Assembly (NCBI GenBank): GCA_022711175.1
Contig: JAKLFM010000001.1
Coordinates: forward strand, 69,780-133,779
Source of the DNA: Bacteroidota bacterium
Lineage (GTDB): Bacteria; Bacteroidota; Bacteroidia; Bacteroidales; UBA4417
Reading direction: 5' to 3'
Length of the DNA: 64,000 bases
The number at the start of each line of letters is the position of its first letter. Positions within the stretch are counted from its first letter, which is position 1. Under the pieces are notes generated by a model. It did not search any database. It worked only from the letters and a program-made list of their open reading frames with translations, and was not told the DNA's origin. This document shows, in pieces, positions 1 to 64,000 of this stretch. A program made the position numbers and the translations under genes.

Positions 1-589
1 TTTCCATGGAGCGGTCGAGAATTTCAGTATATGCGTCAACATTGTTGCCGAACTGCTTTTCGCGTATCATATGCAGGTAGCCGTCGATGGCATTGAGGGG
101 CGCCTTGAGTTCGTGCGACAACACTGAAAGAAACTGAAACCTTATTTGTTTGCCGGTACTGTTGAGCGATTGGGTCATTCGCTTCAGGAAAAGCTGCTTC
201 GTGATATTTTCGATGCTTGCTCTTATTTCCTGGGGTGTGAAAGGCTTCGGAATAAAGTCAATAGCGCCGTCGCGGGTGGCTTTAACGGCAAGTTCGAGCG
301 AGGCATACGAAGTTATCATTACAACAATGATGTCGTAATGCTTATTTTTTACATACTCTAATACTTCAACACCTTGAATATCAGGCAGCTTATTGTCTAA
401 CAGCAGGATATCGGGCTGTTGTGTATCTATAATTTCGATCCCCTCGCTTCCAGTGGCTGCTTCAAGTATCTCGAATTCAATGTGTTCATCCATAAAAGGA
501 TAATCCACTTTGAAATTCTGCAGAATACGCCTTGTGCCATCGCGAATTCCCTGCTCGTCGTCAATTACTAAGATTTTGAAAGTGGCCAT
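1..589 (-). CDS. Hybrid response-regulator receiver / histidine kinase, N-terminal part (gene runs off the left edge)
   Basis: Reverse translation from ATG 589-587 gives MATFKILVIDDEQGIRDG..., a receiver domain (LLLDNKLPD). It is followed by a kinase H-box, SHELKAPLNAIDGY. No stop codon occurs before position 1. The start lies 2 nt after the stop of the upstream receiver gene. Confidence 0.75.
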   Translation of the reverse strand, partial: MATFKILVIDDEQGIRDGTRRILQNFKVDYPFMDEHIEFEILEAATGSEGIEIIDTQQPDILLLDNKLPDIQGVEVLEYVKNKHYDIIVVMITSYASLELAVKATRDGAIDFIPKPFTPQEIRASIENITKQLFLKRMTQSLNSTGKQIRFQFLSVLSHELKAPLNAIDGYLHMIREKQFGNNVDAYTEILDRSME

Positions 590-591
590 TC

Positions 592-978
592 CTACATTTT
601 TAATAATTTCTTGATTTCGCGCTGCAACTGGTCAATTCTTATGCCTTTGTCAAGGAAAAGATCAGCATTGATCCAGCGCTGGTTTTCTTCAGCCATCACA
701 TCGAAGGACATTCCCGTTTCGGCAGTAACGGCAGTTGCAATTATAATGGGCACATCAGGATATCTGCGTTTGATTTTATAACTCAGGATGAACCCGCTGT
801 CATCGGTTTCCATCATAAGGTCCAGAATACACAAATCGGGTTTAATTTCTTCTATTATTTTTTCGGCCTCCTTTTGACTTTCGGCGGTGATGGTATCAAA
901 ACCCATACTTTCAACTTTCAGTTTCATCTGAAAAATATAGTCGATGTCATCGTCAACAATCAGGATTTTCTTTTTCAT
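592..978 (-). CDS. Stand-alone CheY-like response-regulator receiver (128 aa, no output domain)
   Basis: MKKKILIVDDD...DLCILDLMM has the receiver acidic pocket and phospho-acceptor Asp. The protein contains a receiver domain only. Confidence 0.85.
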   Translation of the reverse strand: MKKKILIVDDDIDYIFQMKLKVESMGFDTITAESQKEAEKIIEEIKPDLCILDLMMETDDSGFILSYKIKRRYPDVPIIIATAVTAETGMSFDVMAEENQRWINADLFLDKGIRIDQLQREIKKLLKM

Positions 979-1022
979 TATATGTTCTGTATTGTATTCG
1001 TAAATATGCGCACAGGAAAATA

Positions 1023-3050
1023 TTACAGCATCCGCTTCCTCGGAAGGGTGATTGTGAAGGTGGTTCCAGTAGCCCCTTTCAAAATATCGGCATTTGAATC
1101 TACTTTAACATCGCCTTTATGCATTTTCACAATGCCGTATATGATTGGAAGTCCGAGGCCTGTTCCTTTCCCAATGCCTTTGGTAGTAAAAAAAGGTGTG
1201 AAGAGCTTGTCCATATGCTCTTGCAGTATTCCCGAACCATTATCGGTAACACGTATGAAGATAGTTTCATCTGTATCGCTGAGGCTGAGGGTGATTTTAC
1301 CTCCTTCGGGCATTGCCTCAACCGAATTCTTGATCAGGTTTGTAACAACTTGTGTCATTTGGTCGTAATCGAGCATCGCCTTATTGTTGATAAGGTGGTT
1401 TTCGAGTATAAGGCTTATGTTAGAGGGAATCACAACTGAATTCATACTATGTTCGGCGAGCTCTGACAAGTCGATCTCAGTTATGTTCACCTGGTTCTTA
1501 CGTGCGAAGTTCAGTAATCCCCCGACGATTTTCCGGCAACGGTCGGCTTGTTCAACTATGAGTTCCAAATCTTTATGAATGGGGTTTTCCTGGGGAATTT
1601 CTTCGCGTAATATATTGCTGTACATGGTGATAACACCAAGCGGGTTGTTGAGTTCATGAGCAATTCCCGCTGAGAGCTGTCCCATACCTGCTAATTTCTC
1701 CGAGTGTCGCAGGGCTTCCTGCACTGTTGCCAGTTTCTCGTTTGAGATGTTGAGTTCGCGGATATATTTATGCAGTTTTTCGATGGAATATGGCAGGCAC
1801 ATTTCTGTTTCTGCAAGTCCGCTGAGTATGGCTACAGCATGTTCTTCGCATGAATCGTAGCCACAGGCGCCGCAATTGAGGTAATCGCCCGGCCCGTACT
1901 TTCCCATCCTGAACATCACTTCCCTGATTTGCTCGTTTGAAGGCCTCACCCCGCGCATATCGATTGATTTAAATGATCGCGACAGGTCGAGTTTGCTATA
2001 TTCATCAAGATTTTTCTGCCATTCATCGCGATCGATCACGGCCATTTTTGCATTGGCATAATTGATAATTCGCGCCTTTTTAGCGTATCGGTTGCTGCTG
2101 GCCGAAGTGTTGAGGTATGGCGACATGCCGGGGCCCATAATGCAGCCTTCGCAACACAACAGGTGAACATGATGGCCACGCAGGTTGCCTTGTTCATATT
2201 CGCGGAGGGCATCCTGGAAATTGGCCTTTCCGCCAGCAACTATTACATTCTCGCTGAGGATATCCTCGGTGACTTCCATTGTGTTGAGCAGGCCGTGGCT
2301 AAGCGGGAAAATAGCCCCCCTGCCCGACAATGGCGGATCAAATTCGGATGGCGTTATACTTTTTGGATTGATGCGGCTGTCGTTAAACATCTCGCGCAGT
2401 TCCCTGAAAGTGATGGCGTTGTCAATTTCTTTCGATTCGGCTTTTTTTGCCAGGCATGGCCCGATAAAAACCAGAATCGAATCAACACCATAAATGCTTC
2501 TCACAACCCTGGCCATAGCAACCATGGGCGAAACAACCTCAGCCAGGTTACCCACCAGGTCGGGGTAGTAACGTTCAATATATGATACAATAGCAGGGCA
2601 ATCGGATGAAATGGCCGGCAAACCGTTGTCAAGTTGTTCCTTATATTTACGTGCAACCAGATCGGCCCCGAAAGCCACCTCGGTTACATGACGAAAGCCA
2701 AGTTTCCTGATCATGCCTACGAAAACCTTATGATCGGGAATATCGGCAAATTCGGCGGGAAAACTGGGCGCCACCAGGGCAATAACTTTGGCACCGGATT
2801 GTATGAGTTTTGTTACAGGGTCAATTTCGCGGCGAAACACCTTAGCGTTTTGGCTGCAAACCTTTATACAATTGCCGCAGGCAATGCAGCGCTCGGTAAT
2901 CACTTCGGCCTGCCCGCCAGCAATGCGTATGGCTTTGGCCGGACACTCGCGCACACAGGTATAGCACATCCGGCATTTCTCCCTGATGGTGAATACCAGT
3001 TTGGCAATGGCCGGGTTTGGCTGATTTACATTATATTGAGTGTCTTCCAT
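1023..3050 (-). CDS. [FeFe]-hydrogenase-like (H-cluster domain) sensor fused to a histidine kinase (HisKA + HATPase_c)
   Basis: The N-terminus has 2x 4Fe-4S motifs (CRMCYTCVRECP, CIACGNCIKVC). Degenerate H-cluster motifs follow: SSDCPAIV, GPCLAKKAE, LLCCEGCIMGPG, plus CGACGYDSC. After a coiled coil come the H-box AHELNNPLG and DNGSGI...GTGLGL. The gene starts 23 nt downstream of hydA. Confidence 0.85.
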   Translation of the reverse strand: MEDTQYNVNQPNPAIAKLVFTIREKCRMCYTCVRECPAKAIRIAGGQAEVITERCIACGNCIKVCSQNAKVFRREIDPVTKLIQSGAKVIALVAPSFPAEFADIPDHKVFVGMIRKLGFRHVTEVAFGADLVARKYKEQLDNGLPAISSDCPAIVSYIERYYPDLVGNLAEVVSPMVAMARVVRSIYGVDSILVFIGPCLAKKAESKEIDNAITFRELREMFNDSRINPKSITPSEFDPPLSGRGAIFPLSHGLLNTMEVTEDILSENVIVAGGKANFQDALREYEQGNLRGHHVHLLCCEGCIMGPGMSPYLNTSASSNRYAKKARIINYANAKMAVIDRDEWQKNLDEYSKLDLSRSFKSIDMRGVRPSNEQIREVMFRMGKYGPGDYLNCGACGYDSCEEHAVAILSGLAETEMCLPYSIEKLHKYIRELNISNEKLATVQEALRHSEKLAGMGQLSAGIAHELNNPLGVITMYSNILREEIPQENPIHKDLELIVEQADRCRKIVGGLLNFARKNQVNITEIDLSELAEHSMNSVVIPSNISLILENHLINNKAMLDYDQMTQVVTNLIKNSVEAMPEGGKITLSLSDTDETIFIRVTDNGSGILQEHMDKLFTPFFTTKGIGKGTGLGLPIIYGIVKMHKGDVKVDSNADILKGATGTTFTITLPRKRML

Positions 3051-3073
3051 AAATGGCGCACTTTCATGGTATT

Positions 3074-4801
3074 TTACAGCAATACTTCCCTTTTTTGGTA
3101 ATCAGTATAGAGCATCTGGCGTATCTCCCCGTTAACGGGCAGATCAAGATAGTTGTCGTAGAGTATTTGCAGATCGGGATTTTTAAAAGGTGTTTTAACA
3201 GGCTCTTTATCGTCAATTTCATATATGGCTTTAGCCCTGGCTTTTACAGCTCCGTCATCATGGCTGGCCGGCTGGCCGCCGCCACCCACGCAGCCACCGG
3301 GGCATGCCATCACTTCAACGAAATGGATATCAGTGCGTCCCGCCTCAATTTCATTCAGCAATGTTTCGGCGTTTCCTATTCCGTTTACAACCGCAAAGCC
3401 TAGCGTAAAGTCGCCAATTTTTACTGTAAACTCTTTAATTCCTTTTGATGACCGAAGCTCGGTTATGCGCTTTGCCTGCAAATCTTTACCGGTAATCATC
3501 ACAAACAGCACCCTGATGAGCGCCTCGGTCAGTCCCCCGCTAACGGCTAACATTTTGCCCGAAGCACTCCGGCTTCGGTACGGCTGATCCGACATTTCGG
3601 GTTCAACCTGCTGAACATCAATGCCATTAAGACGAATCAGCCTGGCGAGCTCGCGGGTTGTCAGCACCATATCAACATCCGTAATACCTTTGTGAGTCAT
3701 TTGTTCGCGTTGCGACTCAAACTTCTTCGCGATACAGGGCATAGCCGAAACGGAATAGACTTTTTCGGCCTTTAATTTCCTGCTTTGAGTAAAGTGATTG
3801 CTTATCAACGTGCCCATCATTTGCTGTGGCGATTTGCACGTTGAAATATGATTGAGAAGCTGAGGCCTGAATTGCTCGGCATACTTGATCCATGCAGGGC
3901 AACAGCTCGAGAACATTGGTGTTTTACCACCATCGCGAAGCCTGCTGAGCAATTCGCCGGCAAGCTCGGTAATGTACAGATCGGCTGCAAACGAGGTGTC
4001 GAATACGAAATTGAAACCAATTTTTCGTAGAACAGCGTACATTACCCCTTCCATATCTTTTCCTGTCCTGAAGCCAAATTCCTCGGCCAGGGTGACCGAT
4101 AAGGTAGGTGAACACTGAATAACCGTTTGTATTTCAGGATTATGGAGTTTCTCCTGGAGTTCAGCAGGATGCTTTTTTTCCGTTAACGCGCCTGTAGGGC
4201 AAACAAGAATACACTGTCCGCAGTTGATACAACTCGAAAGGTTCATGCCTTTGTTGAAGGCTGGACCTACCTGCATTTCGTTACCGCGCCCGATAAATTC
4301 AAGGGCTGTAACATTCTGAATTTCTTCGCAAACCCTTATGCACCTGCCGCAGAGAATGCACTTGGCGGGATCACGGAATAGCGAAGCACTTGAAGGATCG
4401 GTTTTGTATTTATTCTTTTTACCAAAGAACCTGCGTTCGCGAACATAGAGGTCTTCGGAAAACTTTTGCAATTCGCAGTTACCGTTACTTTCGCAATAGA
4501 GACAGTCGTCAGGATGATTGCTGAGCAGCAATTCGATGTTTGTTTTTCGGGCTTTGATGACGCGGGGTGAATGTGTACGAATTTTCATCCACTCTTCAAC
4601 CGGATGTGAGCAGGCAGGCAGCAAGCCTTGTTTTCCTTCAACCTCAACAACGCACATACGGCATGCCCCCGAAGGCTGCAATCCGCGTATATGGCACAAC
4701 GTTGGAATGCTTATGGCATTTCGCTCAAGCGCCGACAAAATCGTTTCGCCGTTGCGCGCCTTTATGGTTTTACCGTTGACTTCTATATCGAAAAACATCA
4801 T
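3074..4801 (-). CDS. hydA: [FeFe]-hydrogenase catalytic subunit (HydA/HndD type, 575 aa)
   Basis: N-terminal 2Fe-2S and several 4Fe-4S motifs are present. All three canonical H-cluster motifs are intact: FSSCCPAW, MPCIAKKFE, EVMACPGGCVGGGGQP. Confidence 0.92.
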   Translation of the reverse strand: MMFFDIEVNGKTIKARNGETILSALERNAISIPTLCHIRGLQPSGACRMCVVEVEGKQGLLPACSHPVEEWMKIRTHSPRVIKARKTNIELLLSNHPDDCLYCESNGNCELQKFSEDLYVRERRFFGKKNKYKTDPSSASLFRDPAKCILCGRCIRVCEEIQNVTALEFIGRGNEMQVGPAFNKGMNLSSCINCGQCILVCPTGALTEKKHPAELQEKLHNPEIQTVIQCSPTLSVTLAEEFGFRTGKDMEGVMYAVLRKIGFNFVFDTSFAADLYITELAGELLSRLRDGGKTPMFSSCCPAWIKYAEQFRPQLLNHISTCKSPQQMMGTLISNHFTQSRKLKAEKVYSVSAMPCIAKKFESQREQMTHKGITDVDMVLTTRELARLIRLNGIDVQQVEPEMSDQPYRSRSASGKMLAVSGGLTEALIRVLFVMITGKDLQAKRITELRSSKGIKEFTVKIGDFTLGFAVVNGIGNAETLLNEIEAGRTDIHFVEVMACPGGCVGGGGQPASHDDGAVKARAKAIYEIDDKEPVKTPFKNPDLQILYDNYLDLPVNGEIRQMLYTDYQKREVLL

Positions 4802-4853
4802 GGATGTTTTGTTATTGTTCAGGGAAACAGATTATTAGGCCAGGTTTCATTAT

Positions 4854-6785
4854 TTACTTGATTGTTATGGCTACAAACTTGCATACGTCGTAACAAATAC
4901 CGCAGCCTATGCATTTATCCTCGATAATGAAATGCGGCTGCCTTGGCTGACCAACAATTGCATTGGTAGGGCATTTGCGCAGGCAGGCAACGCAACCTGT
5001 ACATTTGTCCACTTCGATGTAGAACACCCGTAACTCCTTACACACTCCGGCTTTGCACCTGCGGTCGAAAATGTGTTCTTCAAATTCATCGCGAAACCAT
5101 TTCATAGCACTCACCAGCGGGTTAGGAGCTGTTTGCCCCAATCCGCAAAGCGATGTATCACGTATCACTTCCGATAGTCCTTCGAGCTGCATGATGCCTT
5201 TGAACCGTTCGAGCACTTCGTGCCCGGTTTCGCTGGGCGGCCTGCGTGTAATATTTTCAAGTATTTCATGAATACGGCGTGTACCTTCGCGGCAGGGAAT
5301 GCACTTACCGCAACTCTCCTGTTGCAAAAAATCCATGAAGAACTTCACCATATCAACCATGCAGGTATTCTCATCCATCACCACAATGCCGCCCGAACCC
5401 ATGATTGCACCGGCTTCCCACAGCGATTCATAATCAACCGGCAAACTGAGCTGCTGCTCGGGCACACAACTTCCTGATGGGCCACCGATTTGCAATGCTT
5501 TGAATTGTTTTTCGTCCTTAATGCCTCCGGCAATCTTAAACACGAGGTTTTTGAGGGTCGTCCCCATTTCAACTTCAATAAGCCCTGTAACTGCTGATTT
5601 TCCGGTAACGGCAAATACCTTTGTTCCTTTGCTGGTGGCAGTTCCGATACTGTTAAACGCCTGCGGCCCGTTTTTAAGGATATAGGTAACGTTCGACAGC
5701 GTTTCTACATTGTTAATAACGGTAGGCTTTCTGAACAGCCCTTCCACTGCAGGATGCGGCGGTTTGGGCATAGGCATGGCCCTCTTACCCTGGATACTGT
5801 TAATCAGGGCGGTTTCCTCACCGCACACAAATGCACCCGGACTTACTACCACATTGATTTGCAGGTCGATACCGCTCTTGAAAATATTGTAACCCAGCAG
5901 GCCGTATTCTTTCATCTGTGCAATAGCTGTGCGCAGATGCCTTATAGCCTGCTGATAATCGGCCATGATGTAAATATATGTTTTGGTGGCGCCTATGGCA
6001 TATGCAGCAATAGCAATGCCCTCGAGCAATGCATGAGGGTCGCCTTCGATAACAGCACGATCCATAAAAGCGCCCGGATCACTCTCTGCAGCATTACAAA
6101 CCAGGTATTTCTGATCGCTTACAGTATTATGAGCTGTTTTCCATTTTCGTCCGGTAGGGTAACCTCCACCTCCGCGCCCGCGTAAACCACTTTCGTCAAT
6201 AATATCGCAAACTTTTTCGGCAGTATAATTGCTGAGGCATTTAAGGTATGTTTGGTAACCGCCGCGTGCAATATAATCAGCAATATTCTGCGGATCAATT
6301 TTACCGCAATTGGCAAGTACTATACGGTGCTGATGTTTAAAAAACGGGAGTTGGCCGATATCGTCAACCCCTTGGTATGCCTGGTGAAGCGGATTAAAAA
6401 ACTGCCCGAGTACATAATCCTGCGGAACAATACCATTGAAAATATCGTCGAGCACAGGTTCAACCAGTGATTCGTCGATATTGCGAAATGAGATGCGTGA
6501 TTTACCCGGTAACTGAACATCGAGCAGCGGTTCGGCTGAGCAAAGGCCTATGCAGCCTACTTCAACCGTTTCGGCATCAATGTTTTTCTCCGAAAGATAA
6601 TTTCGCGTGGCTTGCAATGTTTTATCAGCGCCTGCAACAATACCACAACTACCTGTTCCTACGTAGATTACAGGACGTTTGATTCGTTCGCGGCGAATTT
6701 CGGCAAGCCTTTTCAAAGCAGCCTGCCCATGATCGGGAGCTTTAGCCGTTAGAATTTCTGAGATCAAGAATTCCCTGTCGCTCAT
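4854..6785 (-). CDS. hydB: NuoF-like NAD(P)H/FMN-binding hydrogenase subunit (HydB/HndC type)
   Basis: The protein has an N-terminal thioredoxin-like 2Fe-2S domain and the FMN/NADH motif GLRGRGGGGYPTGRKW. It also has ESCGKCIPCREG and a C-terminal 2x CxxCxxCxxxCP. Confidence 0.9.
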   Translation of the reverse strand: MSDREFLISEILTAKAPDHGQAALKRLAEIRRERIKRPVIYVGTGSCGIVAGADKTLQATRNYLSEKNIDAETVEVGCIGLCSAEPLLDVQLPGKSRISFRNIDESLVEPVLDDIFNGIVPQDYVLGQFFNPLHQAYQGVDDIGQLPFFKHQHRIVLANCGKIDPQNIADYIARGGYQTYLKCLSNYTAEKVCDIIDESGLRGRGGGGYPTGRKWKTAHNTVSDQKYLVCNAAESDPGAFMDRAVIEGDPHALLEGIAIAAYAIGATKTYIYIMADYQQAIRHLRTAIAQMKEYGLLGYNIFKSGIDLQINVVVSPGAFVCGEETALINSIQGKRAMPMPKPPHPAVEGLFRKPTVINNVETLSNVTYILKNGPQAFNSIGTATSKGTKVFAVTGKSAVTGLIEVEMGTTLKNLVFKIAGGIKDEKQFKALQIGGPSGSCVPEQQLSLPVDYESLWEAGAIMGSGGIVVMDENTCMVDMVKFFMDFLQQESCGKCIPCREGTRRIHEILENITRRPPSETGHEVLERFKGIMQLEGLSEVIRDTSLCGLGQTAPNPLVSAMKWFRDEFEEHIFDRRCKAGVCKELRVFYIEVDKCTGCVACLRKCPTNAIVGQPRQPHFIIEDKCIGCGICYDVCKFVAITIK

Positions 6786-6813
6786 GCTTTTTCTTTTATA
6801 CCCTTACTGTGAT

Positions 6814-7275
6814 TCAGGCTCTTTTGCGAATGACGTCGAAAAGTAATGCCAAATCGCCGGCTGACAGGACGGTATGAAATTCACCGTTGATGGCAATGAT
6901 TGGCGCTTTGCTACATGCCCCCATGCAGTTAACAACCTGCAGGCTAAACATGCCGTCGCGGGTTACCTGCCCATCGCGGATTTTAAGCAGCTTTTCAATT
7001 TCACGCAGCAGCGATACAGCTCCCTCGATATGGCAAGTAGTTCCGCCGCAAACCTGGAGGTGATACCGGCCCTTCGGCATAAATCTGAAATGGTCGTAAA
7101 AGGTAGAAATACCGTAAACCTTACTTGATGGCAGCCCAACATACCGTCCGACGGCTACAACCGCTTCCTCCGACAAATAGCCAGCTTCTTCCTGGATTTC
7201 CTGCAAGAGTGGCAATAAGGCTTCACGGCTCCCTTTTTTATACCTCGAACAAATTACATCAATGTCAATCGGCAT
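6814..7275 (-). CDS. hydC: NuoE-like [2Fe-2S] hydrogenase subunit (HydC/HndA type)
   Basis: The CGGTTCHIEG...CMGACSKAP cysteine pattern matches the NuoE family. It is the first gene of the minus-strand operon. Confidence 0.88.
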   Translation of the reverse strand: MPIDIDVICSRYKKGSREALLPLLQEIQEEAGYLSEEAVVAVGRYVGLPSSKVYGISTFYDHFRFMPKGRYHLQVCGGTTCHIEGAVSLLREIEKLLKIRDGQVTRDGMFSLQVVNCMGACSKAPIIAINGEFHTVLSAGDLALLFDVIRKRA

Positions 7276-7354
7276 ACTAATTTTTCTTGGGGTATCAGCT
7301 ACAAAAATAACTATTCTCTAGGATTTGAAAGAATAAATTGTTAAAAAAATAACA

Positions 7355-7372
7355 GTGTTATTGAAATAACAA
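7355..7372. promoter_or_regulatory. Rex-like palindromic operator candidate in the divergent hyd promoter region
   Basis: GTGTTA-TTGAAA-TAACAA matches TTGTTA-N6-TAACAA at 11 of 12 half-site positions. It is embedded in AATAACA-G-TGTTATT-GA-AATAACA (7348-7371). It lies about 80-97 nt from both divergent start codons. Confidence 0.4.
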
Positions 7373-7453
7373 AGACAAGCAGTCCAATTTTACTACTTTT
7401 GTTTTACAGTTATGGTGTAACTTCACACAGCGATAAACGTAAGCTAACCGAAA

Positions 7454-7708
7454 ATGGACCCACTGAAAAAAGAGATAGTGATCTGTCTTGGCAGTTCATG
7501 CTTTGCACGCGGCAACAAATCGGCAATAAAAGCAATTACCGAGTTCCTGAAGGAACACAATCTGCAGAATGATGTTAATTTTCGTGGCGAAAGGTGCTTT
7601 GGTATGTGCGCTAAAGGACCTGTTTTGAAATTGGGTAACGTTTATCACGAAAATGCCGATACCGAATCAATCATACTCTTACTCCGCGATTACCTCGAAA
7701 TCAATTAA
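7454..7708 (+). CDS. Small thioredoxin-like [2Fe-2S] ferredoxin (84 aa)
   Basis: Four Cys residues occur in CLGSSC...CFGMC, as in the NuoE C-terminal fold. It is the first gene of the plus-strand sensor operon. Confidence 0.75.
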   Translation: MDPLKKEIVICLGSSCFARGNKSAIKAITEFLKEHNLQNDVNFRGERCFGMCAKGPVLKLGNVYHENADTESIILLLRDYLEIN

Positions 7709-7742
7709 TACCATCCCCCTTATAAATTAAGCTCCAGTGATT

Positions 7743-9602
7743 ATGGAAAGCCCGCTGCTGCATATAAATGCTGACCTCTGTAAGGAGTGTTATGCCTGCA
7801 TACGTATATGTCCTGTAAAGGCTATCGAACTCAGGGCTAACGAAACCGTGCCATTTATTGCTGATTCCCGCTGCATTGGATGCGGGAGTTGCCTCGAAGT
7901 ATGTCATCCCAAGGCCATTATTTATTATGATTCGCGACAGGATGTGCGAAAGCTGCTCGATTCCGAATCAAAAGTAACTGCCCTGCTCGATCCAAGCATA
8001 TCAGCCGAATTCGACGATATTACGGATTACCGCAAGTTTGTCGCCATGGTTAAACAACTGGGTTTCAACTATGTACACGAAACAGCTTTTGGAGTTGATC
8101 TGGTTGCAAAAGAATATCATGAACTGGTGAGTAATTTCCTGGGCAAATACTACATACTGGCAAATTGCCCTCCCATTGTATCACTTGTTGAGAAATATCA
8201 CCCGGCGCTAATCGAAAACCTTGCTCCCATTGTAAATCCAATGGTTGCATCAGCCAAAGTTGCCCGCATGCTGCATGGTGATGATACACATATTGTTTTT
8301 ATAGGCCCTTGCCTGGGGGCAAAAACCGAAGCCATGCGGTTCGAAGGCGACGGCGCTGTGGATGCTGTGCTGATGTTTGATGAACTGCGACGAATGTTCG
8401 AAGAAACCGGCATCAAAGAAAGTACCATCGAATACGCCGATTTTGAAGAACCTACAGGATACAAAGGTTCATTGTTTGCCCTTAGCGACGGCATATTGCA
8501 GGCAGCCGGCCTAAGCCAGGATATGCTTACAGGCACCATGGTTACCATTGATGGCCGCGACCGTGTCTTGCAGGCGATAAAGCAGTTTGAAGAAAGTATT
8601 GATTACATCCGCAAGAACTTCAACATTTTCTATTGCGAAGGCTGTATCATGGGTCCCGGAATGAAGCCAAACGGCATGAAACTGAAACGCCGGACCGAAG
8701 TGGTAAGCTACAGCAATAAACGACTGGCTAATTTCGAAAAAGGTAAATGGATTAAAGAACTGAATCATTTCAGCGGTATTGAACTCAGGCGGACATTTGC
8801 TGCTGATGACCAACGGTTAGCCCCGGCGCCTAAGGACAAGGTGGAAGAGATTCTCAAAATCATAGATAAAGGTGACGGAGAGATGGACTTAGGTTGCAAG
8901 GCTTGCGGATACGAAAGCTGCCGCGATTTTGCCGAAGCAGTTGCTAACGGAATTGCACGAACCGACATGTGCATAAATTATTCTCTTCGAAGCAAACAGG
9001 AATACATTAAGTCGCTGAAAGTCACCAACGAGAAGCTGGCCAAAACGCAACAGGCTTTGCAGGATTCGGAAAAGCGTGCGCTCATCGAAAAACAAGCTAC
9101 CGAAGATGCACTCGAAACAACACAGACCATGCTTCGCAAACTGCCTACAGCAGTGCTTATTGTTGATGAGTCGCTGAAAATCATTGCATCAAACGAAAGT
9201 TTTATAACCATCCTGGGCGAAGAGGCTGCCGATATCAACGAAATAATTCCCGGTTTGGTGGGTGCCGACCTCAAAACACTGCTGCCTTTCAATTTCTACA
9301 AACTCTTTCAGTATGTTCTCACCAGTGCCGATGATATTGTTGGCCGCGATGTTCACCTGAATGATAAGCTGCTGAATGTCACCATCTTTTCGATAAGGAA
9401 AAATAAAATTGTTGGCGGTGTGGTTCGCGACATGTATATGCCCGAAGTAAGGAAAGAAGAAGTGATAAACCGCGTAACCGATGTAATAGAGCAAAACCTG
9501 GAACTCGTTCAGCAGATTGCCTTCCTTCTCGGCGAAGGAGCTTCAAAAACTGAAAAGATGCTGAATTCGATCATTGAGTCGCATCAATCCAAAGAAGAAT
9601 AA
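7743..9602 (+). CDS. HydS-like sensory [FeFe]-hydrogenase homologue with a C-terminal PAS domain
   Basis: 2x 4Fe-4S motifs (CKECYACIRICP, CIGCGSCLEVC) are followed by ANCPPIV, GPCLGAKTE, FYCEGCIMGPG and CKACGYESC. A coiled coil and a PAS-like region (TAVLIVDESLKIIASNESF) follow. I prefer the ATG at 7743; the ORF track starts at GTG 7737. Confidence 0.85.
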   Translation: MESPLLHINADLCKECYACIRICPVKAIELRANETVPFIADSRCIGCGSCLEVCHPKAIIYYDSRQDVRKLLDSESKVTALLDPSISAEFDDITDYRKFVAMVKQLGFNYVHETAFGVDLVAKEYHELVSNFLGKYYILANCPPIVSLVEKYHPALIENLAPIVNPMVASAKVARMLHGDDTHIVFIGPCLGAKTEAMRFEGDGAVDAVLMFDELRRMFEETGIKESTIEYADFEEPTGYKGSLFALSDGILQAAGLSQDMLTGTMVTIDGRDRVLQAIKQFEESIDYIRKNFNIFYCEGCIMGPGMKPNGMKLKRRTEVVSYSNKRLANFEKGKWIKELNHFSGIELRRTFAADDQRLAPAPKDKVEEILKIIDKGDGEMDLGCKACGYESCRDFAEAVANGIARTDMCINYSLRSKQEYIKSLKVTNEKLAKTQQALQDSEKRALIEKQATEDALETTQTMLRKLPTAVLIVDESLKIIASNESFITILGEEAADINEIIPGLVGADLKTLLPFNFYKLFQYVLTSADDIVGRDVHLNDKLLNVTIFSIRKNKIVGGVVRDMYMPEVRKEEVINRVTDVIEQNLELVQQIAFLLGEGASKTEKMLNSIIESHQSKEE

Positions 9603-9619
9603 CCTATGCAGGAAAGCTC

Positions 9620-10831
9620 ATGAGTGTTACTACAGCAAACAACCAGCTTAATAACCCGTTCTACGTTGAAGTAAACGTGGTTCATAAAAATTATGACCTG
9701 GAACGTATTTGCGGCGACCATTTCCTTTCGAAGCGCATTTATGAAGAAAACAGGATCATTGCCGTACTCAGCGATGGTATGGGTCATGGCGTGAAGGCAG
9801 CAATGCTTTCGACGCTTACAGCTACAATGGCTCTCAACCTCACCGAAGAACACAAGGATGTGCAGCGTATTGCCGAAATCATTATGAATACGCTGCCGGT
9901 TTGCAGCGAACGCAAAATGAGTTACAGCACCTTTACAATTGTTGACATTGAAATTGACGGCTATACCAGGATACTTGAATACGATAACCCGCAGACTATT
10001 ATCCTGCGTGGCAATAAGATCCTCGACCCCGACTGGCAAACCATTACATTAGTGTCGGAAAAAAATGCCGGCAAGGAACTCCGCACATGTTCGTTTGTAC
10101 CACAAAAAGAAGACCGCATTGTTTTTTGCTCCGATGGAGTGGCACAATCGGGGATGGGTGGTACAAAGTATCCTTTTGGTTATGGCCAGGAGAACATGGC
10201 AAAATATATGCAGGAACTCATCACAAGCGATAAAACCATTTCGGGCGCGCAACTAGCCGCAAAAATGGTAAACATGGCAGTGATGAATGACAACTATCAT
10301 CCGAAAGACGATACCAGCTGTGCAGTTATTTATTTCCGCGAACCCCGGCGACTGCTCATTTGTACCGGCCCTCCTTACGAAGAAACCAAAGACACAGAAC
10401 TTGCAGAAGTGGTAAAGGCTTTCGACGGTAAAAAGATCATTTGCGGCGCTACCACCGGCGATATAATCAGCCGCGAACTCGGAGTTCCTATTATCGACAG
10501 TTTTGAATTTGATGATACCGACCTGCCGCCCGTTTCGTTTATGGATGGTATTGATCTTGTTACCGAAGGCATTCTTACATTGGGCAAGGTTTCGGAAATC
10601 CTGAAGAATCATTCGCAGAAGTATAAACTCGGCAAAGGCCCTGCCGATCAAATAGTAAGGCTGTTGCTCGACAGCGACGATATTCACTTCATTATCGGAA
10701 CGCGTATCAACATCGCTCACCAGGACCCGAGTCTGCCGGTCGAGCTCGAAATCAGACGCACGGTTGTCCGCCGTATTGCAAGGCTGCTCGAAGATAAGTT
10801 CCTGAAAGAAGTGACGATGAATTTTATTTAA
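9620..10831 (+). CDS. PP2C/SpoIIE-family serine phosphatase with an uncharacterised C-terminal module of about 165 aa
   Basis: CGDHF...VLSDGMGHGVKAAMLS...FCSDGV...DDTSC are typical SpoIIE/PP2C metal-binding motifs. The gene starts 17 nt after the PAS-sensor stop. Confidence 0.8.
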   Translation: MSVTTANNQLNNPFYVEVNVVHKNYDLERICGDHFLSKRIYEENRIIAVLSDGMGHGVKAAMLSTLTATMALNLTEEHKDVQRIAEIIMNTLPVCSERKMSYSTFTIVDIEIDGYTRILEYDNPQTIILRGNKILDPDWQTITLVSEKNAGKELRTCSFVPQKEDRIVFCSDGVAQSGMGGTKYPFGYGQENMAKYMQELITSDKTISGAQLAAKMVNMAVMNDNYHPKDDTSCAVIYFREPRRLLICTGPPYEETKDTELAEVVKAFDGKKIICGATTGDIISRELGVPIIDSFEFDDTDLPPVSFMDGIDLVTEGILTLGKVSEILKNHSQKYKLGKGPADQIVRLLLDSDDIHFIIGTRINIAHQDPSLPVELEIRRTVVRRIARLLEDKFLKEVTMNFI

Positions 10832-10965
10832 CGCAGAAGCAGCTTTATTATCGACAAACGGGAATACAACCTACTGCCAGTCCGTTTCTTACAAAAAAAA
10901 GCCTATCAGACTGGCTGGCAGGCTTAATAAGAACTTAATAGTCAGTTCGATTGCCGGTGAAATGG

Positions 10966-11760
10966 TTATTCACACACTACATCAGCATGGCTGCCATCCC
11001 AGCAATGCCAGTTTGAGTCACTGTAATGGCCAGGATCTTTTACCCGTCCGTTTTGGTTTGTGCGGTGCCATTTTATCTCAGTAAGATTGGTATTGGCAGT
11101 GTAAAAAATGTTGTAGAAAGCATTAAAATCAGCTTCGTTGTTGATTCCATAGACAATATAAGTACCTTTATTACTGCTTGTTACAAGCACATTTTCATAC
11201 TTGATATCTGCAGAGCCATCGGTGTTTTTATGCCATGTGATTTTGATAAAATCCTGGTTGTTAACCGGATCGTTCTTTAAAATCCATGAACCTTCGGTGC
11301 CCGCGAGGTTCGATTGGCCTGAATACCATTCAAAATCGCTGAATGAGCCATTTTTAGTAACGTACATTTCCCAGTTTACACCGTTTGTTATGAAACTGCC
11401 ATGCAACTCGGCGAGGTAAACATCGCTGCCAACCGTAACGTTGTACGACCATACCCAGCTTTCGGTTGCCGGATCATACACCGCTTCGTGATTGAAAGCT
11501 TCTCTGAACGAAGCAACAGGCACAGCCAGGTTAACAGTAAGTATTGTATTCCAAATACTTACATTGGCAACTGCCCAAAGATAATGTAAGTGTGTTGCAG
11601 CTGTTGATTTTTCACCACCGCTAAAGTCGCTCATATCCATAATAAAGGTGGACTCGGGTGGCAGTGTTGGTGCGGTTTTCTCTTCGTCTTTTTTACACGA
11701 AAAATGGGTTGTTGCAAGCAAAATAATCAGGACGCCGGAAACAAGAACTTTGGTTTTCAT
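10966..11760 (-). CDS. Hypothetical lipoprotein
   Basis: A signal peptide with lipobox (LLATTHFSCKKD) is present. I recognise no family. Confidence 0.6.
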   Translation of the reverse strand: MKTKVLVSGVLIILLATTHFSCKKDEEKTAPTLPPESTFIMDMSDFSGGEKSTAATHLHYLWAVANVSIWNTILTVNLAVPVASFREAFNHEAVYDPATESWVWSYNVTVGSDVYLAELHGSFITNGVNWEMYVTKNGSFSDFEWYSGQSNLAGTEGSWILKNDPVNNQDFIKITWHKNTDGSADIKYENVLVTSSNKGTYIVYGINNEADFNAFYNIFYTANTNLTEIKWHRTNQNGRVKDPGHYSDSNWHCWDGSHADVVCE

Positions 11761-12032
11761 TGGCTTTAAAGGTTAATTAGATGAATAACGATTTTATTAT
11801 GAATTTGTTTTGCAATCCGAACTATTGTCCGGCGAGGTTGAAACATTACTCCAAAAAGAATGCCAAAGAGCAGGTAACACAAAAATCAAGGTATGTCAAA
11901 GCTTTTTATCTGGCCCGACACACTCAAAAGTACATGCGCTGAACAAAGTAACAGTTAGGGCAACCTGCAGCATTTTTACAAAGATGCTTTTAATAGAGTG
12001 TATGAAGCCTGAATTTTGGGTATGACCATTTT

Positions 12033-12530
12033 TCAAATCATCGTATCGGGATTTTCGAGTTTTATCTTTTCGCCCGGGTTGAGGTTCATATCGCCGGCCA
12101 TTTTTTCGACTGAAGGCCAGAGTGTAGCAAAGTAAGCAATGATGGCTATTCCTATTCCAAGTATGATCATGTTGCCGGTAAGCATAAATGCTACGATGGC
12201 GAAAAATGATGGCCCTTCGGTTGTGGCGTACTTGACAATGAGTGCCGCACGGTAATCGTTCAGTTTTTCCGAAAAGTTTCTTCGTTCACTGAGAGCAGTC
12301 ATCCGGCTGTTGAAAATATAAATTCCGGCACCAATAATAGCGGCAGCGAGCAGTATTACCGCTATAAGCAGTATTTTTTCAAATGAAAAGGTCGCCGGAA
12401 ATGTTCCTGATTTTATCATAAACCAAGCTACTACGGCAAAGAAAACCTGCCCGGCCAATAATGCTCCGAAAATTATTTTCAACGACTTAAGGTATGAGCC
12501 GGTGGTTGGGGTTAGTGGATTGGTGTCCAT
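12033..12530 (-). CDS. Hypothetical membrane protein (about 4 TM)
   Basis: Four hydrophobic segments are visible. I recognise no family. Confidence 0.55.
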   Translation of the reverse strand: MDTNPLTPTTGSYLKSLKIIFGALLAGQVFFAVVAWFMIKSGTFPATFSFEKILLIAVILLAAAIIGAGIYIFNSRMTALSERRNFSEKLNDYRAALIVKYATTEGPSFFAIVAFMLTGNMIILGIGIAIIAYFATLWPSVEKMAGDMNLNPGEKIKLENPDTMI

Positions 12531-12600
12531 CGGGTATAAAATATAGTTGTCTTATAATAAGCCTGATTTCGGTTTACTTCAGCATTTGAACAACATATGC

Positions 12601-13029
12601 TTAAAAGCAACTCCAACTTACAAGCGTGAGCTGCTCATCAAGAAAATAGAAGTCAACCTGGCCATCGTCAAACGAAACACGCAGTTCGCCCCAGGTTTCC
12701 TCATCGTCTTCCATGTCAGTAAAACCATTGTCGAGCATGAGCTGCACAATCTGCTGCTGTTTCATGGCAAAGATTTTTTGTCCGAAAAGCGTGGTCTCAA
12801 TATTATCCGACTCAATGGTACAAAGCAGGGGCTCAACCGACGTAGCATCGAAAAAGAAATTCAGTCCCTGGTCAGGATAGTTCCAAACGATGCTCTCCAG
12901 TGTTCCATCACAGGCATTATCAAGTTCTTCGATATCAGCAGGTTCGCCAAAACGTTTCCTGATATCTTCGGTTGTGCTTTTAAATTTCAGACCTGCAAGG
13001 CCTTCTTTAATTTTGATTTCTATTGTCAT
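12601..13029 (-). CDS. Hypothetical acidic cytoplasmic protein (142 aa)
   Basis: The composition is balanced and protein-like. I prefer it over the overlapping plus-strand ORF 12547..13044. Confidence 0.5.
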   Translation of the reverse strand: MTIEIKIKEGLAGLKFKSTTEDIRKRFGEPADIEELDNACDGTLESIVWNYPDQGLNFFFDATSVEPLLCTIESDNIETTLFGQKIFAMKQQQIVQLMLDNGFTDMEDDEETWGELRVSFDDGQVDFYFLDEQLTLVSWSCF

Positions 13030-13227
13030 CTTTATTCTTATTGAATTCTTGTAATGTTTTGGGATTTAACTTTTTTTTATTACCGGTTTCCCTTTAATGA
13101 TTACTTTGAGAAGCTTCAAATTGTTGGACTCGCAATTATTGCATTTCTTTATATCATTGCCAAATTTCGCTCCATTGATTAGTAGTATAGTATCGTGTCG
13201 TTGTAAAGCCGGGACCTCGCTCACCAC

Positions 13228-14064
13228 TTAATCTGCTACATGATTTACTTCTGCTTTCTGCAACGGTGAATCGTGCTCGCGCGAAAGCCGTCGAAACGAA
13301 GCCCTTTCTACAAGGCCGGGCAGCCATTTTGAGAAAAACACCGTGAGCTTTCCTTCAACCAGAGTAAGAATGAGGCTGCGACGACGGTGGATAACGGCCC
13401 GGTAAATTTTTGCAGCCACAGTTTCGGCACTCATCATTTTCGATTCATCGCGCGGAGTTTCGCCCTGTGCCTTCCCGGTAGCCGTTAGTGCTGTTTTGCG
13501 AATGTTTGATGTTGTGAATCCCGGTGAGACAATGAGTACATGCAGCCCTGTTTTGAGGTTTTCGACACGCAGTGTTTTGAGGAAGCCGTGCATGGCAAAC
13601 TTTGATGCCGAGTAGCCTGACCGGGCAGGCATTCCTATATGCCCGGCAATTGAGATTACTCCCACAACCGAACCATGTGAATGCAGCAGGTATGGAAGTG
13701 CAAATTTGGTACAATACACTGTTCCCCAGAAGTTTATATCCATCAGCTTTCGCAGCACGTCCAGTTCAACGTCCTGGAATAGCGCCCTCATGCTGATGCC
13801 TGCATTGTTGACCAGCACATCTATCCTGCCAAAAGCTTCCATGGTTTTGTCCACCAGATGGCGGCAATCCTGCTCTTTGCTCACATCACACTGAACCGAA
13901 ACAGCCGTCCCACCTTTGCTTGTTATAGATTCTTCAATGTTTTTAAGTTGTTCAAAACTCCGTGCGGCAAGCACAACTTTTGATCCGTGCCTGCCGAACT
14001 CAAATGCAAGCGCTTTCCCGATCCCTGACGAAGCGCCTGTTATGATAACGACTTTATCTTTCAT
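13228..14064 (-). CDS. Short-chain dehydrogenase/reductase (SDR)
   Basis: The protein has TGASSGIGKA, NNAG and a YSASK catalytic motif. Confidence 0.88.
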   Translation of the reverse strand: MKDKVVIITGASSGIGKALAFEFGRHGSKVVLAARSFEQLKNIEESITSKGGTAVSVQCDVSKEQDCRHLVDKTMEAFGRIDVLVNNAGISMRALFQDVELDVLRKLMDINFWGTVYCTKFALPYLLHSHGSVVGVISIAGHIGMPARSGYSASKFAMHGFLKTLRVENLKTGLHVLIVSPGFTTSNIRKTALTATGKAQGETPRDESKMMSAETVAAKIYRAVIHRRRSLILTLVEGKLTVFFSKWLPGLVERASFRRLSREHDSPLQKAEVNHVAD

Positions 14065-14296
14065 AATTAAAACGACGTCACAATAATACGGAAATATTTC
14101 CCGGCAAGCAACCTGTCGGCATTCACTTATAATAATTTAACATCCATAATGCAATAGAGCGTATAAAATCTAACGGGTGTCATCACCTGTTTTGCTGGAT
14201 TGACTAACAATTGAATCGGCAACACCAAATCATTTAACAACTCATGACCCCGAACCGTCACTCTTACTATCTTTGAAATCAAATTCAAACAACAGT

Positions 14297-15490
14297 ATGC
14301 TCAGTAACAGGGAACTGTTTTATCGATTCCTGGCACAAACCAGCGAGGCGCCGCTTGCCCTGGAGATTACAAACGCGGAGGGCATTTGGTTAACTGGCGC
14401 TGACGGCCAAAAATACATGGACCTGATTTCGGGAATCTCGGTAAGCAATACCGGGCATCGCCATCCCGAAGTTGTGAAAACCATTAAGGATCAGGCGGAC
14501 CGCTACCTTCACCTCATGGTTTACGGCGAATATATTGAAGCGCCACAAGCCCGGTTGGCAGAAAAAATCGCTTCTCTCCTGCCCTCTACACTTTCAAATG
14601 TATATTTTGTAAACAGTGGTTCCGAAGCTGTGGAAGGTGCCCTGAAACTTGCCAAACGCTATACCGGTCGCAAGGAAATTGTAGCCTTTAACAATGCTTA
14701 CCACGGCAGCTCGCACGGAAGTCTCAGTGTAATGGGCAATGCTGATATGCGCGATCCTTTCGGGCCATTGTTACCGGGCATCCGCCATATTGTAATGAAC
14801 GACGTCAAATCTCTGTCGGTCATTACCCGCGATACTGCCTGCGTCATTATAGAACCTGTGCAGGGCGAAGCCGGGGTGATTGCTGCAACACAGGAATTTA
14901 TGAATGCATTGCGCAATCGATGCTCCGAAACCGGCGCCCTGCTTATATTCGACGAAGTTCAGACGGGTTTCGGTCGCACCGGCAGCATGTTTGCTTTAGA
15001 ACAATATCATGTTGTACCCGATATTATTGTAATTGCCAAAGGCATGGGCGGCGGAATGCCCATCGGTGCTTTTGTTTCGTCGAAGGAGATCATGCACACC
15101 CTGAGCAACAATCCCGCCCTGGGACATATCACAACCTTTGGCGGCCACCCGGTGAGTTGTGCGGCTGCATTCGCCAATATCAATGTCATTCAAAATGAGA
15201 ATCTAATTGAGGTCGTCAATACTAAAAGTGAGCTCTTCAGGCAAATGCTGGCCGGCCATCCTGCCGTAGTTAACTATCGCAGTGCAGGGCTTATGATCGC
15301 CGTTGAACTGAAAGACGAAGCCACGGTACAAACCATTATACACCAATGCCTTGATGGCGGGCTCATTCTCGACTGGTTCCTGTTTAACCCGAAATCAATA
15401 CGCATCTCACCGCCGCTTATCATCGATGCATATGAAATAACTGATGCCTGTAAAATTATAGTTAAAGCACTTGACAATGTCCTATATTAG
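14297..15490 (+). CDS. Class-III (acetylornithine/ornithine-type) PLP aminotransferase
   Basis: Family hallmarks are GSEAVEGALKLAKRYTG, FDEVQTGFGRTG and the PLP lysine in AKGMGGG. I prefer ATG 14297; the ORF-track start at 14273 is a TTG. Confidence 0.85.
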   Translation: MLSNRELFYRFLAQTSEAPLALEITNAEGIWLTGADGQKYMDLISGISVSNTGHRHPEVVKTIKDQADRYLHLMVYGEYIEAPQARLAEKIASLLPSTLSNVYFVNSGSEAVEGALKLAKRYTGRKEIVAFNNAYHGSSHGSLSVMGNADMRDPFGPLLPGIRHIVMNDVKSLSVITRDTACVIIEPVQGEAGVIAATQEFMNALRNRCSETGALLIFDEVQTGFGRTGSMFALEQYHVVPDIIVIAKGMGGGMPIGAFVSSKEIMHTLSNNPALGHITTFGGHPVSCAAAFANINVIQNENLIEVVNTKSELFRQMLAGHPAVVNYRSAGLMIAVELKDEATVQTIIHQCLDGGLILDWFLFNPKSIRISPPLIIDAYEITDACKIIVKALDNVLY

Positions 15491-15493
15491 CTT

Positions 15494-17734
15494 ATGAAGA
15501 ACGTTACCGCATTCAGGATTCAGATCTTTGTTACTGCATTTGCACTAGCCTTATATGTCAATTCAGGTGCACAGACTATCTACACCGGTAATAATTTTGT
15601 TACCATTCCTTCGGGCAGTACTCCCGGACAGATAACTGAACTAGCAGCCAGTGTTACTCCGTCGCGGCGCCAGCTCAACTGGCAGGAAATGGAAATGACT
15701 GCCTTCATCCATTTCACGGTAAACACCTATTATAATCAGGAATGGGGACAGGGCACCGAAGACCCTGCCGTTTTCAACCCAGTTCAATTCGATGCAAATC
15801 AATGGGTTAGCACATGCCGCGAAGCCGGGTTAAAATGTATCATCATGACAGCGAAACATCATGACGGATTTTGCCTTTGGCCGAGCAGGTTTACCAGTCA
15901 CAGCATAGCAGCCAGCCCCTGGCGCGATGGAAAAGGCGACCTTGTGAAGGAAGTTGCGGATGAATGCAGAAAACAGGGAATGAAGTTCGGGATATATCTT
16001 TCGCCCTGGGACAGGCATGAAAAGTCGTATGGCACCGAAGCTTACAATGAACATTTCAGAAATCAACTGACCGAACTGCTTACCAATTATGGCCGTATTG
16101 ACGAGGTATGGTTCGATGGTGCCTGCGGTGAAGGGCCGAATGGCAAGCGGCAGGTTTATAACTGGGAATCGTATTACAGTCTGATAAGGAAATTGCAGCC
16201 CGATGCCGTAATCGCTATCATGGGTCCTGATGTGCGCTGGGTAGGAACCGAGAGCGGCTACGGACGTGAAACCGAATGGAGTGTGGTGCCGGTCGAAGCA
16301 GCCGACCAGGCTGCAATAGCTGCCGGTTCGCAGCAGGCAGCTGAGAATGAAGGATTTATACCACCGGGTGATATGACTGATTTCGACCTGGGCAGCAGGG
16401 ATAAGATCGCCAAAGCAAAAACCCTCATCTGGTATCCTTCGGAGGTTGATGTTTCGATTAGGCCGGGATGGTTCTGGCACGAAAGCGAAAACGACAGGGT
16501 AAAAACACCCGAAAAGTTGCTCGATATTTATTTCAGCTCGGTTGGCCGGAATTCTTTACTGCTGCTCAACATCCCACCCGATACGCGCGGGTTGATACAC
16601 GAAAACGACATCAAATCTTTACGGACATGGCGAAAAGCGCTCGACGACATCTTTGATAAAAACCTTGCTGCAGGTTCAAAAATCAAAGTATTGGACGGAG
16701 GAAACCAGGCTTTGACTAATAAAATGTTTGATAACATCAATGCAACTCACTGGACAACAAGCAATAAAACAACAGCCACTCTGGAATTCAGTTTGCCGGG
16801 CAAGCAACTTTTTGATGTTCTTTTATTGAGCGAAAATATCAGCATAGGGCAGCGAATTGAGAAATTCAGGCTCAGTGCTCATACCGGCGGCAAATGGGTA
16901 ACGGTAACCGAAGGCACAACCGTCGGTTATAAGAGGCTGCTGCACTTCCCGGCTGTAAATACTGATAAAGTACGCCTCGAAATCATTTCATCAAGGCTTA
17001 ACCCCGCCATTGCTGAATTCGGTTTATACAAACTCATCCCCGAGGTTAAAGCCACACCTTCGGCAGCCGCCTTTACCGATTCGGTGACCTTGACACTTGC
17101 TTCGGACCAGGAAAATGTGAGCATCTATTATACACTCGACGGGTCGGAACCGGGAAAAACGTCAAGTTTGTATGAACATCCGATTACGCTCAGCGAAAGC
17201 GCTACTGTGCGGTTTATCGGTTATAGCCCTGACGGCAAACAGAGCTTCGAACGTAAAGCGTACTATTTCAAAACAAAGTACGCGGTCACTTTTGCCAACG
17301 CGCCCGACAGCAGGTACGACGGCGGCGGGCCGCTGGGGCTGGTTGACGGCATTCGTGGCAGCCTCGACCACACGGACGGACACTGGAGCGGCTTCAACGG
17401 TACCGATATGGAAGTAACCATCGACCTGAATAAAGTACTGCCGATCTACGCAATATCAGCAGGTTTCCTGCAGTCAACCAGGTCATGGATATTTCCCCCT
17501 TCAGAAATTGTGTTTGAAATCTCTGCTGACGGAGAAACCTATAACACAGTGAATTCCATTATACCTGAACTGCCTTCAGGCGATGTTGAATCGGTCATAA
17601 AAGCGGCGGTAAAAGTGCAGCGTGATGCCAGGTTTGTAAAGGTAAAGGCCAGGAATTACGGCAAGCTTCCCTCATGGCATCCCGGACACGGAGAGCCGGC
17701 CTGGCTGTTTTGCGATGAAATCGTAATTAATTAA
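15494..17734 (+). CDS. Secreted GH29 alpha-L-fucosidase with C-terminal carbohydrate-binding (F5/8 type C-like) domains
   Basis: A signal peptide is present, along with HHDGFCLWPS and YLSPWDRHE. The C-terminal domains look discoidin-like. Confidence 0.85.
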   Translation: MKNVTAFRIQIFVTAFALALYVNSGAQTIYTGNNFVTIPSGSTPGQITELAASVTPSRRQLNWQEMEMTAFIHFTVNTYYNQEWGQGTEDPAVFNPVQFDANQWVSTCREAGLKCIIMTAKHHDGFCLWPSRFTSHSIAASPWRDGKGDLVKEVADECRKQGMKFGIYLSPWDRHEKSYGTEAYNEHFRNQLTELLTNYGRIDEVWFDGACGEGPNGKRQVYNWESYYSLIRKLQPDAVIAIMGPDVRWVGTESGYGRETEWSVVPVEAADQAAIAAGSQQAAENEGFIPPGDMTDFDLGSRDKIAKAKTLIWYPSEVDVSIRPGWFWHESENDRVKTPEKLLDIYFSSVGRNSLLLLNIPPDTRGLIHENDIKSLRTWRKALDDIFDKNLAAGSKIKVLDGGNQALTNKMFDNINATHWTTSNKTTATLEFSLPGKQLFDVLLLSENISIGQRIEKFRLSAHTGGKWVTVTEGTTVGYKRLLHFPAVNTDKVRLEIISSRLNPAIAEFGLYKLIPEVKATPSAAAFTDSVTLTLASDQENVSIYYTLDGSEPGKTSSLYEHPITLSESATVRFIGYSPDGKQSFERKAYYFKTKYAVTFANAPDSRYDGGGPLGLVDGIRGSLDHTDGHWSGFNGTDMEVTIDLNKVLPIYAISAGFLQSTRSWIFPPSEIVFEISADGETYNTVNSIIPELPSGDVESVIKAAVKVQRDARFVKVKARNYGKLPSWHPGHGEPAWLFCDEIVIN

Positions 17735-17749
17735 TTGATATTCTTGCTG

Positions 17750-18430
17750 ATGGCTTTTAGGTTATTCCAGAAAACGCTTTCGTTCCCCGACCCCGAAGAA
17801 GCCGATGATTCCGGTTTGCTCGCTGTGGGCGGCGACCTGAGCGTGGAACGGTTGAAACTGGCCTATTCAAAAGGCATTTTCCCGTGGTATGAGGAAGGAA
17901 TGCCAGTACTGTGGTGGTCGCCCGATCCTCGTATGGTGCTGTTTCCTGATAAAATGATCGTTTCACACAGCCTCAGGCAAACGTTAAAAAAAGATCTTTT
18001 TACTATAACCTACGACACTTGCTTTGAGGAAGTTGTTGAGCAATGTTCTTCCACTCCGCGGGCGGTACAGGAAGGCACGTGGATTACCGGCGATATGAAA
18101 AATGCTTACAACAAACTGCACAAAGCGGGCTATGCCCATTCGGCCGAGACGTGGCACAACGGGCAACTGGTGGGAGGACTTTACGGTGTGGCTTTGGGAA
18201 GAGCATTCTTCGGCGAATCCATGTTTCACCGCATGACCAACGCTTCGAAAGTGGCTCTGTATTTCCTCCTCCAAAAATTAAGAAGCATGTCGTTCGAAAT
18301 TATTGACGCACAGGTATATACCAACCACCTCGAAAGCCTTGGCGGTGAGTTGTTGCCTCGCACCGTTTTTCTTGAACTGTTGCAGAAAGCGCTTGAAAAA
18401 CCATCCCTTACCGGCAGATGGACAGAATGA
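17750..18430 (+). CDS. aat: Leucyl/phenylalanyl-tRNA--protein transferase
   Basis: LLAVGGDLSVERLKLAYSKGIFPWY and WWSPDPR are Aat hallmarks. I prefer ATG 17750. Confidence 0.88.
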   Translation: MAFRLFQKTLSFPDPEEADDSGLLAVGGDLSVERLKLAYSKGIFPWYEEGMPVLWWSPDPRMVLFPDKMIVSHSLRQTLKKDLFTITYDTCFEEVVEQCSSTPRAVQEGTWITGDMKNAYNKLHKAGYAHSAETWHNGQLVGGLYGVALGRAFFGESMFHRMTNASKVALYFLLQKLRSMSFEIIDAQVYTNHLESLGGELLPRTVFLELLQKALEKPSLTGRWTE

Positions 18431-18627
18431 AGGCGAAATCTTTCAGGTGAATCAAATCTATCAGGCTGTCCCGAAAGTCTCTGAGACCATGTGTGCTTCC
18501 TCACAACAACTCTGTATAGTCCACCAGTCACACTGCTTGTCTCATTATAACGACAGGTAATCAATACGTCAGCTTGAAAGAGGCTGTAAATAAGGCCTCA
18601 TGCGGCTACCAGTGTTTTGTCGCAGGC

Positions 18628-19884
18628 TTAATATTCTTTTTCATACATCACCACATACGAAGCCCCGTAATGGTCCTCATAAGTCATCATTAACCTGTCA
18701 ACATGTTCCATGTTCGGTTCGAGCGGAGTATTACCCCAAACAATGTTCTGGCAAGCCAAGGTATGGCTTGTAGTTGAGGCCGGTAATCTGTCCGATCCGT
18801 ATGTACCGCTCTGGTTGGGAATTGCCTCACATTTGGGCCCTGTTCCTTCAATTTGAACCATGATGTTGTCAATCAGTGCATCCACATCAAAGTTTACGAC
18901 TCCGGCTGGCATTCTGTAAGTCCAGGTAACTTTATTCATGGTGCCGTCGCCATTGAGTGCAACCGTGGGAAACGGATACACAATATTACCATCAACATAC
19001 GACTGGTCGGGCAGGTTGAAAGTAAGGATTTCGTTGTTGTATTTTACGGTGTAGATGCCGCCGGCAGGAATGTATGATATGGGGCTGTTTGGATCGGAAA
19101 GGTACTGTGTTGAGTAAATGCGTGAATCGTCATAAGTGAGGTCACCATCCGATGGTGTATTGGCAAGCGGCGATCCGGAAGGGCCGGTAAAATAAACCTT
19201 TTCGGGAAACGAAGCATCTTCAACGGTCAGAAACAAACGGTAACCTTCGATAAGTTTGGTGTTGTCGAACGACGGGGTGAGTTGCGGCACATGAAAGTTA
19301 CCCGGTTTGATAAAGTAAATCACCGAAAGCGAGAACGACCGCCCTTCGAGCAGGTCAATAGTTCCGTTGCCGTTTACATCAGGATTCTTCAGTAGTGCCG
19401 ACAGGTAATCGTCCATGCCGGCAACAATGGTTACCTGGGCGGGAGTTAGCGGAATAGAATTGCCGATAGGATTGGATGAAGGCGTGAAAACGGCTCCGCT
19501 GCGGCTAATGCTACTAAGATTTAGCGTATCCGCGGTTTCGGCCAGATAGTGTAGCGGAAGCGTTTCGATACCGTTGCCCAGCGACAGCAGTCCGATCGGT
19601 TTGGCTGCGCTGTTCAGGAATACGAGTCCCCATGGCCTGCCGTTGTCGAGCTGCAGGCTGAAGGCGCCGTTGGCTACCTCCGATTGCTTATAATCGTTGT
19701 CAGTTGAAATGGCAAGTACAGAGGTAGCTTCGGCTGCAGTAGCATCGAGCGTTCCGGTAACGATCACGGGCGAGCCGTTTCCGTCGCCGGGAGTATCATC
19801 GTCATCTTTGTTACATCCGGTTATCAGGGCAACAACTCCTGCCATAAGGAGCACGCATAAAAGTAGTAACTTGTTGGTTTTCAT
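18628..19884 (-). CDS. Hypothetical lipoprotein
   Basis: The internal start MKTNKLLLLCVLLMAGVVALITGCNKDDDD gives a signal peptide plus lipobox. The upstream ORF extension looks spurious. Confidence 0.6.
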   Translation of the reverse strand: MKTNKLLLLCVLLMAGVVALITGCNKDDDDTPGDGNGSPVIVTGTLDATAAEATSVLAISTDNDYKQSEVANGAFSLQLDNGRPWGLVFLNSAAKPIGLLSLGNGIETLPLHYLAETADTLNLSSISRSGAVFTPSSNPIGNSIPLTPAQVTIVAGMDDYLSALLKNPDVNGNGTIDLLEGRSFSLSVIYFIKPGNFHVPQLTPSFDNTKLIEGYRLFLTVEDASFPEKVYFTGPSGSPLANTPSDGDLTYDDSRIYSTQYLSDPNSPISYIPAGGIYTVKYNNEILTFNLPDQSYVDGNIVYPFPTVALNGDGTMNKVTWTYRMPAGVVNFDVDALIDNIMVQIEGTGPKCEAIPNQSGTYGSDRLPASTTSHTLACQNIVWGNTPLEPNMEHVDRLMMTYEDHYGASYVVMYEKEY

Positions 19885-20127
19885 TTGAGTATGATTGAGG
19901 TTTGGATTGAGCGGGACTGAACAATAACATTTTGCGGTGACCAAGACACACAAATGTATTACGTTCGATTGATACTCCGGTATAATTCGCTGTATATTAA
20001 TGGCCTGCGGGGTGAAAAGTGACATCTTTATGTGAGTGATCAGGTTTTATTATAATTGCAACACAAATATGTTCCTGATCGAAAAGGAATACTTCAACAA
20101 GCTATGAATATGATAACTTATACGTTG

Positions 20128-20166
20128 AAAAACAAAAAAGCAGTCAACCTTCAAAGTTAACTGCTT
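20128..20166 (-). terminator. Intrinsic terminator candidate downstream of tRNA-His
   Basis: On the minus strand, AAGCAGT-15 nt-ACTGCTT is followed by TTTTTTGTTTTT. Confidence 0.55.
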
Positions 20167-20175
20167 GTTTTTCAG

Positions 20176-20250
20176 GGTGAAAGACGGGGCTCGAACCCGC
20201 GACCTTCAGATCCACAATCTGACGCTCTAACCAACTGAGCTACGATCACC
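20176..20250 (-). tRNA. tRNA-His (anticodon GTG) with encoded G-1
   Basis: The reverse complement folds as a cloverleaf: GGTGATCG TA GCTCAGTTGGTTAGAGC G TCAGA TTGTGGA TCTGA AGGTC GCGGGTTCGAGCCCCGT CTTTCACC. The anticodon loop TTGTGGA carries GTG. The extra 5' G pairs with C73. Confidence 0.85.
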
Positions 20251-20392
20251 GTTTAGAGGCGCAAAAGTACAAAGATTCTTGTACCCTGCTGCTGCCTGTC
20301 GCATTTTTTTGCCAGATAGTGGAAATGATTCTCATGCAATGTTCAATTTCACGCCAAATCAGGTAGCTTTGTAAAACAAAAAAAACAGAGCA

Positions 20393-21163
20393 ATGGCTGA
20401 TGTAATTGACTATACCATTCAGGGTGACGACATGCAGATTGTCACTATTGAACTCGATCCCGGCGAAGGCGTGCGTGCCGAAGCAGGCGCTATGATGTTT
20501 ATGGAACAAGGCATACAGATGGATACCGGCACCGGCGGGGGCATTTTCCAGGGTTTTAAAAGGATGATCACCGGCGAAAGCTTCTTCATCACTACCTTTT
20601 ACAACAGTGCAAACCTTAAAAGGCACGTCACTTTTGGCGCTCCATACCCCGGCAAAATCATCCCGCTTGAACTCCGCAGCCTCGGCGGTACGTTCCTGTG
20701 CCAGAAAGATTCTTTCCTCTGCGCTGCAAGGGGCATTGAGATTGACATTGCCTTTACCCGCAAAATAGGCGCGGGGCTTTTTGGCGGCGAAGGCTTCATA
20801 CTTCAGCGCCTTACCGGCGACGGCCTTGCCTTTGTGCATGCCGGAGGTTGCATTGTTGAGCGTGAACTGGCTGCAGGCGAAAGCCTGCGTGTTGATACCG
20901 GCTGCCTGGTGGCTTTCGCACCTACGGTTGATTACGATATTCAGTTTATCGGCGGGTTTAAAAATGCCCTTTTCGGAGGTGAAGGCCTGTTTATTGCTAC
21001 ACTCACAGGTCCCGGAAAAGTGTATCTCCAAAGCCTCCCGCTCTCACGGCTGGCCGACAGGATTACCTCGGCATCGCGCACCAACAGGGAACAGTCGGGC
21101 GGCGTGGCCGGCGTTGGCGGCAACATACTCGGCAGCCTGCTGGGCGGCGACCGTTCGTTTTAA
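20393..21163 (+). CDS. AIM24/TIGR00266 (DUF124) family protein
   Basis: The N-terminus YTIQGDDMQIVTIELDPGEGVRAEAGAMMFM and the Gly-rich C-terminus are typical of the family. Confidence 0.75.
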   Translation: MADVIDYTIQGDDMQIVTIELDPGEGVRAEAGAMMFMEQGIQMDTGTGGGIFQGFKRMITGESFFITTFYNSANLKRHVTFGAPYPGKIIPLELRSLGGTFLCQKDSFLCAARGIEIDIAFTRKIGAGLFGGEGFILQRLTGDGLAFVHAGGCIVERELAAGESLRVDTGCLVAFAPTVDYDIQFIGGFKNALFGGEGLFIATLTGPGKVYLQSLPLSRLADRITSASRTNREQSGGVAGVGGNILGSLLGGDRSF

Positions 21164-21205
21164 ACTATTGAACAGCGGTTGGGATTATTCCGAAATAAGA
21201 AATAC

Positions 21206-22405
21206 ATGTCCGAAGGTTCGCTGGGCAGGTTAGCATGGCAAAGGCTGCTCAAAAACCGCATTGCCGTCGCCTGTATGATTTTTATCGGCATCGCAGCGCT
21301 CATTGCCATACTGGGATACCTCATCACCCCCGATAAAACACCTTTTTCGAACGACCAGAACCTGGCACTAACAACAAAAAAACCGGGTTTCAGGATTCAA
21401 ATGCTCTATGTGAGAAAAAATGAAGAGGCCGGCAGTACCAACCTCTTCAAAACCATGCTCTTCGGCAGGAAATCAGGCTATCTATCAGTGCCTGTGACTA
21501 GTTATTCATTCACTGACAGTACCATAGTGGCAACTGAATATGAAGGGGAAAATGTTGCCGGAAATCAAACTACTTACAACCTCGCCGATGTAGTTTATGC
21601 GGTTGCGAAGACACCGGTTTTTGACCGGAATAACGGCGTATGGAAAATTAGTTGTACAGACGGAGAAAATGTGGAGGCAAAAACCGCTGACCTCAGGGAG
21701 GAAATTACAAGGAACAATATCCATAACAAAGTCTATTGGCTTGGCACTGACCGCTTTGGCCGTGATGTTCTGAGCCAGCTGCTGATTGGTTCGCGGGTTA
21801 GTTTGTCGGTAGGGATGATTTCGGTGCTGATTTCGCTGCTCATCGGTATAGCGATGGGTGCTGCAGCCGGCTATTTTGGAGGGAGTATAGATGCCGTCAT
21901 CATGTGGATTATCAATGTTATATGGTCAGTTCCTACTTTACTGCTGGTCATAGTTATCACTTTTGTGCTTGGCAAAGGTTTCTGGCAGGTTTTCATTGCT
22001 GTAGGTCTCTCCATGTGGGTAGAGGTCGCCCGTGTAGTGCGCGGGCAGGTGATGGCGTTGCGAAGCATGGAATTTGTTGAGGCAGCTAAAGCTTTGGGAT
22101 ACAGTAATTTCAGAATTATTTTCCGACACATACTACCCAATGCCATGGCGCCGGTTATTGTGATTTCGGCAGCCAATTTTGCATCGGCCATACTGCTAGA
22201 GTCGGGGCTTAGTTTCCTGGGTATCGGTGTGCAGCCCCCAATGCCATCGTGGGGCACCATGGTAAGGGAAAACTATGCTTATATCATACTCGATTACGCC
22301 TACCTTGCCATGCTGCCCGGGCTCGCAATCATGCTCATGGTGCTGGCATTTATGCTGCTTGGCAATGCCCTGCGCGACGCACTTGATGTAAAAGCTATTG
22401 GCTGA
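21206..22405 (+). CDS. ABC transporter permease (oligopeptide/dipeptide OppC/DppC type)
   Basis: An N-terminal TM segment is followed by a long loop. The BPD_transp_1 core is present with the EAA-like motif VEAAKALGYSNFRIIFRHILPN. Confidence 0.8.
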   Translation: MSEGSLGRLAWQRLLKNRIAVACMIFIGIAALIAILGYLITPDKTPFSNDQNLALTTKKPGFRIQMLYVRKNEEAGSTNLFKTMLFGRKSGYLSVPVTSYSFTDSTIVATEYEGENVAGNQTTYNLADVVYAVAKTPVFDRNNGVWKISCTDGENVEAKTADLREEITRNNIHNKVYWLGTDRFGRDVLSQLLIGSRVSLSVGMISVLISLLIGIAMGAAAGYFGGSIDAVIMWIINVIWSVPTLLLVIVITFVLGKGFWQVFIAVGLSMWVEVARVVRGQVMALRSMEFVEAAKALGYSNFRIIFRHILPNAMAPVIVISAANFASAILLESGLSFLGIGVQPPMPSWGTMVRENYAYIILDYAYLAMLPGLAIMLMVLAFMLLGNALRDALDVKAIG

Positions 22406-23930
22406 TTCCAAGCCCCATTTTTGGCCTACCGGCTTTCTGTTTCCTGAATTTCGACGATTCTTCGATGGTGCAATCAGCAGGCGATGAAGTGCCGCAATCG
22501 CCTTTGGCAAGCGAAATCCTGATTCCCATATAAAAGTCAAGTCCGGTAAAATCGGAAAAGCTGAAAAACCCGGCCGGGTTTTCGCTGCCGATAAAGAAGC
22601 CTCTATACCTCAAGGCAATGCCAACGCGGGGATCGTAGTAATTAAAAAGTGATATTGGCAGGCTCACGGCGAAATTCTTCGTTTCGTAACGCGGCGTCAC
22701 CGAGATGAGTGATTCGCGAACCACGACATTCCGGCTCATTTTAACCGGAAATATGGCCGTACTATTTATATACCAGTTCTTGTAAAAATTATAGTCTGCC
22801 TGTAGGCTCAACGCTGTCGGCAATCCAACTTTAAAACTGTTATCTGCAATAACTGCGGTTGAATCACCAAGAAAATGATAACTGATTTCACCGGTAAAAT
22901 TATTCATGGTAGTAAAATCGAGAGCACTGATGCCTGGCCAGAAAGTTGAGGCATCGTCCATGGTCATAAAATAGGCGTTTCTGTTGAACCTGATTCGGCC
23001 GATATCAAGAATTGACACACCTATGCGGTAGAGGTAAGGGGTGTATGGCTGCGAACACAATGATTGCTTATCCCAGTTTTGGTAACCCTTCACTTTTCGT
23101 TCATAAACTACGCCAATATCCATTCCAATGCCTTTCCCCCTGAAAAGTGGTCTGCCTGTGTAATCATTTGTTTCATAATCGAGCGGCAACGAAACGCCGG
23201 CTTCGCCGGTAACATGGTTAACCTGCAGGGTGTCAAGGTCGTAAACTATGTAATCGAATTTGTCAACCGAAGTAAATGCACCGGCATGGCCTGCGAGGTA
23301 ACGAAGGTTGACTCCTGCCGACCATTGGCTGAAACCGTCGCGTTTAAAGATATAAGAGTAATTCCCCCCTATTTCGGCCCACGACAAACCTGCGCCTGAA
23401 AAAAAGTCGTTGTGTATGTAGTTGATATCCTGCTGTGGCACAAAATCGAAATCATCATAAAGGAATTTAGCTACATCGTAGGGCAGCTTGCTTACCGAAG
23501 CCACCGCCCTGGCGCCAGTTATGAGTCCGAATGCATGCCGGTCGCGCACAAGCATAGCCGAAGGCCCCATAATTCGTACATTTGCATAACCCTGCTTATT
23601 GCTGGTTGTGTAATAGTCATAAGTACTCTGGTCGTTCTCGCCATGCACGGGAAATTCGGCATTTTTATCAAAAAACCTTGAAAACCGGTAAGCGGTGTCG
23701 TGGAGGTAGAGATAATTGTTTTCTTCAAAGATATCGAATGTAAGTAGGTTGATATCGAGATAATTGCGTGAAGTTACAGTTGATGCAGGATTTATAAGGG
23801 CTGAGGATATGCCTGCTGAATTGGTATTCATGATACCGAGCATCTCCTGGGCAGAGGCTGATGCAGCCATTACAAGCAAAATACCTGTAAACAATGAATT
23901 AAGGTTTCCCTTCGGTTTACATCTCATCAT
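22395..23930 (-). CDS. Hypothetical secreted, probably outer-membrane beta-barrel protein
   Basis: The signal peptide is MMRCKPKGNLNSLFTGILLVMAASASAQE. The protein is rich in alternating aromatic/Gly beta-strand patterns. Family uncertain. Confidence 0.5.
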   Translation of the reverse strand: MMRCKPKGNLNSLFTGILLVMAASASAQEMLGIMNTNSAGISSALINPASTVTSRNYLDINLLTFDIFEENNYLYLHDTAYRFSRFFDKNAEFPVHGENDQSTYDYYTTSNKQGYANVRIMGPSAMLVRDRHAFGLITGARAVASVSKLPYDVAKFLYDDFDFVPQQDINYIHNDFFSGAGLSWAEIGGNYSYIFKRDGFSQWSAGVNLRYLAGHAGAFTSVDKFDYIVYDLDTLQVNHVTGEAGVSLPLDYETNDYTGRPLFRGKGIGMDIGVVYERKVKGYQNWDKQSLCSQPYTPYLYRIGVSILDIGRIRFNRNAYFMTMDDASTFWPGISALDFTTMNNFTGEISYHFLGDSTAVIADNSFKVGLPTALSLQADYNFYKNWYINSTAIFPVKMSRNVVVRESLISVTPRYETKNFAVSLPISLFNYYDPRVGIALRYRGFFIGSENPAGFFSFSDFTGLDFYMGIRISLAKGDCGTSSPADCTIEESSKFRKQKAGRPKMGLGISQ

Positions 23931-24119
23931 AAAATTGTAAATGTTGGACACTGACAAAACAAGCAAAGTGTTCAACTGTTTATAACGATGTCGCATTGTA
24001 AAAATTGCAATGCCGGTCTCAAGCATACCCCTATTTGGAAAATCATCCGAATGTTTGTATTCTTGCATCCCCTATCAGTATAATGCGGCCTGAAAACCAC
24101 AAAACAATTCATTCATTAC

Positions 24120-24929
24120 ATGGCAAAAACAACTTTATGGTGGATCTTCGCCATATTTTTCACGCTGGCAGTAGCCGAATACCAGAAACGAACCGGCCCG
24201 ACTTACGAAATCCGCGGCAAGGCTCTCATCAACAACCAGTTGATCAAATATAAACTCATTCGCACCGCCGAAAACGATCATGATGCCGAAATAAGCCTGA
24301 AAGTTGCCGATACCACTATCCATGCTTCAATTCGATATAAGCGGTTTAAAAGTAATGATGAATGGAGCGAATCGCCTATGGCGCGTGTAGCTGACAACCT
24401 GGTTTTCATGATGCCAAAGCAGCCGGCCGCAGGAAAAATGATGTACTATATTACACTTACCAGCGGTACCGAACAGGTTAAACTGGCTGATAAGAAAGGT
24501 GAACCTGTTGTGATGCGTTTTAAAGGCCGTGTACCTCGCGGATTTCTTATCCCCCATATTCTGTTAATGTTCCTGGGACTGCTTTTCAGCTCACGCACAG
24601 CTATTGAAGCACTCATTCACGGGCGAAACACATACCAGTACTCATTGGCCACCCTGCTGTTCCTTGTTGTTGGCGGGCTCATTTTCGGACCAATTGTTCA
24701 AAAGTATGCTTTTGGCGCTTTCTGGACCGGATGGCCTTTCGGGCACGACCTTACTGACAATAAAACATTTGTAATGGTTGTGGTGTGGGTTATTGCTGCT
24801 CTGAAACTGAGAAAAGACAGGGCGAACCGCTTGTGGCCTTTGATAGCTGCCGTTTCGGTACTCGCCGTATTTCTCATCCCTCACAGCCTGCTGGGTTCCG
24901 AAATTGATTACACCAAAACTCCTCAGTAA
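24120..24929 (+). CDS. Hypothetical integral membrane protein
   Basis: An N-terminal TM segment is followed by a soluble segment of about 120 aa and four C-terminal TM segments. The stop lies 3 nt before the rhomboid gene. Confidence 0.55.
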   Translation: MAKTTLWWIFAIFFTLAVAEYQKRTGPTYEIRGKALINNQLIKYKLIRTAENDHDAEISLKVADTTIHASIRYKRFKSNDEWSESPMARVADNLVFMMPKQPAAGKMMYYITLTSGTEQVKLADKKGEPVVMRFKGRVPRGFLIPHILLMFLGLLFSSRTAIEALIHGRNTYQYSLATLLFLVVGGLIFGPIVQKYAFGAFWTGWPFGHDLTDNKTFVMVVVWVIAALKLRKDRANRLWPLIAAVSVLAVFLIPHSLLGSEIDYTKTPQ

Positions 24930-24932
24930 TTC

Positions 24933-25553
24933 ATGGCCATTACGCCGGTTATCATAGCTATTACGGCGATTGTGTCGGTACTGGCATTCAGCCGCCGCGA
25001 CATTTACCGCCGGCTTGCTTTCAACGCTTATGATATCAAGCATTTCCGCAATGGATACAGGTTCGTGTCGTATGCGCTTGTTCACGCCGACTGGATTCAT
25101 CTGCTCATTAACATGCTCGTTCTGTATTCCTTCGGGAGCGTTGTGGAGATGTATTACAACATGGTGTGGGGCGCCAAAGGGTTGTTCTATTACTTGTTGC
25201 TGTACGCTGGTGGCATTGTATTTTCAACCACTCCGGCTTTTGCAAAGCATAAAGATGATTATAGTTATACAGCCGTTGGCGCATCAGGGGCCGTATCGGC
25301 GGTGGTTTTTGCAAGCATAATCTTCGATCCGCTCAACAAAATATACCTTTTTATGATTCCAATCGGCATTCCGGCAGTGGTTTTCGGATTGTTGTACCTC
25401 GCTTACTCGTGGTATATGGCGAAGAAAAACATCGACAACATCGGACACGATGTCCACTTCTGGGGAGCAATATTCGGGTTGGTATTTACGATTGCTTTGA
25501 AACCATCGCTCGCCGTTTACTTTTTGGAACGAGTGAGAGGGCTTTTGGGTTAG
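24933..25553 (+). CDS. Rhomboid-family intramembrane serine protease
   Basis: The protein is a multi-TM protein with the HADWIHLLINM and GASGAVSAVV (GxSG) motifs. Confidence 0.8.
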   Translation: MAITPVIIAITAIVSVLAFSRRDIYRRLAFNAYDIKHFRNGYRFVSYALVHADWIHLLINMLVLYSFGSVVEMYYNMVWGAKGLFYYLLLYAGGIVFSTTPAFAKHKDDYSYTAVGASGAVSAVVFASIIFDPLNKIYLFMIPIGIPAVVFGLLYLAYSWYMAKKNIDNIGHDVHFWGAIFGLVFTIALKPSLAVYFLERVRGLLG

Positions 25554-26113
25554 TTGAGGTAAGGATTGTCGGGATGATTTATCCATAAGGCATACTCGTC
25601 GCCTAACGACAATACTAAATTTTTCCAGAGCGATTTGGGTGATTTTGTCCAAACATGGCTCAAATCAGCAGGTTTTACCACCCACGAATGTTCCTTCAGT
25701 TCACGATCGAGCTGTTTTGGACTCCAGCCCGAATAACCGACAAAAAACCTGATTTCGGTAGGTAAAAGCTTTCCCGAATTCAGGGAATCCTTAACAACAT
25801 CAATATTTCCACCCCACCACAGCCCTTCGATCACCGGCACACTGCCTTCTATTGCATTGCCTGCCCTGTGCAGATAATACAGGTTATCCATCATCACCGG
25901 TCCGCCGAGGAAAACGGCAGAATCAAGCGCGCCAAATTCGGAGGTTACTTCATGTAATTTCACACCCGACGGCTTATTTACCACAAAACCAAATGAACCT
26001 TCGGCATTATGGTCAACCAGCAAAACTACCGAATGGCCGAAAAAGCCGTCGTGCAGCGAAGGTTCGCTGATAAGGATTTTACCCCGCGATGGCAGTTCGG
26101 TGCTTTTATTCAT
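25550..26113 (-). CDS. YqgE/AlgH family protein (UPF0301)
   Basis: GKILISEPSL..F..SVVLLVDHN..GSFGFVVNKP and GGPV are typical. I prefer the internal ATG at 26113. Confidence 0.8.
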   Translation of the reverse strand: MNKSTELPSRGKILISEPSLHDGFFGHSVVLLVDHNAEGSFGFVVNKPSGVKLHEVTSEFGALDSAVFLGGPVMMDNLYYLHRAGNAIEGSVPVIEGLWWGGNIDVVKDSLNSGKLLPTEIRFFVGYSGWSPKQLDRELKEHSWVVKPADLSHVWTKSPKSLWKNLVLSLGDEYALWINHPDNPYLN

Positions 26114-26212
26114 GGCATGAGTATCGTGGTGCAAAATTACTCAATAGAATACAACCCGGCGATCAATCTGTATTAAAACGGCAATTTGTAATTTGTATTA
26201 TAGTAATTTTGA

Positions 26213-27655
26213 ATGCTGCAACACTTAAACACTGCCAAAGTTGCCGCATTCCGGATAATGCAAAAAAAATCTGAAGGACAGCAAAAATTTGATCAATTCC
26301 GACACGAATTCGATTACTTCGAATACGTTGGCTATCAAGCCGGTATTGTGGACAGCGGCATCAGGGTTATCTACAACTTTAACCTTGCCGGGAAATATTC
26401 CTTTCATCCAACTTTCAATATACCTGCGAGGAAGTTTTACACAAAACCGTTTGATGCTGCGCTGCTCAATGCGCCTGAGATGCAGTACCTGCTGTTCAAT
26501 ATCGGCATGATCGAACTCATCAGTTACTGGAAGGCTGCATGTCCAAAAAAAGTGATCGTAAAGAATCAATCGCTTAACCCTCAACAGATTGCATGGTGGA
26601 AGAAAGTGTACTACAATGGATTGGGAGAGTTTTTTTATACCAATGAGATCAGCTGCACACTAGAAGATTTCATGGAAATAGAATCACAAGGGCCTGTGGC
26701 AGAAAAGTTTGAACTCAAACCTTCGGGTGATGTCATTGTACCGGTTGGCGGCGGCAAAGATTCTATTGTTACACTCGAGATGCTTCGCAACGAATTCCGT
26801 GTCAGGCCCTTTATCATGAATCCAAGGGGAGCGACCCTCGAAACCGTATTTACTGCCAGGTTCGGCAGGCACGAAATCATCGAAGTAAACCGCAGCATTG
26901 ACCTTGAGCTCCTTCGACTCAACGAGCAGGGTTTCTTAAACGGCCATACGCCCTTCTCAGCTATGCTTGCCTTTTATTCACTGCTGGTTTCGTGGCTCAG
27001 CGGCATTGGCAACATTGCCCTGAGCAATGAATCAAGCGCCAACGAATCTACTGTTGCCGGAAGCACCGTTAACCACCAGTATTCAAAATCATTTGAATTT
27101 GAAAAAGACTTCAGAGAATATGTAAGCGATTGGTTATCTGACGGTTTCAACTATTTCAGTTTCCTGCGGCCTCTCAATGAGTTGCAGATTGCCGGTCTGT
27201 TTGCCGATCATGTAAGATATTATCCGGTATTTAAAAGTTGTAATGTAGGCAGCAAAACCGATGTATGGTGCGGTAACTGCGCCAAATGCCTGTTTGCATG
27301 GATCATCCTCAGCCCCTTTATTCCGCTCGACGAATTGATTCACATATTTGGCAAAAACCTTTACGAAGACGCGTCACTGATCGGATACCTGAAACAATTA
27401 ACCGGTATTGATGATGTAAAGCCGTTTGAGTGCGTAGGAACCATTGACGAAGTAAATGCAGCACTGGTCATGTTCATTCGAAGGCAACAAGGCAAATGGG
27501 CGTTGCTGACCGATTATTACAGCAATACAGTTAAATACAACGAGTATAGGAATTTTGATACGGATGTGTTGCTGAAAAGCATTAACACTGAACATTTCCT
27601 GCAACCCGGATTTATGGAAATCATGCAACAGCGTTTATCATGCAAGATCTGGTAA
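26213..27655 (+). CDS. PP-loop-like ATP-pyrophosphatase-fold protein of unknown function (MurL-type epimerase candidate)
   Basis: VPVGGGKDSIVTLE resembles the SGGxDS PP-loop. A C-terminal Cys cluster CNVGSKTDVWCGNCAKC is present. The stop overlaps the next gene's start by 16 nt. Confidence 0.55.
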   Translation: MLQHLNTAKVAAFRIMQKKSEGQQKFDQFRHEFDYFEYVGYQAGIVDSGIRVIYNFNLAGKYSFHPTFNIPARKFYTKPFDAALLNAPEMQYLLFNIGMIELISYWKAACPKKVIVKNQSLNPQQIAWWKKVYYNGLGEFFYTNEISCTLEDFMEIESQGPVAEKFELKPSGDVIVPVGGGKDSIVTLEMLRNEFRVRPFIMNPRGATLETVFTARFGRHEIIEVNRSIDLELLRLNEQGFLNGHTPFSAMLAFYSLLVSWLSGIGNIALSNESSANESTVAGSTVNHQYSKSFEFEKDFREYVSDWLSDGFNYFSFLRPLNELQIAGLFADHVRYYPVFKSCNVGSKTDVWCGNCAKCLFAWIILSPFIPLDELIHIFGKNLYEDASLIGYLKQLTGIDDVKPFECVGTIDEVNAALVMFIRRQQGKWALLTDYYSNTVKYNEYRNFDTDVLLKSINTEHFLQPGFMEIMQQRLSCKIW

Positions 27656-29025
27656 GAAGCAGGTTTGAAGGAAAAAGTATCGTCATTGCCGGTTTTGGCC
27701 GCGAAGGACGATCAACATACAGGTTCCTGCGCAAATTTTTCCCTGAGCAGGAGTTGCTGATTGCCGATCGCAACACCGGAATTATACATGATGTTGAATT
27801 ACAGAATGATACCAGAGTTAAGATCGTTACCGGTGAAAACTATCTGAAAGAGATCGGAGATTCTGATGTTATCTTTAAAACACCCGGTATTCCTTCGTTT
27901 GCACTGCCGGCCGACATGGATCGGCAGAAAATTACTTCGCAAACCGACCTGTTTCTGCAACTTTTCGGCAGGCAGGCTATTGGAATAACGGGCACCAAAG
28001 GCAAAAGCACAACCTCAAGCCTAATCTATCACATAATTGACTCTGCCGGACAAAAAGCCATATTAGCCGGCAATATCGGCACTCCGCTACTTGATACCGT
28101 AGCCGCAATTACACCCGAAACACTTGTGGTAATGGAGTTATCTTCGCACCAGCTCGAATACCTTTCAAACTCGCCCCATATCGCAATTCTGCTTAACATT
28201 TTTCAGGAGCATCTCGATCATTATGAAAGTTACGAAGATTATCAAAGAGCCAAATTCAACATTGCGAAGTGCCAGAAAGCAGGGGACTATTTCATATATA
28301 ACCGCGAAAGCGAACTGATAACCAAGCATTTAACCCTATGCAACAATTGTAATCATACTGCACTTCCCTACTCGCTAGCGGAATTTCACGGTGATGGTAT
28401 TCACTACCGCGGCAAGAAGGTTTTTCTCACTATTAACGGCAAAGAGCAGCTAATATATGACAACAGTGTCGGGAATAACCTGAGGGGCGATCATAATCTT
28501 TTGAATATTGCTGCGGCATCAGCTGCCTGCATTCTTGCCGGCATCCCGGAGCCGGTGGTAACCAATGCCGTGCGCACATTCAACAGCCTGGAACACAGGA
28601 TTGAATTTGCAGGTACCTATCATGATGTTGAATTTTACAACGACTCCATCGCAACCATTCCCGAAGCGACCATCGAAGCGTTAAAGACGCTCAGGAATGT
28701 GAACACGCTCATACTAGGCGGCTTCGACAGGGGTATTGATTACACCAAAATCTATGATTACCTGTCACATTCGCAGGTTCAGAACATAATTTTTGTGGGA
28801 GAAGCCGGACTGCGCATGAAAAACGAAGCAGAACAGGCCGGTATTACAGGCAAATCGATGTTTATCGCCTCCGATTATTCAGATGTGGTGGATATTGCCT
28901 TCAGGCATACCCGGAAACACTCAATATGCCTGTTGTCGCCTGCTGCTGCCAGTTACGACATGTTCAGAAATTTTGAAGAGCGCGGCAGAACATTCAAGAA
29001 ACTTGTGAGAGGATACAGAGCATAA
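27640..29025 (+). CDS. MurD-like Mur ligase (UDP-N-acetylmuramoyl-L-alanine--glutamate ligase family)
   Basis: The N-terminal Rossmann motif is VIAGFGREGRS. GITGTKGKSTTS, LEHRIEF and NDSIAT follow. The gene is not in a dcw context. Confidence 0.8.
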   Translation: MQDLVRSRFEGKSIVIAGFGREGRSTYRFLRKFFPEQELLIADRNTGIIHDVELQNDTRVKIVTGENYLKEIGDSDVIFKTPGIPSFALPADMDRQKITSQTDLFLQLFGRQAIGITGTKGKSTTSSLIYHIIDSAGQKAILAGNIGTPLLDTVAAITPETLVVMELSSHQLEYLSNSPHIAILLNIFQEHLDHYESYEDYQRAKFNIAKCQKAGDYFIYNRESELITKHLTLCNNCNHTALPYSLAEFHGDGIHYRGKKVFLTINGKEQLIYDNSVGNNLRGDHNLLNIAAASAACILAGIPEPVVTNAVRTFNSLEHRIEFAGTYHDVEFYNDSIATIPEATIEALKTLRNVNTLILGGFDRGIDYTKIYDYLSHSQVQNIIFVGEAGLRMKNEAEQAGITGKSMFIASDYSDVVDIAFRHTRKHSICLLSPAAASYDMFRNFEERGRTFKKLVRGYRA

Positions 29026-29057
29026 AAAAAAAAAACCGGCCATTGCCGGTTTTTTTA
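29024..29057. terminator. Bidirectional intrinsic terminator between convergent genes
   Basis: An A12 run is followed by ACCGGC-CATT-GCCGGT and then T7. Confidence 0.8.
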
Positions 29058-29083
29058 ACTTCTTAATCATAAGTGAGTTACGG

Positions 29084-29407
29084 TTATTCGGCGCCTTCGG
29101 CAGGAGCATCTTTAGCCTTTTTTGGTGATGCTTTTTTGGTAACTTTCTTCTCGGCTTCAGGTTCGGCCGGCACCGGAGTTTCTGCCTTTTTGGGCTTTGC
29201 TTTTGCCGGCTTTTCAACCGGGGTTGCAACAACCTCCGGTTTCACAACTTCTTCAGCTACAGCTGCTTTCTTAACTTTTTCAACTTTCTCCTTCATAGGG
29301 GCTTCCTGCTTAGCTGCAACGAATGTCGTCTTTTTTGGACGCCTGCGTTTACCAAACGTACCAATATGAATTTTACCGCGGCGCGATTTTTTATCTCCTT
29401 TTCCCAT
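29084..29407 (-). CDS. Ribosomal protein bTHX homologue with a long K/A/P/E-rich C-terminal extension
   Basis: The N-terminus MGKGDKKSRRGKIHIGTFGKRRRPKK closely resembles Thermus Thx, [25 protein letters not shown] (from memory). About 80 aa of low-complexity tail follow. Confidence 0.7.
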   Translation of the reverse strand: MGKGDKKSRRGKIHIGTFGKRRRPKKTTFVAAKQEAPMKEKVEKVKKAAVAEEVVKPEVVATPVEKPAKAKPKKAETPVPAEPEAEKKVTKKASPKKAKDAPAEGAE

Positions 29408-29464
29408 AGTAAAATGAATTAATTATCAGGTTTGTAAAGGTATGAAATTGTTTGTTTACTTATC

Positions 29465-30175
29465 TTATTTTGCATTTTTTTCAATCAGCTCAAAAAACTT
29501 CTTTTCGATAAGACTGCTGTCCCTGATCGAATATCGCATCCAATCAAGCTGTACATCAACTCTTTCCTCTTCGGTCAGATGCCATCCAATCGATGAATGT
29601 CGCATCTTTTCCGACAGGTGAAAAAGGCTTAATGCTGCCGATACCGATATATTAAAACTTTCGGTAAATCCGTACATCGGAATTTTCACAAATTCATCGG
29701 CAAGGTTTTTTGCCACAGTTGACAGTCCTTCTTTCTCCGTACCGAACACAAGGGCAAACTTCCCCGCCTCAATATCAAAATCGGTGAGCAAAGTATCGTT
29801 GGCATAAGGCGTTGTGGCAACAATCCGGTATCCTTCCTGCTTAAGCATCTCTAAACACCCGGTGGTATTATCGCTGCCCGTGTTGTACCTCTTTATTGAG
29901 AGCCAGTTTGATGAGCCAAGGGCAACATCCGGGTTGAGATTATACTCATACCGGTTTTCGATAATGTGCACATCCTGAATACCGAAACAATCGCAGGTAC
30001 GCAGCACCGCACTGGCGTTATGAGGCTGGTAAATATCTTCGAGCACAACGGTGATATATCGGGTACGGTGCTTGATGATTCTATCGAATAATCTATTGCG
30101 GTCATCCGTCATGAAGCCTGATAAATAGGCGGCCAATGCTTTTTTAATATCGAGGCTGGCAGCGCTGTTACTCAT
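29465..30175 (-). CDS. SpoU/TrmH-family RNA 2'-O-methyltransferase
   Basis: HNASAVLRTCDCFG, FGTEKEGLS and a C-terminal SPOUT knot pattern (IPMYGFTESFNISVSAA) are present. Confidence 0.8.
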   Translation of the reverse strand: MSNSAASLDIKKALAAYLSGFMTDDRNRLFDRIIKHRTRYITVVLEDIYQPHNASAVLRTCDCFGIQDVHIIENRYEYNLNPDVALGSSNWLSIKRYNTGSDNTTGCLEMLKQEGYRIVATTPYANDTLLTDFDIEAGKFALVFGTEKEGLSTVAKNLADEFVKIPMYGFTESFNISVSAALSLFHLSEKMRHSSIGWHLTEEERVDVQLDWMRYSIRDSSLIEKKFFELIEKNAK

Positions 30176-31022
30176 AATCGTCGTAACCTGAATTCTTCTC
30201 GACGGTTTTTGTAAACCATTGCTGCAATGTCACCGATTTGCAGAGGTCAGGAGTATAAAACTCATAATCGGGAATGTTTTTCTCTTCGATTAGATTGACC
30301 TGCCACTCGTTTGTGCCGAACTGCGAATACATAATGCGGCGCAATGGATAACCTGTGGAAAGCAGTGCACGATATGGCTCAGCTGTCATAAGTTTGAGGT
30401 CGCCTTCGCGCAGCGACAAGGCTGCCATAAATTCAAAATACTTGTCCCACGAAAAATCAGGTTCAACCTTAATTCCCGGGGCAATCCACACTTCCTCCAC
30501 CCTCAGGCCATTGAGTGAAACCGCATACTTATCGGTTTCGAAGTTTCCAATTTTAAAATCGATTTTAGTATCGTTTATCGTCACTGAATCAGCTGATTGC
30601 GCAGGTACGGTTCCGTGCATCTTCACCCTCTGCATGTATTGTTCGCGCCATGTTGCCCGTTGCTCTTCAGGAACGCTTTCCATCAATTCGTCAAGCCGCT
30701 GTTTCATCAACGACCTTTTATAATCCAGGTAGGCTCCGAGTGTGGTTTTGCAATATGTAAGTCTATCGATATTGATAAGAATGAGTCCGTTGGTTTTCAA
30801 ATCGAATATGTAGATATAATCATGCATTTCGTATTTAACTTTATTATTTTCGATAAAAAAACGCTGTGGCATAACCCTACCGTCAATGTCAATATACTGC
30901 CCTGTCAGTACCCATCCGGCAAATGCCCGTTCGGTTAAGCCAGGGAGTATAAAAAAGGCTGCGAGCAACAAAATGAGTTTGCCCAGTTTTTTAAGTCTTG
31001 AATTCTTTGAGAATAAAAGCAT
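30168..31022 (-). CDS. Hypothetical secreted protein
   Basis: The internal start MLLFSKNSRLKKLGKLILLLAAFFILPG gives a signal peptide. The longer ORF (to 31337) overlaps the divergent TPR gene. The stop overlaps the trmH-like start by 8 nt. Confidence 0.55.
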   Translation of the reverse strand: MLLFSKNSRLKKLGKLILLLAAFFILPGLTERAFAGWVLTGQYIDIDGRVMPQRFFIENNKVKYEMHDYIYIFDLKTNGLILINIDRLTYCKTTLGAYLDYKRSLMKQRLDELMESVPEEQRATWREQYMQRVKMHGTVPAQSADSVTINDTKIDFKIGNFETDKYAVSLNGLRVEEVWIAPGIKVEPDFSWDKYFEFMAALSLREGDLKLMTAEPYRALLSTGYPLRRIMYSQFGTNEWQVNLIEEKNIPDYEFYTPDLCKSVTLQQWFTKTVEKNSGYDDYE

Positions 31023-31127
31023 TTCAGGAAATGTTAGGAACGGAGTGTAAAGTGTTGGTAAAAAAACGGATTTGGTTTTCCTGATTCGTGAAAAAAGCCT
31101 ACTTTTGCGCCTCAAAATTAAAAAATT

Positions 31128-31817
31128 ATGGCAAAAAAGAGTGATAACACCGAGGAAACCATTCATGTAGTTGAGGATGCACTGAGCAAATCGGAACAAT
31201 TTATTGAAAAGAACCAGAAAATAATCACCATTGTGATTGGAGCGCTTATCGTTATTGCGCTTGCCATTTTCGCTTACCGCACACTTTACCTTGCTCCCCG
31301 TGAAAAAGAATCGCAGGCTCAGATGTTTGCGGCACAAAAATACTTTGAACAGGATTCGCTTGCCAAAGCACTCAACGGCGATGGCAATAACCCGGGATTT
31401 CTTGATATTATTGATGATTTCGGTGGCACCAAAGCTTCAAACCTTTCAAAATACTATGCAGGAATTATCTATCTGAAACAGGGCAAATACGAAGATGCTA
31501 TCAATTATCTCAAGAAATTCAAAAGCGACGACGAGTTTGTAGGTTCGATGGCACTTGGAGGAATTGCCGATGCATATATGGAACTCGGAGAAAAAGACAA
31601 TGCACTGGATTACTACCTGAAAGCCGCCAATAACAAGGATAACGAACTTACAACTCCTTTGTACCTGATGCGTGCTGCGTGGACATATGAAGAACTTGGC
31701 AAGTTTGATAAAGCAGTTGAACTTTATAAAAAAATACAAACCGGTTATTACAGAAGTAACGAAGCCCGCGACATAGAGAAATACATTGAACGCGCTTCGG
31801 CACAGGTGAAGAAATAA
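31128..31817 (+). CDS. Membrane-anchored tetratricopeptide-repeat protein (YfgM-like architecture)
   Basis: An N-terminal TM segment (IITIVIGALIVIALAIFAY) is followed by TPR-like helices. Confidence 0.65.
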   Translation: MAKKSDNTEETIHVVEDALSKSEQFIEKNQKIITIVIGALIVIALAIFAYRTLYLAPREKESQAQMFAAQKYFEQDSLAKALNGDGNNPGFLDIIDDFGGTKASNLSKYYAGIIYLKQGKYEDAINYLKKFKSDDEFVGSMALGGIADAYMELGEKDNALDYYLKAANNKDNELTTPLYLMRAAWTYEELGKFDKAVELYKKIQTGYYRSNEARDIEKYIERASAQVKK

Positions 31818-31840
31818 TTTTCAGATTACTTTTCCGGACA

Positions 31841-31875
31841 AAATACCTGGATTCGCATTCAGGTATTTTTTATTT
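31841..31875 (+). terminator. Intrinsic terminator candidate
   Basis: AAATACCTG-10 nt-CAGGTATTT is followed by TTTTATTTT. Confidence 0.65.
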
Positions 31876-31893
31876 TAGCTGATCGCAACACTA

Positions 31894-32874
31894 ATGGGTA
31901 ATATAATTCGCATTGTTTATATGGGCACGCCGCAATTCGCCGTTGCGCCCCTTAAAGCCATACTTGAAAAAGGATATGAAGTGGCTGCAGTGGTTACTTC
32001 ACCCGATAAGCCTGCCGGGCGTGGCCTCAAAATGCATCAATCACCGGTTAAAGAGTTTGCCCTGGCTCACCAATTGCCGGTTATACAGCCTGTGAGCCTC
32101 AAAGATCCTGCGTTTATTGAAGATCTTAAAAGCTATCAGGCGACATTACAGATCGTCGTCGCCTTTCGCATGCTGCCGGAGATAGTTTGGCAGATGCCTG
32201 TTCTCGGCACTTTCAACCTGCATGCTTCGCTGCTGCCTCAATATCGTGGCGCTGCCCCTATAAACCACGCCATTATTAACGGTGAAACCGAAACAGGTCT
32301 CACCACTTTTATGCTCAGGCATGAAATTGACACCGGGGGCATATTGTTTTCGGAAAAACATACGATATTTCCGGATGATACAGCCGGCGATCTTCACGAC
32401 AGGCTGATGGAGGCCGGCGCCAGGCTTGTTGTGTGCACCATCCAGGCAATTGAAGAGGGAAACATCAGGCCAACTGACCAGCCGGATGACAAAGAAACAG
32501 GCTTGATGCTCAAGCCCGCACCTAAGATTCACAAAGAGGACTGCCATATTAACTGGAATAAACAGGCAACCGTAATACGTAACCTCGTAAGGGGACTTTC
32601 GCCGGTTCCCGGAGCTTTCACAATGATAAAGCCTTTAACAGGAGAGCCTCTCCTGTTGAAAATTTTTTCTGCTCATATTGAACCCTTTGAAAAACACTCA
32701 GAAACAGGAACCATTGACACTGATTCGGTAAAAAACATTCGCATAGCCTCTGCCGATGGTTGGATAGTTGCTGATGATCTGCAATTGCAAGGCAAAAAAC
32801 GCATGAAAACAGAGGAATTACTCAGGGGTTTCAGGATTGACAACAGCTGGAAAACCTGCGATTTTACTGAATAA
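31894..32874 (+). CDS. fmt: Methionyl-tRNA formyltransferase
   Basis: RIVYMGTPQFAV, the NLHASLLPQYRGAAPI (HxSLLPxxRG) motif and a C-terminal Fmt domain are present. Confidence 0.92.
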   Translation: MGNIIRIVYMGTPQFAVAPLKAILEKGYEVAAVVTSPDKPAGRGLKMHQSPVKEFALAHQLPVIQPVSLKDPAFIEDLKSYQATLQIVVAFRMLPEIVWQMPVLGTFNLHASLLPQYRGAAPINHAIINGETETGLTTFMLRHEIDTGGILFSEKHTIFPDDTAGDLHDRLMEAGARLVVCTIQAIEEGNIRPTDQPDDKETGLMLKPAPKIHKEDCHINWNKQATVIRNLVRGLSPVPGAFTMIKPLTGEPLLLKIFSAHIEPFEKHSETGTIDTDSVKNIRIASADGWIVADDLQLQGKKRMKTEELLRGFRIDNSWKTCDFTE

Positions 32875-32994
32875 ACTGAGTGAGTACAGGCACAAAGCAG
32901 CGCAAAATAAGGGTATTTATTAACAAACATGTTAGTTTATCAACAAATTCAAGGGTTTCACGAAACAAAATATACAAAACGCTTGTTTTTAGTA

Positions 32995-33002
32995 TATCTT
33001 TG
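32995..33002 (+). promoter_or_regulatory. Bacteroidota-type -7 promoter box (TAnnTTTG) upstream of the HU gene
   Basis: TATCTTTG lies about 47 nt upstream of the HU start codon. Confidence 0.35.
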
Positions 33003-33048
33003 TTAGTACTAAAAGTTTAATCCAATTATTCATTAAAACCTCTGAAAG

Positions 33049-33321
33049 ATGAACAAAGCAGAATTAATCGAAGCAATGGCCGGAGAAGCCGGAATGACCA
33101 AAGCCGATGCAAAAAGGGCATTGGATGCTTTTCTTGCTGCAACAAACAAGGCCCTGAAAAAAGGTGACAGGGTAGCACTCGTTGGATTCGGTTCTTTCTC
33201 GGTAGCAAAACGTGCTGCCCGCAAAGGACGCAATCCTCAGACAGGTAAAGAAATCAAGATCGCTGCTAAGAAAGTTGTGAAATTCAAAGCTGGCGCTGAT
33301 CTTGCCAAAACGATCAAATAA
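33049..33321 (+). CDS. hup: HU-family DNA-binding protein
   Basis: [11 protein letters not shown]...[26 protein letters not shown] is the canonical HU arm. Confidence 0.95.
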
Positions 33322-33340
33322 TTATTTTTTTTGACCGGAA

Positions 33341-33377
33341 AAAGAGGCTGTCTCCCAAGGGGCGGCCTCTTTTTTTA
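33341..33377 (+). terminator. Intrinsic terminator
   Basis: AGAGGC...GCCTCT forms a GC-rich hairpin followed by T7. Confidence 0.75.
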
Positions 33378-33449
33378 ATTACAGAAAACCACACCGACTA
33401 TCAGCCTGTTTCAATTCGATTACCTTTGTACTAAATTAACTCATGTGTT

Positions 33450-34547
33450 ATGAACTTTAAAATAATATTACTCGCATCGTGCCTCGTGCTCTCCCAGGCG
33501 GTTATTACAGCCGGCCCTGTCAAAGAAGTTAAAAGCAAAGGTAAAGCCCCTAAAAACATCATCCTGATGATTGGCGACGGAATGGGGACCGCACAATTGT
33601 ATGCCGGTATCACTGCCCTGCGCGACAATACCAACATTGAGCGGTGTCCTGTTTCAGGATTTGTTAAAACCTTATCTGCTGACGATTATATTACCGATTC
33701 GGCTGCCGGAGCTACCGCTTATGCAACCGGTTATAAAACCAACAACGGTTACCTCAGCGTAACTCCCGATGGCATTGCAAAAGAAACCATCCTCGAAATG
33801 GCCGAAAAAAAAGGCCTGTCAACAGGAATGGTCACAACTTGCGCCATTACACATGCCACCCCTGCCGCATTTGTCTCGCATGTTAACAGCCGTGGCAGTT
33901 ACGAAGATATTGCCGCTCAATTCCTTAAAACCGATATCGATGTTTTTATTGGCGGAGGATGGAGCCATTTTACCAAAAGAGCCGATGGGCGCAACCTGGC
34001 CGACAGCCTGCTGAAACATAATTATGTTGTGGCGCGAACTATGGATGAAGTAATGAATGCAGGCTCGGGAAAACTTGCCGGATTGCTTGCCGACGAACAC
34101 CCGGCACGGTTCTCAGCAGGCAGGGGCGATATGCTTCCAAAGTCAACAGCAAAAGCACTCGAAATACTATCGGCAAATAAGAAAGGTTTCTTTCTGATGG
34201 TCGAAGGTTCGCAAATTGATTGGGGCGGCCATGGCAACGACCTTAATTATGTCGTTGAAGAGGTGGTCGATTTCGATCATGCCATTGGCAAAGCAATTGA
34301 TTTTGCTGCTAAAGACGGCGAAACACTCGTTATCATCACTGCCGATCACGAAACAGGCGGCATGGCAATTACAGGCGGCGATATGAAACAGGGTAAAGTA
34401 GAAGCGCGGTTTACCTATGGCGACCATTCGGCTGTTATGGTTCCGCTGTTTGCATTCGGGCCGGGAGCCGAAAAATTCTCGGGATTGCAGGACAACACCG
34501 ACGTATTTAAGAAATGTGTTGAATTGCAGCATCTTAACTCAAAGTAA
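33450..34547 (+). CDS. Secreted alkaline phosphatase (PhoA family)
   Basis: A signal peptide is present, with MIGDGMG, TDSAAGATAYATG and DHETGG. Confidence 0.9.
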   Translation: MNFKIILLASCLVLSQAVITAGPVKEVKSKGKAPKNIILMIGDGMGTAQLYAGITALRDNTNIERCPVSGFVKTLSADDYITDSAAGATAYATGYKTNNGYLSVTPDGIAKETILEMAEKKGLSTGMVTTCAITHATPAAFVSHVNSRGSYEDIAAQFLKTDIDVFIGGGWSHFTKRADGRNLADSLLKHNYVVARTMDEVMNAGSGKLAGLLADEHPARFSAGRGDMLPKSTAKALEILSANKKGFFLMVEGSQIDWGGHGNDLNYVVEEVVDFDHAIGKAIDFAAKDGETLVIITADHETGGMAITGGDMKQGKVEARFTYGDHSAVMVPLFAFGPGAEKFSGLQDNTDVFKKCVELQHLNSK

Positions 34548-34579
34548 CTTTCAATTACACGATACTTCCTGCCTGAAAC

Positions 34580-35263
34580 ATGAAACTATTGGTAGTATCA
34601 GCGACTAGGATCGAGGTTGAGGAGTTTGTTCGCAGCTTAGGCCAGCCCATATCTCACAGCCATAACCATATCCGTTTCGGCGGAAGTAACCTTGATACAG
34701 AAATCATTATCACCGGTGTGGGTATGGTAGCCACCAGCTATCAACTGGGAAGACTGTTTGCTGTAAATCACTACGACCTTGCCATTAACGCTGGCATCTG
34801 CGGCAGTTTTGAACGTAGTCTGGCGATTGGGCGGGTGGTTCAGGTTGTTGCTGATTCCTTTGGCGATTTGGGCGCCGAGGATAACGATAAATGGATACCG
34901 GTATCGGAACTTGTAGCAGCACAAAAAACCGGTGATCAGGAAATAATTGCTGACGCCGGGCAATATAATGATTTGGTTACCAGCCTGCTGCCTGTAAAAG
35001 GAGTTACCGTTAATACAGTTCATGGTAACACCGCAAGTATTGAACGGTTCCGCATGCATACCGACGCCGGAACAGAGACAATGGAAGGAGCGGCATTCAT
35101 GTATGCATGTAAGATAGCCGGCCTGAAGTTCATGCAGATAAGAAGCATATCGAACTATGTTGAGCCGCGCGACACTTCTAAATGGAATATTTCACTGGCC
35201 ATCAGTAATTTAAATAACGAATTACAAAAAATCCATACAACATTGAAAACACATGCCGTCTGA
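34580..35263 (+). CDS. mqnB: Futalosine hydrolase (nucleosidase)
   Basis: The protein shows a PNP/UDP phosphorylase fold pattern (MKLLVVSATRIE, GVGMV, TMEGAA). It is adjacent to mqnD. Confidence 0.75.
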   Translation: MKLLVVSATRIEVEEFVRSLGQPISHSHNHIRFGGSNLDTEIIITGVGMVATSYQLGRLFAVNHYDLAINAGICGSFERSLAIGRVVQVVADSFGDLGAEDNDKWIPVSELVAAQKTGDQEIIADAGQYNDLVTSLLPVKGVTVNTVHGNTASIERFRMHTDAGTETMEGAAFMYACKIAGLKFMQIRSISNYVEPRDTSKWNISLAISNLNNELQKIHTTLKTHAV

Positions 35264-35288
35264 ACGATTCCATCTGACTGCCAGTAAT

Positions 35289-35322
35289 TTGAAACTTGAA
35301 ACTTCAAACATTAAACACCCCA
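35289..35322 (+). repeat. Start-codon-proximal heptad tract TTGAAAC TTGAAAC TTCAAAC ATTAAAC
   Basis: The tract was seen directly and ends at the mqnD ATG (35323). Confidence 0.6.
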
Positions 35323-36150
35323 ATGCAGCTGACCCTTGGTTTTTCACCCTGCCCGAACGATACCTTCATTTTCGATGCACTGGTGCACCAAAAAGTTGAT
35401 GCCGAGGGACTTACATTCAATTATTTACTTGCCGATGTCGAAGAACTTAACCAAAAAGCATTTAATAGTGAATTGGATGTCACCAAAGTAAGCTTCAACG
35501 CTTTTTTGTCGCTTACCAATCGCTATCAGTTACTTGATGCCGGTTCGGCTCTTGGTTACGGCGCCGGCCCTCTCGTTATTAGCAAACATGAACTAAAGCT
35601 CTCCGATCTCCCGGAATGCAGTATTGCAATACCCGGATTCAATACAACCGCAAACCTGTTGCTCTCTATTGCAATTCCCGAAGCAAAAAACAGAACGGCT
35701 ATCCTCTTCTCATCCATTGAGCAGGCAGTAGCGGATGGAAAATTCGATGCAGGGCTTATTATTCACGAAAGCCGGTTTACCTACGAACAGAAAGGACTCA
35801 GAAAAATCGCTGACCTGGGAGAATTCTGGGAAAGCATTACCGGAAGCCCAATACCTCTCGGCGGAATAGTGGCAAGGCGTGAATTTCATCCTGATATACA
35901 TGCCAAACTTAACAGAGCTATACGTCGCAGTATCGAGTATGCATTTGCGCATCATGATGAACCAAGCGACTTTGTGCGATGCAATGCCCGTGAGATGAAC
36001 GATGAAGTTATGAAGAAACATATCAGCCTCTATGTCAACGATTTTTCGTTGTCGCTGGGCACACGGGGGCGCAAGGCAGTAGATACTCTTTTTGAAATGG
36101 CTATAAAATGCGGTGTGATCAGTAGTATTCCTGATTCGATTTATGCATAA
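35323..36150 (+). CDS. mqnD: 1,4-dihydroxy-6-naphthoate synthase
   Basis: LGFSPCPNDTFIFDALVH is a typical MqnD N-terminus. I use ATG 35323 because the ORF-track TTG start lies inside a repeat tract. Confidence 0.85.
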   Translation: MQLTLGFSPCPNDTFIFDALVHQKVDAEGLTFNYLLADVEELNQKAFNSELDVTKVSFNAFLSLTNRYQLLDAGSALGYGAGPLVISKHELKLSDLPECSIAIPGFNTTANLLLSIAIPEAKNRTAILFSSIEQAVADGKFDAGLIIHESRFTYEQKGLRKIADLGEFWESITGSPIPLGGIVARREFHPDIHAKLNRAIRRSIEYAFAHHDEPSDFVRCNAREMNDEVMKKHISLYVNDFSLSLGTRGRKAVDTLFEMAIKCGVISSIPDSIYA

Positions 36151-36192
36151 TTTCATTGCTTAATCGTTACTTTTACACCCTGATTACGATAA

Positions 36193-38103
36193 GTGAAAAA
36201 CAAATCACCTTTCATTTTACTGATTTTAATGTCGGCACTTTTGCGGCCCGGCCTTGCTTTTACACAAATTGAAAAAGGAGGAATGCCGCGCGGATTGCAG
36301 TATAAAAGTGTGCTGGCAGGGACCACAGTAATAGAAGTTGCTCCACCCAATACTGATTCTATTGCAGCCGAAGACTACCAAGCTGCAATGCTCGGAAAGC
36401 CATACCGGATGGGGGTTGTGATGCCCGTTGATCTTTCGTTTAATAATATTAGCGAATGGATGAAGGTACCAGGTGGAAATATTAAAAGATTGCATCTTAA
36501 AAGCAGTGGCGCCAAGGCAGTTGCGATTTATTATGACCGGTTCCGGTTACCAGCAGGTTGCGATTTTTTCGTGTATTCGCTTGACGGAAAGCAGGTTGCA
36601 GGTGCATTTACTGCAGAGAGTAACCAGGCTGAAAAGGAATTTGCCACAAGGCTTATCCTGGGGGATGAACTTGTCCTCGAATATTTTCAGCCTGCCGGAG
36701 TGACTGAAGAACCGGAAATTGTGATTTCGGGCTTACTATATGCCTACCGGTCGGTGACCGATAAACCGGAAAAAAATGGTAACGATTTTGGCGGAGCAGG
36801 TAGCTGTGAGGTAAACGTGAACTGCCCCGAAGGCGACGGCTGGAGAGACCAGAAACAAAGCGTTGCCCGTATCCTAGCCAGGGTGGGCAACAGTTCATTC
36901 TGGTGCACCGGTTCGTTACTCAACAATACCAGGCAGGACTTTTCGCCCCTGCTATTAACCGCAGGACATTGCGCCCTCAACGAATATAATGCTAAGGTAG
37001 CTACGGCCGGCGACCTCAACCAGTGGATTTTCTACTTTAATTATGAGGCTGAAAGCTGCGAAGATCCAGCATCGGAACCAGCCAGGAAAACGCTTGTAGG
37101 GGCGCAAAAACTTGCCTCCTGCAACCTTTACAGCGGGCTTTTGTCGTCCGACTTCTTCCTTGTATTGCTCAACAACGGCGTGCCTGCCGGTTACAATGCT
37201 TTTTATAACGGCTGGAGTAATGAGGACATCCCATCCGCTTCAGGTGTGTGCATACATCATCCGCAGGGCGACATTAAAAAAATTTCAACGTACAACAGAA
37301 CGCTCATCTCTGCATCATGGGAATCCACCCCCGGCACGCATTGGGAAACCTACTGGACACAAACAGCCAGCGGATTTGGCGTTACCGAAGGCGGCTCATC
37401 CGGATCACCACTCTATAATGCTCAAGGACAGTTAGTTGGCACACTTACCGGCGGTGGTTCCTATTGTTCGTCGCCTGAGCTGAGTGACTTCTTCGGAAAA
37501 ATTGCCTATTCATGGCAATCGGTTGGAACTGCCGACAGTATGAGACTGAAACCATGGCTTGATCCGATTGGCAGCAACGTAACAAAAATGAGCGGTTCGT
37601 ATAACTCGGCACTTCCCATTGCACGCTTCAATGCCGACACCACTACGATTCCCATCGGATCATCCATTTCATTTTATGATATGTCGGTTAATAATCCATC
37701 AGGCTGGCACTGGTATTTCGAAGGCGGAATACCGTCAGAATCGGATCAGCAAAATCCGCCTACCATAAGCTATATCACCTACGGAACCTATACTGTAAAA
37801 CTGGTTGTTACCAATGCATTCGGCACCGATTCGCTCGTGAAGGAAAATTATCTCACGGTGAGTGCTTCTGCATTTCCGAATCCCACCACCGGCAACCTGA
37901 CACTGCTCCTCGGTCCCGGACAGCATCCCGGATTGCAGGTCACCGTGTTAAACCTTACCGGTCAACAAGTTGCAACGACCGATTACGGAAATAATTCAGC
38001 ATCATCAATAAACCTCGACATCAGTGCCTTACCGGCAGGATTGTACATGATTTCAATACGGACTGACAATTCGCATCAAGTACAGAAAATTCTTAAACGC
38101 TGA
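36193..38103 (+). CDS. Secreted S1-family (lysyl-endopeptidase-like) serine protease with PKD domain and T9SS C-terminal sorting domain
   Basis: A signal peptide is present. The catalytic residues appear in LLTAGHCAL and GGSSGSPLY. A PKD-like region (YGTYTVKLVVTNAFG) and the CTD FPNPTTGNLTL...IQKILK follow. Confidence 0.8.
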   Translation: MKNKSPFILLILMSALLRPGLAFTQIEKGGMPRGLQYKSVLAGTTVIEVAPPNTDSIAAEDYQAAMLGKPYRMGVVMPVDLSFNNISEWMKVPGGNIKRLHLKSSGAKAVAIYYDRFRLPAGCDFFVYSLDGKQVAGAFTAESNQAEKEFATRLILGDELVLEYFQPAGVTEEPEIVISGLLYAYRSVTDKPEKNGNDFGGAGSCEVNVNCPEGDGWRDQKQSVARILARVGNSSFWCTGSLLNNTRQDFSPLLLTAGHCALNEYNAKVATAGDLNQWIFYFNYEAESCEDPASEPARKTLVGAQKLASCNLYSGLLSSDFFLVLLNNGVPAGYNAFYNGWSNEDIPSASGVCIHHPQGDIKKISTYNRTLISASWESTPGTHWETYWTQTASGFGVTEGGSSGSPLYNAQGQLVGTLTGGGSYCSSPELSDFFGKIAYSWQSVGTADSMRLKPWLDPIGSNVTKMSGSYNSALPIARFNADTTTIPIGSSISFYDMSVNNPSGWHWYFEGGIPSESDQQNPPTISYITYGTYTVKLVVTNAFGTDSLVKENYLTVSASAFPNPTTGNLTLLLGPGQHPGLQVTVLNLTGQQVATTDYGNNSASSINLDISALPAGLYMISIRTDNSHQVQKILKR

Positions 38104-38139
38104 CGTCAACAAAACACTGATTAGTGTTGTTACTACCGC

Positions 38140-39243
38140 ATGATCGAATTAATTGAAAAAGCCAACATATCCTCTTCACTGCGCCTGATTGCCCTGAAAG
38201 TGGTTGAAGGAAGCCGTATAAGCAAAGCAGAAGCCATTGAACTTTACAACGAATCAGAGCTTGGCTTTATTGGCGCTTTGGCCGACCATGTAAGGAAACG
38301 GCTGAACGGTACCCTTGTTTATTACAACCGCAATATCCACATAGAACCTACCAATATCTGCGTTTACGACTGCAATTTCTGTTCGTATTCGCATCACAGC
38401 AGCAGCACCTCATGGGAATTTTCTCTGGACGAAATGGCCGCCAAGGTGCGTGAAATGGGAAACGAAATCACTGAGGTTCATATAGTTGGCGCAGTTCATC
38501 CTGCCCGCGATATTCATTACTATGGTGAACTGATAGCCCGTGTGCGAGCTGAAAAGCCCGAAGTTCACATCAAAGCCTTTACCGTAATCGAAATTGAATA
38601 CATGGCACAGCGGGCAGGCATGAGCATTGAAGAAGGGCTCAGATACCTGAAAGTAAAAGGCCTTGATTCGATTCCCGGAGGCGGCGCCGAGATATTCAAC
38701 GAAGCCATCAGGGAAAAAATCTGCGGTAAGAAATCTACTGCCAAAGCCTGGCTCGAAGTGCACGAAACAGCCCACCGGCTGGGCATTCCATCAAATGCCA
38801 CCATACTCTACGGACATATAGAAACCATCGAAGACCGCATTGACCATCTTGACAGGTTGCGGAATCTTCAGGATCAAACCGGCGGTTTCAATGCATTTAT
38901 ACCTCTCAAGTACAGGAACAAGAACAATGAAATGTCGTGGATTGAAGAGGCATCTGTAACCGAGGATATGAGGAACTTTGCTATCTCAAGGATTTATCTC
39001 GATAATTTTCCTCACATCAAAGCATACTGGCCGATGATTGGCAAACATATGGCTGCCCTGGCACTTTCGTTCGGGGTTGATGACCTCGACGGCACCATTA
39101 ACGATTCAACGAAAATTTATTCAATGGCCGGGGCCGACGACCAAAGCCCGTCAATGAGCGTCGAAGAAATCAGGGCAATGTGCTTAAGGTCAGGACGTTC
39201 GGCTGTTGAAAGAGATTCACTGTATAATATTATCTCAGTTTAA
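38140..39243 (+). CDS. Radical-SAM futalosine-pathway enzyme (MqnC/MqnE family)
   Basis: A CVYDCNFC (CxxxCxxC) motif is present and the architecture is CofH/MqnC-like. I cannot separate MqnC from MqnE by eye. Confidence 0.75.
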   Translation: MIELIEKANISSSLRLIALKVVEGSRISKAEAIELYNESELGFIGALADHVRKRLNGTLVYYNRNIHIEPTNICVYDCNFCSYSHHSSSTSWEFSLDEMAAKVREMGNEITEVHIVGAVHPARDIHYYGELIARVRAEKPEVHIKAFTVIEIEYMAQRAGMSIEEGLRYLKVKGLDSIPGGGAEIFNEAIREKICGKKSTAKAWLEVHETAHRLGIPSNATILYGHIETIEDRIDHLDRLRNLQDQTGGFNAFIPLKYRNKNNEMSWIEEASVTEDMRNFAISRIYLDNFPHIKAYWPMIGKHMAALALSFGVDDLDGTINDSTKIYSMAGADDQSPSMSVEEIRAMCLRSGRSAVERDSLYNIISV

Positions 39244-39449
39244 AGATTCAGGTAGATTAAAATTCCCGACTTGCAGGAAACCTTTTACATTTTATATTGT
39301 TAAAGATTACTGCGTTCAGTTTCGCATCGGATTTTTTTCCATTTGCTCTTCACGTGAATGAAAAATACCCGAAAAAAAGGATTCAGGAAGCTGGGTTTAC
39401 GAGTTATATTTGCATGTCTAAATCAATAATTAACCAAAAACAATCAATC

Positions 39450-40004
39450 ATGAAAATCAGAAATTTAATGATGGCTATCCTTTTATTTGGAAGCCTTTCT
39501 GCAATCAATGCACAGCCAATTGAAAAAGGCGACAAAGTACTAAATCTTGGGATTGGCTTAGGATCAACCCTATACACAGGGTCGTACTACAAAAACACCA
39601 TGCCTCCTGTTTCAGTGTCTCTCGAAGTCGTGGTGAAAGATGATTTATTTGATGACAAAGGTGCTATTGGTATAGGCGGATATGCCGGATTTGCCGGAAC
39701 CAAATATGATTATATGGGTTGGGGATATAAATACTCAAATATCATTATCGGCCCGCGCGGGTACCTGCATTACAACTTCCTTGATAAACTTGATACATAT
39801 ACCGGCCTGCTGATTGGTTACAACATTGTGAAAGCTACTGAATTTGGCACTGCAACCGGTTGGTCGTATGACGCATCTTCCAGCCGCCCTATCTGGGCAT
39901 GGTTTGCCGGCGGACGCTACTTCTTCAATGACAATTTTGCCGGAATGGTTGAACTTGGCTATGGGATTGCCTACCTTAACGTTGGTGTAGCGCTTAAGTT
40001 CTAA
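39450..40004 (+). CDS. Small outer-membrane beta-barrel protein
   Basis: The signal peptide is MKIRNLMMAILLFGSLSAINAQ. Gly/aromatic beta-strand repeats are present and the protein ends in a C-terminal F. Confidence 0.6.
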   Translation: MKIRNLMMAILLFGSLSAINAQPIEKGDKVLNLGIGLGSTLYTGSYYKNTMPPVSVSLEVVVKDDLFDDKGAIGIGGYAGFAGTKYDYMGWGYKYSNIIIGPRGYLHYNFLDKLDTYTGLLIGYNIVKATEFGTATGWSYDASSSRPIWAWFAGGRYFFNDNFAGMVELGYGIAYLNVGVALKF

Positions 40005-40025
40005 CCACTCAATAAAAAGTTGTTT

Positions 40026-40064
40026 AATCGGGGTGCGGGCAATTACCACACCCCGATTTATTTA
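40026..40064 (+). terminator. Intrinsic terminator candidate
   Basis: AATCGGGGTG-13 nt-CACCCCGATT is followed by TATTTAT. Confidence 0.6.
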
Positions 40065-40123
40065 TATGCTGACTAAAGCGTTCCAACCTGATTTGGTGCT
40101 ACCTTTGCCTGAATCACCTCACT

Positions 40124-40147
40124 CAAACCTGAACCTGAACTTCAGCA
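40124..40147 (+). repeat. Start-codon-proximal short tandem tract AACCTG AACCTG AACTTC AGCAAC
   Basis: The tract was seen directly, has hexamer periodicity, and ends 6 nt before ATG 40154. Confidence 0.45.
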
Positions 40148-40153
40148 ACTAAT

Positions 40154-40633
40154 ATGCCTTTGTTACAGATGAAAATCCTGATGGTTTGCACGGGAAACAT
40201 ATGCCGGTCGCCGATGGCCGAAGGCCTGATGAATAAAAAGATACAAGATTACGGCTTACCCGCATCTGTTGATTCGTGCGGATTTGAATCGTTCCACCTG
40301 GGTGATAATCCCGATTACAGGGCTATCAGAATCATGAAGAAAAACGGAATCGATATTTCGGGACACATTATGAGGCTTTTCAGGCAGGAGGATTTCGACG
40401 AATTCGATTTGATCTATGTGATGGACCAAACCCATTACCGGAATGTGATGCGCTATGCCCGTGATGATTCCGACCGGCAAAAAGTCGATTACATTATGAA
40501 CGCTGCTGATCACGGGTCAAACAGCATTATCCCCGACCCTTATTACGGCGACGAAAGTGATTTTCATTTCACCTATAAGCTGCTCGACCGGGCTACTGAA
40601 GCCATTGCCCTCAACCTCACTAAAAAAAGATAA
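40154..40633 (+). CDS. Low-molecular-weight protein-tyrosine phosphatase
   Basis: The CTGNICRSPMAEG P-loop and a DP motif (PDPYYG) are present. An alternative start is ATG 40169 (MKILMVCTGN). Confidence 0.88.
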   Translation: MPLLQMKILMVCTGNICRSPMAEGLMNKKIQDYGLPASVDSCGFESFHLGDNPDYRAIRIMKKNGIDISGHIMRLFRQEDFDEFDLIYVMDQTHYRNVMRYARDDSDRQKVDYIMNAADHGSNSIIPDPYYGDESDFHFTYKLLDRATEAIALNLTKKR

Positions 40634-40634
40634 C

Positions 40635-41594
40635 GTGTCGTCAACTCTCCTCGCACCTGCAAAAGAAGATATCCTGGCTGCCGCCGAACGGATCGAACCT
40701 TATATCCATCGCACCCCGGTGATCACATGCCGGTCAATTGACCAGGTTTGTGGCGCCGAAATATTTTTTAAGTGCGAGAATCTTCAGAAAGCAGGCGCTT
40801 TCAAAGCCCGCGGCGCGACCAATGCCGTGATGAGCCTTCCGGCCGATGATATGAAACGCGGTGTCGCCACGCACTCGTCAGGCAATCATGCAGCAGCGCT
40901 TTCGATGGCGGCGCGCAACCGCGGAATAACGGCCTTCATTGTAATGCCGGGCAATTCGTCGAAAGTGAAAATTGCGGCGGTACAATCATATGGCGGCCAG
41001 ATCACCTTTTGCGAACCTACACTTGCCGCCCGCGAAGAAACACTGAACCAGGTTTTGTCACAGACCTTTGCCACTGAAATTCATCCATACAACGACCTGC
41101 GCATCATTGCCGGACAGGCTACTGCGGCGCTTGAACTTATTGAGGATACCGGCAGGCTTGACTATATTTTTGCACCGGTTGGCGGCGGCGGGCTGCTAAG
41201 TGGCACATCACTGTCGGCATACTATTTTTCGCCGGGCACCAAGGTGATTGCCGGCGAACCTGCCGGCGCCGATGATGCCTACCAGTCGTTTTACAAAGGC
41301 GAATTTGTAGCTTCGGTGAATCCCGATACCATTGCCGACGGGCTCCGCACTTCGCTGGGGTCGCTCACGTTCCCGATCATAAAGAAGTATGTAACAGATA
41401 TCCACACGGTTAGTGATTTCAACATTGCCGAAGCCATGAAAATGGTGTGGGAACGCATGAAACTCATCATTGAACCATCGGCAGCCACCCCGCTGGCAGC
41501 GCTCCTCAAAAACAAAGCCCGCTATTCGGGCAAACGGATCGGTATCATCCTCTCGGGAGGAAATGTGGATTTATCAAAATTACCCTGGCAGTAA
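40635..41594 (+). CDS. PLP-dependent serine/threonine dehydratase-fold enzyme (threonine ammonia-lyase / serine racemase-like)
   Basis: FKCENLQKAGAFKARGA carries the PLP lysine. HSSGNHA and GGGGLLSG are also present. A GTG start at 40635, just after the upstream stop, is inferred. Confidence 0.8.
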   Translation: MSSTLLAPAKEDILAAAERIEPYIHRTPVITCRSIDQVCGAEIFFKCENLQKAGAFKARGATNAVMSLPADDMKRGVATHSSGNHAAALSMAARNRGITAFIVMPGNSSKVKIAAVQSYGGQITFCEPTLAAREETLNQVLSQTFATEIHPYNDLRIIAGQATAALELIEDTGRLDYIFAPVGGGGLLSGTSLSAYYFSPGTKVIAGEPAGADDAYQSFYKGEFVASVNPDTIADGLRTSLGSLTFPIIKKYVTDIHTVSDFNIAEAMKMVWERMKLIIEPSAATPLAALLKNKARYSGKRIGIILSGGNVDLSKLPWQ

Positions 41595-41595
41595 A

Positions 41596-42315
41596 ATGGC
41601 GGAGCAAGTTTCAAAAGGCAACCTTTACCTCCTCCCTTCTGCCCTGGGTGATGTTACCGTGGATGATTGCCTTCCGCCTCTCAACAGCCATATTCTGAAT
41701 ACATTAGATCACTTCATCGTTGAAGAACTCAGGTCTGCAAGGCGTTTTCTGAAAAAAGCGGGTTACACCGGAAAAATTGACGATGTAACTTTTTACCTCC
41801 TCAACGAACACACTGCTGATACTGAATTGAGCAGCTTCCTCAAACCGGCTACTGATGGTCAAAGCATTGGACTGATGAGTGAAGCCGGTTTACCCTGCAT
41901 TGCCGATCCGGGACATAAAATTGTGGTGCTGGCTCATCGCAATGACATCAGGGTGGTACCACTCACGGGACCGTCGTCGCTCATGCTGGCTTTGATGGCC
42001 TCTGGGTTCAACGGGCAGCAGTTCACCTTCCATGGTTATCTGCCTGTGAAGCCGCATGAGCGTGCACAAGCGCTGAAGAAACTGGAAAAAGAAGCCCGGC
42101 TTACCGGTTATTCACAGATTTTTATCGAAACGCCCTACCGCAACCTCTCCATGTTCGAATCCGTTGTGGCAGCTTGTGCGCCTGAAACTAAGCTTTGCAT
42201 CGCCGCAAATCTCACCTTATCTGACGAATTCATTGCCACAATGCAGTTAAGCCAGTGGAAAAAGAAAGTTCCTGAAATTCAGAAAAAACCGGCAGTTTTT
42301 ATCATTGGTAGCTGA
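41596..42315 (+). CDS. Tetrapyrrole-methylase-fold SAM-dependent methyltransferase (RsmI-like)
   Basis: GNLYLLPSALGD, SEAGLPCIADPG and GPSSLMLALMASG are present. The ATG at 41596 lies immediately after the upstream stop. Confidence 0.65.
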   Translation: MAEQVSKGNLYLLPSALGDVTVDDCLPPLNSHILNTLDHFIVEELRSARRFLKKAGYTGKIDDVTFYLLNEHTADTELSSFLKPATDGQSIGLMSEAGLPCIADPGHKIVVLAHRNDIRVVPLTGPSSLMLALMASGFNGQQFTFHGYLPVKPHERAQALKKLEKEARLTGYSQIFIETPYRNLSMFESVVAACAPETKLCIAANLTLSDEFIATMQLSQWKKKVPEIQKKPAVFIIGS

Positions 42316-42448
42316 TACCACATTCTAAAAGCTGTTGATTCCTTGAGCATGTTATTATTTATTTGAATTTCTGTTGAATTCGGGGATTGATTTGCTATCT
42401 TTGTTCATAGTCAATGTTTTTAACAATCAGGATTTAATCTTTATTATT

Positions 42449-44104
42449 ATGAAATGTAAAGTATTCCTTTCCGGCTTATTCATTTTAATTTTCCTCAATT
42501 CGTCGGTTTTAGCCACGAAGCATTTTGTGATGAATGGTGATGACAGCGGAATTTATTCCCTTAGAAATAAAATAGAACTCGCAAATCCGGGTGACACTAT
42601 TTATTTTGCTCCTGGTGTTGATAGGATTACACTGACATCAAGTGAATTACTAATTCAGAAATCTTTATACATTAAAGGAAATATTAATAAGACAGTTATT
42701 CAACGAAGTTCAGATGATGGAACACCTTCTTTTAGAATTTTTCATTTCATAAATAGTGGAGAAGTGCATCTTGTAAACCTTGATATATATAATGGTTTGG
42801 CTCCTCTAGCCGCAGGATATTATCCTCAACATGGTGGTGGAATCTGTATTAACGATACGAATAGCCACATTTATATTAAAAACTGCTTAGTACATTATAA
42901 TTCTGCTGCTTCTGGAATTGATAATTTCATGGGACCAAGCGGCTATGCGGGTGGATGTGGCGGTGGAATTTATAATGCCGGTTTTCTGCACATTCAGAAC
43001 TCAAAGATTTGTAACAATAAAGGCGGTAGTGGCGGTTCACATTCTTTACCAAAAAATGATGCACCATTCGATTGCTTTTCTTATAGTGGTGGTAGTGGTG
43101 GTGCGATATTCAGCACTCATGAATTGGTAATGCTCGATTGTTATCTTTATGACAATATGGCTGGCACCGGTGGAATTTGTTACGACTTTTATGGTCCTAA
43201 TCCTTCCAACGGAGGGCATGGCGGTGCAGTCTATGTTTCTTCCGGAAATGCCATAATTTCAAACTGCCTAATTTATAATAACAAATCTGGCTATGCTTAT
43301 AATTCCGGAACCGGAACCAATCTCCCGATTTATTGTGCAAATACCGGTAGTGGAGCTGGAATATTGAACAACAGCAATCTATTCATTGTAAACTCAACCA
43401 TTATTGATAATTCTGTTCCTTTTTCTGCTTATAACTACTATGGCGACATACATTATTGCAATGGACGCGGCCCGGGAATTTATGGTACTGCAATAAGTAC
43501 AACCTTAATAAGAAACTGCATTCTCTTTCGTAATTCCTTCCTTCAAGAAACTCAGCACTTCAACGATATTTTTGCTATTGATTCATTGACAATGCAATTA
43601 CAGAATTCTCTTGCAGGAGTCATAAATTGGCATGATACTTCCACAAATAACTTCATCAACGTAAACCCTTCATTCATCGATTCATCCGACTATCACCTCG
43701 CTTTCAATAGCCCATGCATCAATGCCGGTGATCCCGATACGACCGGTTTACCAATGTACGATCTTGAAGGGAATTTCCGTGTCATTGAAAACCGCGTGGA
43801 TATGGGTGCTTATGAATTTCAGGGATTTTCTACTGATGGTTCTGCTTATGTACCTGAAAATATTTTAATCTTCCCTAATCCATTCCATGACAGATTCACG
43901 ATATTTATTCCGGAAAATCTGAGGAGCGAAGTTACACATGTTGCCGTTCATACACTTACGGGCCGGATTGTGTTTGAGACGCCCTTTAATAACCGGAATG
44001 CTGATCAGGAAATTGAACTGCCATCGTCACTTCCAAAAGGAATTTACCTTTTAGTCATCAGAAATACCAAAGCCTGCACAATTCAAAAAATCATAAAACT
44101 CTAA
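42449..44104 (+). CDS. Secreted right-handed beta-helix (Pmp-like repeat) protein with T9SS C-terminal sorting domain
   Basis: A signal peptide is present, along with repeated GGAI/GGGI turns and the CTD FPNPFHDRFTIF...IQKIIKL. GC content is markedly low. Confidence 0.7.
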   Translation: MKCKVFLSGLFILIFLNSSVLATKHFVMNGDDSGIYSLRNKIELANPGDTIYFAPGVDRITLTSSELLIQKSLYIKGNINKTVIQRSSDDGTPSFRIFHFINSGEVHLVNLDIYNGLAPLAAGYYPQHGGGICINDTNSHIYIKNCLVHYNSAASGIDNFMGPSGYAGGCGGGIYNAGFLHIQNSKICNNKGGSGGSHSLPKNDAPFDCFSYSGGSGGAIFSTHELVMLDCYLYDNMAGTGGICYDFYGPNPSNGGHGGAVYVSSGNAIISNCLIYNNKSGYAYNSGTGTNLPIYCANTGSGAGILNNSNLFIVNSTIIDNSVPFSAYNYYGDIHYCNGRGPGIYGTAISTTLIRNCILFRNSFLQETQHFNDIFAIDSLTMQLQNSLAGVINWHDTSTNNFINVNPSFIDSSDYHLAFNSPCINAGDPDTTGLPMYDLEGNFRVIENRVDMGAYEFQGFSTDGSAYVPENILIFPNPFHDRFTIFIPENLRSEVTHVAVHTLTGRIVFETPFNNRNADQEIELPSSLPKGIYLLVIRNTKACTIQKIIKL

Positions 44105-44115
44105 TTCTTAAAGAG

Positions 44116-44985
44116 ATGCGCATCCTTGTCACCGGAAGCAACGGGCAGCTTGGCAGCGAAATCCGCCAGTTAGCTCCCTCCTACCCCGATTACAGTTTCA
44201 TCTTTACCGATGTTGCCGAACTGGATATCACCGAATCCGGTGCCGTAAAGGGTTTCCTTGCGGAAAATCCTGTGGATGTGATCATCAACTGCGCAGCGTA
44301 CACTGCCGTTGACAAAGCCGAAACCGAACGCACGCTCGCTTACAGAATCAATGTGGATGGCCCCGAAAATCTTGCCAATGCAGCATTGAAGAAAAACATT
44401 CTGCTGGTACACATCTCCTCTGATTATGTGTTCGAAGGCACCCATTCAAAACCTGCTTCGGAGTTGGACCCGGTGAAACCCACGGGCTTTTATGGCGCCA
44501 CCAAACTGTTTGGCGAAAAGGCCGTTCGAAACAGCGGCGCCAGGGCCATCATCTTCAGGGCTTCATGGCTGTATTCGGCTTTTGGAGTGAACTTCGTGAA
44601 AACGATGCGCAAATACGGCCTCGAACGCGGCGAACTTCGGATAGTGAGCGACCAGGTCGGCAGCCCCACGTATGCGCCCGACCTTGCAAATGTAATTCTT
44701 CAAATCCTTCCAAAATACAACAGGCACGATTGCGACATCTTCCATTACAGCAACGAAGGCGTTGCAAGCTGGTACGATTTTGCCTGTGAGATCATCCGCA
44801 TCTCCGGAATAGAATGTACAGTCACTCCCATTTCAACGGATGAATACCCGCTGCCTGCGCCACGTCCGGCATACAGCGTGATGAGCAAAGCCAAGATATG
44901 CAAGACTTTCGGCCTCGAAATCCCTTACTGGCGCGACAGCCTTATTAAATGCATCGAAAGGCTTGATGCAATGGAAAAGACGTAG
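44116..44985 (+). CDS. rfbD: dTDP-4-dehydrorhamnose reductase
   Basis: MRILVTGSNGQLG, AAYTAVDKAE, STDYVF-like SSDYVF and YGATK are present. Confidence 0.9.
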   Translation: MRILVTGSNGQLGSEIRQLAPSYPDYSFIFTDVAELDITESGAVKGFLAENPVDVIINCAAYTAVDKAETERTLAYRINVDGPENLANAALKKNILLVHISSDYVFEGTHSKPASELDPVKPTGFYGATKLFGEKAVRNSGARAIIFRASWLYSAFGVNFVKTMRKYGLERGELRIVSDQVGSPTYAPDLANVILQILPKYNRHDCDIFHYSNEGVASWYDFACEIIRISGIECTVTPISTDEYPLPAPRPAYSVMSKAKICKTFGLEIPYWRDSLIKCIERLDAMEKT

Positions 44986-45130
44986 TAGCCCATCCTGTAC
45001 AATCAGTTCAGGTGTCTTTCAGCATACTTTCTCAGCTCATTCGCTACCGGCAGGAAAATTTCTTCCTTACATTTGCATCATAAACCTGACAACATATAAA
45101 ACCATCCGGTACAACCTGTAGCCCGTAATA

Positions 45131-45158
45131 CGGCACCCGGAACACGGAACACACAAAC
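45131..45158 (+). repeat. Heptad tract CGGCACC CGGAACA CGGAACA CACAAAC in the phosphoglucomutase leader
   Basis: The tract was seen directly. Its units match the right-arm type of the elements at 51094 and 54636. Confidence 0.5.
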
Positions 45159-45190
45159 CGTCATTTCTAACAATAATCATTCACCCACTC

Positions 45191-46936
45191 ATGAGTTCAC
45201 AATCCATTGACCCAAAGATACTTGAACGCGCAAACGTTTGGCTGCGAAGCAACATTGACGACGAAACCCGTGATCGCATCAACTCAATGATAGAAAACGA
45301 TCCAAACGAACTAACCGAAAGCTTTTACTGCGACCTGGAGTTCGGAACAGGCGGGCTGCGGGGCATCATGGGCGCCGGCACCAACCGGATGAACAGATAC
45401 ACCGTTGGCATGGCTACACAGGGACTGGCCAATTACCTGAAAAAAGTTTACGACGATGGCGAGGAACTCAGGGTGGCTATTGCCCACGATTCGCGCAACA
45501 ACAGCAAATCGTTTGCCCGTGTGGCTGCCGACGTGCTTTCGGCCAACGGCATACATGTTTTCCTGTTCGAGGACTTGCGCCCTACGCCGGAGTTATCGTT
45601 TGCAGTTCGTTACCTTCACTGCCACAGCGGCATAGTGATCACTGCCTCGCACAACCCCAAAGAATACAACGGTTACAAAGTTTACTGGAACGACGGCGCA
45701 CAACTCATTCCGCCGCATGATAATAACGTGATTGCCGAAGTGCAGAAGATCACCTCGATTGATGCGGTGCTGTTTACCGGCGACGATACTATTATCGACT
45801 GTATCGGTGAGTTTATCGACAGCGCTTACCTCGAAGCCATGATCAACTACAGCCTGGCTCCCGAAGTAATTGAAAAACAGAGCGATCTTAACATTGTTTA
45901 CACTCCGCTGCACGGAACCGGCATCACCATGATACCGCAGGCGCTCAGAAAATTCGGATTTGAAAACCTGCATATCGTTGAAGAACAGGCTGTTGCCGAT
46001 GGTAACTTCCCCACGCTCATTTCGCCGAATCCCGAGGAAAAATCGGCCATGGAGATGGCGCTGGCGTTGGCTGGAAAGGTAAATGCCGAACTCATCCTTG
46101 CCACCGACCCCGATGCCGACCGCATTGGCGTTGGATTGAAAGACCTTGACGGCAAATACGTGCTGCTCAACGGCAACCAAACTGCATGCCTGCTCACCTA
46201 TTACTTAGTGAAGCAATGGCAGACCAAAGGCAAACTCACCGGTAAAGAGTTCATTGTGAAGACAATAGTGACTTCGGAGCTGATGAGCGATATTGCTAAA
46301 AAAGCCGGCATTGAATCGTACGACTGCCTAACGGGTTTCAAATGGATTGCCGACCTCATTCGCAGGTTCGAAGGTGAGAAGACCTACATCGGAGGCGGCG
46401 AAGAAAGCTTTGGCTACTTAGTGGGCGACTACGTGCGCGACAAGGACGCCATACTCGCCTGCTGCATTTTTGCCGAGTGCACCGCCTGGGCAAGAAGCAA
46501 AGGCATGACGCTGTATGAACTGCTGGTTGATATCTACCGCGAGTACGGCTTATACAGGGAGAGCTTAGTAAACATCGTACGCAAAGGCATCAGCGGACAG
46601 GCGGAGATCAAGGCCATGATGGAGCAGTACCGAAGCCATCCGCCAATGGAGATCGCCGGCAGCAGGGTGGTAACCATCAAGGATTATCTTACTTTAAAAT
46701 CGAAAGATCTGCTCACAGGCACCGAAACTACCATTGACATGCCCAAGAGCGATGTACTGCAGTTTTTCCTTGAAAACGGAAGCAAAATTTCGGTACGGCC
46801 CTCGGGAACCGAGCCTAAGATCAAGTTCTATTTTGGTGTAAAAGGCGAACTGAAAGCCGGTGATGAATTTAAGAAAGCCGAAGCCGCGCTGGATGAAAAG
46901 ATTGCCGAAATTATCAGCTCGCTGGGATTGAAATAG
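45191..46936 (+). CDS. Phospho-sugar mutase (phosphoglucomutase/phosphomannomutase family)
   Basis: The active-site loop is TASHNPKEYNGYK. The metal loop ATDPDADR and GGEESFG are also present. Confidence 0.9.
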   Translation: MSSQSIDPKILERANVWLRSNIDDETRDRINSMIENDPNELTESFYCDLEFGTGGLRGIMGAGTNRMNRYTVGMATQGLANYLKKVYDDGEELRVAIAHDSRNNSKSFARVAADVLSANGIHVFLFEDLRPTPELSFAVRYLHCHSGIVITASHNPKEYNGYKVYWNDGAQLIPPHDNNVIAEVQKITSIDAVLFTGDDTIIDCIGEFIDSAYLEAMINYSLAPEVIEKQSDLNIVYTPLHGTGITMIPQALRKFGFENLHIVEEQAVADGNFPTLISPNPEEKSAMEMALALAGKVNAELILATDPDADRIGVGLKDLDGKYVLLNGNQTACLLTYYLVKQWQTKGKLTGKEFIVKTIVTSELMSDIAKKAGIESYDCLTGFKWIADLIRRFEGEKTYIGGGEESFGYLVGDYVRDKDAILACCIFAECTAWARSKGMTLYELLVDIYREYGLYRESLVNIVRKGISGQAEIKAMMEQYRSHPPMEIAGSRVVTIKDYLTLKSKDLLTGTETTIDMPKSDVLQFFLENGSKISVRPSGTEPKIKFYFGVKGELKAGDEFKKAEAALDEKIAEIISSLGLK

Positions 46937-47168
46937 TTACCTAGTAATGATGCTTGTGCTGACATGCTGATCAGTAATTTATCAGCATGGATATAATTGA
47001 GTGTATCAAATTTACAGAGGATTGTAAAATAGCTGATCCTGCAAAGGCAGTTTCGTATATCCAACTTTAACACATACAGCCATATGATAGATATAATTTG
47101 CTGTATATCTATTATTTGAAAAGGATGCGCATACACTGTCGTTGGGCTGCATTTAAAAACTCTACGCA

Positions 47169-47603
47169 ATGATGGCAAAAAAACTCCTCTACTTAATCGT
47201 AATCAGCTTTATATTAATACAATGTTCATATAAGGATGATAAGTACAAAGTTGGTCAGGTTTGGAATTATAAAACTAGACAGAATGAGGTTAATTCATCC
47301 TTAACTATTGTGTCAATAAATAATGATAAGAAAGAAGGTGTAATCATCGGAGTTCACCTTAGTAATATAAAATTCTCTAGAATAGGTAATTTTGATGAGG
47401 TAAATATTAATTTTCTTCCATTCTCAAAATCAGCCCTAGATAAAAGTGTTACTACAATAAAAGAATACACAGAGGAACTTCCTGATTTTAAGACTGAATA
47501 TGATTCATGGAAACATACTGATGACACTTCAATAAACAAATGTTTTAGAAGTTCCGTAATACAAGTTCTTGATTCAATAGAAATTAAGGTAGGAAAACTA
47601 TAA
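47169..47603 (+). CDS. Hypothetical small lipoprotein (low-GC orphan)
   Basis: A signal peptide with lipobox-like LIQCS is present. GC is about 30% against about 50% for neighbours. I recognise no family. Confidence 0.45.
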   Translation: MMAKKLLYLIVISFILIQCSYKDDKYKVGQVWNYKTRQNEVNSSLTIVSINNDKKEGVIIGVHLSNIKFSRIGNFDEVNINFLPFSKSALDKSVTTIKEYTEELPDFKTEYDSWKHTDDTSINKCFRSSVIQVLDSIEIKVGKL

Positions 47604-47619
47604 TAAAAGCAAAGAACAA

Positions 47620-47755
47620 AACGCCGCCCAACACGGGCTAAGCTGCCAGGCCTTTGAGTCCAGACACACAAGGCCAATTAGACAAAGGCCCGGCGCCAAG
47701 CCCAGGAACGTTATCCCCCCGCCTTTGCGGGAAAATCCCGCAACGCCGTTCTCGT
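47620..47755. other. GC-rich structured intergenic island (candidate small RNA or element remnant)
   Basis: There is a long imperfect hairpin at 47635-47703 (GGGCTAAGCTGCCAGGCCTTTG / CAAAGGCCCGGCGCCAAGCCC). A perfect hairpin TTGCGGGA-AAA-TCCCGCAA lies at 47725-47743. Both sit in an otherwise AT-rich gap. Confidence 0.3.
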
Positions 47756-48065
47756 ATGGATTTTCAATTATTTCAAGTGATTCAGGAAGAAAATTATACG
47801 ACATGGTTTATGACGGTTATGCTTGAATTTAGATCATGAAATTCAGATAATTACCTGATTTAAGATATCTGATACTGCTCATTCTTATCGGCCAATATAC
47901 TACCTGAATCTTTTCAGTCCAATTTGATCAACCGGATTTATTGTTGATGGTTTACACTGACTTTTGTAAATTTGTCCGACATTGTTGCCCTATTCCTGAT
48001 GAAGCGAACAAGAGTTCTTCTATTGGAAAATGATCATTACATTTGTATCAAATTATAACAATAAC

Positions 48066-49109
48066 ATGCTTAAATTCAATTTAACGGCGGTTGCAGTGCT
48101 TATTTCAATCGCTGTCCTATCCCAGGAATCACGCTGGGCATCGGAAAAAGAAGGAAAATGGAGGTTCGAAAACCATCTCCCCGAAAAAGGGCATTCATTG
48201 CGTAACGGAAGCCTGAGCACAACCGATAATGTGGCATACAGAAACAATGTGGCAACACTTGCCGAATGGTTCAGGCAGAACCACCCCATGCTCAAAAATC
48301 CCAAGGGATACGATGTGCGTACCTTAACCAGTTATGTTTGGAGCGATTATACAACCAGGTCGGAAGCTGAATTCGGGATACCCTCTACTATCGGATTTCT
48401 GTTCGAATTGTTTTACGCGGATGGCGGCAAATGGACTGTTGAACCGCCTCAATACCGCTTTGATGTGAATGCCCTGTTTGGCGGACACGACGGGTTCTTT
48501 TTCACCCCCGAATCAATTGTTGACGATGGCTCACGCTATGATCGTTCGCTGTCGGAAGATGTTGATAAAGCGCTGCGTGAGCTTACAAAATACTTCCGAA
48601 TCTATCCCCTGAAGGAACAACCCTGCCCGGGTGTGGATATTTACCAGGGCTTCCCCGGACAAGTCATGCAGAAGATCGTAGTATATAATCCTGACAGACC
48701 ACCGTATTGGCTGCCGGTTACCGTAAAGGAAATGGCTGATGCGCACCTTGCCTACTACTCCCTTATTCAAAAAAGGGAAATAGACAGAATGGTGCTTGAA
48801 CAATTGAAACAGGAAATCGCCGAATTATCGCAAGAAGAATTGGCAGCTCCGGCCTTTGCAGGACACGAATCACACTTTGCACTGAATGTAAACGGCAAGG
48901 GGATGGGGTTGCAAATCATGCGGTTCAACCCTGCCTATTGGGACCGTAATCTGCCCGTGAGCGCCATTCAGTTTATGACCTTCTGGAACGCATGTTTAAC
49001 CGAAGAAGCAATGAATGAGCAAAAGGAAAGAGCCTACCCCGCATACCCGCAATTATTTGTAAATCAAATTAACTGGAATGAAGTTGCCAAACTGATTCAA
49101 AAACAATAA
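48066..49109 (+). CDS. Hypothetical secreted protein
   Basis: The signal peptide is MLKFNLTAVAVLISIAVLSQE. I recognise no family. Confidence 0.55.
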   Translation: MLKFNLTAVAVLISIAVLSQESRWASEKEGKWRFENHLPEKGHSLRNGSLSTTDNVAYRNNVATLAEWFRQNHPMLKNPKGYDVRTLTSYVWSDYTTRSEAEFGIPSTIGFLFELFYADGGKWTVEPPQYRFDVNALFGGHDGFFFTPESIVDDGSRYDRSLSEDVDKALRELTKYFRIYPLKEQPCPGVDIYQGFPGQVMQKIVVYNPDRPPYWLPVTVKEMADAHLAYYSLIQKREIDRMVLEQLKQEIAELSQEELAAPAFAGHESHFALNVNGKGMGLQIMRFNPAYWDRNLPVSAIQFMTFWNACLTEEAMNEQKERAYPAYPQLFVNQINWNEVAKLIQKQ

Positions 49110-49123
49110 TAATAAAAAAAACA

Positions 49124-49981
49124 ATGGAGTTTATGATGAAAAGAAACATTCTTATGCTGATGGCCGCAGTTACACTGTCGAACTTGGTAAATGCACAGGA
49201 AGATGCAGGCGGCTGCAAAGATCATCCGATATTGACCAGACTTGAGAATTTTTACATCTCAGGCTGCGAGGAAAACTACAATGAGTTGCAACTGCGCACA
49301 AGCAGCAGCACTACCGAAACAAAAGAAGGAACACTTTTTTACATCTACTACCGCTATAATTTTGATGCCGGCATAAAAGCAAAAAGTGCGCTTCAGATTA
49401 TAAGGAATTACGAAGTGGCCATCACTAACAACGGTGGTAAACTTGTGTATAAAAATTCGAACGGAATGGAAGCCGCCGTCGAAGCCACATACCATTTGAG
49501 TACCAAAGAAAAGGAATACTGGGTTCAACTTACCAATTTTGCAGGAACAGACAATGCTGTAGAGGCTTTTACCTTAAATGTGCTGGAAATGGAAGCGATG
49601 AAACAGGAAGTTGATGCCAACGAAATGTTTGAGGCAATCAATAAAAACGGCTTTATTGCCCTGTACATCAATTTCGAGACCGGTAAATCGGAGATCAAGC
49701 CGGAATCAGTTCCAACCATTGATCAGATCGTTGATATGCTGAAACAAAATCCCGGTTTAAAAATAAGTATCGAGGGTCATACCGATAACGTTGGTAATGC
49801 ACAATCAAATCAAAGCCTTTCCGAATCGAGGGCAAAATCAGTGATGAATGCCCTTACTTCAAAAGGCATTAGCGTAAGCCGTTTGACCTCAAAAGGATGG
49901 GGTGCCACAAAACCTGTTGCCGACAATGGCACCGAAGATGGCAAAGCAAAAAACCGCAGGGTCGAAATCGTAAAGCAGTAA
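49124..49981 (+). CDS. OmpA-family protein (N-terminal unknown domain plus C-terminal OmpA-like peptidoglycan-binding domain)
   Basis: A signal peptide is present. The C-terminus reads GHTDNVGNAQSNQSLSESRAKSV...NRRVEIV. Confidence 0.85.
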   Translation: MEFMMKRNILMLMAAVTLSNLVNAQEDAGGCKDHPILTRLENFYISGCEENYNELQLRTSSSTTETKEGTLFYIYYRYNFDAGIKAKSALQIIRNYEVAITNNGGKLVYKNSNGMEAAVEATYHLSTKEKEYWVQLTNFAGTDNAVEAFTLNVLEMEAMKQEVDANEMFEAINKNGFIALYINFETGKSEIKPESVPTIDQIVDMLKQNPGLKISIEGHTDNVGNAQSNQSLSESRAKSVMNALTSKGISVSRLTSKGWGATKPVADNGTEDGKAKNRRVEIVKQ

Positions 49982-50025
49982 AGTAGCGCCGATATCTCTG
50001 GTCAGAAATAGGAAACGCAATGAAA

Positions 50026-50051
50026 AAAGGCGACAGTCACCTGTCGCCTTT
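50026..50051. terminator. Bidirectional intrinsic terminator between convergent genes
   Basis: AAAGGCGACAG-TCAC-CTGTCGCCTTT is flanked by an A-run and a T-rich run. Confidence 0.75.
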
Positions 50052-50076
50052 ATACATTTTATACAGAATCGCTGTT

Positions 50077-51078
50077 TTAAGCGCCCAGTGTAGCCACCAT
50101 CACGGCTTTGATGGTATGAAGCCGGTTCTCGGCTTCGTCGAACACGATGGACATCGGTGATTCGAAAACATCTTCGGTCACTTCCATGCCGTCGAGGCCG
50201 TATTTCTGGAAAATTTCCTCACCTATCACCGTTTCGCGGTTGTGAAATGCCGGCAGGCAGTGCAGGAACTTCACATTCGGATTTTCGGTTTTACGTACAA
50301 CGTCCTTATTAACCTGGTAAGGCAGCAGCAGGTTAATGCGTTCCTGCCATACTTCGGCAGGTTCGCCCATCGAAACCCACACATCGGTATAAAGGAAGTC
50401 GCAGCCTTTCACGCCTTTTTCCACGTTGTCGGTAATGGTGATGCGGGCGCCGGTTACTTCGGCTATTTCGCGGCACTGCTCCACCAGTTCGGGAGCGGGC
50501 TGGCAGCTTTTGGGAGCAACAGCACGGAAATCCATGCCCATTTTGGCAGCGCCAACCATGAGTGAGTTGCCGACATTGTTCTTGGCATCGCCGAGGAAAG
50601 CAAAGCTAACCTTGTTCAAAGGCTTGTCAGTGTGTTCCATCATAGTCATGAAATCGGCAAGCATCTGCGTGGGGTGGAATTCGTTGGTGAGACCGTTCCA
50701 AACCGGAACGCCAGAGTATTTTGCCAGCGCCTCCACAATGTCCTGTCCGTAACCACGGTATTCAATGCCGTCGAACATGCGTCCGAGCACCCGGGCAGTG
50801 TCCTTCATCGATTCCTTTTTGCCCATCTGCGATCCCGATGGGCCGAGATATGTTACATGTGCGCCCTGGTCGAGGGCGGCCACTTCAAAAGCACAGCGTG
50901 TGCGGGTGGAATCCTTCTCGAACAGCAGCACAATGTTCTTGCCTTTAAGCCTTTGCTGCTCGGTGCCGGCGTATTTCGATTTCTTCAGTTCGAAAGCAAG
51001 GTCGAGTAAGAATTTGATTTCCTGTGGGGTGAAGTCCAGCTCTTTCAGGAAATGACGGTTTTTTAAGTTGAAAGCCAT
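50077..51078 (-). CDS. argF: Ornithine carbamoyltransferase
   Basis: From the internal ATG at 51078, [20 protein letters not shown]...[24 protein letters not shown] and HCLPAFH closely resemble enteric ArgI/ArcB. Because of the adjacent carbamate kinase, it could be catabolic arcB. Confidence 0.9.
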
Positions 51079-51093
51079 TGGGTTTGAGTTATC

Positions 51094-51191
51094 GGTTAAT
51101 GGTAAATACTTAATGGTAAGTGCCGGGTGCCAGGTTCTGAGTGCCGAATTCCAGGTACCGGAAAAGGTACCTGGCACCCGGAACCCGGCAC
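51094..51191. repeat. Heptanucleotide-periodic inverted-repeat element between arcC and the OTC gene
   Basis: Fourteen consecutive in-phase 7-mers are present: GGTTAAT GGTAAAT ACTTAAT GGTAAGT GCCGGGT GCCAGGT TCTGAGT GCCGAAT TCCAGGT ACCGGAA AAGGTAC CTGGCAC CCGGAAC CCGGCAC. The central perfect palindrome is CCAGGTACC-N6-GGTACCTGG. Confidence 0.7.
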
Positions 51192-51196
51192 TCTTC

Positions 51197-52141
51197 CTAC
51201 ACAATTGATATCCTTGTTCCGCCGTTGTCAACGCCCAGCACATTGGCTGAGGTGATTATAGCGTCGCGGCTGGTATGTTTCACAAAATGGATGGCGGCCC
51301 TGATTTTGGGAGCCATGCTGCCTTCGGCGAAATGTCCTTCTTCGAGGTATTTTTTGGCCTGTTTCACGCTCATGCGGTCGATGGCCTTTTCCTGCGGAGT
51401 GTTGAAATTAATGCAAACCTTGGGAACATCGGTGAGAATGAACAGCTTATCGGCATTAATATTTCCGGCAAGCAGCGCCGAAGCAAGGTCTTTGTCGATC
51501 ACGGCGTCAATACCCTGCAGTTTGTTTTCGGCAACGTAAAAAGTCGGGATACCGCCACCGCCAACAGCAATCACAATCTGCCCGTCGCGGGCCAGTTTTT
51601 CGATGGATCGCTGGTTCCCGATCACAAGCGGCTTTGGCGATGCCACCACTTTACGCCATCCTCTTCCGCGCGGGTCCTCTTTGAAAACCGAACCGGTTGC
51701 AGCGGCCATTTTATCAGCCTCGTCCTTTTTATAAAACGGACCTACAGGTTTGGTAGGATTATCGAATGCAGGATCATCCTTATCCACCAAAACCTGGGTG
51801 ATGATAGTGATGATATCGCGTTCGAGTTCATGTTCGCGAAGTACGTTACGTAACTGTTGCTCAAGCACATAGCCGATAAATCCCTGCGAATAGGCAACTG
51901 AAATATCCATTGGCATTTCCGGCAGGCCATAAACCTGTTTACCGGCGGAGTTAGCCAGCAGGATATTGCCTACCTGCGGGCCGTTTCCATGCGTGAGACA
52001 AACATTGTATCCCCTGTTGATAAGGGTGAGCAGGCGTTCGCAGGTTTCTCGGGCATTGAGTTCCTGTTCCTCAATGGTTCCAACCTGGTCGCCCCTGAGC
52101 AGGGCATTACCTCCAAAAGCTACTACAGCAAGTTTCTTCAT
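51197..52141 (-). CDS. arcC: Carbamate kinase
   Basis: [24 protein letters not shown] and GGGGIP are present. I prefer the internal ATG at 52141. Confidence 0.9.
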
Positions 52142-52318
52142 AAAATCTCCATGTTTCAAGGCGCAAAGCTATGAATAATTCCACAGTCAGCAAAACACTG
52201 AAATAACAACCCTGTGTAGATATAACTGTTATTCAAACATTTAACGTCTCTGCATTGTCAATAAACCTGTGCACAGGATTGACTTTTATTGTGCAACTTT
52301 GCAACAAACCGCATTGGA

Positions 52319-53224
52319 ATGAAACAACAGCAGAAGGCATATCTCCTGGCGCTCACATCCATTGGCTTTTGGTGCACCATGGGCACAGCTTTCAAGCTTA
52401 CGCTGGGATATGTAAATCCACCGCTGCTGCTGTTCATGGTCACCGCAGTAGCTATTGCCTTTCTGCTGGCAGTAGTTATTGTAACAGGCAGAATTAAAAA
52501 CCTCTTTCCGCTGACCGGAAAAGACTTGCTGACATCGGCGCTCATGGGGCTTTTCAATCCATTTCTCTATTACATGGTACTGTTCAAGGCTTACAGCATT
52601 ATCCCGGCGCAGGAAGCCGTCACCCTGAATTACCTGTGGCCAGTGATGCTGGTGATATTTTCCATGATATTCCTCAGGCAGAAGATCACGCCGCTGAGTT
52701 TTGCAGCCATCCTGGTGAGTTTTGCCGGCACAGTTATCATTGCCACTCACGGCAATCCCGGCAGTTTCAGGTTCGAAAACCCGCTGGGAGTGATCCTTGC
52801 AGCCGGCAGCTCAATATTTTGGGCATCGTTCTGGATACTGAACATGAAGGATAAGCGCGACGATATCAGCAAAATGCTGATGAACTTCGTGTTCGGGTTC
52901 ATTTATATAACTGCCTGGAATCTGGCAACTTCAGGCTTCATGCTTCCACCGCTCAAAGGTTTGCTGGGATCGGTTTATATCGGCATTTTTGAAATGGGGC
53001 TAACTTTCGTGCTGTGGCTCACCACCCTGAAGCTTTCATCAAACACTGCCCGCGTTTCAAACCTGGTTTTCATATCTCCGTTTCTTTCGCTCATGCTGGT
53101 CTCAATATTTGTTGGCGAGAAAATCCTTGCTTCAACCATCGTTGGGTTGATCTTTATTGTCGGTGGAATTCTGTTACAGGCGTATTCTGCAAAATCAAAC
53201 CGGAACGAGGATTTAACACATTAA
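52319..53224 (+). CDS. EamA/DMT-family transporter
   Basis: The hydrophobicity pattern suggests ten TM segments and a duplicated EamA-like organisation. Confidence 0.75.
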   Translation: MKQQQKAYLLALTSIGFWCTMGTAFKLTLGYVNPPLLLFMVTAVAIAFLLAVVIVTGRIKNLFPLTGKDLLTSALMGLFNPFLYYMVLFKAYSIIPAQEAVTLNYLWPVMLVIFSMIFLRQKITPLSFAAILVSFAGTVIIATHGNPGSFRFENPLGVILAAGSSIFWASFWILNMKDKRDDISKMLMNFVFGFIYITAWNLATSGFMLPPLKGLLGSVYIGIFEMGLTFVLWLTTLKLSSNTARVSNLVFISPFLSLMLVSIFVGEKILASTIVGLIFIVGGILLQAYSAKSNRNEDLTH

Positions 53225-53341
53225 AATTGCATCCAATGATCAACGTGAATTCGCAACAGTCTGCATAATCAACGTCCTGAAGTCTGGATTCGCTCATCAC
53301 CCCAGGCCATTTCGTGCGAATTTAAACCGTACTTTTGCAGC

Positions 53342-54634
53342 ATGGACAAAAAGCGCGTCGCCTTTCATACGCTGGGTTGCAAGCTGAACTTTTCGGAAAC
53401 TTCCACTATCAGCCGCCAACTGGGAACGGATCATTTCCAACTGGTTGATTTTGAGGATGAAGCCGATGTTTATGTTGTACATACCTGTTCGGTGACGGCA
53501 GTTGCTGAGAAAAAATGCCGGGCAGCAATCCGTAAGGCGCACAAAACCAATCCTTCGTCGAATGTGGTTGTGATGGGTTGTGCTGCCCAGGCACACCCGG
53601 AGGCTTTTGAAAAAATGGAAGGGGTTACCCTTGTTCTGGGTAACAATGATAAGTTCAGGCTGAAAGAACTGCTTGAAAAGCAGAACGGGCAGCCCGGACA
53701 TATTTCGGACATCAGCAAAATAAAGGAATTTGTTCCCTCCTACTCAGCCAACGACCGCACGCGTTCGTTTTTCAAAGTGCAGGACGGGTGTGACTACTTT
53801 TGCACATTTTGCTCCATCCCATACATGCGCGGGCGAAGCCGCAGCGACAGCATAAAGAATACCATGAAAGTCGCCCATGAGATTGCAGCCACCGAAATGC
53901 GGGAAGTTATACTTACCGGCGTGAATATCGGAGATTTTGGACACCGCAACGGTGAGAAATTTGTTGATTTGCTGCGGGAGTTGGATCAACTCGATGGTAT
54001 TGACCGCATCCGGATTTCCTCTGTTGAGCCGGAACTGCTTACCGACGAAATCATCGAACTGGTAGCATCCTCAAAGAAACTGCTTCCTCATTTCCACATT
54101 CCCCTGCAGTCGGGTTCGGATAAAATACTTGCGCTCATGAAACGCAAATATAAACGTGAAGTGTTTGAATCGCGCGTTCTCAAAATCAAATCGTTGATGC
54201 CCGCTGCATGCATTGCTGCTGATGTAATTGTCGGATTCCCCGGTGAAACAACTGAGGATTTCGAGGACACATACCGGTTTATTAACGGGCTGGATATCAC
54301 ATACCTTCACGTATTTACATACTCTGAACGACCCGGTACCAGGGCAGTTGACTTTGAAGGACATTTAGATGAGAAGGAAAAGCGCCGTCGGAGTGCTCTC
54401 TTACACGAATTGTCGGAATCGAAAAAGCTGGCCTTTTACAATTCAAACATCGGTAAAACCTTCAACGTGCTGTGGGAATCGGACAACGTAAGCGGTATGA
54501 TGCACGGCTGGACCGAAAATTACATTCATGTGCGCACACCATTCAACCCCGCGCTCATTAATAAAGTCGAAACGGTCAGATTGTTATCGGTAGCAAGGGA
54601 GAAAGAACTGATCTTTGATGTTGAAAATACTTAA
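53342..54634 (+). CDS. mtaB: tRNA t6A37 methylthiotransferase MtaB (radical SAM MiaB-like)
   Basis: An N-terminal UPF0004 domain (HTLGCKLNFSE) is followed by the CDYFCTFC radical-SAM motif and a C-terminal TRAM-like region. Confidence 0.85.
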   Translation: MDKKRVAFHTLGCKLNFSETSTISRQLGTDHFQLVDFEDEADVYVVHTCSVTAVAEKKCRAAIRKAHKTNPSSNVVVMGCAAQAHPEAFEKMEGVTLVLGNNDKFRLKELLEKQNGQPGHISDISKIKEFVPSYSANDRTRSFFKVQDGCDYFCTFCSIPYMRGRSRSDSIKNTMKVAHEIAATEMREVILTGVNIGDFGHRNGEKFVDLLRELDQLDGIDRIRISSVEPELLTDEIIELVASSKKLLPHFHIPLQSGSDKILALMKRKYKREVFESRVLKIKSLMPAACIAADVIVGFPGETTEDFEDTYRFINGLDITYLHVFTYSERPGTRAVDFEGHLDEKEKRRRSALLHELSESKKLAFYNSNIGKTFNVLWESDNVSGMMHGWTENYIHVRTPFNPALINKVETVRLLSVAREKELIFDVENT

Positions 54635-54635
54635 A

Positions 54636-54761
54636 GTTCCGGGTGCCGGGTTCCATGTGCCAGGTTCCAATTGGGTAGCCTTGTTCAACGGCAACACTAC
54701 GGCGCCCGGCACCCGGCACGCGGAACCTGAAACTTGAAACCTGAAACCTGAAACTAAAAAA
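54636..54761. repeat. Heptanucleotide-periodic inverted-repeat element immediately upstream of lgt
   Basis: Five in-phase units (GTTCCGG GTGCCGG GTTCCAT GTGCCAG GTTCCAA) are followed by a 35-nt spacer. Then come CCGGCAC CCGGCAC GCGGAAC CTGAAAC TTGAAAC CTGAAAC CTGAAAC, in the same 7-nt phase and ending 9 nt before the ATG. Confidence 0.75.
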
Positions 54762-54769
54762 ATCATCCT

Positions 54770-56788
54770 ATGTTCCCACGATTCAGCGACATGCTCAACT
54801 ACCTCTTCGGAACGAACTGGAATCTTCCGGTTCAAACCTACGGTTTCTTTCTTGCCCTGGCATTTGTGGTCGGCGCCACCATCCTTTACTTAGAGATGCA
54901 GCGCAAGGAAAAGGAAGGATTGCTGCTTCCGCAGAAGCGCAAAACCCTGAAAAACAAGCCTCCAACTACCAATGAAATCATTATCGGGACCATTGCCGCG
55001 TTTATTATTGTCTGGAAATTCGGCGGGATAATAACCCAATATGCCGATTTTTCGAAAAACCCGCAACATTACCTCACTTCAGGATCAGGGAATGCCTGGT
55101 TAGGAATCCTGGCAGCCGCAGCGTATGCGCTTTACCAGTTTTACCGGCAGAACAAACTTAAAAAGTTGAAAGCTGAATATATTGACGAGGTGATTCACCC
55201 GAAAGACCATACCTGGAACATCCTGATCATAGCCGTAGTTGCTGCACTCATCGGGTCAAAACTATTCGATATACTCGACAACTTCGGCGATTTTCTGCAA
55301 AATCCTGTCAAGAGTCTTTTTTCGTTCAGCGGTCTCACCTTCTATGGCGGGCTTATAGTTACAGTGATCACCCTGCTGTGGTACATGAAAAAGATAAAAC
55401 TCGACTGGCATCATGTCATTGATGCGGCAGCTCCTGCCATCATGATCGGGTATGCCGTGGGCAGGCTTGGTTGCCAGTTTGCCGGCGACGGTTGCTGGGG
55501 AATTGAAAATACCATGCCCAAACCTGAGTGGCTGGCCTGGCTGCCCGACTGGCTATGGGCTTTTAACTATCCGCACAATGTGTTGAATGAAGGTATTCCC
55601 ATAGCATCGTGTGAAGGCGATCATTGCCGCATGCTTGCCAATCCCGTATTCCCTACGCCCTTGTATGAGTCGATCGTATCATTTATCTGGTTTTTAGTGT
55701 TGTGGTTAATTCGCAAGCCCATTAAGGCGCCAGTTGTTCTCTTCGGGATTTACTTGATGATGAACGGGATCGAAAGGTTCCTGGTTGAAAAAATCAGGGT
55801 GAATAACCGTTTCGACTTTCTCGGCATGAAGGTCACGCAGGCTGAGATTATTTCAACCTGCCTTTTTATCGGCGGAATTATTATCATATGGTACTTCAGC
55901 CGGCAATACAAAAAGCTAAAAACAGAAATTTCTTTATATCTCAACTTACTTACATTCTGTCAGTTCATGAACCTTGAGAATATTTGCCACTCGGTGATAG
56001 AGATTGCCAGGGAAGCGGGACAATTCCAGATGGCTGAAATCAACAAAGTCCGTTCGGGTGATATAGAAGTAAAAGGACTGCATAATTTCGTCACATATGT
56101 TGATAAGACTTCTGAAGAGCAGATCGTTGCAGCATTGCAGGAACTCATTCCCGAAGCCGGTTTTGTAGCCGAGGAAGGCACGTCCGTTCACAAAGGGAGT
56201 CGTTTTAACTGGGTAGTTGACCCTCTCGACGGCACTACAAATTACATTCACAGGATTCCGCTATTCTCCGTCAGTATTGCGCTGATGGAAGGCGACGAAG
56301 TTGTGATAGGTGTGATCTATGAGCCCAATCTCAACGAGTGCTTTTACACCTGGCAGGGCGCCCCGGCCTATCTTAACGGCAGTGTTATAAGGGTTTCAAA
56401 CGAAACTTCGATGAGCAGGGCATTGCTCGCAACCGGTTTCCCGTATTATGATTACGGGCGGATGAAGGGTTACATGGATTTGTTCATGTATTTTGCCGAA
56501 AATACTTCCGGCCTCCGAAGATTGGGCAGTGCTGCCGTTGATCTCGCCTGGACGGCCTGCGGACGTTGCGAAGGTTTTTACGAGTACGGGCTGCACCCGT
56601 GGGACGTAGCTGCAGGTGCATTGCTGGTTGCAAATGCAGGTGGCAGGGTCACCGATTTCAAAGGAAGAAATGATTATATTTTCGGTGGCGAAATGCTGGC
56701 AACCAACAAGATACTGCACACTGAAATGCTTGATGCCGTAAAAGTACATTTTCCGGAAAAGAGTAAAGAGACCGGCATCAATAGCTGA
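54770..56788 (+). CDS. lgt: Prolipoprotein diacylglyceryl transferase (Lgt, residues 1-399) joined in frame, with no stop codon, to an inositol-monophosphatase/SuhB-family module (from ATG 55967)
   Basis: Lgt motifs are GLTFYGGLI and [14 protein letters not shown]. The IMPase motifs are FVAEEG and [14 protein letters not shown]. 55967 is in frame with 54770 (1197 nt = 399 codons). No stop occurs in the AT-rich linker. Confidence 0.75.
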
Positions 56789-56828
56789 AACATGGTTTCG
56801 ATCAATGATCAATTCATCCTCATACGCC

Positions 56829-57344
56829 ATGCCGGATAACAGGATAGAATTAATACAGGGCGACATCACCAAACTGGCTGTTGACGCCATTGTAAATGCC
56901 GCCAACCAGAGCCTCCTTGGTGGCGGCGGTGTTGACGGTGCCATTCATCGCGCTGCCGGGCCGGGATTGCTCGAAGAATGCCGCTCAATCGGCGGCTGCC
57001 CTACCGGCGAAGCCAGGATCACCAGAGGCTATAATCTGCCGGCCAAATTTGTTATACACACGGTTGGCCCGGTTTATCATGGCGGGAAATACGGAGAAGC
57101 TGAAAAACTGGCATCCTGCTATCGCAGCAGCCTTAAACTGGCTGTTGATAACGGATTGAAAACCATTGCATTTCCAAATATCAGTACCGGGGTTTATGGG
57201 TACCCCAAGGAAGAAGCATCACAACTTGCTATTGCAGTAGTCAAACAGTTTCTGGCAGGAGATGAAACTATTGAAAAGGTGGTTTTCTGCTGCTTTGACC
57301 ATGAAAACTACAGCTTGTACCATCGCTTGCTGAGTACCTGTTAA
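56829..57344 (+). CDS. Macro-domain protein (O-acetyl-ADP-ribose deacetylase, YmdB-like)
   Basis: [33 protein letters not shown] is the canonical macro-domain motif. Confidence 0.88.
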
Positions 57345-57352
57345 TCAAATCA

Positions 57353-58180
57353 TTACCTTCTCCTGTCTCCGCCTTTATCAAGTGAAGTTCCGCACTTCTT
57401 ACAGTATTGGGCATCGTCGTCGTGCATGTCATAAAGACAATTCCGGCATACCTGCGAATTACGCACTTCTTTTGTCGTAATAAATGATGCAGTGACTAAA
57501 CCTGCTGGAACAGCAAGCATCGAATAACCGAGGATCATCACAAAACTGGCAAGGAATTGCCCGAACCCGGTAACCGGCGATATATCACCATAACCAACTG
57601 TGGTAAGGGTGACAATTGCCCAATAGATACTTGTCGGAATATCGGTAAATCCGCTGTCTTCCCCTTCGATCAGGTACATCATTGTACCGATAATGGTAGC
57701 CATGGTGAAAACGAAAACAATAAACACAAGAATCTTTTCCTTATTACTCCAAAGCGAACTGGCCAGCAACCGTCCGGCACGGGTATAACGGCTAAGTTTG
57801 AATATCCTGAAAATTCTTAAAAACCGGAGTATCCTTATCACTAATAAACTCTGGCCGACACCAAAAAACAATCCGAGGTATGAGGGCAGAATTGCCAAAA
57901 TGTCGATAAGGCCGTAAATACTGAAGATATATTTCCGGGGCCGTTCAACAACCCATATCCGGGCAATGTATTCAATGGTAAAGATCACCGTAATAATCCA
58001 CTCGAGTGTTCCCAGCAGGTTGAAGTATTTCCTGTGGATACTCACAACACTGTCGAGCATCACAAGAAGTATGCTTACCAGAATGGTGGCCAGCAATACA
58101 ACATCAAAGGTTTTCCCGGCCTTCGTATCTGACTCAAAGATGATGGTATAGAGTCGTTTTCGGAATATATTCATGAGCAT
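57353..58180 (-). CDS. Voltage-gated-type (6TM) potassium channel with a C-terminal zinc-ribbon
   Basis: The S4-like segment is LLVIRILRFLRIFRIFKLSR. The selectivity filter is TVGYGD. The C-terminus reads CRNC...CKKC. I prefer the internal ATG at 58180. Confidence 0.8.
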   Translation of the reverse strand: MLMNIFRKRLYTIIFESDTKAGKTFDVVLLATILVSILLVMLDSVVSIHRKYFNLLGTLEWIITVIFTIEYIARIWVVERPRKYIFSIYGLIDILAILPSYLGLFFGVGQSLLVIRILRFLRIFRIFKLSRYTRAGRLLASSLWSNKEKILVFIVFVFTMATIIGTMMYLIEGEDSGFTDIPTSIYWAIVTLTTVGYGDISPVTGFGQFLASFVMILGYSMLAVPAGLVTASFITTKEVRNSQVCRNCLYDMHDDDAQYCKKCGTSLDKGGDRRR

Positions 58181-58521
58181 TTTCGTTTTTGAGATAAATA
58201 TACATGACAAGCTAAGATAACAAGATATTTTCGTTACAAACAATACTCTGATGCAGTCGGTGACCGGAAGGATGTGAATCCCGGAATCTTGCAGAAGCAT
58301 TTACAGAACTATGCCGTCAATCATGTATTTAAGTTGTTGAAAACGAAGCTATTTAATTACCTGCTCTTTACTTTTACCATTCCGGAACTCAAACCTCGCC
58401 TGTCTATTTGCTCATTAGGATGATAAAGCTCAAAAATTCGGCTAATAATCGCAGTATGTCATAATGCCCAAAACAGATTTTCATTTTAATCACGGTTTCC
58501 TATCTTTACCACGTTGTTATC

Positions 58522-61521
58522 ATGACCAAATCAGCAATTCTTAAGCATCAGACGATTCTTACCAGGACATTTATTGCAGCCTGGTATCTGATCAGTTTGT
58601 TGATGGCATCTGGTTTGTCAGCCCAGCAATCAGAAAAAAACATTCATCTCTATGTCACTTCTTACGGGACCGAACAGGGCTTGAACCAGAGTATGGTCGC
58701 ACAGGTTATCCAGGACAACAGGGGACTTATCTGGATGGTGACGGGCGACGGGCTTCAGTGCTTCGATGGTAATGAATTCAGGTCGTTCAGGGTATCGGAT
58801 TCGGGAAATGGAAATCCCTCTGACAACATGATGCGGGAGATTGTGGAATACCGGCCAGGCGGGTTCATCATCTCTACATCTTCATCCATACTCAGCTTTA
58901 ATTCCTCTTCAGGAAAATTTCACATCATTGCACACAAATCAGGCTATTACCCCCGTGTGCTCACCAATTTATGTGCAGGCCTGCCAATGGCCTGGCTCGC
59001 CGATAAAAAACTTGCCTGCATTAAAGGAGATAGGATAATACCGGTCAAACTTCAATTTCTCGATAAGGAGCCTGTGCCTGATAACTTTTTCGCCACTCAC
59101 GACGTCATTACCTCAAACGGTGACCTGTTGCTTGATTCGGATGACGGGATTCTTGTTATTGAAGGCCTCAGAGACTCAATAAGGAATGAAAACAAGGCAC
59201 GTTGGATCAGGCTCAGGAACGGATGCCAGGGGATTGCCCGCGACCGGTCAGGTAATGCGCTAATACTATCAGGTGATCAGGTCCTTCGATATACAGGAGG
59301 AGGAAATCTTGAACCGGTTGTTAAAACAAATCGCTTCTCCACGGGACACCTGTTTGCCGACAGCAAAGGGACAATCTGGATATCGGACCGCGCAAAAAAA
59401 GAATTATACCGTATCCGCGACGGCATTACTTCTCAAGTAAACGTTTTTACACGCGAACGGAACCACTCCTACCCATTAACACCTGACGTCATTACGGTTT
59501 TTGAGGATAAGCAGGGCAACCTGTGGTTTGGTACCGACGGCGACGGCTTGTTTTGTCATACGCCCGGTCAGCTGCAATTTTACAATGCGAAAACCGGGTT
59601 TACACGCTGCCTGGGATCTTTGAACAACAGTATTTATGCCGGAACATACCGAAACGGCCTGTGGAAGCTTTCAGAAGATTTGTCGGTGGCAAGCAGAGTT
59701 CGCATCGATAACATGCCACCTGATCTGTATTTCCTGGATATTCTGGCCGACCGGCGGGGCCGCTTGTGGCTGGCTACCAACGAGGGTTTATTTATCACTG
59801 ATTCATCAGGATCGATCATTTATAAACAGGCACATACTGTAAAAACAGCTAAACTATTGAATTATAGCGCTGATACGATCTTATGCATTTTCGGCAATCA
59901 ACTGCAAATCTTCAGTACTGCCGGCAAGCCTGTTCTTCTGGATACCCTAATGTTTGCCAACGCAAGGGCATTTTGTAAAACAGGAATATACTGCTGGTTT
60001 GGCACGCCTTTCGGCCTTTATATTGCTGATGTTTCGGATGGTATTAAATCATTGAGAAATGTCTTTGTACATAGACCAATTCATCCTGAAGCAGTTTATG
60101 CCCTTTTACTGCATGAAGGCATCATATGGTCGGCAACAGATCATGGGATCAAGCGATACTCTGTCGCCGGAAAATTGCTCCCCGCCCTGCCTGTAACCCA
60201 GGAATTGCTTAACCATGTGATCTATGCTCTGGTTCCTGACCAACTCAACCGTATCTGGTTCAGCAGCAACAGGGGTATCGGTTGTATCAGCGAAAAGCGC
60301 GACCGTATCATCTGGTTCAATACCCGAAACAACCTGCAATCACTCGAATTCAACTCCAATGCATTCCTCAGAAACCAGCAGGGCTGGATATATTTTGGTG
60401 GCATCAATGGCATCAACGGCCTGAATCCACAACATTTCAATCCTGTAAAAACGATGCCTGAAATCCGGCTGATTACACTGAGCATCTCCGACACCTCATA
60501 CTCGGGTGGTATCCCACCGGAACATCTTCACCTTGACATCGACTGGCGTTCTCCACATGTAAGCGGAAGTGTTTTCACAACCGATTATCTGAATCCCGAA
60601 ATGCAGCAATTCTCGTTTTACCTCGAAGGGTATCAATCCGGCTGGGGCAAAATGTCGTCCGATCCTTCCTTTTCGTATCGTAACCTTCCACCCGGAAAAT
60701 ACAGACTGCTTGTAAAATGTACTGATGCTTATAAAAACATTTCCGGTGAGGTTTGCCTGCTTACGATAAGGATAAAGCCACCTTTCTGGAAAACATGGTG
60801 GTTTGCCATATTCTCAGCGATTGCTCTCCTATGTATTACCATATTGATTGTGCGAAAGTTACAGGAGATGCGTTACCGTGATAAATTGCATAAACTTGAG
60901 AAACAGAATGCCGTGAACCGGGAAAGACTAAGGATTGCGAAAGATATGCACGATGAAGTCGGCGCAAGCCTAACCCGCATTAGCATACTGAGCGAACTGG
61001 CGAAAAATGGAAAACAGAGCCAGGAAGAATCGATGAAAACCATTTCGCAGATTTCGGACATATCGGGCAATGTGGTGGATGAAATGAGTGAAATCATCTG
61101 GGCTATGAACCCGAAAAATGATTCGCTCGACAGTTTTGCAGCATACTTGAGAAGATATGCTTCAGGCTATCTCGAAACAGCCGGAATTGAAGGCAAATTT
61201 CCTTTTCCTGACGATATTCAGCCGGTGGCGATGTCGGCCGAACTGCGGAGGAATGTTTTTCTAACCGCCAAGGAGGCGTTGCATAACATGGTAAAACATT
61301 CGGGAGCTACGGAGGCTGAAGTCAGGCTGGAGTATTACGGTAAAAAGCTGGAATTGAGCCTTAGGGATAACGGGAACGGTTTCGACATTGAAAGTAAAAC
61401 CGGTTCAGGCAATGGACTGATCAATATGCAGAAAAGAATACAGGAGCTTGGGGGTGAGTTTTCAGTAACTTCAACGGTTGGCAAAGGAACGGAAGTCAGG
61501 TTGGTTGTCATTCTCGGATGA
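58522..61521 (+). CDS. Sensor histidine kinase with periplasmic two-component-regulator propeller / Y_Y_Y domains and HisKA_3 + HATPase_c
   Basis: A signal/TM segment is followed by repeated propeller motifs (G.LWFGTDGDGL). After Y_Y_Y-like and TM segments comes the H-box DMHDEVGASLTRI and then DNGNGF...GNGL. Confidence 0.85.
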   Translation: MTKSAILKHQTILTRTFIAAWYLISLLMASGLSAQQSEKNIHLYVTSYGTEQGLNQSMVAQVIQDNRGLIWMVTGDGLQCFDGNEFRSFRVSDSGNGNPSDNMMREIVEYRPGGFIISTSSSILSFNSSSGKFHIIAHKSGYYPRVLTNLCAGLPMAWLADKKLACIKGDRIIPVKLQFLDKEPVPDNFFATHDVITSNGDLLLDSDDGILVIEGLRDSIRNENKARWIRLRNGCQGIARDRSGNALILSGDQVLRYTGGGNLEPVVKTNRFSTGHLFADSKGTIWISDRAKKELYRIRDGITSQVNVFTRERNHSYPLTPDVITVFEDKQGNLWFGTDGDGLFCHTPGQLQFYNAKTGFTRCLGSLNNSIYAGTYRNGLWKLSEDLSVASRVRIDNMPPDLYFLDILADRRGRLWLATNEGLFITDSSGSIIYKQAHTVKTAKLLNYSADTILCIFGNQLQIFSTAGKPVLLDTLMFANARAFCKTGIYCWFGTPFGLYIADVSDGIKSLRNVFVHRPIHPEAVYALLLHEGIIWSATDHGIKRYSVAGKLLPALPVTQELLNHVIYALVPDQLNRIWFSSNRGIGCISEKRDRIIWFNTRNNLQSLEFNSNAFLRNQQGWIYFGGINGINGLNPQHFNPVKTMPEIRLITLSISDTSYSGGIPPEHLHLDIDWRSPHVSGSVFTTDYLNPEMQQFSFYLEGYQSGWGKMSSDPSFSYRNLPPGKYRLLVKCTDAYKNISGEVCLLTIRIKPPFWKTWWFAIFSAIALLCITILIVRKLQEMRYRDKLHKLEKQNAVNRERLRIAKDMHDEVGASLTRISILSELAKNGKQSQEESMKTISQISDISGNVVDEMSEIIWAMNPKNDSLDSFAAYLRRYASGYLETAGIEGKFPFPDDIQPVAMSAELRRNVFLTAKEALHNMVKHSGATEAEVRLEYYGKKLELSLRDNGNGFDIESKTGSGNGLINMQKRIQELGGEFSVTSTVGKGTEVRLVVILG

Positions 61522-61601
61522 TCAACAGTTTAACACGAAAGTGTGATGTTTTCGGGATTTCAGCATATTAACTTTGCTGCGCAGGATCAAACACAGGTGC
61601 A

Positions 61602-62234
61602 ATGAACAGGGAAATCAAAATTTTGATTGTTGATGATGATCAGGCCGTAAGAGAAGGGCTGAAAATGCTCATTGGAGGCTCTGAAGGCTTTCAGTGCGTT
61701 GCAGCCTGTGCGTCAGCCGAAGAAGCCCTCGAAATTATCCCCGGCACACTGCCTGATGTCGTGCTCATGGATATAAACCTGCCGGGCATGAACGGCATTG
61801 AGTGTGTTGTTTGCATCAGGAGTGCCCATCCCGAAATTCAGGTGATGATGCTGACCGTATTCGATAATACCGAAGAAATCTTTAAATCGCTGGCTGCCGG
61901 CGCAACAGGTTATCTGCTTAAAAAAACGCCGCCGGCCAAATTGCTCGAAGCTATTAGCGACCTTGTTAACGGCGGTTCGCCCATGAGCGGCGAAATTGCC
62001 CGCAAAGTTGTACAGACATTCACAAAACCTTCGGCATACCAGTTCCCTGATGCCAACCTAACACCCCGCGAGGAAGAAATACTTGGTTATCTGGCAAAGG
62101 GATTTCTGTACAAGGAAATTGCCAATGCCTTGTTTATCAATATAGAAACAGTGCGCACCCACATTCACAAGATCTATCAGAAACTCCAGGTACGCACCCG
62201 TACCGAAGTGCTGCTCAAGTTTATGAACCGATAG
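61602..62234 (+). CDS. NarL/FixJ (LuxR-type HTH) response regulator
   Basis: A receiver domain (ILIVDDD...VLMDINLPG) is followed by a C-terminal GerE/LuxR HTH (LTPREEEILGYLAKGFLYKEIA). Confidence 0.9.
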   Translation: MNREIKILIVDDDQAVREGLKMLIGGSEGFQCVAACASAEEALEIIPGTLPDVVLMDINLPGMNGIECVVCIRSAHPEIQVMMLTVFDNTEEIFKSLAAGATGYLLKKTPPAKLLEAISDLVNGGSPMSGEIARKVVQTFTKPSAYQFPDANLTPREEEILGYLAKGFLYKEIANALFINIETVRTHIHKIYQKLQVRTRTEVLLKFMNR

Positions 62235-62264
62235 CGGCTCCCTTATTCTTCACAGCAATCACAA

Positions 62265-62284
62265 AATCACACGTTCGTGTGATT
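62265..62284. promoter_or_regulatory. Perfect 9+2+9 palindrome AATCACACG-TT-CGTGTGATT (operator candidate, copy 1)
   Basis: The sequence was seen directly. Its 3' end lies 21 nt upstream of the -7-like box AACATTTG (62306-62313), and it is about 95 nt upstream of the 62378 ATG. Confidence 0.6.
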
Positions 62285-62377
62285 GACTGATGATATCCTT
62301 CTTGCAACATTTGCGACCAAACTGCGGCAAATTCATGGTAAGGTCCGTCAAAACTTGTCAACAAATAAAGCTAATCT

Positions 62378-63532
62378 ATGAGAACCATGTTTTACAAAGT
62401 ATTCAGCCTCTTCACCCTCACTGTCAGCGGCTTAAGTTTAATGGCTCAGACGGTCAAAGATATTGACGGTAACACGTATAAAACCTTGCGCATCGGAAAG
62501 GCACAAATAATGGCTGAAAATCTCAGGGTGAGGCATTACCAGAATGGCTCCCCCATACTTTTTGCACCTGAAGGTGAGGTATGGAAGCAATTAGGTGAAA
62601 AAGGCTTTGGAGCATGCTGTTTCTTTAATAACGACTCAACCACGGCAGCAACAACCGGCCTCATTTATAACTACTATGTTGCGGCCGACAAACGAAAAGT
62701 ATGCCCTTCGGGATGGAGAGTGCCATCAAAAGATGAGTGGGCCGCTCTGCTTGATTCTATCCTGTTGAAACACCCTGAGTTTATCCCAAAGAACGCCGTT
62801 CGTGCAGCCTGGGGTACCCGCTTTAACAGTTGGTCCGACAAAGGGTCACTGTGGTCGTCAACCATAAGTGAAAAAGACAGTACCAGAGGATATGCTTTGG
62901 ATTTTTCGTATGACAAATACTTTTTAACACCTTTTGCAGCAGCCGGAGATGGTATCAGGTGCATCGAAGGTACAGCCAACAACGCCGGAGACAAAACTTC
63001 TCTTGCATCGAATGCAGGCAGCCAGAAACAATCGACCTCCACTGTAATATCGGCAAGCCTCAATAAACCCAATAAAGAGGTTAACCCAAAGAAAAAGATG
63101 GTATTCGAAAAACATGTCACAGCGACATTTCCGGATACAATCACTGACAAGTATTCCGATAACAATAATATGTTTAAGGCCACTAGTTACAGGTCAAAAT
63201 CAAATGGGGCTGAATATGTAATAAAAATGTATGAATATACTGACGATGCTATAATAGCAATACAGAGAGCCAACAAAAATCCGCATCAGATGATAAGGGA
63301 TAACGAAGCCGATATGTATTCGGCCAAAGTTTCACTATTGAGCAGGTATTATGATAATCCGTGGGCGCCTCTTGCATTCAGCTTTAAACTCAATACATCC
63401 AATGCAATGATAGAGGCTATACAGGTGATCTTTAACGATAACGACGGATGCCTGGTCATGGTAGCAACTAACCGGGCAGCCGATCCGGCCCCTTTGCTAA
63501 AGAAATTTTTCAATACAATCCGTTTCAAATGA
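62378..63532 (+). CDS. Secreted protein with N-terminal Fibrobacter-succinogenes-major-paralogous (FISUMP)-like domain
   Basis: A signal peptide is present. DIDGNTYKTLRIGKAQIMAENLR and CPSGWRVPSKDEW are typical of that domain. Confidence 0.6.
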   Translation: MRTMFYKVFSLFTLTVSGLSLMAQTVKDIDGNTYKTLRIGKAQIMAENLRVRHYQNGSPILFAPEGEVWKQLGEKGFGACCFFNNDSTTAATTGLIYNYYVAADKRKVCPSGWRVPSKDEWAALLDSILLKHPEFIPKNAVRAAWGTRFNSWSDKGSLWSSTISEKDSTRGYALDFSYDKYFLTPFAAAGDGIRCIEGTANNAGDKTSLASNAGSQKQSTSTVISASLNKPNKEVNPKKKMVFEKHVTATFPDTITDKYSDNNNMFKATSYRSKSNGAEYVIKMYEYTDDAIIAIQRANKNPHQMIRDNEADMYSAKVSLLSRYYDNPWAPLAFSFKLNTSNAMIEAIQVIFNDNDGCLVMVATNRAADPAPLLKKFFNTIRFK

Positions 63533-63654
63533 TACGTTTTGAAAATTGAGGCATCTACGAGCTTCCTCAAATTTCATTATAAAGCTAAAGCTCTTTCGTG
63601 CTCTTTGTATTAAGCAAAGAATATTAGTTTACAAATCAAATGCTTCTGCACTAA

Positions 63655-63674
63655 AATCACACGTTCGTGTGATT
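63655..63674. promoter_or_regulatory. Perfect 9+2+9 palindrome AATCACACG-TT-CGTGTGATT (operator candidate, copy 2)
   Basis: The 23-nt block is identical to 62263-62285. Its 3' end lies 21 nt upstream of TAGTTTTG (63696-63703), a TAnnTTTG -7 box. Confidence 0.6.
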
Positions 63675-63730
63675 GCTAGCGTTACTGCTATGAGGTAGTT
63701 TTGTTAAACACATTCAAATTGTAACCGGTT

Positions 63731-64000
63731 ATGAAATATCAGTTCTCATACTGCTTGCTTGCAATCCTGGCATTCACTGTCATTAAGGGCAGCGCCCAGT
63801 CCCAAAAAGTTGTACTTCAACCCTTTAAAGTACCCGAATTCGAGTTGTACGGATATGCCGACAGCGCAACCGGTAAACTTGTGATACCGGCGAGATACGA
63901 TTATGCCAGTTCATTCGATGGACGATATGCCCGGGTTGAAAAGGACAAGAAAAAGGGATTCATTGATATAACCGGCCGCGAAGTTGTTCCTTGTAAATAT
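63731..64000 (+). CDS. Secreted WG/KWG-repeat-like protein, N-terminal part (runs off the right edge)
   Basis: The signal peptide is MKYQFSYCLLAILAFTVIKGSAQ. Repeats of the type G..VIPARYDYASSFDGRYARVEKDKKKGFIDITGREVVP follow. Confidence 0.55.
   Translation, partial: MKYQFSYCLLAILAFTVIKGSAQSQKVVLQPFKVPEFELYGYADSATGKLVIPARYDYASSFDGRYARVEKDKKKGFIDITGREVVPCKY

What the first reader, a model, noticed from the sequence alone, without database searches (positions are those of the whole stretch)
1..10831. NuoE/NuoF-linked [FeFe]-hydrogenase operon bracketed by two paralogous H-cluster 'sensor' proteins wired to different signalling outputs
SEEN: hydC-hydB-hydA (7275 down to 3074, gaps of 28 and 52 nt) continues after a 23-nt gap into a hydrogenase-like protein fused to a histidine kinase. 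A 128-aa receiver follows after 44 nt, then a receiver-kinase hybrid after 2 nt. Across a 178-nt AT-rich region the opposite strand encodes an 84-aa 2Fe-2S protein, a second hydrogenase-like paralogue ending in a PAS domain, and a PP2C/SpoIIE phosphatase. The catalytic HydA keeps the canonical motifs (SCCPAW, MPCIAKKFE, EVMACPGGCVGGGGQP). Both paralogues carry the same degenerate set (xxCP, GPCLxxKxE, CEGCIMGPG, CxxCGYxSC). ESTABLISHED: trimeric HydABC enzymes are the group A3 NAD(P)H/ferredoxin-linked type. Degenerate H-cluster proteins are classed as putative sensory group C, with histidine-kinase-linked and phosphatase-linked subclasses. Only a few HydS proteins, such as the Thermotoga one, have been characterised spectroscopically. 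To my knowledge no signalling pathway has been traced from sensor to output. INFERENCE: both subclasses flank the enzyme they presumably control, one co-transcribed with it and one divergent. This suggests a two-channel H2/redox sensing circuit, with a His-Asp relay plus a Ser/Thr phospho-switch. That would make the locus an unusually compact place to dissect such signalling in Bacteroidota.
Basis: partly seen in the sequence, partly recalled or inferred. Interest (0 to 1): 0.8.

Follow-up and report, generated by a model that had tools for sequence, protein, structure and literature searches.

The report
Hydrogenase operon with two hydrogen-sensor paralogues

Summary
hydC-hydB-hydA runs into a degenerate hydrogenase fused to a histidine kinase, then a receiver and a receiver-kinase. 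On the other strand lie a 2Fe-2S protein, a second degenerate hydrogenase ending in a divergent PAS domain, and a SpoIIE/PP2C phosphatase.

Both paralogues keep the H-cluster cysteines and the Cx2Cx4Cx16C motif of group C/D sensors. They are ancient paralogues (38% identity), not recent duplicates. The kinase arm follows hydABC in every untruncated related locus. The divergent arm is present in 42 of 61.

The window cuts the locus. On the source contig the operon continues into rex, ribF, a metallo-hydrolase gene, hydG and two TM1266-like genes. The shared promoter region holds a tandem Rex operator, conserved in 43 of 48 rex-carrying loci. So a third, NADH/NAD+ input is the only one here with a visible DNA-binding output; neither sensor arm has one.

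Sensors beside bifurcating hydrogenases, the hfsABC-like module, kinase-linked sensors in Bacteroidales and joint Rex/HydS control are all published. Verdict: a new member of a known kind, of moderate interest.

The parts
1..589 (-). N-terminal 196 aa of a receiver-histidine kinase hybrid (REC-HisKA-HATPase, 375 aa on the source contig); cut by the window start
   Evidence: Pfam Response_reg 85.6 bits and HisKA 33.6 bits. Full gene in L001 12462-13589. D65 and H159 are conserved in 78 of 78 orthologues.
592..978 (-). Stand-alone receiver domain protein (128 aa)
   Evidence: Pfam Response_reg 55.7 bits. Phospho-acceptor D53 and K111 are conserved in 79 of 79 orthologues. It follows the sensor kinase in every untruncated locus.
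1023..3050 (-). HydS-HK: two 4Fe-4S motifs, a degenerate H-domain, Cx2Cx4Cx16C, a coiled-coil linker, then HisKA and HATPase (675 aa)
   Evidence: Pfam Fe_hyd_lg_C 162 bits, FeS 33.6, HisKA 50.9, HATPase_c 88.9. C151, C199, C300, C303, K202, E205 and H465 are invariant in 81 of 81 orthologues. More than 120 clusters at 63% identity or above share this architecture.
3074..4801 (-). HydA, catalytic [FeFe]-hydrogenase subunit (M3 architecture)
   Evidence: Canonical L1-L3 motifs. Pfam Fe_hyd_lg_C 282 bits, Fer2_4, NADH-G_4Fe-4S_3 and Fe_hyd_SSU. Best PDB hits are the bifurcating HydA1 of 8a6t and 7q4v and HydA of 7p5h, full length.
4854..6785 (-). HydB, NuoF-like flavoprotein subunit with extra Fe-S domains
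   Evidence: Pfam Complex1_51K 158.6 bits, NADH_4Fe-4S 94.2 and two C-terminal Fer4. Full-length PDB hits to HydB of 7q4v, 8a6t and 7p5h.
6814..7275 (-). HydC, NuoE-like thioredoxin-like [2Fe-2S] subunit
   Evidence: Pfam 2Fe-2S_thioredx 150.6 bits. TIGR01958 142.8 bits against a cut-off of 142.4.
7302..7309 (-). Candidate Bacteroidetes-type -7 promoter box (TATTTTTG on the minus strand) for hydC
   Evidence: Conserved as TTATTTTTGTAG in the six closest loci. Matching it to the TAnnTTTG consensus rests on my own knowledge; it is not tested.
7338..7355 (.). Rex operator 1 (TTGTTAAAAAAATAACAG)
   Evidence: Matches 12 of 14 specified positions of the Rex consensus. The consensus TTGTGAANNNNTTCACAA is quoted in PMC6391272. 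It is one of only two TGTKA-N6-TMACA cores in the 64 kb.
7355..7372 (.). Rex operator 2 (GTGTTATTGAAATAACAA), offset 17 bp from operator 1
   Evidence: The tandem pair at a 17-bp offset occurs in 43 of 48 rex-carrying loci, 3 of 22 loci without a detected rex, and 7 of 3500 shuffled regions. It is the only block conserved across otherwise unalignable intergenic DNA.
7394..7401 (+). Candidate -7 promoter box (TACTTTTG) for the divergent fdx-hydS(PAS)-pp2c unit
   Evidence: Conserved in the close clade as the reverse complement of AAAACAAA[AT][GA]TAG. Not tested.
7454..7708 (+). 84-aa thioredoxin-like [2Fe-2S] protein (HfsA-like position)
   Evidence: Pfam 2Fe-2S_thioredx 38.5 bits. C11, C16, C48 and C52 are conserved in 23 of 23 orthologues.
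7743..9602 (+). HydS-PAS: two 4Fe-4S motifs, a degenerate H-domain, Cx2Cx4Cx16C, a coiled coil, a divergent PAS domain and a conserved C-terminal helix (619 aa)
   Evidence: Pfam Fe_hyd_lg_C 122 bits and FeS 35.3. PAS is supported at family level. 38% identical to HydS-HK over 441 aa, including the linker.
9620..10831 (+). SpoIIE/RsbU-type PP2C phosphatase with a conserved C-terminal alpha/beta domain of unknown function (403 aa)
   Evidence: Pfam SpoIIE 47.1 bits. D52, D172 and D230/231 are conserved in 44 of 44 orthologues. AF2 model pLDDT 82.8; the top Foldseek hits are SpoIIE, RsbU, RsbX, RssB and SiaA.

Best explanation
The region is the right-hand two thirds of a conserved Bacteroidota hydrogenase island. 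Its components and order are shown. Rex control of the promoter is strongly inferred. H2 sensing, phosphotransfer and the downstream targets are inferred only.

1. Two divergent transcription units share a 178-nt AT-rich promoter region.
- One is hydC-hydB-hydA-hydS(HK)-rec-rec/HK. On the source contig it continues with rex, ribF, a metallo-hydrolase gene, hydG and two TM1266-like genes.
- The other is fdx(2Fe-2S)-hydS(PAS)-pp2c.

2. HydABC is an A3-type NADH- and ferredoxin-linked (confurcating or bifurcating) [FeFe]-hydrogenase.

3. A tandem Rex operator lies between the two candidate -7 boxes. Rex most likely represses both units, and so itself, when NADH/NAD+ is low, and releases them when NADH builds up.

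4. On top of this, two anciently diverged hydrogenase-derived modules probably report H2, the product.
- Each keeps the H-cluster ligands but lacks the proton-relay Cys, so it should bind H2 and turn over slowly.
- HydS-HK would pass the state of its H-cluster through the C-terminal 4Fe-4S domain and a conserved coiled coil to its DHp domain. That would set autophosphorylation and transfer to the stand-alone receiver and the receiver-kinase, whose final target lies outside the locus.
- HydS-PAS, with its 2Fe-2S partner, would modulate the partner-switch-type PP2C, which dephosphorylates a phospho-Ser/Thr protein encoded elsewhere.
For: Gene identities:
- Pfam and NCBIfam calls for every gene.
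- Full-length PDB matches to bifurcating HydABC.

Sensor character:
- H-cluster Cys, K and E are invariant in 81 of 81 HydS-HK orthologues. The C299 position is always Asp and the M353 position always Gly.
- The Cx2Cx4Cx16C motif is exact in both paralogues. These are the published group C/D criteria (PMC8163306).
- In other lineages the same module is fused to sigma-54 activators, GGDEF, GGDEF-HD and MCP domains. Among the top 150 cluster representatives, 46 carry a kinase and 61 a PAS-like C-terminus. This is the pattern expected of an input domain.

Intact signalling chemistry:
- H465, the REC Asp residues, H159 and the PP2C metal-binding Asp residues are all invariant.

Synteny:
- hydCBA-hydS(HK)-rec-rec/HK is present in every untruncated locus of 80 species-level genomes.
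- The divergent arm is present in 42 of 61 loci and rex in 52 of 71.

Rex:
- The protein scores above the NCBIfam cut-off (198 against 126 bits).
- The tandem operator occurs in 43 of 48 rex-carrying loci, 3 of 22 loci without rex, and 7 of 3500 shuffles.
- It holds the only two TGTKA-N6-TMACA cores in the 64 kb, flanked by conserved candidate -7 boxes.

Precedent:
- Rex represses [FeFe]-hydrogenase genes, hydG and rex itself in Caldicellulosiruptor (PMC6391272).
- Rex and HydS are jointly proposed to regulate bifurcating hydrogenases (PMC10084766).
- hfsB deletion has regulatory phenotypes (PMC5707799).
Against: - No experiment bears on this locus. H2 binding by these proteins is untested.
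- The distal Cys pair is spaced Cx2C (CEGC), not the Cx3C of HydA. I could not confirm that spacing in any characterised HydS.
- In the PAS-type family the C499-equivalent Cys is replaced by Asn, Asp or Thr in 12 of 44 orthologues. A canonical H-cluster is therefore not universally required in that arm.
- In TamHydS the C-terminal cluster does not respond to H2 (PMC13104023). That undermines the simplest relay model.
- No DNA-binding response regulator, STAS protein or anti-sigma kinase is encoded nearby.
- The loci lacking both the arm and rex form a single clade. The arm-rex co-occurrence and the Fisher p-value therefore reflect few independent events.
- Co-transcription rests only on short gaps and the lack of terminator-like sites in them.
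Confidence: 0.55

Rival explanations
1. HydS-HK is not a free H2 sensor. It is a fourth, physically attached subunit of HydABC. It reads the electron load or turnover of the enzyme through its N-terminal 4Fe-4S relay and reports that flux to the phosphorelay, or tunes the enzyme after translation.
For: - hydS(HK) follows hydA after 23 nt, and in every untruncated locus.
- It keeps a two-cluster N-terminal relay like catalytic enzymes.
- It has no dedicated small ferredoxin, unlike the PAS paralogue.
- The equivalent protein in Hydrogenedentota is already named a 'T subunit' (BfuT) of BfuABC (PMC11406978).
Against: - The solved HydABC complexes contain no such subunit (PDB entries listed).
- The same module is fused to many unrelated outputs in other lineages. 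That fits a portable sensor better than a structural subunit.
- Adjacency alone does not show a complex.
Confidence: 0.2
2. The two sensor arms do sense H2 or redox state, but their targets are fermentation and other genes elsewhere, as adhE is in Firmicutes. They do not act on hydCBA. Their position next to hydABC only ensures co-expression under Rex.
For: - Neither arm has a DNA-binding output in the locus.
- In Thermoanaerobacterium, hfsB loss changes adhE expression and ethanol yield (PMC5707799).
- In Ruminococcus albus the sensor sits with a ferredoxin-only hydrogenase and an alcohol dehydrogenase, not with HydABC (PMC6776011).
- The only conserved cis-element at the hyd promoter is the Rex pair.
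Against: - This is compatible with, not opposed to, part of the main model.
- The strict linkage of hydS(HK), rec and rec/HK to hydCBA over deep divergence suggests a functional tie to this enzyme.
Confidence: 0.2
3. The paralogues no longer carry a working H-cluster. They are Fe-S redox sensors or inactive relics that descend from hydrogenases.
For: - The Cys pair is contracted to Cx2C.
- The C499-equivalent Cys is lost in 12 of 44 PAS-type orthologues.
- Authors working on Hydrogenedentota could hardly find H-cluster motifs in their C1 proteins (PMC11406978).
Against: - In the HydS-HK family all four Cys plus K202 and E205 are invariant in 81 of 81 sequences. In the window's PAS copy all four Cys are present.
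- hydG lies in the same operon.
- The characterised TmHydS and TamHydS bind an H-cluster (PMC10055695; PMC8163306).
Confidence: 0.08

Closest known systems
hfsABCD of Thermoanaerobacterium saccharolyticum, and HydS with its phosphatase in Ruminococcus albus
   Same: The order is the same: a small 2Fe-2S protein, a HydS with a PAS domain, then a PP2C-type Ser/Thr phosphatase. A regulatory role is inferred from genetics (PMC5707799; PMC11837493; PMC6776011).
   Different: - There the module sits with a ferredoxin-only hydrogenase (HfsD or HydA2) in one operon. Here no such hydrogenase is present, and the module is divergent from a trimeric HydABC.
- The window's PAS paralogue falls in a separate NJ clade of 616-623 aa proteins with Cx2C spacing. 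The large clade of 555-600 aa proteins with Cx3C spacing includes the Firmicutes members.
- I could not obtain the hfsB sequence, so orthology is untested.
Group C (M2f) putative sensory [FeFe]-hydrogenase TmHydS of Thermotoga maritima; group D TamHydS
   Same: Two N-terminal 4Fe-4S motifs, retained H-cluster Cys ligands, loss of C299, M353 replaced by Gly as in TmHydS, a C-terminal Cx2Cx4Cx16C motif, and genes beside a group A hydrogenase (PMC8163306; PMC10055695).
   Different: - One window paralogue replaces the PAS domain with a complete histidine kinase.
- The M497 position is Leu or Phe rather than Ser.
- The distal Cys pair is Cx2C.
- No biochemical data exist for either window protein.
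HydDB group C1 'histidine kinase-linked' protein of Petrimonas mucosa; C3 'BfuT' next to BfuABC in Hydrogenedentota
   Same: A degenerate hydrogenase with a kinase or PAS output encoded close to an electron-bifurcating HydABC/Hnd/Bfu enzyme, including in a cultured member of the Bacteroidales (PMC7768429; PMC11406978).
   Different: Those reports describe one sensor per locus. They do not mention a second sensor arm, the rec and rec/HK relay, rex or Rex operators.
HoxBC-HoxJ-HoxA H2-sensing system of Cupriavidus necator ([NiFe] group 2b)
   Same: It works alike in outline: a slow regulatory hydrogenase coupled to a histidine kinase controls hydrogenase genes (summarised in PMC5707799; HydDB table).
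   Different: The metal centre and protein families are unrelated. There the output regulator HoxA is known and encoded in the cluster; here none is.
Rex regulon of [FeFe]-hydrogenase genes in Clostridia and Caldicellulosiruptor
   Same: The Rex protein, an 18-bp palindromic operator upstream of hydrogenase genes, rex autoregulation, and hydG in the regulon (PMC6391272).
   Different: - Here rex lies inside the hydrogenase operon of a Bacteroidota genome.
- The operator is an overlapping tandem pair of the TTGTTA-N6-TAACAA type.
- Binding is not tested.

Membership tests
Group A3 trimeric HydABC [FeFe]-hydrogenase | HydA with canonical H-cluster motifs L1, L2 and L3 and M3-type N-terminal clusters | tested here: met
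   SCCPAW, MPCIAKKFE and EVMACPGGCVGGGGQP are present. Pfam finds Fer2_4, NADH-G_4Fe-4S_3, Fer4 and Fe_hyd_SSU. The PDB match to 8a6t_A covers residues 6-572.
Group A3 trimeric HydABC [FeFe]-hydrogenase | NuoF-like HydB with extra Fe-S domains and NuoE-like HydC encoded alongside HydA | tested here: met
   Pfam and NCBIfam calls. HydB matches 7q4v_B, 8a6t_B and 7p5h_B over its full length.
Group A3 trimeric HydABC [FeFe]-hydrogenase | HydA scores above the curated cut-off of NCBIfam NF040763 (NADH-dependent [FeFe] hydrogenase) | tested here: not met
   698.8 bits against a cut-off of 765. It is the best-scoring family and the match is full length, so the shortfall reflects divergence, not a different architecture.
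Group A3 trimeric HydABC [FeFe]-hydrogenase | Electron bifurcation or confurcation with NAD(H) and ferredoxin | not testable with these tools
   Needs enzymology.
Group C (M2f) putative sensory [FeFe]-hydrogenase (HydS) | Two N-terminal 4Fe-4S motifs and an H-domain that keeps the four H-cluster Cys ligands | tested here: met
   Both window proteins have them. In the HydS-HK family they are invariant in 81 of 81 sequences. In the PAS family three Cys are present in 43 of 44 sequences, but the C499-equivalent in only 32 of 44. The spacing of the distal pair is Cx2C.
Group C (M2f) putative sensory [FeFe]-hydrogenase (HydS) | Proton-relay Cys (CpI C299) not conserved; M353 replaced by Gly | tested here: met
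   HydS-HK has D150 and G197. HydS-PAS has N141 and G188. Criteria from PMC8163306.
Group C (M2f) putative sensory [FeFe]-hydrogenase (HydS) | C-terminal Cx2Cx4Cx16C cluster motif | tested here: met
   The spacing is exact in both proteins, and the Cys are invariant in 81 of 81 and 44 of 44 orthologues. Pfam FeS PF04060 scores above its cut-off.
Group C (M2f) putative sensory [FeFe]-hydrogenase (HydS) | C-terminal PAS domain | tested here: inconclusive
   HydS-PAS: below the Pfam cut-off on its own, but 14 of 14 orthologues hit PAS models, and a profile of them hits only PAS proteins in the PDB at E 0.003-0.13. HydS-HK: no PAS; a histidine kinase follows the linker directly.
Group C (M2f) putative sensory [FeFe]-hydrogenase (HydS) | HydDB subgroup (C1, C2 or C3) by sequence classifier | not testable with these tools
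   No HydDB references were at hand. In an NJ tree of 128 sequences the two paralogues fall in different deep clades. The literature shows that C3 includes both PAS and kinase types.
Group C (M2f) putative sensory [FeFe]-hydrogenase (HydS) | Binds an H-cluster and reacts with H2 at low turnover | not testable with these tools
   Needs maturation followed by FTIR, EPR and activity assays.
hfsABC-type regulatory module | Small 2Fe-2S protein, HydS-PAS and PP2C phosphatase in one transcription unit | tested here: met
   The three genes span 7454-10831 on one strand, separated by 34 and 17 nt. The same trio occurs in 35-42 of 61 related loci.
hfsABC-type regulatory module | Co-encoded ferredoxin-only hydrogenase (HfsD or HydA2) | tested here: not met
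   The window holds no further hydrogenase-domain gene. The module is divergent from HydABC instead.
Two-component His-Asp phosphorelay | Kinase with an H-box His and ATPase domain; receivers with a phospho-acceptor Asp | tested here: met
   H465, REC D53, REC-HK D65 and H159 are invariant. Pfam scores are above the cut-offs.
Two-component His-Asp phosphorelay | Output response regulator with an effector (for example DNA-binding) domain in the locus | tested here: not met
   The locus holds only a stand-alone REC and a REC-kinase. The nearest REC-GerE gene is at 61602-62234, on a different contig.
Rex (NADH/NAD+-sensing repressor) regulon | A Rex protein and a palindromic Rex operator in the promoter | tested here: met
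   Rex scores 198 bits on NF003995 against a cut-off of 126; the gene lies outside the window at L001 13628-14248. The tandem operator at 7338-7372 is conserved in 43 of 48 rex-carrying loci.
Rex (NADH/NAD+-sensing repressor) regulon | NADH-sensitive DNA binding and repression | not testable with these tools
   Needs gel-shift assays and expression data.
Partner-switching PP2C (SpoIIE/RsbU/RsbX type) | PP2C fold with conserved metal-binding Asp residues | tested here: met
   The top Foldseek hits are 3pu9, 5mqh, 3ke6, 5ucg and 3w40, at E 1e-11 to 1e-9. D52, D172 and D230/231 are present in 44 of 44 orthologues.
Partner-switching PP2C (SpoIIE/RsbU/RsbX type) | Cognate STAS-domain substrate and anti-sigma kinase encoded nearby | tested here: not met
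   The Pfam lists of all called genes across the window and the left flank contain none.

The most novel reading that the evidence does not exclude
The locus could be a single three-input integrator in which the channels cross-talk rather than run in parallel. The PP2C arm would act on a component of the co-encoded His-Asp relay or on Rex. The kinase-type and PAS-type sensors, with differently tuned H-cluster pockets, would respond over different H2 ranges. HydABC expression would then be set jointly by NADH/NAD+ and a band of H2 partial pressure. This would be the first fully wired H2-sensing pathway for any [FeFe]-type sensor.
Probability: 0.12. Interest if true: 0.7.

Novelty: new member of a known kind. 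Interest (0 to 1): 0.4.

Why it matters
How [FeFe]-type 'sensory' hydrogenases signal is still open. In 2026 the proposed role of the C-terminal cluster had only just been tested, with a negative result, and no output has been traced.

A HydS fused directly to a histidine kinase, with its two receivers encoded next to it, gives a simple biochemical read-out: autophosphorylation and phosphotransfer under H2 against inert gas. PAS-only HydS proteins lack such a read-out.

The locus also shows that in many anaerobic Bacteroidota from digesters, sediments and guts, the confurcating hydrogenase is probably set by NADH/NAD+ through Rex as well as by H2. That matters for models of H2 flux and syntrophy.

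The value is as a convenient and very widespread test bed. It is not a new principle.

Tried and rejected
- **AF2 model of HydS-HK.** Built from a 14-sequence alignment, it reached only pLDDT 60 and pTM 0.47. That is too poor for fold comparison or for judging the linker helix, so I did not use it.
- **TmHydS and TamHydS sequences.** I searched the papers' supplements for them to check the Cx2C against Cx3C spacing and found nothing. Whether characterised HydS proteins share the contracted loop stays open.
- **Zheng et al. 2014 (PMC4248817).** Not held. Its model is cited only through later papers.
- **Organism names for tree clades.** The cluster-member look-up gave only 'Firmicutes/Bacillota' and 'Negativicutes' for the Cx3C PAS clade.
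- **PP2C C-terminal domain.** A profile against the PDB gave only a weak SIS-like hit at E 0.007. Foldseek gave a weak MGS-like hit at TM 0.43. No assignment was made.
- **Arm-rex co-occurrence (37 both, 16 neither) as evidence of a functional link.** Rejected, because the loci lacking both form one clade.
- **Sigma-70 promoter and terminator scan.** At background level and not applicable to Bacteroidota promoters.
- **Recent duplication of the two sensors.** Rejected: they share 38% identity and fall in separate deep clades.

Full report
**1. Observation**

Minus strand:
- hydC, 6814-7275
- hydB, 4854-6785
- hydA, 3074-4801
- a 675-aa hydrogenase-like protein fused to a histidine kinase (HydS-HK), 1023-3050
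- a 128-aa receiver, 592-978
- a receiver-kinase that runs off the window start, 1-589

Plus strand, beyond a 178-nt spacer:
- an 84-aa 2Fe-2S protein, 7454-7708
- a second hydrogenase-like protein (HydS-PAS), 7743-9602
- a 403-aa SpoIIE/PP2C phosphatase, 9620-10831

The spacer has 29% GC, against 46% for the window. Pfam and NCBIfam confirm every domain. The quoted motifs are all present.

The one weak point is the PAS domain. In the window protein it scores 19.3 bits against a cut-off of 27. However, 14 of 14 orthologous C-termini hit PAS models, with a best E of 2.6e-7. A profile of them finds only PAS proteins in the PDB.

**2. Where the window comes from, and what it cuts off**

The sensor kinase is found unchanged on contig JAMIIG010000079.1 of assembly GCA_035913675.1. 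On that contig the operon continues to the left of window position 1. In order, it holds:
- the complete 375-aa receiver-kinase
- Rex (NF003995, 198 bits against a cut-off of 126)
- RibF
- a metallo-hydrolase of the MBL fold
- HydG (TIGR03955, 479 bits against a cut-off of 312)
- two small CPF_0552/TM1266-like proteins

A Lentimicrobium genome whose sensor kinase is only 64% identical has the same 15 genes in the same order.

**3. The enzyme**

- HydA has the canonical L1-L3 motifs and the M3 cluster architecture.
- Its best solved relatives are the electron-bifurcating HydA1 of entries 8a6t and 7q4v and HydA of 7p5h, aligned end to end.
- HydB matches the corresponding HydB chains over its full length, including the C-terminal ferredoxin domains.
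- HydC reaches the NuoE-family cut-off.
- HydA falls just short of NCBIfam's own cut-off for the NADH-dependent class (698.8 against 765 bits).

The A3 assignment is sound. Bifurcation itself cannot be tested here.

**4. The two paralogues**

They share 38% identity over 441 residues. The shared stretch covers both N-terminal 4Fe-4S motifs, the H-domain, the C-terminal cluster motif and the following coiled-coil linker (NEKLAxxQxALxxSEK).

Measured against the published criteria for groups C and D (PMC8163306), both proteins have:
- the Cys ligands
- the proton-relay Cys replaced, by Asp in the kinase type and Asn in the PAS type
- Gly at the M353 position
- an exact Cx2Cx4Cx16C motif

In 81 HydS-HK orthologues the four Cys, K202, E205 and the H-box His are invariant. 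In 44 HydS-PAS orthologues three Cys are essentially invariant. The C499-equivalent, however, is Cys in only 32; it is Asn in 7, Asp in 4 and Thr in 1.

Both families space the distal Cys pair as Cx2C (CEGC), not the Cx3C of HydA. Among the 150 best cluster representatives both spacings occur. I could not establish which spacing the characterised TmHydS and TamHydS have.

**5. Family breadth and phylogeny**

- A profile of the shared sensor region finds 1240 clusters (at 50% identity) with E of 1e-30 or better.
- Of the best 150, 46 carry a kinase, 61 a PAS-like C-terminus and 43 something else or are fragments.
- Ten of the 'other' group were checked. They are fusions to sigma-54 AAA+/HTH activators, GGDEF, GGDEF-HD or MCP signalling domains.
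- This range of outputs on one input module is strong indirect support for a sensory role.
- In an NJ tree the window's kinase paralogue sits in the large kinase/other clade. The PAS paralogue sits in a small clade of 616-623 aa proteins with Cx2C spacing.
- That small clade is apart from the large clade of 555-600 aa PAS proteins with Cx3C spacing, which includes Firmicutes members.
- The paralogues are therefore ancient. The tree has no support values, and HydDB subgroups could not be assigned.

**6. Conservation of the arrangement**

A scan of species-representative genomes returned 80 loci with 55-76% identity to the sensor kinase. Nearly all are from Bacteroidota assembled from metagenomes: Bacteroidales, Lentimicrobiaceae, Tenuifilaceae and Rikenellaceae. 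I mapped the 15 reference proteins onto them by tblastn.

- hydC-hydB-hydA-hydS(HK)-rec-rec/HK is present in every locus that is not cut by a contig end.
- The divergent fdx-hydS(PAS)-pp2c arm is present in 42 of 61 loci with room for it.
- rex is present in 52 of 71 loci.
- Counting loci with both flanks: 37 have the arm and rex, 16 have neither, 3 have only rex and 1 has only the arm.
- The loci with neither form one clade, so this co-occurrence is mostly a single event.
- In that clade hydG-hydF-hydE follow the receiver-kinase directly, and an extra receiver protein precedes hydC.

**7. The promoter region**

The spacer contains two 18-bp palindromes:
- TTGTTAAAAAAATAACAG, 7338-7355
- GTGTTATTGAAATAACAA, 7355-7372

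They resemble the Rex consensus TTGTGAANNNNTTCACAA (PMC6391272) and are offset by 17 bp.

- The same tandem pair lies upstream of hydC in 43 of 48 loci that carry rex and in 3 of 22 that do not.
- It appears in 7 of 3500 shuffled regions.
- The Fisher p of 8e-10 is inflated by shared ancestry.
- The core TGTKA-N6-TMACA occurs only at these two places in the 64 kb, where 0.42 matches are expected.
- In an alignment of 11 spacers this pair is the only element conserved across the deeper divergences.
- In the closest clade it is flanked on each side by an outward-facing TAnnTTTG box, at window 7302-7309 on the minus strand and 7394-7401 on the plus strand.
- I read these boxes, from my own knowledge of Bacteroidetes promoters, as -7 elements. 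The Rex pair would then lie over the upstream parts of both divergent promoters.

**8. The signalling proteins**

- The phospho-acceptor and catalytic residues are invariant in the stand-alone receiver (D53, K111), the receiver-kinase (D65, H159) and the PP2C (D52, D172, D230/231).
- The PP2C model has pLDDT 82.8. It superposes best on partner-switching phosphatases: SpoIIE, RsbU, RsbX, RssB and SiaA.
- Its C-terminal alpha/beta domain of about 165 aa is very conserved but unassigned.
- No STAS protein, anti-sigma kinase or DNA-binding response regulator is encoded in the window or its left flank.
- Both sensor channels therefore end outside the locus.

**9. Mechanism**

Shown: the parts, their order, their conservation and the intact catalytic residues.

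Strongly inferred: Rex represses the divergent promoters and is relieved by NADH.

Inferred only:
- H2 binding by the two HydS modules
- transmission through the C-terminal cluster domain and coiled coil to the kinase or PAS domain
- phosphotransfer to the two receivers
- PP2C action on an unknown phosphoprotein

A caution applies. In TamHydS the C-terminal cluster is not reduced by H2 (PMC13104023). Three rival readings remain open: a flux-sensing fourth subunit, targets elsewhere in the genome, and loss of the H-cluster.

**10. Comparison with what is known**

- The divergent arm has the gene order of hfsABC of Thermoanaerobacterium and of the HydS-phosphatase pair of Ruminococcus albus. It lacks their ferredoxin-only hydrogenase.
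- Kinase-linked group C1 proteins near an Hnd/HydABC enzyme are reported for the cultured Bacteroidales species Petrimonas mucosa.
- Group C proteins with PAS or kinase domains next to A3 enzymes are reported as BfuT in Hydrogenedentota.
- Joint control of bifurcating hydrogenases by Rex and HydS has been proposed.
- Rex control of [FeFe]-hydrogenase genes, hydG and rex itself has been demonstrated in Caldicellulosiruptor.
- In the library I searched I did not find a description of both sensor types, the receiver relay and an operon-internal rex with a tandem operator together at one HydABC locus.

**11. Verdict**

The finding is real and well described, and its core inference is reasonable. 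Every component belongs to a known family, the concept is published, and the arrangement is common rather than unusual. The additions from this analysis are:
- the Rex channel
- the true extent of the locus
- the breadth and variability of the arrangement
- the relaxed Cys in part of the PAS-type family

I rate it a new member of a known kind, with an interest score of 0.4. The interest lies mainly in the kinase-fused sensor as a tractable way to test H2 sensing.

Noticed in passing
window 42210/42211: The window is a concatenation of two contigs of one assembly. JAMIIG010000079.1 ends at window position 42210. The sequence from 42211 onward belongs to JAMIIG010000167.1 in reverse orientation. 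No N spacer marks the join, so gene neighbourhood across this point is not real.
   Followed up: partly
L001 12462-18353 (source contig, left of window position 1): The hyd operon continues beyond the window. It holds the full receiver-kinase, rex, ribF (FAD synthetase; HydB needs FMN), an MBL-fold hydrolase, hydG and two small CPF_0552/TM1266-like proteins, which are putative iron-hydrogenase-system regulators. hydE and hydF are not in the window.
   Followed up: yes
window 8634-8636 (Cys298 of HydS-PAS) and orthologues in L003-L082: The Cys equivalent to CpI C499, an H-cluster [4Fe-4S] ligand, is replaced by Asn (7), Asp (4) or Thr (1) in 12 of 44 PAS-type orthologues. It is invariant in the kinase-type family. 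The window copy has Cys.
   Followed up: partly
window 2142-2153 (HydS-HK CEGC) and 8634-8645 (HydS-PAS CEGC): Both sensors space the two distal H-cluster cysteines as Cx2C, not the Cx3C (CPGGC) of HydA. Among 150 sensor-family representatives both spacings occur. The Cx3C form dominates the Firmicutes-type PAS clade.
   Followed up: partly
proteins P0158, P0165, P0173, P0189, P0210, P0213, P0237 (sigma-54 activators), P0145 and P0220 (GGDEF, GGDEF-HD), P0169 (MCP): In other lineages the same module (two Fer4 motifs, a degenerate H-domain and the FeS motif) is fused directly to sigma-54 AAA+/HTH transcription activators, diguanylate cyclases or MCP signalling domains. Some of these are therefore one-component versions with a built-in DNA-binding output.
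   Followed up: partly
window 10334-10831 (PP2C residues 239-403): The phosphatase carries a C-terminal alpha/beta domain of about 165 aa. It has no Pfam family but is very conserved (mean column identity 78% over the last 175 residues in 11 orthologues). The only similarities are weak ones to SIS- and MGS-like folds.
   Followed up: partly
window 9210-9602 (HydS-PAS C-terminus): After the PAS core comes a strongly conserved helical tail (EEVIxRVTEVIDxNLxMVQKIGFLLGEGASKTExMLNSIIES). It could be an interaction surface, for example for the PP2C.
   Followed up: no
L029 2082-5735 and 13551-17305, and the 15 other loci lacking both the divergent arm and rex: One clade of relatives lacks both the divergent sensor arm and rex and has no Rex boxes. 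It has an extra receiver-domain protein just upstream of hydC. Further upstream lie a Cache-PAS kinase and a LuxR-type regulator. hydG-hydF-hydE sit directly after the receiver-kinase.
   Followed up: partly
window 58522-62234: A 999-aa Y_Y_Y/HisKA_3 sensor kinase is followed by a REC-GerE response regulator. This is an unrelated two-component pair on the second contig.
   Followed up: no

Follow-up and report, generated by a model that had tools for sequence, protein, structure and literature searches.

A putative sensory [FeFe]-hydrogenase fused to a histidine kinase, with aspartate at the proton-relay position, in a conserved Bacteroidota hydrogenase operon

The window analysed here, a 64,000-nt stretch of the genome of a Bacteroidota bacterium (UBA4417), carries hydS-HK, a gene for a putative sensory [FeFe]-hydrogenase with a fused histidine kinase; the gene stands fourth in an operon conserved among Bacteroidota, hydC-hydB-hydA-hydS(HK)-REC-REC/HK (Table 1). 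Immediately upstream of hydS-HK, the first three genes (3074..7275, minus strand) encode a catalytic [FeFe]-hydrogenase of the HydABC type, group A3-like, and the gaps separating hydA, hydS-HK, the receiver gene (REC) and the hybrid kinase gene (REC/HK) are 23, 44 and 2 nt. Receivers that could be cognate to the kinase are encoded right beside it, in the stand-alone REC protein and in the hybrid kinase, whose full-length orthologue in a related locus (L002) has 375 aa. The same order recurs among the related loci: HydA adjoins upstream in 64 of 71, while 74 of 74 have REC directly downstream as well as REC/HK. Relatives also have rex and a HydG-like radical SAM gene in the vicinity of the operon. 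Of 66 loci, 39 keep the Rex-operator-like palindromes upstream of hydC; scans found no more sigma-70 promoters and terminators than in shuffled sequence, the terminator scan of the operon yielded no signal above chance, and no DNA-binding final output was identified in the cluster. A second, divergent sensor unit (7454..10831, plus strand), found in 40 of 63 loci, encodes a thioredoxin-like ferredoxin, a paralogue (HydS-PAS) and a phosphatase. Genes unrelated to the cluster (SDR, aminotransferase, fucosidase, AIM24, permease, DUF5723) occupy positions 10966 to ~24000.

Table 1. Features of the hydS-HK operon and the divergent sensor unit (positions within the window)
Feature	Position	Strand	Basis
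REC-HisKA(-HATPase) hybrid kinase, 5' part, cut by the window edge	1..589	-	translation, Pfam
Stand-alone CheY-like receiver, 128 aa, 44 nt downstream of hydS-HK	592..978	-	PF00072
hydS-HK, 675 aa, putative sensory [FeFe]-hydrogenase + class I histidine kinase	1023..3050	-	ORF, Pfam domains, homologues
HisKA (aa 457-519) + HATPase_c (aa 561-672) with H, N, G1, F and G2 boxes	1035..1682	-	Pfam, PDB match
Putative signalling helix/coiled coil, C418 (last Fe-S Cys) to phospho-acceptor His465, 47 residues	1656..1799	-	translation, heptad-periodic lengths, predicted helices
C-terminal Cx2Cx4Cx16C Fe-S domain, aa 391-420, C393, C396, C401, C418	1791..1880	-	PF04060 3.3e-08
H-domain, aa 88-309, ligands C151, C199, C300, C303	2124..2789	-	PF02906 2.5e-47, CpI/TmHydA alignments, column statistics, Foldseek
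Asp150 codon, equivalent of CpI Cys299 (first proton-relay residue)	2601..2603	-	alignments, translation
N-terminal 2x[4Fe-4S] ferredoxin motifs, aa 22-69, C26/29/32/36 + C55/58/61/65	2844..2987	-	Pfam Fer4 families
hydA	3074-4801	-	Pfam, NCBIfam
hydB	4854-6785	-	Pfam, NCBIfam
hydC	6814-7275	-	Pfam, NCBIfam
Two TGTTA-N6-TAACA palindromes, Rex-operator-like, divergent promoter region	7339..7371	.	two matches vs 0.06 expected
[2Fe-2S] thioredoxin-like ferredoxin, 84 aa	7454-7708	+	Pfam
HydS-PAS paralogue, 621 aa, Asn at relay position (ILANCPPIV)	7737-9602	+	Pfam, alignment
SpoIIE/PP2C phosphatase	9620-10831	+	Pfam

From its N-terminus, HydS-HK consists of two [4Fe-4S] ferredoxin motifs, the H-domain, a Cx2Cx4Cx16C Fe-S domain, a coiled coil, HisKA and HATPase, an architecture shared by 120 full-length homologues. 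Pfam assigns Fe_hyd_lg_C (2.5e-47; 162 bits for PF02906 against a cutoff of 22.1), HisKA (1.6e-13), HATPase_c (4e-25), the FeS family PF04060 and Fer4, and detects no PAS domain, the HisKA/HATPase part coming after the Fe-S domain. The equivalents of the four H-cluster cysteines of CpI (C300, C355, C499 and C503), of K358 and E361 (K202 and E205 here, by alignment), of the APS and SP motifs and of F417 are all retained and invariant, as are the ferredoxin-motif cysteines (8 of 8 across 46 homologues) and the cysteines of the C-terminal Fe-S domain, a motif described for M2e/M2f sensors (PMC8163306). The kinase boxes are those of a class I (HisKA) enzyme and all invariant, i.e., an H box H465-ELNNPL, an N box with N571/N575, a G1 box D603-x-G-x-G, an F box with F620/F621 and a G2 box G627-x-G-T-G-L-G-L, and the best PDB match of the kinase core is ZraS (9jfj, 1.3e-37). 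The AF2 model resembles [FeFe]-hydrogenase structures (CbA5H, HydABC, CpI; Foldseek E 1e-16 to 1e-19), a resemblance that also supports the residue equivalence given below. The PDB search returned catalytic hydrogenases and isolated kinase cores only, with no sensory HydS structure, and NCBIfam holds no model naming the protein, all matches lying below their cutoffs and the best being generic AtoS/ZraS kinases and FeFe_hydrog_B1.

All six sequence statements of the initial annotation (on the motifs of HydA, HydS-HK and the paralogue, on L2, on L3 and on the linkers) are correct, including that L2 keeps its Cys, Lys and Glu (GPCLAKKAE in HydS-HK versus MPCIAKKFE in HydA). Its assignment of Asp in HydS-HK and Asn in the paralogue to the relay position, i.e., that of CpI C299, for which it had proposed an alignment check, is confirmed by HMMER and MAFFT. 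Codons 2595-2609 of the minus strand read SSDCP (protein context AISSDCPAIV) where HydA (3074-4801, minus strand) reads MFSSCCPAW; HMMER pairs the segment lpaisSDCPaiv with LPQFTSCCPAWV of T. maritima HydA (7p5h) and with FPMFTSDCPGWV of CpI C299D (6GLZ), that engineered variant being the top-scoring CpI entry in the PDB; and a MAFFT alignment of 150 representatives and the HydA of the window places D150 on the first Cys of SCCP. Three independent alignments agree on the equivalence of D150 and CpI Cys299. Asp150 is invariant in 120 of 120 homologue clusters and in 81 of 81 species-level Bacteroidota loci, down to 56% identity, but since about one-third of all columns in the clade are invariant, this invariance is by itself weak proof of a special role. 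Further, the other kinase-fused proteins among the 150 representatives have P, T, A or S at this position and never Asp, so Asp is unnecessary for kinase-fused sensors in general.

It is possible, although we consider it rather unlikely, that Asp became fixed historically at a position that varies freely in sensory hydrogenases and has no bearing on sensing. Consistent with this alternative, no other position of the L1 motif varies as much among the 150 representatives as the relay position (A, P, S, T, C, N, H, F, Y, V, L and D), a published HydDB survey reports Cys in 17%, Ala in 43%, Pro in 10% and Ser in 10% of sequences, and restoring the cysteine in TmHydS (A131C) decreased its activity rather than increasing it. 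However, Asp is fixed in all of the 81 loci and 120 clusters mentioned above, while the same position of the paralogue drifts in the same genomes (N in 28 of 40 co-resident paralogues, and otherwise M, I, V, A, C, T or S), and Asp co-occurs with further clade-specific changes beside the cofactor, i.e., the protonatable residues Cys299 (at CpI A498), His294 (at CpI F493) and Ser206 in the numbering of HydS-HK.

The features of catalytic group A enzymes (the relay Cys of TSCCP, E279, S319, E282, R286, M353 and M497) are all present in the HydA of the window, which keeps C299, E279, E282, R286 and S319, and are missing from HydS-HK, in which E279 falls within a 4-residue deletion, E282 is replaced by Lys, R286 by Gln, S319 by Ala, M353 by Gly and M497 by Leu. 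The initial annotation had suggested that an Asp at this position might retain partial proton transfer, and the part of this idea that stands is that Asp is the sole C299 substitution that preserves activity in group A enzymes, with CpI C299D keeping 30-80% of H2 evolution and its carboxylate hydrogen-bonded to the adt amine at 2.7 A (PMC6226526); transfer by the classical route is unlikely because the four residues that continue it are deleted or replaced. The engineered variants CpI C299D (6GLZ), CrHydA1 C169D and CaHydA C298D have a local motif, (T/S)SDCP, identical to that of HydS-HK but, in contrast to it, keep the water, E279, S319, E282 and R286. With the canonical pathway otherwise missing, the role of Asp150 cannot go beyond accepting protons locally or tuning; it is best seen as a residue that gives the adt amine a local hydrogen-bond partner or proton acceptor and may tune H2 reactivity in the clade, rather than as the place where a working proton channel starts. 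We consider it improbable that HydS-HK is instead a slow hydrogenase in which Asp150 feeds a non-canonical proton path and the kinase follows electron flux rather than H2 binding; the activity of the Asp variants, the co-occurrence of the protonatable residues listed above with D150 and the alternative Glu-based pathway of TamHydS, which demonstrates that such rerouting happens, would fit this scenario, but the canonical continuation is missing, the H2-uptake activity of HydA1 C169D is only 1-2%, and the architecture and operon position are typical of a regulator.

Regarding its place among known hydrogenases, HydS-HK shows the features by which sensory enzymes have been defined (PMC8163306), i.e., N-terminal 2x[4Fe-4S] motifs, an H-domain that lacks the canonical proton pathway, and the C-terminal Cx2Cx4Cx16C motif, and it is encoded together with a group A hydrogenase, 23 nt downstream of hydA. 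It lacks the C-terminal PAS of M2f enzymes, and it differs from group D (M2e) enzymes, which have Ser/Thr at M353 and no fused signalling domain (PMC8163306), in having Gly and a fused kinase. Hence, we favor, as the probable though by no means secure reading (a judgment that includes the mechanism proposed below), that HydS-HK is a putative sensory group C-type ('HydS') [FeFe]-hydrogenase in which a HisKA/HATPase module, not a PAS domain, is fused. The fusion itself is neither unusual nor new but a common design: of the 150 closest cluster representatives (50% identity) that make up our comparison set, at least 44 have a kinase fused to them, and HydDB already has a group C1 class named 'histidine kinase-linked'. 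The literature assigns a Bacteroidales homologue beside a bifurcating hydrogenase to C1, and fused His-kinase forms in Hydrogenedentota and HydDB have been placed in C3. Such forms (e.g., WP_006928132.1 and Petrimonas mucosa ING2E5A_0849) resemble HydS-HK in that a sensory-type hydrogenase is linked or fused to a histidine kinase and adjoins a bifurcating group A3 hydrogenase, and they are known from bioinformatic classification alone; in the literature searched, we found no paper on the relay residue or linker register of kinase-linked C1/C3 forms and no report of autophosphorylation by an H-cluster kinase. What is specific to HydS-HK, as far as these comparisons indicate, is the Asp, not the architecture. 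One further sequence (P0262) suggests that Asp arose independently at least a second time.

The closest studied relatives share only parts of this combination. Thermotoga maritima HydS (TmHydS; group C, M2f) has the same N-terminal 2x[4Fe-4S] motifs, H-domain and C-terminal four-Cys cluster, likewise conserves neither C299 nor the canonical proton pathway, has Gly at M353 and is encoded with a HydABC-type hydrogenase, but carries Ala at the relay position, Ser at M497 and a C-terminal PAS where HydS-HK has Asp, Leu and a coiled coil followed by HisKA/HATPase. Thermoanaerobacter mathranii HydS (TamHydS; group D, M2e) is similar to HydS-HK in lacking PAS, in its C-terminal [4Fe-4S] domain and in its natural Leu at M497, but its kinase-like ATPase is encoded by a separate neighbouring gene, and group D enzymes have their own Glu252/Glu289 proton path in addition to the Ser/Thr at M353. 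The [NiFe] system HoxBC with HoxJ (HydDB group 2b) follows the same logic, with a low-activity hydrogenase signalling through a two-component kinase to hydrogenase genes, although its metal centre and fold are unrelated, its components are separate polypeptides and HoxJ has a PAS-like domain.

How the hydrogenase part might act on the kinase is indicated by the linker between them. Helices are predicted at residues 419-435 and 443-466, with low AF2 confidence in the linker (pLDDT < 50, residues 437-473). In 120 of 120 close homologues, 47 residues separate the last Fe-S Cys from the phospho-His, and among 34 direct fusions this spacing is 33, 40, 47, 54 or 68 residues in 27; these lengths all equal 5 mod 7, i.e., they belong to one heptad class (binomial P = 3e-17 if counted per protein and 1e-3 per distinct length class). 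Mechanical coupling is supported because the Cys-to-His distance keeps the heptad register, and the earlier proposal that a signal might pass through the coiled coil thus gains independent support from the linker lengths. Coiled-coil-coupled HisKA kinases of the FixL, YF1 and ZraS/AtoS types, to which the kinase core of HydS-HK is most similar (ZraS, AtoS and FixL chimeras), also have sensor-to-DHp linkers in a single heptad class; unlike these kinases, with their PAS or periplasmic input, HydS-HK has a multi-cluster hydrogenase module as its input.

The linkers of HydS-HK and its paralogue, NEKLATVQEALRHSEK and NEKLAKTQQALQDSEK, are identical at 11 of 16 residues, and the two proteins share 38% identity over 441 aa. 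A recent duplication as the origin of the pair was rejected, given this low identity and that each protein is closer to proteins of other clusters. The gene described in the initial annotation as a PAS paralogue does encode a HydS homologue (7737-9602), but its PAS is a sub-threshold Pfam match (E 0.003-0.025) that is not called at the default threshold. Similarly, the L3 end GPGM, as opposed to GGGGQP in HydA, is indeed present in both paralogues but is nothing special to them, the 'GPGx' end characterizing the sensor group as a whole, with Pro in 128 of 150 representatives.

Under the reading we favor, H2 would react slowly at the H-cluster of HydS-HK, all of whose ligands and main second-sphere residues are kept, and the resulting state change of the H-domain and Fe-S domain would pass via the C-terminal [4Fe-4S] domain to a helix that appears to run on from the last Cys ligand of that domain. 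This helix, in fixed heptad register with the phospho-acceptor His, would shift the kinase/phosphatase balance, and the phosphate would be transferred, as the conserved adjacency suggests, to the neighbouring CheY-like receiver and/or to the receiver of the next hybrid kinase. Expression of hydrogenase or fermentation genes could thereby be adjusted to H2 partial pressure, beside the sensing of NADH by Rex. [quoted passage not shown] The M497L effect, given the Leu of HydS-HK at this position, would also fit a redox sensor, in which the H-domain is a hydrogenase-like Fe-S scaffold, reminiscent of eukaryotic Nar1/NARF-type proteins, without a functional [2Fe] subcluster and the kinase reports how reduced ferredoxin or the HydABC electron pool is via the [4Fe-4S] clusters at both ends, as would the invariance of the three accessory cluster motifs, the position of hydS-HK directly behind the bifurcating HydABC genes and the fact that H-cluster motifs were barely found in a study of C1 proteins from Hydrogenedentota; nonetheless, we give this explanation little credence, because the H-cluster cysteines, K358, E361, the APS/SP motifs and F417 are all kept and invariant, the similarly substituted TmHydS and TamHydS bind a functional H-cluster, and, more circumstantially, a HydG-like maturase is encoded nearby in relatives.

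A more specific version of the favored reading, which we put forward as a long shot, is that in this clade Asp150 acts as a dead-end proton acceptor together with Cys299 (of HydS-HK) and His294 beside the cofactor, such that heterolytic H2 cleavage would be stored as a local change in protonation or charge instead of leading to turnover. This change would reach the phospho-His mechanically, by way of the C-terminal [4Fe-4S] domain and the helix locked in heptad register, with the sister sensor (Asn relay, shifted Lys, PP2C output) covering a different range of H2. If true, HydS-HK would represent a natural, directly assayable H2-to-phosphorylation transducer.

In conclusion, the interpretation given in the initial annotation is, as a whole, partly supported. 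Because the kinase-fused design is common and the unusual Asp is fixed in one Bacteroidota group, HydS-HK represents a useful test case and not a new kind of system. The putative H2 sensors TmHydS and TamHydS have been studied spectroscopically, and their signalling partners and read-out were named as a key gap in a 2026 study (PMC13104023). With the kinase naturally fused, autophosphorylation and the transfer of phosphate to the adjacent receiver offer a built-in, quantitative read-out; the linker, locked in heptad register, is a concrete and mutable transmission element; and the clade-invariant Asp, as the natural counterpart of C299D, tests how a first-shell proton acceptor tunes sensing versus catalysis. 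The operon occurs widely among fermentative Bacteroidales and Lentimicrobiaceae, in which it probably links H2 partial pressure to the expression of the bifurcating hydrogenase.

The motifs that the initial annotation had quoted were all recovered from the window sequence. In the kinase protein, the 675-aa product of hydS-HK, Pfam recognised an H-domain (Fe_hyd_lg_C, 2.5e-47), an Fe-S domain (PF04060), two Fer4 motifs and the kinase domains HisKA and HATPase_c. The equivalence of Asp150 to the first proton-relay residue of catalytic enzymes (Cys299 of CpI, whose numbering is used below for pathway and ligand positions) was robust, with HMMER and MAFFT alignments in agreement. HMMER paired the SSDCP of the kinase protein with the TSCCP of T. 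maritima HydA and with the TSDCP of the CpI C299D structure (6GLZ), which outscored wild-type CpI because it carries the Asp, and when 150 diverse relatives were independently aligned in MAFFT together with the HydA of the window, Asp150 fell in the same column. An AlphaFold2 model of the protein (mean pLDDT 70.8; H-domain mostly >80) matched [FeFe]-hydrogenase structures in Foldseek with E-values of 1e-16 to 1e-19. The equivalents of the H-cluster ligands C300, C355, C499 and C503 are kept and invariant in the family, and the same holds for K358, E361, the APS and SP motifs, and F417.

Past position 299, the alignments show the canonical proton pathway to be absent from the kinase protein: E279 falls within a 4-residue deletion common to all sensor-type relatives, E282 is replaced by Lys, R286 by Gln and S319 by Ala. 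In addition, Gly stands for M353 and Leu for M497, and the catalytic HydA of the window retains the canonical residue at all of these positions. In group A enzymes, no replacement of C299 other than Asp leaves the enzyme active: C299D keeps 30-80% of H2 evolution, with the carboxylate 2.7 A from the adt amine. This activity relies on the remainder of the pathway being intact, and for H2 uptake C169D reaches only 1-2% (PMC6226526). With E279, E282, R286 and S319 lost, the earlier proposal that the Asp might retain partial proton transfer is therefore plausible for the first step only, a through-going classical channel being unavailable.

(S/T)SDCP was found in all 120 clusters of full-length homologues (word-indexed search; 63-100% identity), and Asp in 81/81 loci, i.e., the locus L001 of a close relative and the best 80 loci of a species-level genome collection, the latter all Bacteroidota MAGs (Lentimicrobiaceae, the closest at 87%, Tenuifilaceae, Prolixibacteraceae, Rikenellaceae and others). 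When the sensor part only (aa 1-430) served as query, an exhaustive HMMER search returned 945 cluster representatives at E<1e-30. Among the best 150 of these, the relay position of kinase-fused proteins outside the query's clade is occupied by P (15), T (10), A (8), S (4), N, H, F or L and in no case by Asp; in this set Asp is confined to one PAS-type protein and two fragments from the query's clade. The text of a published survey that deals with sensory enzymes gives Cys 17%, Ala 43%, Pro 10% and Ser 10% for this position, and Asp is not named there. Since the Asp is fixed in 81/81 loci while the relay residue of the PAS paralogue, the second H-domain protein of the cluster, drifts in the same genomes (Asn in 28/40, otherwise M, I, V, A, C, T or S), we regard it, on these alignments, as a clade-fixed feature that is probably constrained; as roughly one column in three is invariant in the Asp clade, its invariance suggests constraint but falls short of proof. 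Also invariant in this clade and rare elsewhere are Ser206, His294 (CpI F493), Cys299 in the protein's own numbering (at CpI A498, adjoining a cluster ligand) and a Pro-Tyr insertion after the L3 motif (aa 311-312), all of which may be functionally tied to Asp150.

The connection to the kinase was assessed as the distance from the last cysteine of Cx2Cx4Cx16C to the phospho-acceptor histidine in directly fused kinases (representatives P0121-P0270, the best 150; window 1656-1799 (-)). This linker measures 33, 40, 47, 54 or 68 residues, all equal to 5 modulo 7, in 27 of 34 direct fusions, and 47 residues in 120/120 close homologues. The binomial probability of such periodicity is 3e-17 over proteins and 1e-3 over distinct length classes of the ZraS-like H-box subtype, the latter being more conservative because related proteins are not independent. 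Linkers whose lengths step by heptads are the hallmark of an unbroken coiled coil by which sensor and DHp are held in a fixed angular register, and the lengths observed support the idea, already put forward, that the coiled coil would carry the signal; they also point to the C-terminal Fe-S domain as a putative transmission node. The likeness of the linker to that of the PAS paralogue is real (11/16 residues identical); P0132 and other relatives also have the shared motif, whose C-terminal part, SEKLA, is conserved in this HisKA subtype as the beginning of the DHp helix. Given that H2 does not reduce the C-terminal cluster of Thermoanaerobacter mathranii HydS (PMC13104023), the transmitted signal may, by analogy, consist in a change of conformation and not of the redox state of that cluster.

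The kinase fusion itself turned out to be ordinary. The same Pfam architecture is present in 120/120 full-length homologue clusters, and among the best 150 of the 945 representatives at least 44 carry a fused HisKA/HATPase and 56 a PAS-like C-terminus. In others of these 150, from other lineages, the 2x[4Fe-4S] + H-domain + Fe-S module is joined to GGDEF, sigma-54 AAA+ activator, MCP-like or PAS-kinase outputs (e.g., P0136, P0142, P0160, P0162, P0166, P0168 and P0180). The variety of outputs, together with the number of kinase fusions, marks the hydrogenase-like module, as judged from domain composition, as a widely reused, general modular input domain. HydDB group C1 is defined as 'histidine kinase-linked (putative)', a Bacteroidales genome paper describes a C1 protein adjoining a bifurcating hydrogenase, and a Hydrogenedentota study reports sensor subunits with a fused His-kinase domain, citing HydDB entries with the same feature.

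The L2 motif of the PAS paralogue reads GPCLGAKTE (aa 190-198): Ala stands where CpI has K358, which partners the distal CN ligand, and Lys follows one residue later, giving C-x3-K in place of C-x2-K. The first-position Lys is absent in 40/40 co-located PAS paralogues, the kinase clade always having KK. In the SP motif of the window's PAS paralogue, Asn takes the place of a Ser that is near-invariant otherwise.

Features of the hydrogenase gene cluster and of the adjoining stretch (window positions)
Feature	Position	Strand
REC-HisKA(-HATPase) hybrid kinase gene, 5' part, leaves window at left edge	589-1	-
Stand-alone receiver	592-978	-
hydS-HK, 675 aa	1023-3050	-
hydA, H-cluster subunit with FSSCCPAW	3074-4801	-
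hydB, NuoF-like flavoprotein	4854-6785	-
hydC, NuoE-like [2Fe-2S]	6814-7275	-
TGTTA-N6-TAACA palindrome, between hydC and divergent 2Fe2S/hydS(PAS) genes	7339-7354	
TGTTA-N6-TAACA palindrome, same intergenic region	7356-7371	
Thioredoxin-like [2Fe-2S] protein, 84 aa	7454-7708	+ (divergent)
PAS paralogue, second H-domain protein, 621 aa	7737-9602	+ (divergent)
SpoIIE/PP2C phosphatase	9620-10831	+ (divergent)
ORF, 264 aa	10966-11760	-
ORF, 165 aa	12033-12530	-
ORF, 465 aa	18628-20025	-

The cluster occupies the left 11 kb of the window, with gaps of 23, 44 and 2 nt between hydA, hydS-HK, the receiver and the hybrid kinase, and no terminator signal above chance was found. The stretch scanned beyond it (10966 to ~24000) holds housekeeping genes unrelated to the hydrogenase cluster; three ORFs there matched no Pfam family at E<=1e-5, the 264-aa one starting with a lipoprotein-like signal (…LATTHFSCKKDEE). 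The order hydCBA-hydS(HK)-REC-REC/HK is conserved across related loci, with HydA directly upstream of the kinase gene in 64/71, the receiver and the hybrid kinase each downstream in 74/74, and the PAS/PP2C unit present in about 40/63. The full-length orthologue of the hybrid kinase has 375 aa (12475-13602 in L002, a close relative's locus), and the presence of this gene implies that the sensor kinase would feed a multi-step phosphorelay. Next in order, the closest relatives have rex, just past the position matching the window's left edge, then ribF, a metallo-beta-lactamase-fold gene and a HydG-like radical SAM gene. The last, a radical SAM/BATS gene for a HydG- or HydE-like maturase, is found ~4 kb downstream of hydS-HK (L001 16999-18393; L002 16225-17661), and the equivalent region falls outside the window. 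The two palindromes of the divergent promoter region, 17 bp apart, are the only matches to TGTTA-N6-TAACA in 64 kb (0.06 expected), recur upstream of hydC in 39/66 related loci and, being similar to the Rex operator TTGTGAANNNNTTCACAA, look like a variant of it. Taken with the two sensor units, they make the cluster appear to combine Rex NADH sensing with two hydrogenase-like sensors feeding different signalling chemistries.

Overall, the observation in the initial annotation is confirmed and its interpretation partly supported. By its sequence, the kinase protein is one of the putative sensory [FeFe]-hydrogenases with a linked histidine kinase, a recognised class, and its architecture will not surprise specialists. 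What distinguishes it, as far as alignments and linker lengths indicate, is a clade-invariant natural Asp at the relay position with the rest of the relay absent, and a heptad-locked connection to the kinase. The protein would be a good experimental system for how HydS proteins signal.

Follow-up and report, generated by a model that had tools for sequence, protein, structure and literature searches.

The window, by which we mean the whole 64-kb stretch of DNA that was analysed, comes from an uncultured member of the Bacteroidales and contains, between the genes mtaB and lgt, two arrays of 7-nt units (heptads) that are inverted with respect to each other. The features of this locus are as follows.

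53342..54634, plus strand: mtaB, a MiaB/MtaB-type radical-SAM methylthiotransferase gene, 430 aa, with the Pfam domains PF00919 and PF04055
54632-54634, plus strand: mtaB stop codon, TAA
54636..54670, plus strand: left arm, five G/T-rich heptads (GTTCCGG GTGCCGG GTTCCAT GTGCCAG GTTCCAA)
54671..54705, plus strand: loop or spacer of 35 nt without heptad similarity, present as a single copy in the genome (blastn-short)
54706..54726, plus strand: GC-rich part of the right arm (CCGGCAC CCGGCAC GCGGAAC), the reverse complement of the start of the left arm
54727..54754, plus strand: A-rich part of the right arm (CTGAAAC TTGAAAC CTGAAAC CTGAAAC), TRF period 7, 4.4 copies, score 55
54755..54769, plus strand: remainder of the leader, TAAAAAAATCATCCT, free of G (A, C and T only) and unpaired in the MFE structure
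54770, plus strand: lgt start codon, ATG
54770..56788, plus strand: lgt, encoding Lgt fused to an inositol-monophosphatase domain, 672 aa, with the Pfam domains PF01790 (LGT) and PF00459

These Pfam domains agree with the gene names given in a first-pass annotation of the window, and its layout and coordinates of the heptads hold almost to the base. The left arm begins at the second nucleotide past the mtaB stop, with one A between them, whereas at the other end the leader remainder opens with a TAAAAAA heptad ending at 54761 and has the same composition as leaders genome-wide. Tandem Repeats Finder (TRF) resolves the spacer into three period-7/14 arrays (54643-54669, 54700-54727 and 54724-54754). 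A Bacteroidetes-type -7 box, TACTTTTG, stands directly 5' of the mtaB ATG and is conserved in relatives. No TAnnTTTG -7 box is found in the mtaB-lgt spacer, so that lgt has no box of its own. Since mtaB has a conserved -7 box and lgt has none, the two genes are probably co-transcribed. A promoter scan gave one weak sigma-70-like match, which falls among the CTGAAAC units and is no more than shuffled sequence would yield.

Because the G/T-rich arm precedes the C/A-rich arm, the intercistronic RNA can fold as a long imperfect hairpin. Without gaps, the best inverted repeat consists of two 16-nt arms (GTTCCGGGTGCCGGGT and ACCCGGCACGCGGAAC) that pair with one mismatch and enclose a 59-nt loop; these arms lie within 1 nt of the pairing between 54636-54653 and 54710-54727 previously read from the sequence. 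Folding of the RNA, a check that the first-pass annotation had proposed, gave -50 kcal/mol (z -3.1) for the plus strand and -55.6 kcal/mol (z -3.2) for the minus strand; both strands fold far better than shuffles, and none of 200 shuffles folded as well as the native spacer RNA. In the MFE structure the A-rich heptads of the right arm pair more weakly, with GTTCCAG-type units. The predicted stem reaches to about 15 nt 5' of the lgt ATG, and its base joins the region just past the mtaB stop to the lgt initiation region. The suggestion that the element ends in an A/C-rich, unstructured translation-initiation leader is thus borne out in part: the start-proximal half is G-poor and A-rich, but a hairpin is predicted up to about 15 nt before the ATG. 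The element has too few G-runs for a quadruplex.

A stable GC-rich hairpin directly past a stop codon raises the possibility of an intrinsic transcription terminator of mtaB. However, the stem is followed by CTGAAAC units and not by a U-run, no terminator match was found on the plus strand between 54300 and 55000, and the spacer has no promoter box for lgt. We consider a terminator highly improbable, and the earlier judgement that this is not a classical one is upheld. The element is likewise not a CRISPR array, as had been stated, since it consists of contiguous 7-nt units and not of 23-50-nt repeats with unique spacers.

Further arrays of the same kind occur within the window.

51094..51191, minus strand: second full copy of the hairpin pair, found by pattern match, fold -51.8 kcal/mol, z -4.0
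35289..35309, plus strand: solo C/A-type array (TTGAAAC TTGAAAC TTCAAAC), 13 nt 5' of a start codon
45130..45152, plus strand: solo C/A-type array of GC-rich units (ACGGCAC CCGGAAC ACGGAAC), located in the next gene's leader

The second full copy lies 3.5 kb from the element at 54636, between two co-directional minus-strand genes that the first-pass annotation names arcC and OTC. Its left side runs from the stop codon through GTGCCGG GTTCCGG GTGCCAG GTACC to a short loop, and its right side from GGTAC through CTGGAAT TCGGCAC TCAGAAC CTGGCAC CCGGCAC and TTACCAT-type heptads to the ATG. The two arms of this copy are 2 nt out of phase with each other. The single continuous 7-nt phase described for the element at 54636 therefore holds there but is not a trait of the family, and in view of this 2-nt offset the in-phase arms at 54636 are what chance would give in one case out of seven.

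The palindromic architecture and a second full copy only 3.5 kb away are features that a REP/BIME-like or MITE-like mobile or dispersed structured element would show, and a REP/MITE-like repeat family had been put forward. This idea is contradicted by the 35-nt core, which is unique in the genome: searched with blastn-short against the whole genome, it matched only itself, apart from chance 12-19-mers. The junctions between arms and loop are also unique, and elsewhere only the heptads match, recurring in arrays of any length. The two copies share heptads alone and differ in length, loop and arm phase; separate terminal inverted repeats and a target-site duplication are both absent. There was no Rfam match, the best scores in a search of 54000-55400 against Rfam 15 being 19.3 and 11 bits against gathering thresholds of 83 and 100. 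We therefore give next to no credence to a mobile or REP-like origin.

To place the heptads in their genomic context, we scanned the genome (3.6 Mb in 222 contigs, 45% GC) with TRF at a score of at least 40, using a locally shuffled genome as the control. Period-7 arrays numbered 84 in the genome and 1 in the shuffled control. Period 8 gave 25 arrays against none after shuffling, and among the periods that are not multiples of 3 no other came near the count for period 7. Merging periods 7, 14 and 21 gave 89 arrays, 83 of which lie outside ORFs although the non-coding share of the genome is only 11%; gene boundaries for this count come from a simple ORF map covering 89% of the genome, and not from a trained gene finder. 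Heptad arrays are thus far commoner between ORFs than composition predicts, as the first-pass annotation had expected of a genuine element. A 39-aa call in L081 is an example of a spurious ORF seeded by an array. Fourteen of the 89 arrays lie within 700 nt of a contig end (expected, 7%), and because of this enrichment the census is a lower bound. With a stricter detector (mismatch penalty -4) the degenerate arrays were under-counted. Because the arrays fill only about 1% of the spacers, global lag autocorrelation of the intergenic sequence gave only a faint signal at 7, 14 and 21 nt and is of little use here.

The arrays draw on a small vocabulary. Among 470 array units the top six account for 44%, the commonest being TTCAAAC (60), CCGGCAC (40), TTGAAAC (39) and TTTAAAC (31), with CCGGAAC (19), CTGAAAC (17), ATCAAAC (16) and CATTAAC (14) among the rest. 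Units ending in AAC make up 61% of the total, and 48% of arrays contain AAAC, for which 8% would be expected. The same unit families recur genome-wide, so the earlier suggestion of a dispersed family is correct at the level of the heptads.

The arrays also follow a rule of orientation relative to genes. Within 40 nt 5' of a start codon the sense strand of the array is C/A-rich in 33 cases and G/T-rich in 8, which agrees with the earlier expectation of a conserved orientation relative to downstream genes. Within 15 nt past a stop codon there is no bias (18 C/A and 24 G/T), and farther from the stop the C/A bias reappears because arrays there are near the next start. Leaders throughout the genome contain 12-16% G and up to 44% A, with a Shine-Dalgarno (SD)-like core in only 6%. 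Such G-poor, A-rich, SD-less leaders are the expectation for Bacteroidota. No TAnnTTTG box was found in the array, in the gap between array and ATG or in the 100 nt upstream for 42 of 46 start-proximal arrays; across the whole genome, 26-37% of genes with spacers of at least 40 nt have such a box. Start-proximal arrays are probably transcribed, either as leaders or as intercistronic RNA.

It is possible, though on balance doubtful, that positive selection maintains the start-proximal C/A-rich heptads as a leader or insulator for SD-less initiation that is unstructured, rich in A and free of G, tandem repetition being the cheapest route to such a sequence. The 33:8 excess of the C/A-rich sense within 40 nt of starts, the match between the arrays and general leader composition and the likely transcription of the 42 box-less arrays are all consistent with this, and MacGregor has proposed a translational role for TAACTGA repeats (PMC4679880). 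However, a purifying filter on orientation predicts an equal bias without any benefit from the arrays themselves, orthologous genes in congeners are often free of arrays (Rpe 0/4 and LOG 1/4 with an array), and much of the lgt leader is predicted to be paired.

Inverted pairs are the minority arrangement. Neighbouring arrays in the source genome share the same orientation in 21 cases and are opposed in 4 (TRF), so that the idea of hairpin pairs as a favoured configuration is not supported. Opposed neighbours always have the GT-rich array first and the CA-rich array second (TRF, 4:0, with further cases found by an inverted-repeat search). Among 45 genomes of the genus, the pattern of two GTKCCRG units, 0-60 nt and two CYGGMAC units occurs at 12 distinct sites in 10 genomes, and the mirrored pattern, with the CYGGMAC units first, occurs at none. 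The GT-then-CA order reads identically on both strands and is the only inverted order that places a C/A arm beside any flanking start, so that the leader filter alone can explain the 12:0 count. All four GC-rich hairpins in the source genome lie in co-directional spacers and begin 0-7 nt past a stop.

Relatives, labelled as Bacteroidales or Lentimicrobiaceae MAGs, show how the spacer changes over time. An exact-protein search with MtaB recovered the identical source metagenome contig alone, and strain variation was therefore read from the Lgt cluster. In a sister species, whose lgt is about 80% identical to that of the source genome at the DNA level, the mtaB-lgt spacer consists of (GTGCCRG)12-19, a 13-nt linker and (CTGAAAC)10-17: the unit families are the same and the arrangement is another, the CCGGCAC arm being absent from this spacer. 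The source genome has five GT units and four CA units of the CTGAAAC type. Two assemblies of the sister species, L082 and L084, have flanks that are 99.5% identical, but one carries 15 GT units and 10 CA units and the other at least 19 and 17, as counted in short-read assemblies, which can miscount long arrays, and with an N gap inside the L082 array. Nine Logan contigs break inside the CA array of the sister species. The (GUGCCAG)n and (CUGAAAC)n tracts of this species can still zip together through 5-bp CAGGU/ACCUG helices (-84 kcal/mol, z -3.85). A third species (L092), roughly equidistant, has an 80-nt spacer with array remnants only and no structure (z 0.29).

In congeners whose MtaB is about 69% identical, the mtaB-lgt synteny is preserved and unrelated 7-8-nt repeats fill the spacer, for example CCCCTTGT, CCTAACAG, TTTGAAT, CTTAAAA and CCCTAAC. 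Other orthologous spacers behave in various ways. The spacer 5' of hisS carries arrays in five of five congeners, with different units in each; the folE spacer has two clear arrays and two remnants among five congeners, the obg spacer has arrays in one or two of five, the spacer of the LOG-family gene in one of four and the rpe spacer in none of four. In total about 10 of 23 orthologous spacers bear arrays, where the base rate is a few percent, the relatives being phylogenetically non-independent samples. Of 18 congeners sampled, 11 have the YYSRMAC vocabulary, as does 1 of 12 other families, with a reversed control near zero. Two genomes of the same genus without this vocabulary have 12 and 8 period-7 arrays per 200 kb, built of other units. 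In two genomes of other families the densities are 1 array per 122 kb and, for AT-rich arrays of low complexity, 3 per 100 kb.

This turnover bears on the idea that the heptads are a periodic binding array, in which each 7-nt unit would make one contact with a protein such as S1, a Csp- or KH-type protein or a DNA-binding protein. The constant -AAC end, the excess of AAAC and the strict 7-nt period would suit such an array, and the literature contains speculation on S1, Csp, CsrA and an unnamed Nostoc factor. However, congeners carry unrelated units at the same spacers, the copy number is unconstrained, ranging from 0 to 17, and away from start codons both orientations are found. A binding array is therefore very unlikely.

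The same comparisons bear on the reading in which selection maintains the stop-to-start hairpin as an intercistronic control element, with slippage in the arms tuning its effect. In one version, a double-strand-specific RNase such as RNase III would cut the stem and so uncouple the stabilities of the mtaB and lgt halves of the mRNA; in another, ribosomes terminating at the mtaB stop would melt the stem and thus couple lgt initiation to mtaB translation. The base of the stem unites the mtaB stop with the lgt start region, arms begin 0-7 nt past the stop in four of four GC-rich hairpins, the GT-then-CA order is exclusive (12:0), the sister species retains hairpin potential through other pairings (z -3.85), and the genome encodes RNase III. 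The arrays in about 10 of 23 orthologous spacers could also mean function rather than permissiveness. There is a precedent in Haemophilus influenzae hmw1A, where a (ATCTTTC)n repeat in the 5'-UTR contributes to a long hairpin that is processed by RNase III and sets both expression and repeat dynamics (PMC12721329). In both systems a heptamer simple-sequence repeat (SSR) forms an arm of a long hairpin and RNase III is present, with transcription of the leader presumed here. However, hmw1A is a single phase-variable adhesin locus of a pathogen in which the other arm is a non-repeat, G-rich sequence, whereas here both arms are SSRs and the genes are housekeeping genes; the likeness rests on hairpin potential and the RNase III gene.

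Several observations weigh against selection for the hairpin. Most arrays are solo and neighbours are co-oriented 21:4. In the third species the mtaB-lgt spacer has neither arrays nor structure (z 0.29), and in the sister species the GC-rich right arm is absent. The filter for G-poor leaders already accounts for the 12:0 order. We consider a selected control element at mtaB-lgt unlikely. Still less likely is its generalisation, in which stop-start heptamer hairpins in SD-less Bacteroidota would be selected intercistronic rheostats, cut by RNase III or melted by terminating ribosomes, with slippage in either arm continuously resetting the expression ratio between adjacent housekeeping cistrons. 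Selection for such rheostats would show itself in the strict 12:0 arm order and in arrays that stay at the same spacers while their units are completely replaced. We regard the hairpin as a probable by-product of two arrays lying in inverse orientation, and not as a conserved structured RNA. Even so, it may alter the stability, processing or translation of the predicted bicistronic mRNA, and array length may modulate such an effect. Both a function of the hairpin and selection of the leader are compatible with an origin by slippage.

We propose, with a probability of about 75%, that the element is a local case of the intergenic heptanucleotide SSRs that populate the whole genome and genus, similar to the short tandemly repeated repetitive (STRR) sequences and long SSRs (LSSRs) of other bacteria and filtered by the leader rule. 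Replication slippage would create and resize the arrays, which would endure in permissive spacers while their unit sequence drifts, and beside start codons a selective filter would tolerate only the G-poor, C/A-rich strand in the mRNA. Under such a start-side filter, two inverted arrays at mtaB-lgt can only stand with the GT arm first and the CA arm second. The features that define this class are found here: tandem 7-nt units beyond chance; dispersed, mostly non-coding arrays with a small vocabulary; copy numbers that differ in 7-nt steps among strains and close species, as read from short-read assemblies; and, as in Xanthomonas, a convergent inverted heptamer pair near the end of the upstream ORF that is capable of forming a stem-loop. 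Fast length change, concerted evolution and turnover of the units and persistence in permissive spacers are the behaviour of a microsatellite, and not that of a conserved RNA or binding site. MutS and MutL are both intact in the genome, which rules out loss of mismatch repair as the cause of the arrays.

The first-pass annotation had not recognised the element as a described one. Intergenic heptanucleotide tandem repeats are in fact published, including convergent inverted pairs and arrays that abut start codons (PMC4692102, PMC4679880). In Xanthomonas, GGGAATC repeats are 89-93% intergenic, at a mean distance of 28 nt from the upstream ORF. Among 186 repeat patterns in X. campestris (Xcc) there are 70 cases of convergent inverted pairs that could form stem-loops, and the repeats differ in length and sequence from one species to another (Rehm et al. 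2015, PMC4692102). The Xanthomonas GGGAATC and Nostoc GGGGA(C/T)T SSRs resemble the arrays described here in being degenerate 7-nt arrays, about 90% intergenic, close to the upstream 3' end and arranged in part as inverted pairs. They differ in that the units here are GTKCCRG/CYGGMAC and TTSAAAC, the host belongs to an uncultured Bacteroidales genus, there is a clear bias towards the C/A-rich sense beside start codons, and the element at 54636 has too few G-runs for a quadruplex.

TAACTGA repeats abut SD-less start codons in Beggiatoaceae, cyanobacteria and five Bacteroidetes, show 7-nt indels between strains and terminate contigs (MacGregor 2015, PMC4679880). The likeness to the present arrays lies in intergenic heptamers in forward orientation, a few nucleotides 5' of SD-less starts, and in the contig breaks. 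In contrast, the unit here is CTGAAAC as against CTGATAA (TAACTGA in the same rotation), many related and GC-rich units occur, and inverted pairs are regular, whereas MacGregor's genome has one indirect repeat (PMC4679880). A Nostoc preprint describes TTTTGAA repeats near start codons with regulatory effects. Heptamer-dominated long SSRs (Mrazek 2007) and cyanobacterial STRR sequences (Mazel 1990), as summarised in PMC4679880 and PMC4692102, are likewise lineage-specific, heptamer-dominated and non-coding, and according to these summaries polymerase slippage with a 7-nt preference has been proposed as the cause. To the extent that these summaries describe them, the cyanobacterial sequences differ in that the STRR1-3 units are absent here, the phylum is another, and MutS and MutL are intact in the present genome. 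Tandem runs of TAACTGA, STRR1-3, GGGAATC, GGGGATT or TTTTGAA were not found anywhere in the genome. The heptamer class is therefore already known, and what is new is the unit vocabulary and the host lineage.

In several bacterial lineages heptanucleotides dominate among the long simple-sequence repeats, and we know of no answer, after 35 years, to why the unit has 7 nt or what the general function might be. This genus provides a clean natural data set for such questions, with a small and related vocabulary, a start-side orientation rule, inverted pairs in one order only, copy-number change at the strain level and arrays that persist while their units are replaced. If the effects of the hairpin and leader are not real, the arrays are a nuisance that breaks short-read assemblies, seeds spurious ORF calls and creates false TTG starts. 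If they are real, the arrays would provide a cheap and mutable setting of expression within the operons of bacteria that lack SD-dependent initiation.

Directly 5' of the mtaB ATG (window 53318-53344) lies a Bacteroidetes-type -7 box, TAnnTTTG (e.g. TACTTTTGCAGCATG), which is kept in relatives (L003, L004, L005, L007, L016 and L022, around 2985-3003). Because this box abuts the start codon, its position implies that the mtaB mRNA would be nearly leaderless. In several relatives, heptad arrays are found just 5' of the mtaB -7 box, within promoter DNA and not in a leader.

The public gene call set places a 39-aa ORF across the heptad arrays (L081 1438-1557, corresponding to window about 54618-54737); this is almost certainly a spurious call, arising because the GC-rich repeats are stop-free. 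The lgt gene that follows encodes Lgt and an inositol-monophosphatase-family protein as a single 672-aa ORF in the source genome (window 54770-56788), whereas the sister species carries them as two genes of 389 and 266 aa with a 27-nt gap (L082 1201-3198). Either the two genes have genuinely fused, or a stop codon has been lost. One assembly, L083 (300-835), encodes the identical Lgt protein in a wholly different upstream context, in which mtaB is absent and a terminator-like hairpin, CCTTCCAGGTTT...AAACCTGGAAGG-TTTTT, lies upstream of lgt. The junction with this context falls at the (CTGAAAC)n array: either the DNA was rearranged at this repeat, or the assembly is chimeric across it.

Another small palindrome, TCCCGATAGCTATCGGGA, is dispersed in spacers throughout the genome, with 13 exact copies as well as variants such as TCCCGAAAGCTTTCGGGA. 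Palindromes of this type, which often adjoin heptad arrays, occur for example at C203:13075-13100, C2 and C163 in the source genome, and are also present in congeners (e.g. L004, about 4470-4490).

A more distant Bacteroidales MAG (L015 922-1087) contains an inverted pair built from a different heptamer, with approximately 11 copies of CAGTCGG/CAGTTGG preceding (GACTGCC/GACTGAA)n, and the arms again run from GT-rich to CA-rich. A near-perfect (ACACTAA)x14 array directly 3' of mtaB in a marine Flavobacteriales MAG (L052 4159-4258) shows that the heptamer phenomenon extends well beyond the source genus.
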